Assembly: GCA_010909165.1 (NCBI GenBank)
Contig: MU008209.1
Span: forward strand, 494,423-546,687
Length of the DNA stretch: 52,265 nucleotides
Direction of reading: 5' to 3'
Origin: Anthoceros angustus
Taxonomy: Eukaryota > Plantae > Anthocerotophyta
In this document: positions 1 through 52,265 of the stretch, one piece after another
Numbering within the stretch: position 1 is the stretch's first letter
How the letters are laid out: every line of letters starts with the position of its first letter
Translations under genes and position numbers: made by a program
Notes under the pieces: model-generated
What the model was told of the DNA's origin: nothing
What the model saw: the letters and a program-made list of their open reading frames with translations, nothing else
Databases searched by the model: none

Positions 1-240
1 TGACCAGCGTGAGGATGAGGACCGCGAGGCAGGATCCGAGGGTTTCTTCAAAATCGCGCACTGAGCGCTACCGCTGTTGGGAACCAAAGCACTTTGTGAA
101 TCGCAATCCATGAATCAAATCGTAGATCTGCTGGATTTTGCCCACCGGTGTCTCCAGGCGCCAAGGCGTGATTTACGGACTCCCAGCCAGCGCAAACCGG
201 CTGGCCAAGGAAGCTTCAAGAAAACCACGATTCGCACTCC
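1..240 (+). repeat. Family A 5' LTR-like repeat A1 (visible tail only)
   Basis: Aligns by eye with 11437-11666 (AGCGTGAG..ATGAGGACCG..AAAGCACTTTGTGAA..CAATCCATG..AATCAAATC..GCGCCAAGG..CTTCAAGAAA); clearly diverged. Confidence 0.75.
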
Positions 241-886
241 ACTTGGGCAAATCTCAAAGATTTCAAGATCGATCTTCCAGTGGACGCTTCTCCAATCCGG
301 AGCGGCGATATTCAGGCGCCTCCCCACCTAGGGCGACGCCATTCGAGCTGAGGACGCCGGCGCCATGCGATCCAACGCCTTTTCCAGCCCAATCCATGTG
401 GCATATCTGCAGTCACCGGGATTTCGCGAGCTAACCCGGACAGCTGGTCCTCCATGTACCGCCCGATCACTCCTGCAGATCTTGCATCCAGCAGTCCCTA
501 GCTTAGGCGGGCTAGCCTTGTGCAAACAAACGCCTAGGGACAAAACCGTGAGTTTGCTGCTCATTTTTCAATTCCGTAGCTTAGCATTCGTGATCTCTAG
601 CTTGGGTGGGTTATGCCTTGCTGCATACCTAGAGGCGTGATCCTACTTGCCCCACTTCCCATCTCCATCAAGGATCGAGGTAGGCAAGGTGCAGCCGACT
701 TCAAAGATTTCAATCATTCAATCGCAGATCATTTGAGCCTCAGAGGCTAGTGTTAGTCAGAGCTACAGTGAACCTCCGGAAATTCAAGCCCAGAGGGTGA
801 GGATATTTTTGGCTGACCTCTAGGGTCCTAGGACCTGCCCCATATTCGGACCGCCCCATGCGCCGGATCACTGGAGAGTCCCAAAA

Positions 887-2480
887 GTGACATTAAGGGC
901 CCCACCGCCGGGATCTGGAAGGAGCTTTCACACTGTGCTTGAGCAGGAGCGGGTTGTCCTGGGAGCTTGCCTCATCTTTGGGAGTGACCACCGACCTCGT
1001 GTTTTGCTCACATGGGTGATGCACCTCAAGGACATGAGACCCCCTCGCCACTGCTTGAGAACGCTGGATATCCAAAGTAGGACCACTCCCGAGCTGCACA
1101 GCGAAGGAGGCGTTTTTTCAACACCAAGCAAAGCACAGAGGAGTTGGCAAGCGTTTACGAGTCGCACGCCACTGCCACCTTGGAGACAAGAACCACTGGT
1201 CTCCATTTGCAGATCTCAACACCGCAAAGAATCATCCGACTCTTGCCGGAGATCAGCCGGACAAACTTGTCCCAATTTGAGCTCAGACAGACAAGATCGA
1301 ATCACCGATCTTCGGAGGATTCGACACCATGGAAGGTGGAGGACCCTCATACAGGAGATTTTCCGGGAGGCCGCACTCGCCGCGAGATTTTCTACGTCCC
1401 TCAACGCTATCATCAGCCGGTCGTTCAAGCATGGCGCCGCTTATAATCACCAAGACATGTTTGAGCAAATTTTCAAGCTACTTGGACGAGGCGCCGGATT
1501 TGTATGAGGCACATCCGGATTTGTCTTCTACCATCTCCACGGTGAATCAGTCAAGGAGAGCTGCAGCTTGCCTACAATGGCAAGTTGGCCACGGCCGTGA
1601 GTGCCCACCAGGCCAAGATTGCTGCTGGACAGCGCCACTGCTCAGCCACCATCCGTGGTGAGTCTAACGGCCGAGAGGTGGCGCCACGGTTGGGGTCCCG
1701 AGTTCATCCAAACTCCCAAGTACCTTAATCCGTGGAGGAGTTCATGGCCATCCTCGAGAAGGCGTTTCCGCTCAAGACTCGAGAAAATAGCCGAGGCCCG
1801 ATCGCAAGAAGGGTGAGATCGTCAGATGACCTTCGCAGCTCGAAGCGCGAGAAGGCCGGATGTTGATGACCAAGAGGCAGGAAGTTTCTACGCTGGAGAG
1901 GAGATCCATTGTTCCACTTTCAACTTGTCACCTCTTTGGTGGACAAGTATGGGGACAGCTACACCCTGGAACAGGTCCATGAAGAAGCGGAGCGCAAGGA
2001 AATCGCGTTTTCAGCGTATGCTTCTCGACACTCCAAGGCCTTCACGCACTATCAAAGTATGTTTTCCAGCAAGGGGAACACATCTGGAGGCGTGGGATCA
2101 GGGGTTTCCAAGCCCATTCAGGCCAGGCCAGTCAAGTCAGCAGCCGCAGCCACCTCCACAGGTGCAATGGGCAGCCCGATCATTTGGCTCCGCGTGCAAG
2201 CTTCCTGTGGAAGGTTTGCATTGTTCCCATTGCAACAAGACTGGCCATTTGGTTACTCTGCTCTGAAGCATCCGAGCGCAGAGATATCGATACCCACACC
2301 TTCACCGGGACTCCCACAACAGCTACCGCGTTCAAATGCGTCAAGGGCCGATCACAGGAATGGGGCCAAGGCCAAGGAGCGGCTAACCGACAAGATTGCC
2401 GCATTGGAGGCAGAAGGCAGCACTTACAGCGGGGAGCCCAGGCTGCCAGTGGCAGCACCTCCACCTCCAAGCCCGCCGGG
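887..2480 (+). pseudogene. gag: Family A gag remnant with CCHC zinc knuckle
   Basis: ORF pieces 887-1507 and 1909-2604; CSHCNKTGHLV at ~2222-2260; position upstream of the protease. Confidence 0.65.
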
Positions 2481-3029
2481 ACAGCCATTTTGGCACCCCG
2501 CTGTGAGGAGGGAGAGGAGGATTACGGCCTGCCACATGAGGCCTGTACTGTCCATTGTCTTGTGGACTCCACGCCTGATTCAGTCCTACCCGCCACATGG
2601 GTAGGATGTGACTTGAAGAAGGCGCATTTGGATGTTGCAGCCGGGGACGCTGATCCCCTTACTCGGCAACAGAGGGCGAGGGCTACTATGCCTAGATCCT
2701 TTGCGCCACTGCCGCCTGGCGTGGCCATCCCTGTTCGGGGACAAGATCACCTGGATGGAGCGCCGAGAGAGCAGCCTCCACATTCAAGTCATGGGGCACC
2801 GAATGTGCGCCAAGATCTACCACGGCAGACCCCCGACCTTGATCATGCGCAAGGTGTTGGAGACTCCTTTGATCTCCCTCCGTGACATGGGAGTTGGGCG
2901 TGCACATGCAGGCTTGGCACAGTGTCTCCGCTGTCCCATACTGGATCCGGAGACCCCAGCGGACACTTGGCCCCATGCATGGGGCTGGACACCTCAACAG
3001 CGGCACACCACAGCTCCATGTTCAGAGCT

Positions 3030-3300
3030 GTCAGGAGAGCCCCAGCATTGGGATTCTCCAGTCCCATACTCGGGACAGCCGGGAGAGTCTCAACACCGGG
3101 ACTTCGCAGTCCCATACTCAGGACTGCCGAGGGAATCTCAGCCTTGGTCCTCAACAGTCCCACACCTGGGACTGACAAGAGAGCCCCAATGCCAAGCACC
3201 TTCAGCTCCATGCCAAGGACTGCGAGGAGAAACCCATCACCGGGACTCTGCAGTCCCATACTCGGGACAGCCGGGACTGCCGGTGGATCCCACATGGGCA
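3030..3300 (+). repeat. Imperfect 48-bp tandem repeat with a GTCCC-N6-GGGAC hairpin core, in frame in the gag-pol linker
   Basis: Cores start at 3061, 3109, 3157 and 3253 (48-bp spacing); ORF 2632-3453 reads repeated (A/S)VPYSGQP peptides. Confidence 0.85.
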
Positions 3301-3519
3301 GCCTCACCTGACGTTTCAGGCTGGGTATTGCCCACCACCATCGACCATGTTACGATGGTGGGAGTGACAGGGCAGGCCACCCACAGCCATGAGGAGGGCC
3401 AGCCACTTGAGGGCGATGCGCCCCAAATACAGGCTGAGTACTGGAGCACCTGATTCAGCCCACCAATCGCATGAATGTAGTGAGCAATGCCATGGTGGAC
3501 AATAGGAAGGCCATGTCAC

Positions 3520-3830
3520 GGTGAATGGCTATGCTCCCAAGCTTGTGCTCTTGGACACGGGGCACAGCCCGTGATCATTGGCAAGGCTCGCCAGTTGAAC
3601 TTGTGGAACGACTCCGCCATTCACCCGGAACATCGTGACAGCCGCGCTGTGGAACCGTGTGTGTGGAGAGACTGTTCAGCCACCGCCATCACGCTCAAGC
3701 CGGGATACCGCGCCATCATGACATTGGCCATTCATTGCCTTGTCACGACTGCTAACTACGATGTCCTTCTCGGACAGAGTTTTTGTTTCCACCGCATCAG
3801 CGTGGACAATTGACAGAGCAAGCTCACGCC
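3520..3830 (+). pseudogene. pol: Family A retroviral-type aspartic protease
   Basis: VLLDTG-(frameshift)-AQPVIIGK at ~3545-3585 and C-terminal NYDVLLGQSF at ~3755-3785. Confidence 0.85.
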
Positions 3831-4199
3831 CCTGACATGAGTGGAGGTGCAAAGCGACTTTCCCTTGAATCGCATGGCGGATTGACACCGAGGTCGCCAC
3901 CGCCCCAGCTACTCCTTATGGCGACCATTCAGGCTGTCCCCGAGGTGCTCCCCACCGACAGCCAGCATTTGAGTGACATGCTGGAGCTTGCCGACTTGGA
4001 TCCAGATCACGAGGCCGACCATTTGGTCACAGCAGCCTGCCTAGGAGACACTCCACCATCATTCAAAGTGTCCGACCTGGTTCAGCAAGCTCTTCCACGA
4101 GTGCAGCAAGCTCTGCAGCTTCAGCACTCCCCCTTGGGCGGACAGGCATCCTCCACCACGGTGAGCCAGCAGATCATCACGTGGACGGCGCCCACTTCT

Positions 4200-4459
4200 G
4201 GCATTACTTTGCTGGAACTGTTTGGGGGCATTTGCACAGGTCTGGAGGCCCTTTTGCTGAATGGCATCTTGGTCGATCGTTACATTTATCGTGACTGTTG
4301 TCCCAAGGCGCAATGCATTGCTTTACCAGAGCCGCGGCGCGATTCCCTTCACTACCCCCGCCATCGCTATCTCTGCACCTTTTCAGTGCCCAAGACATCC
4401 ATTGCCAGGCCACATTCACTCCCTGCCCCATCCACTGTGATTGCGGATGGGAATGCCAG
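4200..4459 (+). pseudogene. Family A C5-cytosine DNA methyltransferase, N-terminal half (motifs I-IV)
   Basis: GITLLELFGGICTGLEALLLNGILVDRYIY (SAM-binding motif I, FxGxG-like) from 4200; ends GGA TGG GAA TGC CAG = GWECQ at 4445-4459. Confidence 0.9.
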
Positions 4460-6727
4460 AACACGATAATTTTGAAGGGGGAGGACCCCTTCTACCGAGA
4501 CAAAGACCCCTTGTCACGAAGAACACCTTACCTAGAACAAAGATATGTGCCCTACTTTGATAATGCACACACCCTTTCTCGAGGTCATATCTTTGATAAA
4601 AGATGCACTTTCAAGTCTACACCGAGAACTGGAGCACAGAGGGTGTGGGCCCGCTTTAGTAGAATGCATAGAGGGCTGCCATTTTCATATGTTTATTACA
4701 ACCGAAAACTTTTACTTTCAAGTGGTGGAACACAATGAAAACAATCGCATACTAGCGGAGTCTCATTTATGGTCGTGAGAACATTGCAACAAACAATCGA
4801 AGGAGGAAGTGGTCATCAAGATCGACAATAGCCATTCAAGAGTGCGGCGACTCATCCATGCCTTGCGCAAACCGAGTCAAGTACCACCGCCATATTCGAG
4901 GCGGTCCATATCCTCCGCCTCGGTTGTCGCTCTCCATTGCTTGCTCGCCTTCAATAGTATCATTCTTGGGCTCATTCGACGGTGTCGATCGCCACACAAA
5001 GATCTAGGGTCTCACGACCTCATCCAAAAGGTCGCCACCGTGGTCTTCAACCTTCCGCACTCAATGCAACCACTTGGGCTTTAAGGCAATGCCAACGTCC
5101 TTAAAATGAACAAAGTTAGTTGCCCATGCAAGCATCCTTAAAATCAACAAAATTGAATTGAGGAGGCACGAGGTTTGAACACAAACCTATTCATTACTAC
5201 ACTTATTTCCCAAACACTAGACCAACAATCGGTTGATACCTTGAGGCGCTAAATATTTATTTTGAAGAGCCTAGAGGAGGGCCCCATGGGCAAGGTAGGC
5301 GGTTAGGGGGCGCCACCGGCCGCCCATGGGTGGTGGCAGGGGAGGGCGCTGGCGGCCGGCGCCCCCAAGGTGGTGTGTTAGGGGAGGGGCCACGGCCCAT
5401 GGGCGTGGTGTGGGAGGCGCCCCGGCCGCCCATGGGTAGGTGTGTTGGGGCGCCGCCGGCGCCCATGGGTGGTGGTGTTAGGGGAGGGCGCTGGCCGGCC
5501 ACGCCCATGAGCAGACAGCTGGGGAGGGCGCCGGCCGACGGCCTCCTTAGCACCATCCTACGGTGCATACGGGTGAAGCTAGGGGGACAAGAAGGAACGT
5601 GTATCCTATCACCGATGGAAGGTGTGGCCCATTTGTGAAGGGTTAAAAGATTTGCCATAGGTGACCTGAGTATAAGTGGTGGGAAGCCTTTGGACCGGAA
5701 GGAGATTGCTATCATTGTGGAGAATAACATTGGGCTAGTGCTACGTCATTCTTGGAAGTGGTTTTCACGCGTAAGTGGATCATGACCACTTCTGCGCTTG
5801 ATGAAGCTTTGCTAGATGAGGCATTATTGAGGGACCTCCACAGCGGATATGTATTTGGGGGCATATCAAAATGCGGGAAGGCAAGGAAATGGCACGATGA
5901 ATGGGGACATAACGGAACCGAGAGGGATGTTTCAAAGGCTGCAATACGGACATGCATACGTGCCATTCGGATTGGGAGGTCATTGACGTGAAGCTAAACG
6001 CACCACGACCTCACTTTCTTATCCACTATCGGACCGAGCACATAGATGCGTATGAAGGAGATATGTGCAGAACACATAGTCCGCCAGAGTGGTAACCCAT
6101 CCGTCCAATGCCGAGGAAAAAGGGAATAAGATCCATTACCTAAAAACATACTGTGAGGTATTTGTGAATGAAAACAACCATCCTCAGACATGGGTTTGTG
6201 TTGAACGACTAAACATCCGTGCGTGGACAAAAGCGATAAGGGATAAGCTCATGAGTTGGCTTCATACAACTGCGAGTGAAAGTGTCATCAAGATAGTGAT
6301 GACAATGGAGGAGAAGTCGGACCAAGTGATGACGATGGATTGAACTCGGGATGAGTGAAATGAAATCTCGCTTTTTCCCGGGTCCCAGTTAATGTTGTAA
6401 GTCCGCTGATGTTTCGTGTTAGGAAATACCGTCTGTGGGCTTTTGTGGTGTCATAACAAAACCACATTTCCATCCCAAAATCGAAGTTTACAATGCTCGC
6501 CCGCAGAACCTTCCTCACCGCTCCTACTTTGCATCATTCCCTAGGTTCGAGCCATACCACCATTCGACACAAACATTGGATGGAAAGTAGTAACTTTACC
6601 GGTGACACCTTTTTTCGAGTCGCTTTTCGAATGCCTTCAAAACTGCTTTAGGGCCCATCAAAACCCCTTCGTAGATTATTTATGAAACCCCTTCAGATTA
6701 TTCACCCCTTCAAAAATTATCGTGGTT
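4460..6727. mobile_element. Non-autonomous TIR DNA transposon (2268 bp, 3-bp TSD CAG); superfamily unresolved (CMC/EnSpm or PIF/Harbinger)
   Basis: Left end AACACGATAATTTTGAAGGGG (4460-4480) is an imperfect reverse complement of right end CCCCTTCAAAAATTATCGTGGTT (6705-6727); CAG flanks both sides (4457-4459, 6728-6730); subterminal (A/G)ACCCCTT repeats; removing it rejoins GWECQ-DF. Confidence 0.9.
5280..5545. repeat. GC-rich imperfect tandem repeats (GGCGCC..GGCCGCCCATGGGT) inside the TIR element
   Basis: Several copies of CCCATGGG and GGCGC(C/T)GGCCG units are visible directly. Confidence 0.7.
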
Positions 6728-7315
6728 CAGGATTTTCTCAAGCCTACAGGGGAGGATTACAAGATCCACGAACCGCCTTGTTTTGGGACCTTCACCGCAT
6801 CTTGGTGGATGTTGACACTTCACCGGCCGCTTACTTGCTGGAGAACACCCGGCCTGGACACTGGCTGCAAGTTCGCCAAGACATGGCCATCATCCAGCAG
6901 CATGTGGGCACGCCCTTGCTCATGGATGCCGCCCGTTGGCGCTTTGCTCATCGCTCGAAAACTATTGGACCAACCTGGCCCTCAACCTTTGCTAGAGTTG
7001 GTGGTCACCCGCACTACTCGGGACCCCACTCAAGCTCTCCAATGTGTTGGACCCTTGGCATCAGCCACGGGCCGTGACAGTGCCGAGTGCACCTTGGTAT
7101 CAAGACCAACACGCCGGACAGCCCGCACCTTCCCACCCTAGTGAGCTTTCCCGGCTCCTATGCCTGTGGGACAAGGCAGGTCTGCATTTCAACAGCAACA
7201 CCCACTGGGAGGAGCCCAATGTGGAGGAGGGAGCGTCCATGGGTTTCCACACCCATGCCACCGCAGCCCCCTGTTACCGAGTGTCACGGCCGCCTTGGGC
7301 CGCTATGGATCACTC
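6728..7315 (+). pseudogene. Family A C5-cytosine DNA methyltransferase, C-terminal half (motifs IV-X)
   Basis: FSQAYRGGLQDPRTALFWDL (motif IV tail); YLLEN at 6832-6846 (motif VI); LMDAARWRFAHR (motif VIII-like); EPNVEEGASMGF ~7211-7247; ALGR(A)MD ~7292-7310 (motif X-like). Confidence 0.88.
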
Positions 7316-7699
7316 ACTTGGCTCATCAGATATGTCTGGCCTTTCATGTTGGCATTCCCTGAGCTCCCACCCGCCCGAGGTCCTTTTCCCACATGCCTGC
7401 CCATTTGCCATTTGCTTCCCGGATACACCACTGGTCATATTGGCTTGATGGGGGGAGGGTGGCATGGCCATCCCACTGCATTCTCAGCATCAAGCTCGTG
7501 GACATGGGAAGTCATCTGATGGGACAGTCCGAGTATGGGATCGCCCGAGTATGGGACGAGTAGGGACTCCCAATTCAGCCAGCACCCAAGCCTCGCTTAT
7601 GTGTTGAGACTTTGGTTGGTCATGGGGCCCCAACTCACAACAGCGTAGCACGATACATGCCCTTTGCTCCAATACCGTGATCGCTTTGCCTTCTCCATG

Positions 7700-8900
7700 C
7701 GGAATTGAAGCGATGCAATGTGACCACCTTCCGCATCAATCGACCAGCAAGGAGCCTATCTGTGAGGCGCCAGGCTCAAAAACCGAGTGGGACATGGTGG
7801 ATGCACTGTCAAGAGTTGCTTGAAGCCGGGCTCATTCGCCCTCTAGCTCCGACTATGCCGCCATGTGATGCCTCCCAAGAAGGACAAAGAACGGAATGTG
7901 GACAGAGAAGAGGATGTGCGGAGACTACCGTCCTATCAACGCTGACAGCCAGGATCGGTACCCCATGCCAACGCCGGAGGAGATTTTCGACAACATTGGC
8001 AAGTCTACCTACTTCTCGATTTTGGATTTGCCAAGGCTTCAACCAGGTGCCTGTTGAAGAGGACATCAAGAAGACAGCCTTCCACGGCTCTCAACAGCTG
8101 TGGAATGGCTGGTGATGCCCTTTGGCTTCAAGAACGCTACCGGTGACATTCCAGCGCGTAATGGACATAGTACTTGCAGGTTCAGAACCTCATGTGCTAC
8201 ATTGATGATGTCCTGGTCCACAGTGAGGACTTTGAGTCTCATTTGGTGCACTTGGAAGATCTGTTCAAGAGATTGCGAAGGCGCATTGACATGTCACCCG
8301 CCAAGTGTGAATTTGGCATGGACACCGTGGCATACCTTGGTCATAGGGTTGTGCCCGGCGCGTAATGCCTCATGCTGCCAAGGTACAGGCCATCTTGCAG
8401 AGAGCCCACAAACCTCTACTGCGAGCTTTCTCGCCTATGCAACTATTACCGAGTATACATTCGGGACTTCAATGCCAAGCCTGAATGACTTGCATGGAAG
8501 GATGTTGTTTGGGCCTGACAGAGAAGACCCAGCAAGCTTTCGACACGCTGAAACCGAGCTTGACGGAAGCTCCATGGCTGACTGACTTCTCAAGCCGTTT
8601 GTGGTACATACGACTGGAGCATCTTGGCCTAGGTAGCCCAGCAAGATGAAGATGGAAAGGAGCGGGTGGTTGCGTATGCTTCACGCAGCAACAATCGTGC
8701 TGAAGCCAACTCTGAGCTACCAAGGGGAGTGTCTAGTCTGTATGGGCGCGTTTAGGCCCCACCATGGCAAGCCCTTCACGCTGGTCATCGACCATCAGCC
8801 CCTCAAATGGCTGATGACCAACACCAAGTTGAGTGGGAAGCTTGCAAGGTGGGCCATGATCTTGCAGGACTATGAATTTCAAGTGGTGACCGGAGTCACA
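7700..8900 (+). pseudogene. pol: Family A reverse transcriptase and RNase H
   Basis: ELLEAGLIRP, RMCGDYRP, DRYPMPTPEEIFDN, WLVMPFG, CYIDDVLVHSEDFESHLVHL, AYASRSNN, KPFTLVIDHQPLKWLMTNTKLSGKLARWAMILQDY. Confidence 0.93.
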
Positions 8901-9099
8901 CACCAAAACGCGACACACTCTCTGGAATCCCGGTGCTAGCTGCGAAGATGTTACGACAGGACCAAGATGATGGAGATCTGCAGCATGGTGGCTGATGTGG
9001 TGGCTTTGACAGTGGGTGACTGTCCCGAGTATGGGACAATCCCGAATATGGGACAGCCCTTAGCATTGAGCACATATGCTGGGGACAGGAGGTCCAAGG

Positions 9100-10290
9100 A
9101 CATGGGAAGACTAAACTCTCCTATTTGTCCAAACAGACAATTTGATCAGCCATTGAGCACGGAGCAAGAAAGAATTCGCCAGGCTTCCAAGTATCAATGG
9201 CGTGATGGGCATTTGCGAGGAGGCTGACCAATGGGCTGGAACGATTGGTGCCACCACTGCGATAGGGAGCAGCTCATCCGTCGAGTGCACGACATGGGCC
9301 ACTTTGGAGTCAAGCGTGCGTTTGCTCCTCCCGCATTTCCATTGGCAAGGGATGTACGCCCAAGTCAAGCAGTGGCCTGCAAGGATCTGACTGTGGTGAA
9401 GACCTCCTTCACCATCCGGAACCCTCAGCTGCACCTTTGCCTATCATGGGACCGTTCTTTAGGTGGTCTTGTGACTTGTGGGTGAACTACCCAAGACACC
9501 ACGAGGAACGTGTACATTCTCGTCATGATGGAGCACTTCTCCAAGTGGGTGGAGGTGGTGGCTCTGACAAGAGCTCCAAAAGCACCGCCGTGCCTTTCTA
9601 ATGTGCCGAGTCGCTTTGGGAGTCACGAGTGCTTGACCGTGGTCCGAATTTCGAGGGGAATTCCAAGACCTACTGGATGCAGCGCTCATCGACCATCGCA
9701 GGACCAGCCGAGACCATCCTCAGGCTGATGGCCTGGCTGAACGGATGGCACAGACCATCAAGAAGGGTCTAAGGAAGCTCTGCCTTCAAATGCCCAAGAC
9801 AGAGTGGGACTTTGCTCTTCCTTACATCGCCATGGGCTACCGTATGAGTCGGCATGCCTCCTTGGCGCATTTCAGTCCCTACTTCTTGCTGTTTGGGAGG
9901 GAACCCATGCCGCCTAGCTCAATTGCCAAGCAACTCTATGAGGTAGTGGATCCGGATGATCCAAAGAATGTGGGCACATTATTGGTCAGCGTGCCAAGCC
10001 ATGCCGATGGCCATGGCTAATTTGAGGATTGCCCAACATCGGGACACCCTTAGATATGCCCACACCGGGCAGCCTTCGCACCCAAGCTCAAGAAATTTCG
10101 TGGGGACTTTGTTTACTTGCGTAAGGGGAGACACCCTTGACACCACCACCATTATGTGCTGCGAGTTCAGGAGGTCAAGGAGAATGGTGTGCTAGTGCTA
10201 CAAGGATCGATGGACGTACCACCAAGGATCACATGAAAAATTGTGCGCCTTGCCATTTGCCCAACTCGGATCCAACCATTGTCACCAGTG
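9100..10290 (+). pseudogene. pol: Family A DDE (rve) integrase
   Basis: VHDMGHFGVKR (HHCC region), YILVMMEHFSKWVEVVAL, HPQADGLAERMAQTIKKGLRK, WDFALPYIAMGYR, FSPYFLLFGREP, NLRIAQHRDTLRYAH. Confidence 0.92.
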
Positions 10291-10299
10291 ATTGGGTAC

Positions 10300-10435
10300 C
10301 TCCTGATTACCCATGCCGACGGGGAGGACAGACGACTGAGCTGATGTGTGTGCGACCACGGCGGGATACCACCTATTTTGCTTTGACCGCCTCCGAGGTG
10401 CCGAGCACTGTGTGGTCCCACTATGTGCTGCCTCT
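10300..10435 (+). pseudogene. Family A degenerate PHD finger at the integrase C-terminus
   Basis: PPDYPC...CD..GYHLFCF..EVPSTVW read across frameshifts; same position and pattern as the clearer family B PHD. Confidence 0.65.
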
Positions 10436-10477
10436 CCGGCCCTCAAAGACCGGCACACAAGCTTCAATGGCTGGGGG

Positions 10478-10811
10478 TAGGAGCAGATGCTCTCCAAAGA
10501 TACTTTGTTCTTGCAAGGGGACCTTTGACTCATACTGGATCGCCAAACTTTGGCCCACTCAGCAGAACAATCGACCGCCGAAGGGCAGGTAACAGAGGCA
10601 AGGAAGCTACACCAGATCCCGATGGGACATGGCGCCTGGCCGGATCCCATGGGACATGACAGCGAGGGATCCCCACATGACATGGATCCCACAGCCGGAT
10701 GCCGGGACTGTCCCAGCCTTGGGACATGGCAGTCCCACAGTCCTCACGTAAGATTGGTGGAGTGCCCGAGACAAGCTCATACGGGACACCGGACTCCCAA
10801 ACTTTTCACGC
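10478..10811 (+). repeat. Family A repeat B1
   Basis: Matches 11684-12059 (ATGCTCTCCAAAGATACTTTGTTCTTGCAAGGGGACCTT ... AAGATTGGTGGAGT ... CCCAAACTTTTCACGC). Confidence 0.85.
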
Positions 10812-11100
10812 TTTCACGACCGCCGAGGTTGCCAAGACCGCCTCAGGTACATGGCAGTCCACACCGGGACAGCCGGATCGCCCCTGCCATGGGACATGGT
10901 AGCCCCAATACCGAGCCGGATTGTCCCAAATGATGGTATGGCGCCCCACACCGGGACTGCCGGACTGCCCCAGCCATGGGACATGGCAGTCCCATGCCGG
11001 ACTGCCCAAATGATGGGACATGGCGCCCCACATGGGACATGTGATTGGCCACCATGGGACATTGCAGCCCCAGCCGGATCGCCGGGATCACGGGACCGTC
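10600..11100 (+). repeat. Array of GGGACATGG(C)AGTCCC-type hairpin motifs
   Basis: Many GGGACATGG copies; perfect GGGAC-N6-GTCCC at 10721-10736 and 10978-10993. Confidence 0.8.
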
Positions 11101-11112
11101 AGCACCACCCAA

Positions 11113-11666
11113 CGTCAAGACACAAGAACTAAATGCATGCAAAGAATGTGAACTCGATGTATGTTTGCTTTTATATACTACGCCTAGTTAGGCATTTTCA
11201 TTAACCAAGACATCAAACATATCCTTTATTTTGATTGGCCCATAGTCCAAGGATTCATTTCCTTTAAATACTAGTTATAGGAAATAGATCCGTTATGAAC
11301 GGATAACTAGGTAGGCTAGAAAGCCACTTAGTTTAGGTGTGAAACCAAAACCCAAACAAGGCACCTGATCAACGTGGAGGAGCACCACCAAGCGTGAGGT
11401 TGCTGCATCATGGCGCAAACATCAGAATCGAGTCGGAGCGTGAGATGATGGCGCGGAAATGAGGACCGTGGGGCAAGGAACGAGGGTAGTCTTCAAATCG
11501 TGCCGAGCCGTTAGGGAGGAAAGCACTTTGTGAACCAATCCATGGAATCAAATCCAAGATCTAGATTCAGGTTTTCATCTGCTTCTCCTACGCGCGCCAA
11601 GGCTCGATTTACTGACTCACCAGAAACCTGGCAAGAAATCTTCAAGAAATCTCGTGATTCCCGCCA
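11113..11666 (+). repeat. Family A 3' LTR-like repeat A2 (left boundary uncertain)
   Basis: 11437-11666 is homologous to 1-240; the start at CGTCAAGA (11113) is inferred by analogy with the family B termini. Confidence 0.6.
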
Positions 11667-11683
11667 TTGCATGGATCCCTTTA

Positions 11684-12059
11684 TAGGAGCGTATGCTCTC
11701 CAAAGATACTTTGTTCTTGCAAGGGGACCTTACTCATACCGGATCACAAACTTTGGCCAGATTCAAAGCTACAGCCCCTAATCGGATCGCCGATAAGGGG
11801 GCAACAGGAGGCAAGGAAGCTACAACCAGATCGCCCTGCTGGGACATGGCAGCCCACAATGGATCACGATCGCCCCAACAATGGATGGGCCGGCTACCGG
11901 GACCGGATCTGTCCAAACCATGATACATGGCGGGCCCCACACCGCGATCACGGATCGTCCACTTTGGGACATGGCAACCCACAATCCTCACAGTTTAAGA
12001 TTGGTGGAGTTGCCCGAGACAAGCTCATACCGGACACGGACTTCCCAAACTTTTCACGC
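11684..12059 (+). repeat. Family A repeat B2, lying distal to A2
   Basis: Direct repeat of 10478-10811. Confidence 0.85.
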
Positions 12060-12217
12060 CCACGCTGTGTCTCTATACATCCAACGGATCTCCACACACT
12101 CCTCCTTGTCTAGAAAATATGGCCCACTACCACGGCGCCCTACCAATTCCGAATCATAGCCCGCAGTACCTCAAAACATCCTATCCTCTAACCCAAAAAG
12201 AAACCCTTGGCCGCTGG

Positions 12218-12833
12218 CGTCATGTTGTTGTCAGGGGAAACAGAGCACCCAAGACTCTATGACCGGATATCGACTAGAGCATCCGGCATAAGCCCCGAAT
12301 AAAATGACTGGATATCGATCGGAGCATCTCGCATAAGCCTGGCGTCGTCAAGTGCTTGATGATGTCATGTACATGGCCCATGGATGGCTGCACATGTATG
12401 CCATGTATGCATGTGCCATGTATGCATGTATGTATGGAGATGAAGGATGACATGTGATGTGGTGTGATGTCATGGCGATGCAATCTATATGCATGATGCA
12501 TGTAAGGCGCAAGATGACGATATATAGATATATATTAGAAAATACATAAAAATCAAATCAAGGAAAAGGCGAATAGGTTAAACACATAAAATATTATTAT
12601 TTCAAGGCCAAGGAAAGTAGGATTATAAAGTGCCCACCATCGATATGGGTGGACACTTCATCGAGAACTCCGGGGTTTTGCCTATATATGTAGGCACCCA
12701 CCATGGATTCTTGGATTGTTGATGTTTGTCTTGTTCTAATAGACAGCCATACTGTCCTCACTGTGTCTTTGTCTCCTAGAGGTTCTTGTGGTTCGTTGCA
12801 TTGTCGTTGGGAGAATTTTCCATCTTGATTTCA
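12218..12833 (+). repeat. Family B LTR-like repeat A1 (copy 1)
   Basis: Homologous to 20909-21538, 29368-30015 (rc) and 51578-52201 (rc); ends TTTCA; TATATA at 12683-12688. Confidence 0.9.
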
Positions 12834-12835
12834 CC

Positions 12836-12848
12836 ACATCAACAATCC
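12836..12848 (+). promoter_or_regulatory. Putative self-priming PBS (Tf1-type)
   Basis: ACATCAACAATCC, 2 nt after A1, is the exact complement of GGATTGTTGATGT at 12713-12725, about 25 nt below the TATA box. Same pair in copy 2 (51563-51575 and 51681-51693). Confidence 0.75.
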
Positions 12849-13146
12849 TCTTGTTGGGGACTAAGATACTGATCGGAGGAGACGTGGCGCTGGAGATTGG
12901 AGGAAGAGGCGGAAGTCGCCCACCATCCAACCTGTGAGACAGCGATCCGAGAAGGTTGAGTGTTGCGTAAGGCACTAAGAGATAGGCTGATGTTTTTCGA
13001 TGGATGTGAATTTCGCCATTGATTATACAGCTTAGGTGTGGTAGTCTCACGATTGCCGAGTTAGCGTAATTGTTCGAGAAGAGCCGCACGTCTGGAGCCG
13101 TTTGTGGATAGAGGCGGTGGATGTACTTTAGCTGGTTGGGCTAACG

Positions 13147-14320
13147 GTGAAACAATTTGCCTTTGACAACATCCGCAAAGGGTCGTGCATAGGAGAAGTA
13201 ACCATTGATGGTGTTACGAGATCGTGGTGGACGAAAGGACACTGCCGCCTTCGAGAAGTGCACGACGCCTACTACTCGCCATTCAAGAGGACACCGAACA
13301 ATACAGACAACTACCACAAGGAGACAGCGATTGGAGCGAGAGTCCGCAAGAATGGAGCTTGAGTTCACACCAAGTAAGAACGATGTCTTCACAGGAAAAC
13401 ATGGAAGCATGTCTCTTGCATTTCGAGGAGAAGTTTCGTTGGGCAATGGCGGAAAACAAGATGAAATACAAGGACGAGTTCACTCGAGGATGGCGTTCAT
13501 GAAGATGTCATCCTACCTTGGTGAGGCTCTAATGTATTACGAGATGAGAAGGCCGGGATCCCGAAGGTGGCCGAGAAGAGAAGAAGCACGAGGCAGCCAA
13601 GAGGGCTGGTTCGACCGCACTCCACCGAGGACAAGCTCGAGCATCCGTGGACTTGATGTTCGCCAAGTTAACCACCATGTTTCCTACTGAAAAGATCCGA
13701 AGCCGAGGTTTTCTTTCGCCTAACGAGACATTGCGTGCATCTTACCTCGATTGAAGGTTCCGTGGAAGACACGGATGTCAAGACGATGAGGGAGGTCCGA
13801 GATCTTCATGGCATTGCCGACAAAGAAGGAAGGTGATGGACTGCATGGATGGGAGAGAGATATCGCTTGATAGACGCCTATCAAATTGCCGAGAAGGTGC
13901 TCAAAGGAGATGCGATGAAGCGGGCTTACTTGGAGGATCACGGAGTCGTGAAGGGCCCTTCGCAAAGACGGGTCCGGGACACGGAATTCCAGTTTGTTCC
14001 AAGGTACCAAGACGGAGCAGCCTCGTGACATGGCAAGCCCACATGTGCCGAAGGAGAGGCCAACAATGCAGTCAAGCGTGAAGTGTGGCGATGCTGGAGC
14101 GCAAGGCTCAATGCGACTACAAGCGTGGTCCAAGGGCAAGAAGCTGTAAGTCTTGTGGATGGGGTCACATGGAGGCAGCGTGTTGGGAAGCTCATCCAGA
14201 GTCAAGCCCAAGCTTGCATCACCGAGAAGGAGAAGGGCAAGGCCAAGTCGTAAGGCTCTCCTCGGGCAAGTGGAGGAGCTCAAGAAGGAGATGGCCAACA
14301 TGGCCAGCGTAAGCAGGAGG
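13147..14320 (+). pseudogene. gag: Family B gag with CCHC knuckle (copy 1)
   Basis: ELEFTPSKNDVFTGKHGSMSL.FEEKFRWAMAENKMKY; CKSCGWGHMEAAC at ~14145-14183. Confidence 0.75.
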
Positions 14321-14539
14321 ATTTTGTTCTCGACTGATGAAGATGAGGCGTTTGGCATGATGGCGGTGCGCAAGAAAAGAAAAGGAGTTGACTTTGGTGA
14401 AGGCGCATCACAAGGGAGTGCCGAACGGAATCGACCAAGATGCCGGAGAGTTTCCGTCGAGGAAAACTCCACGACACGAAGGTGTCAAGATCGGTCGAGA
14501 CGTTGAGGCGTTCGGACAAGGCCATGGAGGTGCCTGCAG

Positions 14540-14990
14540 AAGTCTTGTGGATCCGGGAGTGAAGGGCAACAACTTCAAAAACATCATGCGAGAATGGCCG
14601 AGAAAGGAGCTTGAATCCGCAGGATCTCTTCCTAGTATGGCGGTGTGGCGAGCATCCGATGCCGAGGAGCGAGGTGAAGGAGGTGTTGCCATGATTGATA
14701 ACACGGACGACGTGACCTTTGATGGCTATGCTCCGAACGCTTGTAGACACGGAGCGGATCCGGATCACTGGGAGCACGGTGAGGCACTAAAGTCAGGACA
14801 CAAGCTCGCTCCGAGCGACGTGAACCACACCGCAGTACCAAGGAACATGGGAATGACGAGGAGGCCCGTGAAGATTGAATTGAAGCTCGCACGAAGGATG
14901 CCATCATTGAAGTGAGATGTTTGGTCACGCAAAGACATATGATGTCTTGTCGGGTCGGAGGAACTCACCGCCCCGCCATGGGGTTGATCC
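14540..14990 (+). pseudogene. pol: Family B aspartic protease (degenerate)
   Basis: LVDPG (degenerate D[S/T]G) at ~14545-14560 and YDVL.G at ~14937-14955. Confidence 0.55.
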
Positions 14991-15369
14991 CTTGCACTCA
15001 AGCTTTCTAGACCATTACGGTGGAGGAGGAGATTTCACGCATGTTGCAATTCCTCTAAGGATGAATAGGAGTGGTGGCAAGAGCGGACGAGGATGACGCA
15101 GCGCCATGATTGCCACAAGGCTCGTGAGTGAGCATCGACATGAGATGTGGGAGGAAACGCAGAGTTATCCTCTCCGGAGATGCCAAGCCAAGAGAGAAGG
15201 GTGTGCTTAAGGTTGTGCGCCGTAATATTTGGATCAAGCGAGGGTTCGAGAAAACCATGAAGGAAGGAGGATCGACCGTGGAATCTCAGACACATGTCCC
15301 GAGAGGTCGATCCTGTATGAGGCCCGCTGTGGGAGATCGACGATCGACGATGCTCTAGTACGATGGAAG

Positions 15370-16200
15370 GTGGGCGTCAAGGCATCCATCTTGGAGCTCG
15401 CCGAATCGCAGCGGGGCTGGAAGGTGTTGCGTGGCGCCAAGATACGGCAATATACTGCGTGGAAAAGGATGAGAAGATTCGAGCCGCGCTAGGGTCGAAT
15501 CGTGTTCCAAGATCCAACATTGAGCGGAAGGCCGAGGTCGAGCAGGTGCTGACGTGAACTCGGTTGGGAAGCGGCTAGAAGCCTTGTCAAGCCCGGTGGA
15601 TATGCCGATCGCGGGATGGGAATGCAAGACATTTTCGGCAGGAGGCAAAGGTGAAGGCGTTGCTGGCCGAGCTCGCAAATCACGCGAGAAGTCCAGATTG
15701 CGAATCCACGATGTTGGTACATTCTCGAGAATGTGTGTGCACCATGGACAAACGCCCACCGTTAGGGCCTGTATGAAGAGATTCGGGCGTGGTTCGAATG
15801 AGTTGATCATGGACGCTGGTGGCTCATATGCACACAGCTCGCAGCATCGGACAAATGTGGTCGGACCGGAGGTGCTCGACAAAGAGAATTTAACGACCAA
15901 GGTTGTGGATGATATCCTAGAGTTGGGAAGGTGCTCAACAGTGAAGAGGATGGACAAGTTGCCATTTTACCCGTGAATCGAGTAGGGGAAGCCAGAAGGG
16001 CATGGCCAACTCGTGAGCACACCGCAATCTTATGCCTTCGCCGGAGGAGATGGTGTGATTCGGATTTGAAGGGAATGAGCTTGAGAGCTCAATGTTGAGG
16101 AACGCGAGCAAGCGATGGGCTTTGCCAAGAAGGACACTCGGACCATGGGCATCACAACTGCAAGATGCAGGATGCTTGGATGCATTTGACTACCGAGGTG
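15370..16200 (+). pseudogene. Family B C5-cytosine DNA methyltransferase (uninterrupted, frameshifted)
   Basis: ILEL-(fs)-IAAGLEGV..YCVEKD (motifs I-II, 15388-15470); VDMPIAGWECKTFSAGGKG (motif IV, GWEC 15614-15625); WYILENV 15715-15735 (motif VI); IMDAGGSYAH; ELNVEEREQAMGFAKKDT 16085-16138; RMLGC ~16170. Confidence 0.9.
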
Positions 16201-16379
16201 GCGGTCTGTGCTTGTTCCAACTTGCGCAAGGAAGCGAAAGCCTTCCTCCAACTACAGGATAAAGAGGTTCCAAAGGAAGATGAGTCGCTGGAGAGATTCA
16301 AGATGGCGTGGATACCGAATCGCCTACCAAGAGTGTGACGAAGAGGTTCATGTATGGCACATTGCGTAAGATGTGAGCC

Positions 16380-17630
16380 GGAAGATAAGGAAAATCATCA
16401 ACATGCTTGAGAAAAACAAGGGTGCTTTTGCATTCGTTGGAAGGAGCGGTAGGTATGAGAAGATCAAGTTCAAAGTAGTGACGACTCATGAAGAGCCCGT
16501 TTCGTAAGGAGGCACGCCTCCAGAATGGGAGATTGTTGACAAACGCCGTCAAGACTTGTTGAGCGGGTTGATAAGAAAATCAAGCTCTCAATATGTCGCG
16601 AGCCTACCGCTCAAGAAGGATGAGAACGGTGAATGGAAGGACAGGAGGATGTGTGGCGATCACCGACCTCTAAACGAGGTGACTCCTATGGAGCGGTACC
16701 CCATGCCTACTCACGAGATTTTCGATGCCATAGGTAAGGCAAAGTTCTTTACCGCTTGGACTTGTGCTTCAACCAAATTGTGATTGAAGAGGACAAGTGC
16801 AAGACCTGGGGAAGGACCAGCTTTGGGAGTGGAGACAATGCCGTTTGGGCTGAAAATGCTTCTATATATTTCCAAAGAATTGCGGATCTGGAGCTGCAGG
16901 GGCTGCCATTTGTGCGTTGTTACATAGATGACATCCTGGTTTTCAGTGAGACAATCGAAGAACATATGGAGCATCTAGAGATATTGCTACAGAGGCTGTC
17001 AAGCTCAGGTTTGAAAGCTCATCCTAAGAAATGCAAGTTTGCTTTCCAGCAGATCGAGTATCTGGGGCATGAGATAGTACCAGGAGGCATCATGCCTCAG
17101 CTGGCTAAGGTGCAGGCAGTGATGCAAATGCCTAGACCAAAGGATGTAGCTGCTCTTAGAGCCTTCCTGGGTTTGGTGAACTATTACAGGAGGTTTATGA
17201 AGGACCTCGCCCACGTGTAAACCTCGTATGAGCTGAAGAAAGACATTGTGTGGAAATGGGACCAAGACCGAGTTGGCTGCAAGATCTTCGGACCGCCAAG
17301 GTAGAAGCCTATGTTGGCCAGCCGAATTTTGATCACCCTTTCACCGCATGCATCGGAGCACCGCGGAATTGGAGCGTTGTCACAACATGGTGCGATGGTG
17401 TTGAGCGAGTGATAGCTTATGCAAGCCGATCTAACAACTCATCAAGTGAACTACTCCTCATATGAGGGAGAGTGTCTTCCGCGTATGGGCGCTCGCATTT
17501 CGTGGTCTATCCGTATGGAAGGCTTAATCGGTCACAGATCACCAGCCACTTCATTGGTGATGACCAACATGAAGTTGAGTGGTAAGCTAGTGGGCGCTGC
17601 CATCTCGAGTACGATATGGAGATCGTGCAG
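16380..17630 (+). pseudogene. pol: Family B reverse transcriptase and RNase H (copy 1)
   Basis: LPLKKDENGEWKDRRMCGDHRPLN, RYPMPTHEIFDAIG, CYIDDILVFS (YIDD at 16921), KCKFAFQQIEYLGH, LRAFLGLVNYYRRF, AYASRSNN, NYSSYEGECL. Confidence 0.95.
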
Positions 17631-17829
17631 GCGCATCACAATGCGATGGGCTAAGAAAATCACTGGAAAGTGACAAGGATGTCACAGAGCTCGGCGATGA
17701 GGGGCACGAGATGGTGCACCCAGCCTTCATGGCACTCATGGCCGTGGATAGATGATCATGAAGAAGGACATGTGCCGACAGAGTCCGTGGATGTTTGGAG
17801 ACATCCTCAAGCCTGATTCTGAAGGAAGG

Positions 17830-18960
17830 CACAGGTTCGAATGATCAAGGCTTGGCTAAACTCGAGGCGGGATACTCATGGGAAGATGGTGAGTCACCGT
17901 AAGGAGAACTCGTAAGGAAAGTACCAAGTCCCGAGGAAAGAGGGCATAGTGACCAAGGTGCACGAAACCTGGCCACTTTGGTGTGAAGAGGACACACCAC
18001 ATGTTGAAGAGTACGACAGTGGGATGTATGCGATGTCGAGAAGGTGGTGGCTAAGTGTGCATGTGATGCGAAAGCTAGATTTAACACCTGTGATGTGGTG
18101 TTGCACTCCCTACCAATGGGGCTATTCTTTAGATGGTCGGTTGACCTTATGCCAGAGCTTCCTCTCACAAAGCAAGGTAACCGACATTGCATGGTCATGA
18201 TTGAGCATTTCTCTAAGTGGGTTGAAGTGGCGTTCTTACCTCAGAGAACCTCGCATTACACCAGCAGAGCTTTTCTGCAGTGTGTGCTCAGCCGATTTGG
18301 GAGCTGCGCAGAGGTGCTCTGCACAGGGGTAACGAGTTTCGAGGTGAATTCCGCACCTTGCCGGACAGAGTCTCATTGATCACGGAGGACATCGAGGATC
18401 ATCCACAGCCGATGGCTGCGTAAAGGCTAGTGCACCTTCAAGGATGCACTAAGGAAATCTTGCATCGTGGAGCCCAAGTGTTGGGATGAATTGCTCCCTT
18501 ACATCGTGTTGGGGTACAGTGTCGCAAGCGCTCTTGGAAGTTTCACCATACTTTTTGTTATTCGCAACGTGTTGCCGAATGTGGTGAAGGACACTTACTC
18601 CATCCTTGATGGAGCAAAGATGCAAATGTGTGCAGGAGGTTCAAGCCGAGTATTTCAAAGAATTCTTCCCATATGGACAATTTGGTCATGGGCCCAAAGA
18701 TCGGGACCAGTGAGGTATGCTTATACGCTGGGGCTCGTGGAAGCCCAAAGCAAGTTTGCATCCGAGATTATGTGTACTTGCAACAGCGCAAGCACGTTAG
18801 ATGTCGACGTGGAGGCTTATCTTGAGAGTTGTGCAGGTTGGTGAGCAAGGTGTGGTTGAACTTGAAGGAAGAGATGGCAGAAGGTGCAAGGAACACATGA
18901 AGCATTTGGCTCCATGCCATTTGCCTGATCTGGATACACGAACTGTGCCTCAGACCTGGA
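17830..18960 (+). pseudogene. pol: Family B DDE (rve) integrase (copy 1)
   Basis: VHET...H, KQGNRHCMVMIEHFSKWVEVAFLP, SRFGSCAEVL, HPQ(A)DG, WDELLPYIVLGY, GRRCKEHMKHLAPCHLP. Confidence 0.92.
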
Positions 18961-18974
18961 CGCCACCAGCAGAT

Positions 18975-19112
18975 TTGCCCTGTGAGGAGTGTGGGCACAC
19001 AACTGACGAAGAATTCATGTTGCTATGTGACAGGTGTAACCGTGGTTACCATCTGTTTTGCCTCAAACCGATCGGAAAAGGTTCCAAGGAGAATGGCTAT
19101 GTGAGCAGTAAT
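18975..19112 (+). pseudogene. Family B PHD finger (C4HC3) fused to integrase (copy 1)
   Basis: PCEECGHTTDEEFMLLCDRCNRGYHLFCLKP...VP.GEWLCEQ. Confidence 0.92.
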
Positions 19113-19479
19113 GTGCTAAGTGTGAACGTGGCTCTTCAAGGTGGTACCGAGGTTGTCTTAAATTCACACGTTAAGTCGAAAGTGGGTACAGCAGTTGAAG
19201 AAGGACACAAGATGCTTGGGGCCAAATTACAAAATGGGATCGCACATGCTAAGGCGGTAGTTGTTGCGAGAAGCCGCTCGCATGTGCAAGGAATTGTGAG
19301 AAGAGGAATTACGCAGAGGATCGAGCGACAAGGGTCTAATTCTACCGGAAACGAGAGCGAAATTGGGCACATAGCGAGGGAGCATCTCATTTTGGAAGAG
19401 GAACCTTTGCATGCACAGACCGATCGCTGGTTGAGAATTCCTCACACAGTGTTTCTAAAGGTGGTTTCACCGCTTTGGA

Positions 19480-20640
19480 GTGGATAGGAGCGCCATGGTC
19501 GCCCGTTTCACGTGCATAGGAGAAGGCGAAAAGTCTTGCCCTATCCGCACCACGGAAGGTGAAGCGCCAAGAGGAAGTGCCACCGCCAATCAAGCGCAAG
19601 AGGGGACGACGCAAGCATCCTACCGAACATGGAAAGCCGGAGTTTGAGGCAAGCCGATCTCAAGTGGAGCGACAGTGGCGAGCAGGAGAACACCACGATC
19701 GCCTCGCGGGAGCAACCGCCCACCTCCCAAGAACTGAGCGCCTCCTCGAGCTCCTACTGTACACCATGTATGTCGGCCGCATGCTGAAAATGTGGTTGCA
19801 CCTAGGGTGGTAGTTCTCACCGCATGCAGCCATGGAGGAGGTCTCGCACAAGCGAGGTGGAGATCGAATCTGTGTTCTGTGCTATGACCGCCAACTCAAG
19901 CAAGGTTTCGGATGGAACCCCAATGTGGATGATGAAGATGCGGTAAGTGGAGCATCTTCTACTCCGCCAAGATGACCGAACAGGTATTCCACCGAAGTTA
20001 TGACGAGCTTCACATCTTCATCAGTATGTTGAGGAGCATCATGACAAAGGGTGGAGCATTATCCCAGGAACACCGGATTTGTTTGAGCTCCAGCTCGGGT
20101 CACAAGCGCTGCCCCCGGACCGGACAAGTTATGAGAGGGTGCATGGAGGAAGTTGCATCACTTCCAAATGCATCAATGGTTTGATGGGATGAGGTTGCCA
20201 GAGTTCGTTGATGGGAGACACATACCCTCGCCGCTTGATTTTTCTCAAAGAGTGGTTTCGAGTTTTCCATCCGGCATGTGGCATCATGTGGTAGGGTGGC
20301 CTCAGCTTTACATTCGACCAACAAATTGAGGACCCCTCATGTTGATCATGCTTGGACTCGAGAGGAGAAGAATGCTTCAACTCTCGTGAGGCTCGCCACA
20401 CACATCTACACTTCGAAGTTACCGCTTTTCAATTACCCAACACAGAAGCTTACGAGACATGGATGCCGGATGGATGGCATACATCCTGCTTTCACCGCAG
20501 AAGCGCTTTGTGGAAGAACAGTTGATCTCTCCGATTCAAGCCGCGAGATTACAAAACAGAGGCACAAGAAGATGATGGATGATGAGGATCAAGATGACGC
20601 CATTCCTCCTCCTCGGCGAACCACCGCTGTTGGACAAGCG
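19480..20640 (+). pseudogene. Family B extra sense-strand ORF remnant of unknown function
   Basis: Coding-like peptides shared with copy 2 (rc ~30330-31440), e.g. HFQMHQWFDGMRL and HHVVGWP; no family recognised. Confidence 0.45.
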
Positions 20641-20736
20641 CTGGTGGGGACGCAGGCATTGTGTTTTCTAGGCCAAGATGGTCTAGACAATTTTGTGGGA
20701 AACCGTGGCTAGGCCTCCAAGTTTCCTGTGGGGTCG

Positions 20737-20907
20737 TTTCAGCCCGGCCTGCCTCTTAGGCACTCCCCTTTTGTAGCCTTGCCTTGGTCATAGGCCAAGG
20801 ACAATTTGGCTAGGTTGCTCGGCCAAGGCCAAGGAGATCGCAGCAGTGTGCTTAGTGACTTAGCTTTGTAGACAGGCTAGGTAGGCATGCATGCGGTCGC
20901 CACGACA
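20737..20907 (+). repeat. Family B repeat B1 (copy 1), abutting A2
   Basis: Matches 21541-21726 (TAGCCTTGCC(C)TTGGTCATAGGCCAAGGACAATTT ... GGCCAAGGAGATC ... CTTAGCTTTGTAG ... GGCTAGGT); ends GACA. Confidence 0.88.
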
Positions 20908-20908
20908 C

Positions 20909-21538
20909 CGTCATGCTGTATGGGAAACAGAGCACCTAAGACTCTATGACCGGATATCGACTAGAGCATCCCGGCATAAGCCCGAATCGAAATGACTAGA
21001 TATCGATGGAGCATCTCGCATAAGCCCCGGCGTCAAGTGCTTGATGATGTCATGTACATGGCCCATGGATGGGGCGTACATGACATGCATGCCATGTATG
21101 CATAAGTGCCATGTATGCATATATGCGTATGGAGATGAAGGATGACATGTGATGGACATGTGGTGTGATGTGTCATGGCGCATGCAATCTATATGCATGG
21201 TATGCATGTAAGGCGGTGCTATGACGCATATATAGATTTATATTAGAAAATACATAAAAATCATAAATCAAGGAAAAGGACGAATAGGTTAAACACATAA
21301 AATATTATTATTTCAAGGCCAAGGAAAGTAGGATTATAAAGTGCCCACCATCGATACGGTGGACACTTCATCGAGAACTCGGGGTTTTGCCTATATATGG
21401 GCACCCACCATGGATTCTTGGATTGTTGATGTTTGTCTTGTTCTAATAGACAGCCATACTCCCCTCGCTGTGTCTTTGTCTCCTAGAGGTTCTTGTGGTT
21501 CGTTGCATTGTGTTGGGAGAATTTTCCATCCCGATTTC
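20909..21538 (+). repeat. Family B LTR-like repeat A2 (copy 1)
   Basis: Direct repeat of 12218-12833. Confidence 0.92.
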
Positions 21539-21540
21539 TG

Positions 21541-21726
21541 TTCTTTCACGCCCTCGGCCTGCCTCTCTCAGGCACCCACTTTTAGCCTTGCCCTTGGTCA
21601 TAGGCCAAGGACAATTTGTGGCTAGGTTATTGCTCCCGGGCCATAGGCCAAGGAGATCGCATGAAGCTAGTGCTTAGAGACTTAGCTTTGTAGAGGCTAG
21701 GTGCAGTATGCGGGCCGCCGCTGACA
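21541..21726 (+). repeat. Family B repeat B2 (copy 1), element terminus
   Basis: Direct repeat of B1; ends TGACA; homology to copy 2 stops here. Confidence 0.88.
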
Positions 21727-21949
21727 CGCCTCCTCTAAAATCAGATCCGCTGTTGCGCCTAGCCTCCCGGTATGGGGTTCCTCGCCGCTCCTCCCGCCAC
21801 GCCTCCGATCCAGCGATTCTCCCCAAAACCTCCACTCACCGCCGCCGCGGTTTCTTGGCGTGCCAAGGCCTCTATAGGCCCTATGCCCGTTATTCCGCCT
21901 CCTCATCGCCGGACAGCCCACACCGTGCCCGCCTCCACGCCTGCCTCCC

Positions 21950-22480
21950 GCTTCTCGATCACCACTTGGGGATAGGCCCCATTCGCTCAAAGAACCACCG
22001 TACACGCCTGCAAGGCCAAGATGTGCAGCCAGAGTTTCGCCTCCCTCTTCCTTTTCCCTTGAAACCTCCCACCTCATCCAATCTTCCGTAGAGGCGCATT
22101 CCCAACTGCTGGAATCCTTCCCTGAATCCTCCTTATACTCCTCCTCCTCCACCTTGAGGTCTCTGACCGATTTCCAGCTATGAAAGGCAGACACGGCTTC
22201 CAACTCCGTTAGGCATCCAGAATGCTCAAACACATGAATCAAAAAGGGTGAAATCAAGGAAGGCCGAGGGGAGGGGAGAGCACCGCCTTCTCTTCACAAG
22301 CTCTTTCAAAATCATCCTCCCCAATCGATCTGCGTCCCCTTGACCACCTCATGAAGAAAGACCAGGAAGTGGTCCGCCATGTGATTTAACTTTCGATTCT
22401 GAAGGAAACATAAAATCCACTTGGCCAACCCAACCAGCTGTACAAACACGAGCTGGCGAGTCACCCATCCATTGTTAACT
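21950..22480 (-). pseudogene. Fragment of a retrotransposon accessory ORF (xDW-motif type)
   Basis: Minus strand reads VKGTQIDWGRMILKEL...(fs)ISPFLIHVFEHSGCLTELE, similar in pattern to VDWATIHEQRL...FVSTFLVDTYIEGG in the family C LTR ORF. Confidence 0.4.
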
Positions 22481-22865
22481 CTTACTTCCTGTGCCTAGCG
22501 CTGCTGCCGTAGAGCCTTCGAGTTTTCTTCCTCTGCGAGTCGATCAACAGGCTCCTATCTTCCGATTCTTCCCACCCATACACGGCTCGGAAGAGCCCCA
22601 AATCCCAATTGCGGCCTCTTCCTGGCCGCCTCTCTTGCTTTTGGTTCCCTGTACACACCGCACTAATGTCGGGTCAGAGCCATTTCTTCTCCATGAAATC
22701 TAGGGCCCGGGTTGCACAAGATTGTTAGCTTAACCTTCCAGTTGGTCCATGTTGGGCCACCGTATGGTGGAATTTCGCTGCTCGAGGCGCCATCTCCCTT
22801 CCTCCTTCGCCTTCAAAAACCCCGGCCTCCAGACGGTCGTGAGAGGGAAAAGCACCACCTCGCTA

Positions 22866-25800
22866 GGAACGAAAAGTTTGGGCAACTGGTTTAAGTGAGT
22901 TGTTTTGAACAGTCCGAATGCTTTTGATAGAAATGGTTTGGTGGAAACATGCGAGAAATGTTTTTGTTCCGATTGAAGCCGGAGTCAGGATGTTGGGAAG
23001 GCAGAGGATACTTAGGGAAAAGAAACGGATCAAATGACCTTCTAGTGAGGAGGGTAGGAGACATATGTGAACGGTAGGAGATGTCCTCTGGTAGGAGGTA
23101 TCCTACCACCAGAGAACTCCTACCACGTAGTAGGGGAGAGAACTCCTACCCCATAGGTATGGGTAGGAGAATGTCCCACCACCGTAGGTGGCCCAGCTAG
23201 CGCTTTTGATGACCCACCAGGAGTAGCTCCTACCACGGTAGGAAAAGGGTGAAGGCAATTAAGCCAAGGAAGTAGCTTGAGGTTGCCGCACAAGCTGATA
23301 GGCTTGCAGAGGCAAAGGCCTGATTATTGGGGACCACCACCAAGTTTGAGGGAAGGCAAAGTAATTTGCCACATGTGTGGAAGAAGTGAGACATGGGCTC
23401 ATATTGCTGAGATTTTGCAAGAAGGAGGACTGCTAGGTAGAGATGTGTGGCAAGGGTTGCAGGAAGATGGGCCAAGTGCCCGTAATGGTGGAATTGTGCA
23501 GATCCGTGGCTCTAGGTTGGGAGCTCAAGATGCAGAGAGGAGCAGAATTGGTGCAAGGATGGGAGCGAGGAGCTCATGTTGAGGGTGAGCAGCCACAAGG
23601 GTTGCAAGAGGAGGCCATGGCGGTGCCGAGGCACATGGAAGTGCTCAATGGAGTCACGATGGAGGATGGCCGGTGTTGAACTAGGAAAGGCCGTGGTAGA
23701 GCACTCACAGCTGAATTTGTAGATGGGCTGCAAGATGGAGGTGTGGCCAAACCATAGGAAGGCGCGGTGCGCAACATGGTGAAGGGATCACAACGGGTGT
23801 GCATCATGACGGAATTTGCAATGCAAGTCAAAGTGAAGGGAGGCCGTGTGGTGGCGAGAAATGGGTAGCAAGGAGGGTTGATACGAGATGTTGTTGAGGT
23901 GAGGAGTTCACCGGGAATAAGTTCATTTTATTCGTGAAGAGCCAATTGGTGTGTTGGACAATGAATGTAAGAACTCCAGAGTTAAGCGCCCTAGGGGTGG
24001 ATCAGGTGGATGATGGGGCACCTTTGTGTGAGGTTATATTTGCGTAAGTCACATGAGAGCCAATTGGGAGGTGTTTGAGGGTGCACCCACACGGAGGAGG
24101 TGTAGGGTGGTAGGACGAGGGCATGGCACCCCTACGAGGAGGAGGTGCACCCCACGCGAGGGAGTGTGTAGGAGGGGCACCCCATGTGTATGTATGTAAG
24201 GGTACATGTGGGCAGGGGTCCCCATGTATGTAGGGGTGGCAAGGTGACCCCTATGTATGGTAGTGGTAGGATGAGGGTAGGGACCAAGGGCCCTACATGT
24301 AGGATGTAGGGTGCAGGCTCCTCACAGGTAGGTAGGGATAGGTAGGATGAGAGTGTCTCCACCAGGGAGTGGTGAGGTCTCCCCACCGAAGTGGGTGGGA
24401 CTTGGATACTTGGAAGTACAAGGTAGGTAAACCTAGGAAGTTGTTAAAAAGGGTCAGATATGCAAGGTTGTGGATAAATAGGGTATATTAGGAAATAACC
24501 ATAAATATGTGGTAGGTAGTGTAGGGTGCATAACAAGTAGGGTGTAGAGGAGGTGGAAATAGCACATGGCAAGGAATCAAGCATATCAAGAGTGTACTGT
24601 GGCCATGCAAGCTGTGTAGGGAGTGGCACCTAGGAAGCCCGCGAGGAATTGCAGGAAGAGCTTGTGCATGCAAGGAAAGCTAGAGCAAGGACTTGGTGGG
24701 AACGCTGTGGTGTGTGCAAGGAGAAGGAGGTGTGCGTGCATAAGGAGTTGTGTGTGAAGGGATTTGAAGCGCAACTGTGAAGAGGGCAAGGGCGCTGAAT
24801 TTTTGTGCCTAGGACCTTGCAAGTGAGGGATTTGGGCGCATAAGGAGTGTATGGTGAGGACATCAAGTTTGAGCTAGGTGGGACCGTGGAGTGAAGAGGA
24901 AGTAAGTGGAAAAGGGCTGAAGTTGCTCTCTTGGTGGATTTTGTGGCGAGTGAAGAAATCTCGCAATTGTGTGTAGACACCGAGGTGACAACTAGGTGGA
25001 AACGAGCACGCGTGCCCAAGCTTGTCTTGTTTGTGCGCTTATTTTGAAGGTACAAGATGGTGAAAGCGCGCACCTAAGAAGGGCAAGTTGGTTGCTAGGG
25101 AGCAAGAGGCAGGAAGCGCATGTGGAAGGCACTTGGTGGCCATGGTTTGCCGACCCAACACATCCGATGTATATGGAAGGCCGAGAGGATGACTCGAGGA
25201 GGAAGAGGAAGGCATGGAGCAAGATCCGCCACGGAGACCTTCTTGCAAAGTGGAGAGTGGGAGGCGGTAGGGTAAGAAGTTGACCCACGTCCGTAGGAGG
25301 TGTAGAGGGTGGCCCTACATCCGTAGGATCACCGGTGCGACGGCATCTAGAGAGTAATTGGGTTGGTGGTAGCTTGGAGTGGGCTCATTGCTTGGGGAGA
25401 CTTTCTTTAGAGGAGGACAGTATTAATGCTTGTCAACCCAAGAGGGTGTGTTGACTAGCTAGATAGGAATGTTGACAGAGCCATTAAGGCTCACATAGGT
25501 GAAGTTTGCTAGAATAGAATTTTACCCAAGATGCTTGGATGTCGAACTTAAAGTCGACGGTAGGATACACTAAAATAAGGAGTGAGGCGGCGGGAGGGGA
25601 GGTGTATGTGAGGACCTCCCTATAAAAGGAGGGGAGCTTGTGAAGTAAAATTATCGCGTCTTGCGCTCCCAAACTCATGAGTCCTTTGCTCCTTGTGAAG
25701 GAATTTCGTGCGTGCAAGCTAGCAGTCTCAGTAGAGAGGGAGTTTGCGGTGGTCGGAGTGCTTGGCGGAGGCTCGCTCCTTGCGGGCGCCTCTGCAGTTG

Positions 25801-27712
25801 CTCCTTGTGAATGGTTCTTTGTGAAATTGCTTTGCTTTGGGTGTGTGGCGATGCCCAAGGAACTCTCGGCTTGAGGGTAGACTACAGGAAAGACTCCTGG
25901 AGGTTCTCAGTCACAGTGCAAACTCAGCGCCCAAGGAAGAACTTGTTGGCTTGTAGGACCCAGGCGGTTGTCAAGGGCGAGCTAGGGCCGGTGAGCTTGA
26001 AGTAAGGTTAGATTAGGAGGATGAGGAGTTGAGTTGAGGTGAGGTGAGTGTTGAGGAGAATGTGGAGCTGAATGTTGAGTAGAGGAGTAGGTAGAGATTA
26101 GGAGTAAGAAGAAGGCCCAAGTCGAGCCTAAGGGAGGGGTCCCAAATCACCAAACCGAGGGAGGCTGGGCTAAGGTCTCAAAATCACGGGTGGAGAAGTG
26201 TGAGAGGGGTCCCTATGCGTGGCGATGGACCTACCCGTGGTGGGACCTGATGGGATGTCGTTGTAGGTCCGAGGCGGAGATCGACGGAGGCAGTGCGGAG
26301 GTGTCGTGCGCCCGTGTGGAGTTTTGTGGGCGCGCCAGTTGTAGTTGGGCGCCGGGGCACGGAAGTTGGAGGCCTTGAACTAGGCGAGGTAACCTATCTT
26401 GCCAGTGCGACCCTACGGTGGTAGGATGCGCCCTGCGTTGGGATAGGTGTCTCCTCCCCACGTAGGAATGAGGGTGTGTGGCCCACGGTGCATTGGATCT
26501 CCTACAACTCTCCTACAAGTGGTAGGAGGGTAGGCCCTACAATTGTTTGTTGTTGGTTGTAGGTCACAGGCGGCGATTCGACGGGCGGTCACGGGAGGCT
26601 GTCGAGTTGGTGGTTGAGGATGTGCCAATTGTGGGAAGGCAATGGGAAAGGAATAGTGGAAGATCACGGGGTGGTGAAGTCGCGTTGCAGCGTAGGGGGT
26701 CCCCTGTGTAGCCCAACCCGACTCACCGTGTGTGTGGACCTAGTGGGGGTGTGTTGTAGGTCGAGCGTGATTATGAGCACACGGTGAGGCGTGGTTGGCA
26801 TGAGTGAGTTGAGGTTGCTCCGGTGTGAGGGAGCTTGGGGTGTGAAGAGGTGTGTGGTTTGTGCCTTGGATCGGTGACACGACAAACAAGAGTCTCATGG
26901 GACGAAACCTATTGTACTTAGCGGCGATTGGGATAAGTGTGGCCACTGGGGTGAATCTGGAAGCCGGATCCGCCTCACACTCGCTCTCCCCCCCGCCCTC
27001 TTCGCTGGTCCCCCGCCTCGACGGCCTCTTTTCCTGCGACTCGCCCGGATGGTTTCCCCTCCGGTCGCCGCCGCCCGCTGATCTCAGCGCCACAACTTTG
27101 CACAAGAAAACGGTGATTTGGCATGGACCTGATTGCATGCGTGCTCCACTGCTGCAGCCTTGCACGCCGCTCCTCACGGAAATTGCGACCTCGCGATGTC
27201 AGTGTCCTTTCTTCCAGGCCCGCCCGGTGGTACGGCCAGCCTCGCCACTAGGGTTGTGAACTCCCACAGTGCATGCGCCCGCCTCCGGCCACCGTGGTGG
27301 AACTAGCCACCTCCCTACTTGACTGCGCAACTGTGGCAAAATGTAGGCACCCCTAGCATATATAGACACTTTCTTATTTCTAAAATTACCAAAACCCAAG
27401 GACCCTATATCTAACCTTCCTAACTAGGGTCAAAACCCAAGGACAAGAAAATGTTATTATCACCATGGGCCAAGGACTCTTTCCGTATAAAAGGTCTTAC
27501 CCGGACGATTCCAAAGCATTCCGCTATACTAAGACACCAAAACAAAAAAAATTCATTCATCCTGACAGTTCAGAGAAGGGTTAGGACACATGTGATACTC
27601 CACAATCGGAAAAGCTTTGGCATGTTTCCTCCAAACCATTTCTAACCAAAAAAAAATCGGACATGTTCCAAAACAAACCAACTTAAACCAGTGGCCCAAA
27701 CTTTTGCGTTCC
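22866..27712. mobile_element. Region bounded by ~105-bp imperfect terminal inverted repeats (MULE/foldback-like candidate)
   Basis: 22866-22975 (GGAACGAAAAGTTTGGGCAACTGGTTTAAG...) is an inverted match to 27605-27712 (...CTTAAACCAGTGGCCCAAACTTTTGCGTTCC). No TSD or transposase motif found. Confidence 0.55.
23040..26990 (+). repeat. Possible degraded solo LTR related to family C
   Basis: GGTAGGA-rich sequence like the start of the C LTR; CCTATAAAAGGAGG at ~25619; exact 18-mer TGGGATAAGTGTGGCCAC at 26929-26946 also near the C LTR 3' end (38942-38959). Confidence 0.35.
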
Positions 27713-27888
27713 ACAACCGCCTCCGCCACCACCACCCGAGCCGCCTCCACCGCCTCTTCCAGCTCCTGACATGTTGTGTGTTGATGTGTGCATGACCTAG
27801 AGGGTTATGACGACGTGGATAACGGGGTAATCTATGTGGTGGTGACCACATACATGGTAGGGCTACACTTACCTATAGCTATGAGGAA

Positions 27889-29180
27889 TTAGAGGGTCTG
27901 GGGGTCTTCCCCAAACAAGTTGGAAATAGATTCTAAAATATGTTCTACAGGTTCTGGGATAATCATCAAACCAAAGACTGGATCGCAACGGGACACATCT
28001 AGGTTCTTGGGTGCTGTATCTGATGTATTGTCAAGGTAAAGCTCGAATTTTGCTGTTAATTGTAGCAATTTGAAGTTCAAGATACTGATTTGTGCACTAA
28101 TGCATGCTATGTCCTTCCTATGTTGTACCTTGTCGTGATATGCTTGGTCCTCTATTAATGCTATATGAAATTTCAGGTCTCTAAGTTCATGTGGGGAAAT
28201 GTGAGACACTGGCTGTGAGGTGAATGAAGATGGACGGCAAATTGGCAAAATCTGGCCTAGGGAATTGTGCTGCTGAGAGGGACAGTAGACAAGGGTCTGT
28301 GATGGACAGCCTGTACAAAAGACTGGTTTGTTCTTCTTCCTTCCTGTCTTGTTGATTTAAGAAGAAAATTAGTTATTGTGCCTTGCAGCACGCTTCCATT
28401 TGCTGAGTGCTTGCCAATGTTGTCTCAAAGGGTTCTATAATTCTCCTTCTCATCCTATGTCCAAGGAGTGCTGATGTGTGGTGGATTCCACACTGGGCAT
28501 GGTGGTTGGACACTGTCCATTCAGAAATTTGGCGATTAGCACACCAAATTCCAGATTGATTGAAATAGGGATTGCAATGCCTTCAGGATTGAGAACGCTG
28601 GTTGCCTTTTATATTTCAGAGCCTCCATTTGGGTGGTCTGGTTGGACCATAAACGGGGCACTGAATTATTGCCATAAGGCATGATGCGCTCCATTGCTCT
28701 GATACCAACATTTAGCAATGATCGAGAATCATCTGAGAGCAGAGCAGACGCACTCGCAAGAGCACACAGAAGAAGTGATCGTTATAGGTTTAATGAAAGT
28801 ACATAAAACAAAGGGTGTAAAAGTAACCGCCTATAACCTAACAGTAAATATTATTAAGTTATTCTAAAGCTGCTTAACCTAATGAAACGATAATAGGTTA
28901 AGCTACCTAGCCCTAAAAGCCATTAATTAATTAGTTATTAATAAACCCCGAGTAGGTATGACCAAAAACGGGTTTACCAATACTTTTCTTTGAATTCTCC
29001 TGTGTAGGATGACCCGACAAGTGAAGAGGTAAGGACCATCTGGAATGGAAGGGAAGAACATTTCTTTGGGACAATCGTTGAACGAGACTCTGTAAGTAGC
29101 TCGTTAAGAATCTAGAAATTCTACACTGCTCTTCTAGATTTGAATCCGAAGTATCACCTGTGGGGGACACAGGTGGTGCA
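27889..29180 (-). mobile_element. Truncated 5' end of a tRNA-iMet-primed LTR element (LTR candidate, PBS, short ORFs)
   Basis: TGGTATCAGAGC on the minus strand (28707-28696) is followed 1 nt later by ATG (MERIMPYGNN); AT-rich LTR-like block 28711-29150; no second LTR seen. Confidence 0.45.
28696..28707 (-). promoter_or_regulatory. Primer-binding site, tRNA-iMet
   Basis: GCTCTGATACCA is the reverse complement of the canonical TGGTATCAGAGC. Confidence 0.75.
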
Positions 29181-29367
29181 TGTCACAGCGCCAGCCTGCA
29201 GTGCATGCCTACCTAGCCTTACAAAGTCTAAGTCACCAAACACCAGCTCGCTGCTGATCTCCTTGGCCTCGCCCAGGAGCAACAATCTTAGTTATAAATT
29301 GTCCTTGGCCTATGACCAAGGACAAGGCTAAAGGGCTGGGTCTTAAGAGACAGCCTGTCATGAACAG
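29181..29367 (-). repeat. Family B repeat B2 (copy 2)
   Basis: Reverse-complement match to 21541-21726; plus strand starts TGTCA at 29181. Confidence 0.85.
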
Positions 29368-30015
29368 TGAAATCAAGCTGAAAATTCTCCCAACCCCGAC
29401 AATGCAACGAACCACAAGAACCTCTAGGAGACAAAGAGACGCAGGGACGGTATGGCTGTCTATTAGAACAAGACAAACATCAACAATCCGAGAATCCATG
29501 GTCCCATATATAGGCAAAACCCCTGTGAGTTCTCGATGAAGTGTCCACCCGCATCGATGGTGGGCACTTTATAATCCTACTTTCCTTGGCCTTGAAATAA
29601 TAATATTTTATGTGTTAATAACACCTATTCGTCCTTTTCCTGATTTATGATTTTATGTATTTTCTAATATAAATCACTATCTATATATGCCATTGCACCG
29701 CTACTTACATGCACATCCATGCATATAGATTGCATGCGCCATGACACATCACCGCCACATGTCCACATCACATGTCATCCTTCATCTCCATACGCATGCA
29801 TACATGGCACACATGCATACATGGTATACATGTCATGTGCAGCCATCCATGGGCCATGTACATGACATCATCACACTTCAAAGATCGTGGCTTATGCCCG
29901 AGATGCTCCAACAAGATCTAGTCATTTCAAAGATTCGTGGCTTATGCCTGTGATGCTCTAGTCAAGATCCAACATAGAGTCTTAGGTGCCTGCTTCCCAT
30001 ACAACAAAGATGACA
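29368..30015 (-). repeat. Family B LTR-like repeat A2 (copy 2)
   Basis: Reverse-complement match to 20909-21538. Confidence 0.9.
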
Positions 30016-30200
30016 TGTCGCAGCAGCTGATAGCCGCATGCCTACCTAGCCTGCCCACAAAGCTAAGTCACTAAACACCCTGTCATGATCTCCTTGGCCT
30101 TCGGCCCAGAGCAACAATCCTAGTTTAATTGTCCTTGGCCTATGACCAAGGGCAAGGCTACAAAAGAGACCTGGGTTTGCCTAAGAGAGTGCCTGTGGTC
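30016..30200 (-). repeat. Family B repeat B1 (copy 2)
   Basis: Reverse-complement match to 20737-20907; joins A2 as GCGACA|TGTCAT on the minus strand. Confidence 0.85.
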
Positions 30201-31829
30201 ACCGGGAAACTTGGAGGCCTAGCCACCGGTTTCCCACAAAATTGTTTAGACCATCTTGGCCTAGAAAACAAACAACTACTACCAACGCCCCCACCAGCGA
30301 GAACGTAGCTTGTCCAACACCGACGGTGGTTCCGCCCGAGGAGGAGGAATGGCGTCTTCTAGATCCTCATCATCCGATGGGTCTTCTTGTGCCTCTGCTT
30401 AATCGTAATCTCACCGCGCTTTGAATCCAGAGAGATCACAACCTGTTCTTCCACAAAGCGCTTCTGCATCGAATCGGCTGAAAATGATGCACCATCCCGC
30501 CCAAAGATCCATGTCCCGATCAGAAGCTTCGTTGGATAATTGAAAACGGTAACTTATGTGAAGTGTAGATGTGGCAAGCCTCGACATTGAAAGCATTCTT
30601 CTCCTCTCGAGTCCAAGCACTTGATCAACATGAGGGGTCCTCGTTGGTCGAATGTAAACCGCCGAGGCCACCCTACCACATGATGCCCCGTCTGCAGATG
30701 GTGGAAAACTCAAACCACTTTTGAGAAAAATCAAACGCGAGGGTATGTGTCTCCCAACGAATCACTGCAACCTCATCCCATCAAACCATTGATGCATTTG
30801 GAAGTGATGCTGCAACTTCCTCCATGCACCTTCAGATAGCTTGTCCAGTCTGTGGCAACGCCAGACCCGGACTGAGCTCAAACAAATCCTGTTCCGTGGG
30901 ATAATGCTCCACCCTACCATGATGGTGCTCCTCAACATAGGAAGATGTGAAGCTCATAACTTTGTGGAATGCCCTGCTCGGTCATATCAAGGGTAGAAGA
31001 TGCTCCACTTACCCGCATCTTCATCATCCACAAAATTGGGGTCCATCCGCCTCGAAACCTTGCTTGACGAGCACTCATAGCACACCGGAGGGCATGCCTT
31101 CCAAGATCCACCCGCCGCTCGAGACCTCCTCCGGTGTGGTGAGAACGCCACCCTAGGTGCAACCTCGAATTTTCAGCACCGAAGGCCGAAATATAATCAT
31201 GGTGTACTGAGTGCAGGTGCGCCCACTGCCTTGTGGGCGGTTGCTCCACGCGAGGAGGCGATCTGGTGTCCCCGCCGCCACCGACCGCCCGCCTGATTGA
31301 GACCGCCCTCAAACTCCGCTTCCATGATCTCGACAAAGGATGCTTGCGTGGTCGCCCCTCTTGCGCTTGATTGACGGTGGCGCTTCCTTCCGACGCTTCA
31401 CCTCCGAATAGGATAGGGCAAGACTTTTACGCCTTCTCTATGCACGTATGAAACGGGCCCGACCATGGCTCCCTATCACCCAAACAAATAAACCACCTTT
31501 AGACACACGTGAGGAATTCTCAACCGAGCGTTAGCTTGTGCATGCAAAGGTTCCTCTTCCAAAATGAGCTGCCCGTGCTCAGCCTTCGCCTGCTCTCGGG
31601 GAATTAGACCCTTGTCGGGCTTGTCACCCTCTCACTGTAGAATTCCTCTCACACCTTGCACATGCAGAGCATCGGCTTCTCGCAACAACTCGCCTTAGCA
31701 TGTGCAAGATCCCATTTGTGAATTTGGCCCCAAGCATCTTGTGTCCTTCTTCATCAGACTGCCAACCTTCCAACGTGTGAATTTAAGACAACATCAAGAC
31801 CTTCAGAAGAGCCTGCTCACACTTAGCAC

Positions 31830-34500
31830 ATTATGCTCACATAGCCATTCTCCTTCCGAACACTATCCAAGATGGTTTGAGGCAAAACAGATGGTAACCA
31901 CTACACGCCACATAGCAACATGAATTCTTGTGCCCACACTGTGGCAACTCCTGGTGGCGCCTGTGTCCGAGTCCAGGTATCCAGACGCAAATGGCATGGA
32001 GCCAAATGCTTCATGTGTTCCTTGCACCTTCCGCCATCTCTTCCTTCAAGTTCAACCACACCTTGCTCACCAACCTCGACAACTCTCGTGATAAGCCTCC
32101 CTCGACATCTAACGTGCTTGCAGCCCGCCGCAAGTACATAATCTCCGATGCAAACTTATGGGCTTCCACGAGCCCCCACAGATAAGCATACCTCACCGGT
32201 CCCGGCGTCACATGCCAAATTGTCCATAGCCATGGGAAGAATTCTTTGAAATACTGCCTGCTTGAACTCGCACACATTTGCATCTTTGCTCCTCCAATGT
32301 GGATGGAGTAAGTGTCCTTCACCACATTCAACACTGCATGTCCAATAACAAAAAGTATGGACGAAACTTCCAAGAGCCGCCAGACACCCACTGCACCAAC
32401 ACGATGTAAGGGAGCACCATCCCAACACTTGGGCTCCACAAGAATGCAAGATTTCCTTAGTGCATCCTTGAAGGTCTGACTAGTTTTCCGCTGTGCCATC
32501 GGCCTGTGGATGATCCTCGATGTCCTCCTCGTGATCAATGAGACTCGCCCAGGTCTGAATTCACCAAACTCGCACTCGTCTCAGGAGCACCTCTGCAGCC
32601 CCAAATCGGTCCGAGCACACACCGCAAAAGCTCACTGGTGTAATGCGAGGTTCTCGTGGTAAGAACGCCACTTCAACCCACTTAGAGAAATGCTCAATCA
32701 TGACCATGCAATGTCGGTTACCTTGCTTTGTGAGAGGAAGCTCGCATAAGGTCAACCGACCATCTAAAGAATAGCCCCTCGATTGGTAGGGAGTGCAACA
32801 CCACATCCTGGTGTTAACTAGCTTTGATCGCATCACATGCAGACACTTAGCCACCACCTTCTCGACATCCGCATACATCCCCACTGTAAGTATTACTTCA
32901 ACATGTGGTGTGTCCTTCACACCAAAGTGGCCAAGGGTTTCGTGCACCTTGGTCACTATGCCCACTCTTTCCTCGTGACTTGGTACTTTCCTCACGAGTT
33001 CTCCTTCTGACAGTAGCAACTCACCATCTTCCCATGAGTATCTGGCCACGCGCCTTCTGAGTTTAGCCAAGCTCGCTCACCATTCCGTGCAATCGGCCTT
33101 CCTTCAAAGAATCAGATGGCTTGAGGATGTCTCCAAACATCCCTGACGGACTCACAAGACATGTCCTTCTTCATGATCATCTATCCCGCCATGAGTGCCA
33201 TGAAGCCTGGGTGCACCATCTACGTGCCCCTCATCCTGCCGAGCCCCGTGACATCCTTGTCACTTTCCGGTTTCGCTAGCCCATCCGCATTGTGATGTAC
33301 CTTGCCTCGCCTGCAGCACGATCTCCATATCGCATTCGGGACAGCCACCACCGGCTAGCTTACCACTCAACTTCATGTTGGTCATCAGCCAATGAAGTGG
33401 CCGGTGATCCGTGACCGCTGAAAACGCCTTCCATATAGACCTCAAATGCAATCGCCCATACCGCAAGAAGACACTCTCCTCATGAGGAGTAGTTCACTTC
33501 ACGGAGTTGTTAGATCGGCTTGCATAAGCTATCACTGCCAACACCATCTCGCACTATGTTGTGACAACACCGCCCAATTCTGATGCCTGTACAGAGTGAA
33601 AGGGTGATCACCGCCCGCCAACATAGGCTTCTCTGCCAACTGGTCCCGAAGATCTTGCCAAGCCAACTCCTGGTCTTGGTCCCATTTCCACGCAATGTCT
33701 TTCTTCAACAGTTCATACAGAGGTTTACATGTGGAACTGAGGTCCTTCATAAACCTCCTGTAATAGTTCACCAAACCTAGGAAGGCTCTAAGAGCAGCTA
33801 CATCCTTTGGTCTAGGCATTTGCATCACTGCCTGCACTTAGCCAGCCGAGGCATGATGCCTCCTGGTACTATCTCATGCCCCGATACTGATCCGGAAAGC
33901 AAACTTGCATTTCTTAGGATGAGCTTTCAAACCCGAGCTTGACAAATCAGAGCAATATCTCTAGATGCTCCATATGTTCTTCGATTGTCTCATCAAGACC
34001 GTGATATCATCTATGTAGCAACGCACAAATGGCGCTCGCAGCCCAGATCCGCATTCTTTGGAAATATATGGAAGCATTCTTCACCCAAACGGCATCGCCT
34101 CCCATTCCCAAAGCTGGTCCTTCCCCAAGGTCTTTTTGCACTTGTCCCGCTTCTTCAATCACAATTTGGTTGAAGCCTCGAGCTAAGTCCAAGCCGGTAA
34201 AGAACTTTGCCTTACCTATGGCATCGAAAATCTGAGTAGGCATCTGCTCCATAGGAGTCACCTCGCTTAGAGGTCGGTAGTCGCCACACATCCTCCTCGT
34301 CCTTCCATTCACCGCTCATCCTTCTTGAGCGGTAGGACAACAAGAAGAAGATATTGAGAGCTTGATTTTCTTATCAACCCCGCTCAACAACTCTTGACGC
34401 TGCTTGTCAACAATCTCCCATTCTGGCCGAATCGAGGCGTGCCTCCTTCCTCAAGACGGCTCTTCATGAGTCGTCACTACTTTGAACTGATCTTCTCATA
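31830..34500 (-). pseudogene. pol: Family B pol 3' part (RT, RNase H, integrase, PHD), copy 2
   Basis: RRMCGDYRPLSEVTPM, KFFTGLDLARGFNQI, LRAFLGLVNYYRRFMKDL, VTDHRPLHWLMTNMKLSGKL, VTKVHETLGHFGVK, MIEHFSKWVEVAFLP, GYHLFCLKP. Confidence 0.93.
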
Positions 34501-34740
34501 CTGGATCGACCTCTCGACATGTGTTCCGTGAGATCTAACCTGGCCGATCCTCCTTCCTTCGACGGTTCTCTCGAACCCTCGCTGATCCAAATATTCACGC
34601 GCATAACCTTAAGCACACCTTTCCGCTTCTTGCTTCGCATCTGCAGAGGATAACTCCTGCTTCCTCCACATCTCATGTCGATGCCACCTGAGCACTGGGC
34701 AATCGGCGCGCCGTCATCCTGCCCGCCTTGCCACCACCCC

Positions 34741-37700
34741 TGCAGGAACGAAGAATTTTGGTCACCCAAGACGCGGTGAGAGACCGACGCCAAGGATGAA
34801 TAAGTTGCAGTAGGTAGGTAGGTCGATAGAAATGTAGGAAGATGGTAGGACGTCCGAGGGAGTTCGGACTTAATCGAATCATGCACTGCAGGAGGTTCGA
34901 TCGGGTAGAAAGTATGGGTAGATAGAAGCATATATAGGCATGATAGGTTCCAAAGTTCCTTGGACCATGGGGAGTAGGAATATTCGGGATAGGAAGTTCC
35001 TTGGCCTTCAATTATTTAGGTTCTATATGGCTATATATGCCAAAAAGGGCTAGTTAAGTTGTAGATGGAAAATGGCCAGGAGTTTTGAACCGACATGGCG
35101 CCCATCGTGGAGGAGCGACAGATTTGCATGTACTGCAAACTCGTTAGCTGTGGTTTTGAACGGGCGCCTTTCGAAACCGCAGTCGGCTGAGGGGAGGAAG
35201 TGGAGTTGCGTCAAGAAGGAAGGCAGCAGTGAGCGGGCTGCCGATTGCACAGCAGTCGGAGGGAGCGCGAACCAAGGCGCCGAGGAGCAGGCGAGGCCAT
35301 CGGAGCGAGCTAGCTGGGCATGAGCGATTGCCGAAAGGAGTTCGGAGGGGATCCGGCGGCGAGTGGAGGTGCTCGAGCGGAGGCGATTGTAGAGGCGCCG
35401 AGGTGAGAAGGCTACCGTGACGTCAAAAAGGCGAGCAAGGTGGAGAAGTTGCCGGAGGGGAGATTGAAGGGGCCAAGGCCACCTCTTAGTGGTTGCGTTG
35501 AGGCCGACCCGAGGAGCGGAAGAACTCCCTTGCCGCTTCTCACCCAAACCACCACCTCTTGCTCTCCACTCTCTTAGCCCCGATAGATTACCTCCAATCT
35601 CTCCAATTTTGCTATCCTTGTGTGTGCTGCGTGATGGTAAAGATAGTGAGGACGGGAACGGGGTACTCCCACGGGAGGAAACCTCCGCCGCCACACCGCC
35701 CACAAAGGGAAAAGGTAAGAAACACCCACCCCGAAGTTCGAGTGTAGGCCGCCCAAATTTCACCTCGAGATTTGAGGCGCTCGAGCCACGCCCGAGATGA
35801 AGATGGATTGTTGGGTGGCACTTTGCAGCCCCGCCTTGGTTCGAGTGCGCGACGAATGAGAGTGACCAAGGCGACGCCCGGAGGATGCGACATCAAGTCC
35901 CGGGATGTGGAAGGTACCGTGATACGATTTGATACCGGAAGCCCAAGGGAGGGATCATTCAGCCTCCAAGAATCGATCCCGAGGAGGTTATGAGCATGTT
36001 CCTACGACCAAAGGAGGAAGTATGGTCGCAAGGCAATGGCTGGAGGATCTCTTTGTTCAAGGAGCGGAAGTGGAATTTATTCGCCAAGATATGGCTGACT
36101 AACGTGCGCGGCGAGGAAGACGACTGGAAATTCCCATTTAATGATGATGTATGAGATGTCTCAGGAAGTTGGTGGATTGGGCCACCATTCTCAGATGAAC
36201 AAAGGTTGCACCGAAACCATTTGGTGATGGAGGAGCAAGAATCGCTTTGTCTCTACCTTCCTCGACACCTATATCGAGGGAGGAGGTTCTTACACCGACG
36301 GGAAGAAGCCAAGATAGAAGCTACTCGTGAGGGTAGCGGAAGGAGAGCCATGGCCCCAGAGGATGAAGAGACAGAGAGGCCCCGGCAAGAGACCGCCACG
36401 CCTGAACCAACATGAGGCCTCGTGGATCGTGAACCCAACAAGAGAAAGGGAAGAAGGCTATAGAAGCACCTCCTACGGAGGAAGGAGGAAAGGATACGAG
36501 ACCACCTACCGAGGGTTGAGGATTGGAAGGCCGACAACACCGTGGTGGGGAGGAACCCCTACGGTAGGGACCTGGAGGACGGAGGACCTACGGTAGGAGC
36601 TTTACCTCACCAAGAAGTAGTAACAAGACTTGAGGTGTGACGAGAAGAACGCCGAGGAACGTTGGTGACCTACGCACCAACAGGAGGAGCAGAAGTGTTC
36701 GAGAATGCATCCCACAGAGAGGGTAGTTGCCGAGTCAAGGAAGTGGGCGCAGGATCTATGGACGCCCTAGTGGACCGTGGTCAGAGGTGACCAAGTTCGC
36801 CGAACTCGAGACCTACGAAAGGAGCCGGAGGATGCCGAGAAGAAATTGAGAGGAGCTCAAAACCACCTCCGAGAAGCAACCCGTGCTAGATCCGCCAAAG
36901 AGCGACAGATGACCACCAAGTTGGTGAATGTGGGAAATGATTGACTGTCTTAGGACAGAGGCAAAATCAGCCAAGAGGGTCGAGGAGTTGGAAGCCGGAA
37001 GGAGGCGTAAGAAAGTTGGAAGCTACCTAGCAAGGGTAGGACACATCGAACGCAGAAGGAGGAGGCAAGATCACCTAGCAAGGCCCGGGACCTTGAAGAC
37101 GAGAAGGACCTCCTACGAAGAAGTTAGTTGCCATGGAGCAACGGAAGGAGCATTACAAGGGAAAATACTTGGTGAAGGAACGACAAGGATGGGACAATGT
37201 GACTAAGGGTCACAAAGAGGAGCTTACGAGAACTTTTGGAGCAGAACGAAGAAGGCCGACGACCTTACCCACGCCTATGAAACGGAGGCAAGGAACCGCC
37301 GAAGGAAGTTTTGATGGCCCAACGATCTTTGGAGGGTCTTCGTCATTCGAGGAGCAAAGAGGCGACCGCATAGTGAAACGCATGGCGATGGAAGCCATGG
37401 AGAAAGATAAGGAGATTGGGAGGCTTGCCCGGAGTTGGAGAGAGAGTAGTGGAGAAAGAGGCCGCATTGGTAGGAGTGACAAATCAGCCGGTGGGACGAA
37501 AAGGCCATCCCACTAAGGGTCCGCATCATGGACGACAAAAGAAGGAGAGTGGTAGGGTGGCGACCTACTACAACAACCTCCTCGAAGCGATTGAGGAACG
37601 CCATGGAGGAAGACGCAGACTGCTCGACGCTTGGGAATGGCACGGAGGTCAAACTTTGAGTTGGTACAAGGAAAGCCAGCCGGGCCGGACATAGCCGAGC

Positions 37701-38992
37701 GAGCGAGTCAAGAAGCACCACGGCGACGCCAGAACCTCCCGAGACGGTGGAGCTACTGCGGGAGGAAGAGACCGATGGTAGGATGGTACTACCAAAGTTC
37801 CTACTCGTAGGAACTGCTGAAGAGGAGGAGGTGACCGAAGGAAGGGTACCTCCGGCCCACGAAACCAGTGAGGGAAGGTACCCCATAGCAAGATCCGAAA
37901 TGAGGTAGGAGACGAACTACCAAGAAGACGAGATGAGGGGAGGAACCCATCGAGGATGAACGTAGGAGGAATGGAACCTCCTACCAAGGGAAGACCTACC
38001 ACCGAGGGGGCCGACGAGCTACAGTAGTCTGGAGAAGACTCCCGGAGGTGGGCAAGGCTAAGACCCATCAAGGGGAAGACATTGAAGCGAGGGCTAACAA
38101 AAAGCAGCGAACGAGGGATGTCGTAGGACCTTTTCAAGAGGACGTTTTGTCCCAAGTGGTGCACACCTTGGGAAGTGTGAGTATTTAAGAGTGGCGATAG
38201 ACAGATAGGATATTCGTCAAGGTGAGCGGATCGAGCCGAGGACGAATCGTAAGGGGGGCCGACAAGAGTCCTATTGTTGGACTTGGCAAGTCGCCTAGCA
38301 TTAAACTAGCACGATCGACTCCCCACCTATAAAAGGGAGGGTGGAAGAATGAATAAACACCGACCTTGCTTTGTCATGCATTCTTCGCCTCCGGCGCATC
38401 CCTTTGTGTGTGTGCAGCTGACCGCCCGCCAAGCGACGAAGGGTGGGGTTCTCGGAGGCCCTCGGTGGGTTCGCCAACGCAGCTCCTCCTCTCGTGAAAG
38501 ATTGTTGTTGGATGCATGTGTTTGTTGGTGGCCTCGCAGGTGATCGGCGCCGACCACGCTCGCGTCGCATACGCAATCGCCCGAGAGAAATACCCAGAAG
38601 TCACGCAGTAAGGGAGGAAACCGCGAACGCTATAGTAGAGTTAGATTTGGGGATCGAATGAAGTGAGTCTGTATGGTGGTCCGTGAGCTATGTTTCTTTG
38701 AGAATGGTGAAGAGGTTATGGGTGTTGTAGAGTGAATTGATCGCTGTAGTTGGCAGGAGAGTGTTGAGGTGGAGGGAATCCTCGAAGGCGTGGAGCGCGT
38801 GGGGCCGATAACCCAAACGCATAACACCGCTTGTTGCCCACACCGAGGACAAGTAGACCGGAATGACGAGAGTGAGAGTGAGAGGAACGACGCAAACAAT
38901 CCGAACCAAATCTCTTGGGATCGAACCCACGATTCAACGACTGGGATAAGTGTGGCCACCGAGGCCTGGGTGACCGAGGCAAACCTACCACA
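34741..38992 (+). repeat. Element C 5' LTR (4252 bp)
   Basis: TGCAGGAACGAAGAATTTTGG...AAACCTACCACA; collinear with 45074-49331; TATAAAA 38328-38334, AATAAA 38352-38357. Confidence 0.93.
35630..38000 (+). pseudogene. Accessory ORF remnant inside the element C 5' LTR
   Basis: Sense-strand peptides PPRIDPEEVMSMFLRPKEEVWSQGNGWRISLFKERKWNLFAKIW and ..DWATI.., then charged coiled-coil-like segments; repeated at ~45945-48300. Confidence 0.55.
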
Positions 38993-38996
38993 TTTT

Positions 38997-39012
38997 TGGC
39001 GCTGCCGGACGG
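38997..39012 (+). promoter_or_regulatory. Element C primer-binding site (TGGCGC-type, Athila-like)
   Basis: TGGCGCTGCCGGACGG lies 4 nt after the LTR CA terminus and resembles TGGCGCCGTTGCCGGGG with deletions. Confidence 0.7.
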
Positions 39013-39559
39013 CTGCTTGAGGATTGTGTGTGAGTGAATGATAGAGGGAGTAAACGGACATTGCGAAGTCGTCATCCCCTTTCAACTCGTGGAAAGGGCG
39101 CGAAGGGATGAGTATCGACGGATAGAGGCAATCCCGGAGAGCCGAGCCATCGCGGCTAGAGTGGAGGTAAGCGAAGCTGAAGCTCGCACGAGGAAGAAAG
39201 TACGTACAACGATCGCCACCACGCTTGTCTCGATTGTTTTGCGTGGAGAAAGGTCCGACAGCGCCCTACCCACGGACGGGAGCCGTGTGGTACTTTGGAA
39301 CATCAAGAAGACAGAGGAACCGAACGGAGGCCGAGCTCATTTCTTTGCGAACCTTCGAGATCACCGTGGAGTTAGTATCACCCACGAACGGTGTGAAGGA
39401 CTCGAGGGGGGGTGGTCCGCCGCTACCACCGTCCGAACGCACTGCATCCTCTCGACATCGACACCTTAGAAGATTTTTCGACTCAGCCCGAAGAAAACGC
39501 CTTGTTTGACAGATCATCTCCTGAGGGGAGTCAACGAGCGACACGCTGAGTTACCGAGA

Positions 39560-41000
39560 GGCTCGGAGGCAGCATACGGGCGGCGCGCGCGTTGATCGCA
39601 GGAGCAAAGGATTGGGACACTTACAATCGACAATATCTCGATCATTTGGCTCGACAGCGGAAGTTGCGCGGGCGAGGCCGGCGAGAGAAGAAGCAAGAAT
39701 TGTGGGAGCCGAGCGAAGACACAATCAAGTCCACAACCCACGAGCAAGAGCCCGAGTTTCACTTACGGTGTGACGACCCGGTTCTGACAAGATCGACACC
39801 TTTGCCCATAGCCATGAGCGGAGCGGAGGAGCGACGAGGAGCAAGCCCCATCACCCACACAAGGCAGCCATATCCCAAATTTGGATCCAAGAAGGAGGAC
39901 ATCGATGCCGAAAGTTTTGTAAAACTTTTCAATCCATTTCGAGGGCTAACATCGAGGATTCCTCGACGATCGGGTAATGGATTTTCCAGATCGCAGGGAC
40001 CGCGCAATGGTATGCCGAAGTTCTCTACCCCACCCACCGGTTGGCATGAGCTGATTTCCTTATTCGCTGTGGGTTTGAGCCACACTACCCATGTGTTAAC
40101 AAAACTGTGACTCAAGCGAAGAAGAAAGAATCCTTGCTCGATTATGTGGAACGGTTTTAGCTCGGAGAAGATACCTAGAGTGGACAACACGGGAGGAGAA
40201 TCACAAGCGTATTCGGAAGAACAAGCGTTGGATTGGTTCGTCTGTGGACTACCACGAAGATGGAGATTCACGCAGGGCAATGATACCTTGAGGAAGGCAT
40301 TCGCAGCCAAGCATGGGAGGCCGCCCACGGGAGGAGAAGACGGAAGAAAAGAGGAAGAAAGGAAGAGACATCGCCTTCAAGTTCGTAAGAATCGACAAGA
40401 CACTCAACCATCATCATCAAGAGAATTCAACATCCGGGATGATGATAGCGAATCGGAAGAAGCACATCATAAGCGAGTGAAAAAGACTTGGAACATTTGT
40501 CAAGAAGAAGGAGAGAGACAAGAGAAACGCCACGAAGGTTTCGAGAAGGGAAAAGGGAACGAATGGAAGGTCGTCCACCAAGACACAATTTGGAAGATGA
40601 AACGGCGTGACATCGAGATCAAATTAGTCAAGAATCGACTCGCCGACGATCTCCTTCCCTACCCGGCAGCAAGTCTTTGTAGCAATCATCAGGCCATACA
40701 CGCAGAATGCTGCCTCAAGACACGATGGGTCAATGTGGAGTACGATCTAGACCCATACTATTCGTGAGAGGAGGTATATGATGCGCGATGGAGCTCGACC
40801 GCCTCAATCCATGAGAGCCACCTATCAACCATCACCCAAAGTGGGATGAGGTATGGTCCAAGGCAAGCAATCGAATCAATGGCGACCGGAATCCTCTCAA
40901 CGACCCCAGAGTGTACCGTCGGCCATTGTTACAACTGTGGCGCCTGATCATTATGCGAATGCATGTCCGTAACCAAGGCGACAGATTGGGTACACCTTCT
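39560..41000 (+). pseudogene. gag: Element C gag with CCHC knuckle
   Basis: QPYPKFGSKKEDIDAESFVKLF, QALDWFVCGLP; CYNCGA-(fs)-PDHYANACP at 40927-40967. Confidence 0.8.
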
Positions 41001-41649
41001 CACAGTCTGGCGCCAGGACATAGGGAGATGCAAGATGCCCAAGGCCATTCTCGCCACTGTGGTACGATTCGCTAACCCAAGGTGACAGAGGAGATTCCAC
41101 CAAACCCAGACAGCCTCGCCCACCGGTATTGCAGGAAGTAGAAGACGGCGAACGTTGGGGAGAGGAGCAAGAAGGCGAATGAAGTGGAAGTGGACTCGCA
41201 TATCTCCGAGAGAAGACGAGTTGGCCGCCACTCCCCAAGACGGAAGGAGGGACACACCGACAAGGGGAATGCTGAAATTGGAAGTTCGGCGAGATGGAAT
41301 CCGGAAAAGAAGAATGCCGAGGAAGTGACATCGAGAGATGAAGAACGCCCGAGACCGGGGCCGAGGGAGGGCGGTCCAAAGGCTTCAATTGCACCGACAT
41401 CACCAGAGGTGGCGGCATGCTCGATGCCGAATTACGGAAACTCACTCAAGAAAGGAAGAAACATGCACCCCGTAAACCATGGGTCAGGGAGTGATGACAA
41501 AAGATGGAGGGTTACAGAAGAAGTAAGGCCGAGGAAAAGAAGACCCTCTCACCGAGAAAGTCACCGCAGACTCTGGATCAAGAATTCCTTGTGACATTTC
41601 GACAACTCTTGTCCGACAACCCCAAGTATCGACGATGATGCGAAGCGGC

Positions 41650-44600
41650 GAAAGGGACTCATGTAAAACCGTAAACGACCACGGATGTACGAGTTGTGGA
41701 ACTCATGGATTTGGGTGCGAAATATCGGTCAAGTGAACGGATGCTTGATAAGGCGGTACCATCGACTCGGTTGGGGTTAACTGATGATGGAAGAACGCCA
41801 GCAAACTAGGATACACCAAGTTCGAGAGGACACGCACCATTCCGAATGGCGGATCGACGGGCCATGGGGGTACTTCGCGATACCCACTAACATTGGAGGC
41901 ATTGTTTTCCTTTGACTTATGTGGTCATGCGACCAGTCACGGGTATCAAGTGTTGATAGGGAGGCCATGGCTATACGGCAGAGCCTTGATTGGGGAAGAA
42001 GGAACAGGATCGCTCAAGGGCATGCTGGCTCATGCCGTGAGTCGGAGCAAGGAAACCTATGAAGGGAAACTAATCACCGAGGAGTACACCCGAGGTTGGG
42101 GAGGAGAGAGGAAAATTTCGATCGATGATCAAACGTATTGTCCGTCAAGCTTGTTGACGGCTTCCAAGTCGAGATAGAAGAAGAATCGAGTACAATGGAG
42201 AAGGGACGAGAACGCATCCTTGGATAAGGAAAGCCGACAATGAAGATTTTCCGGATGAAGGAACGGGCCACTCAGGAAGTTGTCCGGACGGACCAAAGGG
42301 ATCCAAGCCTTAGAGGAAATGGAGCTGGCCTCGGAAGAAAGTCATGGTATGCGTGCATCCGAACAAAGAGAAGAAACAACTCCATCACCGTTGTTGGAAT
42401 ACATAGATTGTTTCGCTCAAGGTAACCGATGACCAGATACGGAGTTGGGAGTGCACCGAATCGACTTGAAGGAAGGAGCGACTCCGTGAGGATCAAGATC
42501 GACTCAATCCAAAGTATTCTCTAGTGGTGAAGGAGCAATTGGATCAAGATCCGGAGGCGGAGTAATCTATCCTGTACAAGCGAATGGGTGGCACCGATTG
42601 TGATTGTGCCTAAGCAACAGGGAAAGTTCGGGTCCGTTGATTTCGTGAAGTTGAATGAGGCAACTAAGAAAGACCATCACCCTTGCCGCTTATGGATAGT
42701 GTATTGGACACGGTCGCAGGCATGAGATGTGCTTAGACGGGTATTCGTGATACAATCGATCACTCGAGAAAGGAAGATCAGACAAAACAACGCTTACCAT
42801 CGATTGGGGACGTTTGCATATGCCAAATTACCCTTTGGTCTTTGCAATGCCCCCCACCTTCGAGAGTAGTGAATACCATTTTCCGAGAGTACCGAGGAAA
42901 TTCATGGAAGTATTTCGGATGACTTTTGTGTGTTTGGGAAGAGAAGCACTTGGGACATCTTCAGGTTTATGTATGTAGAGAAACCAATTTGAAGTTGCAC
43001 CCAGCAAATGTTATTTCGAATGACAAGGAACTGCACATCGTGTTTCAAGCGAGGTTTGAGGTGGATAAGGAAAAGGTCGAGTCATCAGAGATGGATGCTC
43101 CCAAAGGCAAGTTCGAGCCTTCATCGCTTGGGATACTACAGAGATTCATCATTGATTTTGCAAAGAAGGCGCACCTCTCACTCAAGAAAGATGTTCCTTT
43201 TGACCGACGCGGGAAGCGTTCCTAAGTTTGAAAAGAGCTTGGCGGGCACCAAGATTGCAACCCCCAACCGGGAAGAACCTTTTCATGTCTTTGTGGATGT
43301 ATCTTATGCCATAGGGGCCATCCCGAGTCAACGTGATGGAAAGAAGCATAGGCCGATCTTCTATGTGACGCCAACTTTCGGATGCGTAACGGAACTACTC
43401 CACGATCGAAAGAGAAGCTCTTGGCATCATCTATTCCTCGCAAGAAATTTCGACACTATCCGCCGGCTTGCAAAGTTGTGTTCCATGTGGACCATTTCGC
43501 ATCAAGTACTTGGTAAACAAACCCGATCTATCCGGACGAATCGCGATGGATACATTGCAGAATTCGATTATGAGGTGGAAACACGGGAAGCAACATGTGA
43601 ACGCCGACTTCATTTCGACTACGAATGAAGGGAAGGCCACCACCGAACGATAAGTTCCCGGATGAGGAGTTGGTAGCCGGAAAGCATGATCGAAAGACGG
43701 CAGAGGCACCGCAGAAGGACGGATCGAGAAAACGGCGGAGCGGGACTCCTCCGGATATCGCGAGCAAATCGAGAACCGGAGGGGACGCCACAGACCAAGG
43801 ACTACGCAACCCGCGACGTAAACCCGACCGTAAGGAGCAGGGAGGGGCGGCGTGTCCACGACACTTCATCAACGCCGAGGTCGGAGGTATTTAGAGCATG
43901 GGGAGTTGCCGGTGGATTTATCAAAGGAAGGAGTTGTTCATACATGTATGCACCATATTGCATCGCAAGGGAGTATTGTACAAATTAAATGGAGGTGATT
44001 CAAGATGTTTGAGGGGAATGAGAAAGCCATGGTGATAGAAGCCTTGCACACGAGGGAAGCAGGAGGACACTATTCCGCCACAATCACAACAAAGAAGATT
44101 CTAACCAGGGTTTTGGTGGGATACAATGTATCGAGATGTATGGTTATTCATCGAGTTGTGATGCTTGTCACGAACGGGAGGCCCAGACGACCCAAAGGGC
44201 CTCTAACGACATCCTACCACCGCACCTTTTGAAAATGGGGAATTGATTTTGTGGGACCTATTCGACCACCAGTCGGACCAAAGACAAGATTTGTACACAG
44301 ACATCGCACAAAATGGTAGAGGCGACAGGAAGGATGATGCGCCCACCCGCCAAGTTTTTGTTTGAACGGATTATCACAAGGTATGGATGCCCACCGGAAC
44401 TTGTTAGCGATCGAGGGACGATTTCAACAAAGATAATCGAGTCTGATCGCCTATTTCAACATTCGACAGTGAAGACTACGCCTTACAACCCGAAAGCCAA
44501 CGGACTCACGGAGAAGACAAATGGGTTACTATGCAACATTTTGATAAAGTGAGCCTCCCATATGTATGATCGGGATACCAAGCTACACCGTGCTATGGGC

Positions 44601-44830
44601 TTTCAGGATCATGGAGAAGGTGACCACAAGAAGACATCAGATTATCTCGACATACGGATGTCACCCGTAATGCCACCGAATTTGAGGTACCAACGATAGA
44701 ATTATGGAAGATGAGCGAATGACGGTGGAAGATAGTGAACAAGCCAGTTGGAAGAATTTAAGGCATGAGGAAACGGACGATGCCTTAGAGGAGACACAAT
44801 GAGTAGTGAAGGAGGAAGGAGAGGCACGAT
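41650..44830 (+). pseudogene. pol: Element C pol (protease, RT, RNase H, integrase)
   Basis: WVAPIVIVPK, KLNEATKKDHHP, LPFGLCNAP, DDFCVFG, PFHVFVD, KYLVNKPDLSGRIA, EAGGHYSATITTKKIL, WGIDFVGPI, RYGCPPELVSDRG, TPYNPKANGLTEKTNG. Confidence 0.93.
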
Positions 44831-45058
44831 GGGAGCTTCACTTCGTGACGTAGTAGCGGGAGACTTGGTGCCTTTTTACGATAGTAGGTATTTAGATTTT
44901 CCGGAAGCTACGCCCGAGATGGATGGGGCCTATGCGGTTGTGTACTATGAAAATGGGTCAAGGCTTGGAAAGTTTACTGGGGAACTACTTCCTACCGTGA
45001 GTGAATGGGTGGAAGATCAAGAAGTACTTACACTCGAGGATGTTTGCGAGGCAAACAA

Positions 45059-45072
45059 ATGGGGAGAGGAGC
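45059..45072 (+). promoter_or_regulatory. Element C polypurine tract
   Basis: GGGGAGAGGAG immediately upstream of the 3' LTR TG at 45074. Confidence 0.8.
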
Positions 45073-45073
45073 A

Positions 45074-48000
45074 TGTGGAACGAAGAATTTTGGTCACCCA
45101 AGACGCGGGAGAGACGACGCCAAGGATGAATAGTGGGTTCGTGCAGGTAGTAGGTAGGTCGATAGTGTAGGAAGATGGTAGGACGTCCAGGGGAGTTCGG
45201 ACTTAATCAATCGGGCACTGTGAGGAGGTCTCGACCGGTAGAAAGTATGGGTAGATAGAAGCATATATAGGCATGATAGGTTCAAAGTTCCTTGGACCAT
45301 GGGGAGTAGGAATATTCGGGATAGGAAGTTCCTTGGCCTTCAATTATTTAGGTTCGCATGGCTATATATGCCAAAAGGGCTAGTTAAGTTGTAGATGGAA
45401 AATGGCTGGAGTTTTGAACCGACACGTGGCGCCCATCGTGAGGAGCATATTAAGGCGATTTGCATGTACCGCAAACTCGTTAGCTGTGGTTTTGAACGGG
45501 CGCTTCAGCGAACCGCAGTCGGCCGAGGGAGTAAGTGGAGTTGCGCTCAAGAAGGAAGGCGGTGCGCGGGCGCAGCCGAGGTGGGAGCGAACCAAGGCGC
45601 CGAGGAGCGCGAGGCGGTCATCGAGCGGAGCTAGCGGGCATGAGCGAGGCCGGAAAGGAGTTCGAGGGGATCCGCAAGGCGAGTGGAGGTGCTCGAGCGG
45701 AGGCGATGTGAGAGGCGCCGAGGTGAGCATGGCTACCACGCCAAAAAGGCGAGCAAGGTGGAGAAGCCGGAGGGGAGATTGAAGGGGCCAAGGCCACCTC
45801 TTAGTGGTTGCGTTGAGGCCGACTGCCGAGGAGCGGAAGAACTCCCTTGCTGTCTCACCCAAACCACCACCTCTTTGCTCACTCTCTTAGCCCGATAGAT
45901 TACTCCAATCTCTCCAATTTTGCTATCCTTGTGTGTGCTCCTGCGATGGTAAAGATAGTGAGGACGGGAACGGGGTACTCCCACGGGAGGAAACCTCCGC
46001 CACACACCGCCCACAAAGGGAAAAGGTAAGAAACACCCACCCCGAGTTCGAGTGTAGGCCGCCCAAATTTCACCTCGAGATTTGAGGCGAGCTACCGAGA
46101 TGAAGATGGAATGGTCAGTACTTGGTACCGGTGGCACTTCGGCCCCGCCTTGGTCTGTGGAGTGTGCGCGACGAATGAGAGTGACCAAGGCGGACGCCCC
46201 GAGGATGCGACACCAAGTCATCCCGGGATGTGGAAGGTACGGCATTTCCGTGGATACGATTTGATACCGGAAGCCCACAAGGGAGGGATCATTCCGGCCT
46301 GGCCTCCAAGAATCGATCCCGAGGAGGTTATGAGTATGTTCCTACGACCAAAGGAGGAAGTATGGTCGCAAGGCAATGGCTGGAGGATCTCTTTGTTCAA
46401 GGAGCGGAAGTGGAATTTATTCGCCAAGATATGGGACTAACGGCGCGAGGAAGACGACTGGAAATTCCCATTTAATGATGATGTATGAGATGTCTGGGTT
46501 GGTGGATTGGGCCACCATTCATGAACAAAGGTTGCGCACAAAACCATTTGGTGATGGAGGGAGCAAGAATCGCTTTGTCTCTACCTTCCTCGTAGACACC
46601 TATATCGAGGGAGGAGGTTCTTACACCGACGAGTGGAAGAAGCCAAGATAGAAGCTACTCGGTGAGGGTAGGGAAGGAGCCATCACCGGCCCCAGAGGAT
46701 GAAGAGACAGATGAGGCCCCGGGCAAGAGACCGCCACCCGCGAACCAACATGAGGCCTCGTGATCGTGAACCCAACAAGAGAAAGGGAAGAAGGCTAGAA
46801 GCACCTCCTACGGAGGAAGGAGGAAAGGATACGAGACCACCTACCGAGGGTTGAGGATTGGAAGGCCGACAACACCGGTGGTAGGGAGTGAACCCTGTAG
46901 GGACCTGTGAGGACGGAGGACCTACGGTAGGAGCTTTACCTCCCACCAAGAAGTAGTAACAAGACTTGAGGTGTGACGGAGAAGAACGCCGAGGAACGTT
47001 GGTGACCTACGCACCAACAGGAGGAGCAGAGAAGTGTTTGAGACCCGGCATCCTGAGGGTAGTCCGATGAAGGAAGTGGGCGCAGGATCTATGGACGCCC
47101 TAGTGGACCGTGTGGGAGGTGACCAAGTTCGTTGAACTTCGAGACCTACGAAAGGAGCCGGAGGATGAGAAGAAATTGAGAGGAGCTCAAAAACCACCTC
47201 GAGAAGCAACACTCCGTGCTAGATCCGCCAAAGAGCGACAGGATGACCACCAAGTTGGTGAATGTGTGGAAATGATTGACCGTCTTAGGACAGAGGCAAA
47301 ATCAGCCAAGAGGGCTGAGGAGTTGCCGGAAGGAGGCGTATGAAAGGAAGCTACCCTAGCAAGGGTAGGACACATCGCAGCAAGGAGGAGGCAGATTCTA
47401 CTAGCAAGGCGTGACCTTGAAGACGAGAAGGACCTCCTAAAGAAGTTAGTTGCCATGGAGCAACGGAAGGAGCATTACAAGGGAAAATACGACCTTGGTG
47501 AAGGAACGACAAGGATGGGACAATGTGACTAAGGGTCACAAAGAGGAGCTCAGACACGAGAGAACTTTTGGAGCAGAACGAAGAAGGCCGACGACCTTAC
47601 CCACGCCTATGAAACGGAGGCAAGGAACCCGGAAGGAGGTTTTGATGGCCCAACGATCTTTGGAGGGTCTTGGTCATTCGAGGAGCAAAGCGAGAGCGAT
47701 CACGCTTAGTGAAACGCATATGGCGATGGAAGCCATGGAGAAAGATAAGGAGATTGGGAGGCTTGCCCGGAGTTGGAGAGAGCGGTAGTGGAGAAAGAGG
47801 CATTGGTAGGAGTGACAAATCGCCGGGTGGGACGAAAAGGCCATCATCCCACTAAGGGTCCGCATCATGGACGACAAAAGAAGGAGAGTGGTAGGGTGGC
47901 GACCTACTACAACAACCTCCTAGAAGCGATTGAGGAACGCTACTGAGGAAGAAAGAAATGACCTCACCGCTCGACGCCAGTGGAATAGGCCGAAAACTTT

Positions 48001-49331
48001 GAGTTGGTACAAGGAAAGCGGGCTGGACATAGCCGAGCGAGCGATCAAGAAGCACCTACGGCGACGCCAGAGAACCTCCCGACGGGCTATCAAGCGGGAG
48101 GAAGAGACGATGGTAGGATGGTACCACCAAAGTTCCTACTCGTAGGAACTGCTGAAGAGGAGGAGACGGAAGGAAGGGTACCTCCGGTCACGAAACCCAG
48201 TGTGAGGGAAGGTACCCCATAGCAAGATCCAAACAGAGGTAGGAGACGAACCTACCAAGAAGACGAGAACAGAGGGGAGGAACCCATCGAGATGAACGAG
48301 TAGGAGGAATGGAACCTCCTACCACAGGGAAGACCTACCACCGATGAGAGGCGGCTACTGCATAGTCCGAGAAGACTCGGAGGTGGGCAAGGCTAAGCGA
48401 CCCATCAAGGGAAGACATTGGGAACAAAAGCAGCGAACGAGAGAGGGACCTTTTCAAGAGGACGTTTTGTCCCAAGTGGTGCACACCTTGGGAAGTGTGA
48501 GTATTTAAGAGTGGCGGCAGATAGAGATAGGATATTCGGTCAAGGTGAGTCGGATGAGCCGAGGACGAAGGCGACAAGAGTCCTATTGTTGGACTTGGCA
48601 AGTCGCCCTAGCATTAAACTAGCACGAGTGGCTACCGACTCCCCACCTATAAAAGGGAGGGTGGAAGAATGAATAAACACCGACCTTGCTTTGTCATGCA
48701 TTCTTCGCCTCCGCGCATCCCTTTGTGTGTGTGCTGACCGCCGCCAAGCGACGAAGGCTAAGGGGTGGGGTTTCGAGGCCCCTCGGTGGGTTCGCCAACG
48801 CAGCTCCTCTCTCGTGAAAGATTGTTGTTGGATGTGCTTTGTGTTTCCGGGTGGCCTCAGGGTGATGGCCGACCACGCCGCCGTGTTCACACGCAATCGC
48901 CCGAGAGAAATACCCACCTAGTCCACCCTGTGCAGCCAAGGGAGGCGCAACCGCGAACGCTAAGTAGTAGAGTTAGATTTGGGGATCGAATGAAGTGAGT
49001 CCGTATGTGGTGGTCTCGTGAGCTATGTTTCTTTTGAGAATGGTGAAGAGGTTGGCTATGGGTGTGTCGTTGTAGAGTGAATTGATCGCTGTAGCTGGCG
49101 AGGAGAGTGTTGAGGTGGAGGGAATCGAAGGCGGAGCGCGCGGCCGAGCAACCCGTAAACGCATAACACCGCTTTGTTGCCCACACCGAGGACAAGTAGA
49201 CCGCGTAATGACGAGAGTGAGAGGAACGATCGAAACAATCCAACCAAATCTCTTGGGATCGAACCCACGATTCAACGACTGGATAAGTGGCCACCGAGGC
49301 AAGCTCGGGTGACCGAGGTAAACCTACCACA
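45074..49331 (+). repeat. Element C 3' LTR (4258 bp), containing a second copy of the accessory ORF
   Basis: TGTGGAACGAAGAATTTTGG...AAACCTACCACA; direct repeat of 34741-38992; TATAAAA 48648-48654. Confidence 0.93.
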
Positions 49332-49339
49332 TATTCATC

Positions 49340-51270
49340 CTAGAACGTGCAACATCGTGAAATTCCTCTCACCGAATGGTCCAGAATAGAGTGCAAGGGA
49401 TCAACCCCATGGCGGTGACGGTGAGTTCCGTCCCGAAGACATCATATGTCTTTGCACCGTGACCAAACATCTCACTTCAACGATGCTGGCATCCTTCGTG
49501 CTGTGCTTCAATTCAATCTGGGGCCTCGTCCCCAAGACTCCTTGGTACCGCAGAGGTGGTGATGTTCACGCCGAACGAGCTTGTGTCCGCCTTTAGTGCC
49601 TCCGCACTCGTGCTCCCAAAGAAGACTGGATCCGCTCCTCGGTCTACAAGCACGCCATCGAGCATAGCCATCAAAAGTCACGCCGTCCGTGTTATCAATC
49701 ATGGCAACACCTTCACCTCGCCTCCTCCGCATCGATGCTCGCCACACAAACCGGCCATACTAGGAGAGATCCTGCGGATTCAAGCTCCTTTCTCGCCCAT
49801 TCTCGCATGATGTTTTGAAGTTGTTGCCTTACCCCTGATCCACAAGACCATCGCAGCACCTCCATGGCCTTGTCCGCAACGCCTCAACGCCTCGTCTTGA
49901 CACCTTCGTGGAGTTTTCTCGACCGCGAAACTCTCCGCATCTTGGTCGATTCCCTGCCCGCACTTTCGCAGTGACGCCTCACCAAAGTCAACAATTTTCT
50001 TTTTCTTGCACCGCCATCATGCCAAACGCCTCATCTTCATCGGAGTCGAGAACAAAATCCTGCCTGCTCGCTGGCCATGTTGGCCATCTCCTTCTTGAGC
50101 TCCTCCACTTGCCCGAGGAGAGCCACGACTTGGGCCCTTGCCCTTCTCCTTCTCACCGATGCTTGGGTCAGCCTGGATGAGCTTCCCAACACGCCTCCAT
50201 GTGACCCCATCCGCCACAAGACTTACAGTGCTTCTTGCCCTTCCACCGCTTGTAGCATTCAACGCAGCGCTCCACGATCCGCCACACTTCCGCTGACCTG
50301 CATTGTTAGCCGGGCCTCCTTCGACATGTGGCCGCTGCCATGTCCCGAGGATCGCCTCCCGATCGGGTACCTTGGGACAAACTCGAATTCCGTGTCCTCC
50401 AGACGCGCCGCTGAAGGGCCCTTCACGACTAGTGATCCTCCAAGTAAGCCCGGCCATCGCATCTCCTTTGAGCACCTTCTCGAATTTGATAGGCGCTATC
50501 AACCGATATCTCTCTCCCATCGCCCATGCGAGTCCATCACCTTCCTTCTTTGTCTGCGCAATGCGCCATGAAGATCTCAGCCTCCCTCATCGCCTTGACA
50601 TCCGTGTCTTCCACCGTAACCTTCAACTGAGGTAAGATGCACGCAATGTCTCTTAGGCGAAGAAAACCTCGGCTTCCTGGATCTTTTCCAATAAGTCAGA
50701 GGAAACATGGTGGTTAACTTGGCGAACATCAAGTCCACCAGATGCTCGAGCTTGTCCTCGTCAGTAGGGGGTGCAGTCGAACCAGCCCTCTTGGCTGCCT
50801 CGTGCACTGCTTCTCTTCTCTCGGCCACCTTCAGGATCCCAGCCTTCTCATCTCTGTAATACATTAGAGCCTCACCCGCAAGGTAGGATGACATCTTCAT
50901 GAACGCCATCCTCTGAGTGAACTCGTCCTTGTATTTCATCTTGTTTTCCGCCATTGCCCAACGAAACTTCTCCTCGAAATCTGCAAGAGACATGCTTCCA
51001 TGTTTTCCTGTGAAGACATCGTTCTTACTTGGTGTGAACTCAAGCTCCATTCTTGCGGACTCTCGCTCAATCATGTCTCCTTGTGGTGGCGCGTTGTCTG
51101 TATTGTTCCGGTGTCCTCTTGAATGGCGAGTAGTAGGCGTCGTGCACTTCTCCGTGAAGGCAGCGCGGTGTCCTTCGTCGATCCACCACGATCTCGGGAA
51201 CACCATCAATGGTTACTTCTCCTATGCCGACCCTTTGCGGATGTTGTCAAAGGCAAATTGTTTCCACCGT
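49340..51270 (-). pseudogene. gag: Family B gag and protease, copy 2
   Basis: ORF 50577-51209 (ELEFTPSKNDVFTGKHGSMSLADFEEKFRWAMAENK...GEALMYY); CKSCGGWGHMEAC at ~50187-50226. Confidence 0.85.
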
Positions 51271-51577
51271 TAGCCCAACCAGCTAGAGAAAAGTACATCC
51301 AGCCTCTATCCACAAGGCTCCAGGGCGTATGCGAGCTCTTCTCCGAGACAATTACGCTAACTCGGCAATCGTGAGACTACCACACCTAAAATGTATAATC
51401 AATGGCGAAATTCATCCATCGAAAAACATCAGCCTATCTCGTGCTACGCAACACTCAACCTTCTCGGATCTGTCTCACAGGTTGGATGGTGGGCGACTTC
51501 CGCCTCTTCCTCCAATCTCCAGTAGCCACAGTCTCCTCGATCAATCTTAGTCCCCAACAAGAGGATTGTTGATGTGG

Positions 51578-52201
51578 TGAAATGGAAAATTCTCCCAACG
51601 ACAATGCAACGAACCACAAGAACCTCTAGGAGACAAAGACACGGCGAGGGGCAGTATGGCTGTCTATTAGAACAAGACAAACATCAACAATCCAGAATCC
51701 ATTGGTGCCTACATATATAGGCAAAACCCCGAGTTCTCGATGAAGTGTCCACCGTATCGATGGTGGGCACTTTATAATCCTACTTTCCTTGGCCTTGAAA
51801 TAATAATATTTTATGTGTTTAACAGCCTATTCGTCCTTTTCCTTGATTTATGATTTTTATGTATTTTCTAATATAAATCTGCTATCTATATATCGTCATA
51901 CGCGCCTTACATGCACATGCATATAGATTGCATGCGCCATGACACATCACGCCACATGTCCACATCACATGTCATCCTTCATCTCCATACGTGCATACAT
52001 GGCACACATGCATGGCATACATGTCATGTGCGGGCCATCCATGGGCCATGTACATGACATCATCAAACTTGACATCGGGGCTTATGCCCGATGCTCGATC
52101 GATATCTAGTCATTTCGGCATTCGGGGCTTATGCCGGGATGCTCTAGTCGATATCGATCCTTAGAGTCTTGGGTGCTGCTGTTTCCCATACACTCTTGAC
52201 A
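51578..52201 (-). repeat. Family B LTR-like repeat A1 (copy 2)
   Basis: Minus strand begins TGTCAAGAGTGTATGGGAAAC at 52201 and ends TTTCA; followed by the self-priming PBS. Confidence 0.92.
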
Positions 52202-52265
52202 TACTTGTGCAATCATTTCCATAGTTTTGTTTGAAGCGTAACTTGTAGTTTCGTTGTTTCTAGCT

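Follow-up and report, generated by a model that had tools for sequence, protein, structure and literature searches.

Textbook LTR retrotransposition predicts two equal LTRs, as are present in Tf1, a self-priming Ty3/gypsy element of Schizosaccharomyces pombe; in Tf1/Tf2 the RNA 5′ end is complementary to a PBS directly after U5. Whether retroviral integrase works mainly by cleaving a palindromic junction has been a matter of debate since the 1980s. Split repeats in the order A1-internal-B1-A2-B2, with an internal junction that brings both element ends together, are a feature of PAT, Ngaro, and TOC1, which have a tyrosine recombinase in place of a DDE integrase and for which descriptions mention no target duplications. 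KnitGypsy-Dnmt3 from Klebsormidium nitens combines DIRS-type repeats with Gypsy domains (de Mendoza et al., 2018; PMC5890265, Fig. 4c legend), and its pol includes a DNMT3-like segment; the same paper gives no mechanism and no analysis of PBS, polypurine tract, palindrome, or target duplication. Gypsy-7a_cRei, a PHD-Gypsy of Chlamydomonas reinhardtii that is active in laboratory strains, reportedly has a right LTR whose final 8 bp are absent from the left LTR (Craig et al., 2022; PMC9940879) and, as judged from the published description, may have the same layout with an 8-bp B.

The window analyzed here, a 52,265-nucleotide stretch of Anthoceros angustus DNA, contains two copies of an element that lacks two equal LTRs at its bounds; in both, the 5′ end is A only and the 3′ end is B-A-B, giving the DIRS-order (PAT/Ngaro type) split direct repeats A1...B1-A2-B2. 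Self-BLAST of the window (E 1e-22 to 0), alignments, and direct reading confirm this layout at the positions given in the initial annotation, and the repeat boundaries, set from alignments and direct reading, match its placement. Copy 1 (12218-21726, forward strand) consists of A1 (12218-12834; promoter part and R-U5), which starts with CGTCA and ends with GATTTCAC, a decayed gag-pol internal region (12835-20733), B1 (20734-20907, ending GACA), A2 (20909-21538), and B2 (21539-21726, ending TGACA at 21726). Self-BLAST aligns 12218-12832 of A1 with A2 at 90% identity (E 0), and 20745-20896 of B1 with 21555-21713 of B2 at 83% (E 3e-31). Copy 2 (52201-29181, reverse strand) consists of A1 (52201-51578, starting TGTCA at 52201), B1 (30200-30016), A2 (30015-29368), and B2 (29367-29181, ending TGACA at 29181); here the A repeats are 88% identical (52192-51582 with 30003-29380) and the B repeats 79% (30196-30036 with 29358-29203; E 1e-29). 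In both copies A1 is followed by sequence without resemblance to B. Within-copy substitutions amount to 4.5% in copy 1 and 10% in copy 2, with many small indels, and copy 2 has no counterpart of 15321-16453 of copy 1. Comparison of the flanks of copies 1 and 2 revealed nothing in common, so the two are not one segmental duplication, a possibility that had been raised earlier. The proposal that the unit moved whole is supported.

A second family in the window (“family A”) is represented by a 3′ end on the forward strand (10477-12059; self-BLAST 74%, E 1e-42, and alignment), comprising B1 (10477-10811), A2 (10812-11683), and B2 (11684-12059), with a GGGG run (10473-10476) directly before its B1. 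Its repeats are unrelated in sequence to those of copies 1 and 2 and have the same layout, the A1 of this family lying outside the window, and its pol is colinear with that of copy 1.

Pfam matches on ORF pieces of copy 1, and tblastn colinearity with intact relatives, place RT/RNase H at about 16376-17586, integrase at about 17918-18637, and a PHD finger at about 18816-19139, with 1.6 kb more preceding B1. The Pfam matches include RVT_1 (16738-17217), PHD, and an rve piece (18008-18376) that at 27.9 bits is under the family cut-off of 32.6; the copy 1 pol is, by tblastn, colinear with relatives whose domains all pass threshold. Intact relatives contain RVT_1, RT_RNaseH, Integrase_H2C2, rve, and PHD, and the RT_RNaseH and RT_RNaseH_2 matches in relatives are Ty3/gypsy-type modules. 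The pol runs RT, RNase H, and DDE integrase, the last an rve domain with an H2C2 zinc finger, which is the Ty3/gypsy order. No Phage_integrase (tyrosine recombinase) match was obtained for any ORF piece on either strand of copy 1, nor in the intact relatives or their extra ORFs, which is in agreement with the initial assignment of an rve integrase instead of a tyrosine recombinase. In contrast to PAT, Ngaro, and TOC1, the window element combines rve and an H2C2 zinc finger with a Ty3/gypsy-type RT-RNase H and a canonically placed PBS and polypurine tract, and its relatives have 4-bp target duplications. Two window segments (15608-16180 and 4041-4442) are colinear by tblastn with relatives, two of which have weak DNA_methylase matches; Pfam on window ORF pieces revealed no methyltransferase domain. 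The element resembles KnitGypsy-Dnmt3 in having a Gypsy pol with DIRS-like repeats and in its colinearity with DNMT-bearing relatives, and differs from Gypsy-7a_cRei, for which the published domain list has the PHD finger before the integrase (PMC9940879). The window holds two old, dead, independently inserted copies of a Ty3/gypsy retrotransposon, assigned to a green-lineage clade with an integrase ending in a PHD finger; to the composite explanation developed below, of which this assignment is part, we give, taken as a whole, slightly better than even chances.

The A1...B1-A2-B2 layout recurs across a whole lineage of Gypsy elements in green plants and algae. A at the 5′ end and B-A-B at the 3′ end were also observed in L003, from a chromosome-level Haematococcus assembly, L007, and L010; L002, L006, L007, and L008 are from metagenome assemblies. 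L002, L006, and L008 are uninformative on genomic ends because of cyclic or tandem assembly paths, although the A/B joint is present in L008 despite its cyclic path, and L004 and L009 are too nested for the layout to be read. L005 shows a copy, duplicated in inverted orientation, that breaks off after B1 and has no A2-B2; it represents either an insertion of A-genes-B or the product of recombination between B1 and B2. A protein homologue search with a 228-aa integrase-PHD query gave one distant Logan match, contig L001, which has no DNA in common with the window and no informative repeats. The initial annotation inferred an undescribed replication route in an rve-integrase element; the layout itself has been on record since the 2018 report on KnitGypsy-Dnmt3 (PMC5890265; compare the left LTR of Gypsy-7a_cRei, PMC9940879). 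Added here are the placement of PBS and G-run, the flush A2/B2 joint, the B1/A2 palindrome, and the 4-bp duplications of the relatives.

The outer ends, CGTCA...TGACA in copy 1 and TGTCA...TGACA in copy 2, are of the integrase type at both copies, as had been proposed. Target duplications at the A1 start and B2 end, for which a check had been suggested, are not recognizable around copy 1 or copy 2, but 4-bp duplications occur outside A1 and B2 in young relatives: CGTG in the Haematococcus L003, whose A repeats show 100% identity, and ACCC in L007, from a metagenome alga. A chromodomain Gypsy at the same Haematococcus locus serves as a control: its LTRs are ordinary, its polypurine tract adjoins TG, and its duplication is 5 bp long. 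The 4-bp duplications bear on whether the layout began as a single rearrangement event, a segmental duplication, or an assembly artefact and was copied afterwards, as might be argued from the window being a nest of decayed repeats and from the cyclic assembly paths of the L002, L006, and L008 metagenome contigs. The unrelated flanks of the two window copies, the same layout of family A in unrelated sequence, and the publication of the layout for Klebsormidium all oppose this reading, which is for practical purposes already refuted by independent young copies with target duplications, in the chromosome-level Haematococcus assembly and in other contigs, and which we consider extremely improbable.

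At the B1/A2 boundary the two ends meet: the end-to-end junction reads GACA-C-CGTCA in copy 1 (20904-20913, forward strand; reading and alignments) and GACA/TGTCA in copy 2 (about 30019-30011; alignment), and is a perfect palindrome, TGACAGCTGTCA (TGACA-GC-TGTCA), in L003, L004, L006, L007, L008, and L010. At the other boundary, B2 of copy 1 directly follows the end of A2, a U5/U3-type joint, and in L003, L008, and L010 the A2/B2 joint reproduces the A1 end followed, with no nucleotide between, by the B1 start; the two window copies, both old, differ by 2 nt at this joint.

Within A1 of copy 1, a TATATAT box (12683-12689, forward strand), conserved in all four A copies, is located 30 nt upstream of the predicted RNA 5′ end (GGATTGTTGATGT; 12713-12725, forward strand), which is identical in copy 2. 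A putative self-priming PBS (ACATCAACAATCC; 12836-12848, forward strand) lies 1-2 nt downstream of A1, and copy 2 has the same motif (51575-51563, reverse strand). A script search identified a 13-nt perfect complement between PBS and predicted RNA start in both window copies, and the predicted start pairs in an RNA fold; in relatives the self-complement at the PBS is 12 nt at offset 0 in L010 and 9 nt in L003. Judged by sequence, self-priming would therefore be Tf1-like, with a 13-nt complement in the window element, at a predicted RNA start 30 nt downstream of a TATA box, and 12 nt in L010, although the two ordinary LTRs of Tf1 are not shared. Directly before B1 of copy 1 is a GGGG run (20730-20733, forward strand; read directly), a polypurine tract remnant, and runs of G6-G8 occupy the same B1-start boundary in L003, L006, L007, L008, and L010. 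The run is short in copy 1 and lost in copy 2, and it adjoins B1, not A2.

The side on which the G-run lies is relevant to a reading in which the element is an ordinary LTR element with A alone as its LTR, and B2 is added, without a circle, through some peculiarity of cDNA completion in this lineage, as would happen if the plus strand jumped end to end onto a released B stub or left end before integration. Plus-strand DNA should begin at B given a G-run that precedes B1 rather than A2, B is as long as 170-375 nt in the window, and we know of no cDNA-completion step documented for LTR elements that adds B2-like sequence. Such a peculiarity would account for flush joints without host end joining and for a single product type, as in the uniform layout, and would suit a short B, for instance the 8 bp described for Gypsy-7a_cRei (PMC9940879); we regard it as improbable.

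A route templated as in DIRS/PAT elements and operating without a recombinase would start from a genomic RNA that begins within A1 and extends across B2; the outer parts that it lacks would be rebuilt from the B1/A2 junction, A2/B2 would be templated by the parent at each cycle, and the DDE integrase would insert the product. The layout is the same as that of PAT/Ngaro (PMC4157794) and SymbioDIRS elements, and the flush, invariant A2/B2 joints of young copies fit templated copying. However, this route would use neither the PBS at the A1 end nor the G-run at the B1 start, both canonical priming positions, no candidate primer site was found 3′ of B2, the recombinase is absent, and the 4-bp target duplications suggest that integrase acts on linear ends. 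We consider it unlikely, if a little less so than A alone as the LTR. A PAT/Ngaro-like replication route is likewise not favored by the ordinary reverse-transcription positions of PBS and G-run. The initial argument that canonical LTR reverse transcription alone cannot place B distal to the 3′ repeat stands.

Two other interpretations of the repeats were rejected. With A+B as the LTR, no rotation of the two-LTR form yields A-genes-B-A-B, and PBS and G-run are on the wrong sides; solo insertion of A into B is ruled out, as the element also begins with this repeat, in the form of A1.

If the LTR is read as B+A, the PBS and polypurine tract fall at their canonical places, and with both in ordinary positions the unusual step is more likely at integration, involving an att palindrome in the LTR and a U5/U3-joined intermediate, than at cDNA synthesis. 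On balance, we favor an explanation in which the LTR built by reverse transcription is B then A, and the insertion is a permuted joined two-LTR form cut at the internal palindrome. The polypurine tract would adjoin the start of B and the self-priming PBS the end of A, leaving the integrase ends (TGTCA..., ...TGACA) back to back inside the LTR, as the palindrome at the B/A boundary. The cDNA ends would be joined, U5 end to U3 start, to form the A2/B2 joint, possibly in a circle or after half-site integration; the DDE integrase would then cut the palindrome in the PBS-proximal LTR, opening the joined form, and the product A1-genes-B1-A2-B2 would be inserted with a 4-bp target duplication. Since the integrase site is inside the B+A LTR, the insertion would be a circular permutation of the joined two-LTR form. 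The layout, the positions of PBS and polypurine tract, the flush A/B joint, the palindrome, the duplications of relatives, and the lack of a recombinase support this explanation. The joined two-LTR intermediate and its cleavage, which we infer, have a precedent in vitro: PFV and HIV-1 integrases cut the palindromic LTR-LTR junction of 2-LTR circles (Delelis et al., 2005, 2007; PMC1180852, PMC1905944). In both cases the palindrome is made of two att ends, and a DDE integrase cutting after each CA would give 3′-processed ends. In retroviruses the circle junction and the palindrome are one and the same, and cleavage there regenerates the normal linear form; in the window element the palindrome is inside the LTR, so cutting the joined form would give a permuted insertion.

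Several observations sit less comfortably with cleavage of a joined form. With two palindromes in a circle, opening at the second should also occur and give A-B-A-genes-B, and no such copy was seen among those examined; the only reason we can offer for one-sided opening is that A-B-A-genes-B copies cannot replicate further. Host end joining should sometimes be imprecise, and the young joints are flush in three of three cases, a sample of three only. The window copies are without target duplication and their G-run is short or lost, the outer ends of L010 have no exact match to the palindrome, the last 143 nt of A2 in the L007 metagenome assembly are inverted relative to A1, and family A has no evident palindrome at its B/A boundary.

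This clade breaks the equal-LTR rule yet retains DDE integrase, PBS, and polypurine tract, and the ends made by reverse transcriptase are thus separate from those used by integrase. We propose, tentatively and with less confidence than for the explanation above, that a whole clade of DDE-integrase Ty3/gypsy elements, spanning green algae and land plants, integrates obligatorily via U5/U3-joined cDNA opened at an intra-LTR att palindrome. If the joined-LTR route is correct, it would provide a natural system with integrase cleavage of a palindromic junction as the main pathway, the retroviral dead-end two-LTR form would be a productive intermediate, and the PAT/Ngaro-like split repeats of recombinase elements would have a convergent origin. 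The question would be testable in laboratory Chlamydomonas, where Gypsy-7a_cRei is active (PMC9940879), if that element shares the layout with an 8-bp B. In plant and algal genomes, programs that search for LTRs in pairs will miss such elements or give them wrong bounds.

Motifs common to different families are too short for specificity, and a metagenome scan with the L010 A-end motif found nothing. Copy 2 is interrupted by a nested, unrelated 14.6-kb element from outside the family (34745-49335, forward strand) with 4.25-kb direct repeats at its bounds (self-BLAST) and no similarity to family A or family B. Pfam on ORF pieces of family A, the nested element, and the spacer 21727-29180 gave almost nothing; the nested element has a weak RNase H match at 42993-43625.

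The two family B copies in the window both end in repeats arranged A1...B1-A2-B2, the layout that the initial annotation had described for 12218–21726, and self-BLAST, direct reading, and junction alignments agree on its boundaries. In copy 1, on the forward strand, A1 (12218–12834) and A2 (20909–21538) were delimited by reading and alignment and match at 90% identity over 12218–12832 by self-BLAST; B1 (20734–20907) and B2 (21539–21726), delimited in the same way, match at 83% (20745–20896 versus 21555–21713, E 3e-31). Copy 2, on the reverse strand, gave self-BLAST matches of 88% for A1/A2 (52192–51582 versus 30003–29380) and 79% for B1/B2 (30196–30036 versus 29358–29203, E 1e-29). Reading and junction alignments revealed no B-like sequence after A1 in either copy, and at its outer ends copy 1 reads CGTCA...TGACA, copy 2 TGTCA...TGACA. 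Self-BLAST of the window places the copies at 81–86% identity along their length, with copy 2 lacking a counterpart of 15321–16453 of copy 1 and being interrupted by a nested 14.6-kb element (34745–49335). Comparison of the flanks of the two copies found no common sequence. Because the flanks are unrelated, the copies are separate insertions of a unit already so laid out, which bears out the proposal that it moved whole and rules out the segmental duplication that had been named as a refutation. Both copies are old: A1 and A2 differ by 4.5% substitutions in copy 1 and 10% in copy 2, small indels number three to four per 100 nt, and owing to this age no target-site duplication is recognizable at either.

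ORF pieces of copy 1 matched RVT_1, PHD, and rve, the last with 27.9 bits, short of the family cut-off. With the integrase C-terminus and PHD piece as query, phmmer returned 844 matches among 1.8 billion representatives, the long ones being polyproteins with RVT_1, RT_RNaseH, Integrase_H2C2, rve, and PHD, some of them with weak DNA_methylase matches. In tblastn searches of the window, the relatives' polyproteins were colinear with copy 1, copy 2, and family A, a second family lying upstream, where pol ends near 10350. Searches of all ORF pieces from both strands of copy 1, of the relatives, and of their extra ORFs detected no tyrosine recombinase domain. The domains, the colinearity, and the lack of a detected recombinase together identify a Ty3/gypsy-type DDE-integrase retrotransposon. 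Segments at 15608–16180 and 4041–4442 align with the part of the relatives' polyproteins that separates RNase H from integrase, which is the DNMT-bearing stretch in two of them (P0031 and P0028); in both window families the segment sits upstream of RT, so its position in pol varies within the clade. In family B, about 1.6 kb without a recognizable domain (19140–20730; ORF pieces 19520–19810, 19936–20181, and 20239–20709) separates the PHD finger from B1, whereas in family A B1 lies within about 170 nt of the PHD finger.

Relatives elsewhere include younger copies. In Haematococcus lacustris (GCA_030144725.1, locus L003), A1 (9548–9977) and A2 (17117–17546) are 100% identical, a 41-nt B adjoins A2 immediately before and immediately after, the run GGGGGGAA immediately precedes B1, the B1|A2 junction reads GACA-GC-TGTCA, and the 4-bp duplication CGTG is found just beyond the A1 start and B2 end. 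A metagenome contig with host-gene flanks (L007) has a 38-nt B, G8 before B1, the same palindrome as L003, and ACCC as its 4-bp duplication; the final 143 nt of its A2 are inverted with respect to A1 (14932–15185 versus 8692–8933), whether by misassembly of this metagenome contig or by a genuine inversion. Independent copies with target duplications exclude an artefact or one-off rearrangement as the source of the layout, an explanation to which we give almost no weight. In L010, A (624 nt) and B (233 nt) are each 100% identical between their two copies, with G7 before B1 and the same palindrome; there is no clean target duplication, the outer ends being a few nucleotides off. L008, a cyclic assembly path, consists of two tandem 795-nt units with G7 before the unit and the palindrome at unit position 209, and in L006, where B is 219 nt long, G7 and a 22-nt palindrome are present. 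The LTRs of a control chromodomain Gypsy within L003 are of the ordinary kind, 173 nt long; its polypurine tract adjoins TG, and its duplication is 5 bp. In a second Haematococcus locus (L005, 9880–22455), a family copy is present as a large inverted duplication; this copy stops at the B1 end (...GCGCGACA, then flank) without A2-B2, consistent with either a double cut or recombination between B1 and B2.

The boundaries of A and B coincide with features expected of a conventional LTR. Beginning 1–2 nt after A1, 12836–12848 is perfectly complementary over 13 nt to 12713–12725, in both window copies; the latter stretch, also carried by both, starts 30 nt downstream of a TATATAT box, and the two are paired in the predicted fold. 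The corresponding complement is 12 nt in L010 (1378–1389/1575–1586) and 9 nt in L003, both at offset 0. Tf1 is the established case of a self-priming primer-binding site (PBS), and by sequence the PBS here is of that type, the A end being the U5 end. Distant clade members share Tf1-like complementarity of 12–13 nt between the PBS and the predicted start of the RNA. The B start is the start of U3: a G-run stands exactly at the B1 homology boundary in five relatives, and GGGG persists before B1 in copy 1 (20730–20733) and family A (10473–10476). The A2|B2 joint is flush in L003, L008, and L010, the A1 end being joined exactly to the B1 start, and differs by 2 nt between the window copies. The B1|A2 joint brings the two integrated ends together as the palindrome TGACA-GC-TGTCA (TGACAGCTGTCA). 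Cleavage following each CA would recess the CA-3'OH ends and expose a 5' overhang of 2 nt, as integrase 3' processing usually does.

From these structural observations, namely the layout, the PBS and G-run positions, the flush joints, and the palindrome, we infer that the inserted copy is, with somewhat better than even probability, a circular permutation of a two-LTR-joined form cut by integrase at the palindrome. Reverse transcription from the observed PBS and polypurine positions would give linear cDNA B-A-genes-B-A; joining the U5 end to the U3 start would produce the two-LTR-joined intermediate, and its opening at the palindrome in the LTR on the PBS side would produce A-genes-B-A-B, the observed order, which only that rotation yields. 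The intermediate might be a two-LTR circle, of which integrase would cut one palindrome, or integrase might cut the linear cDNA at its left palindrome and insert both resulting ends, leaving two free blunt ends for the host to join. In vitro, the integrases of PFV and HIV-1 cleave palindromic LTR-LTR junctions (PMC1180852; PMC1905944). The mechanism also predicts the alternative opening A-B-A-genes-B, of which none was observed. Joints were flush in all three young copies, as they also would be under a DIRS/PAT-like templated route; that route, which we regard as unlikely, accounts for the layout too, but assigns no function to the canonical PBS and polypurine tract, and the primer site it would use 3' of B2 is absent. 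An end-to-end polymerase jump appending B at the right end would dispense with circles, although such a step has no documented precedent among LTR elements, and we consider it a shade less plausible than templating.

The layout belongs to a kind already in print, and the initial annotation's reading is partly supported: the arrangement and the rve integrase are borne out, but the layout is not undescribed. KnitGypsy-Dnmt3 of Klebsormidium nitens was described with DIRS-like repeats and Gypsy domains (Figure 4c legend), and SymbioDIRS elements were drawn as A-coding-B-A-B in the same paper (de Mendoza et al., 2018; PMC5890265). The left LTR of Gypsy-7a_cRei, a Gypsy element with a PHD finger that is active in laboratory Chlamydomonas, is described as missing the last 8 bp found in its right LTR (Craig et al., 2022; PMC9940879). 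Neither paper proposes a mechanism.

A stretch of the spacer between the copies (24001–26000) has a strong GC skew (0.36), and its ORFs gave no domain matches. The family A 3' end (10477–12059, forward strand) comprises B1 of about 335 nt, A2 of about 870 nt, and B2 of about 375 nt, unrelated in sequence to family B; no obvious TG/CA palindrome marks its B|A boundary, and the window does not reach its A1. The 14.6-kb insertion nested in copy 2 shows no similarity to families A and B, and its sole domain match is a weak RNase H (42993–43625). Its direct terminal repeats (34745–38996 and 45077–49335; 7% substitutions) are, at 4.25 kb, of unusual length.
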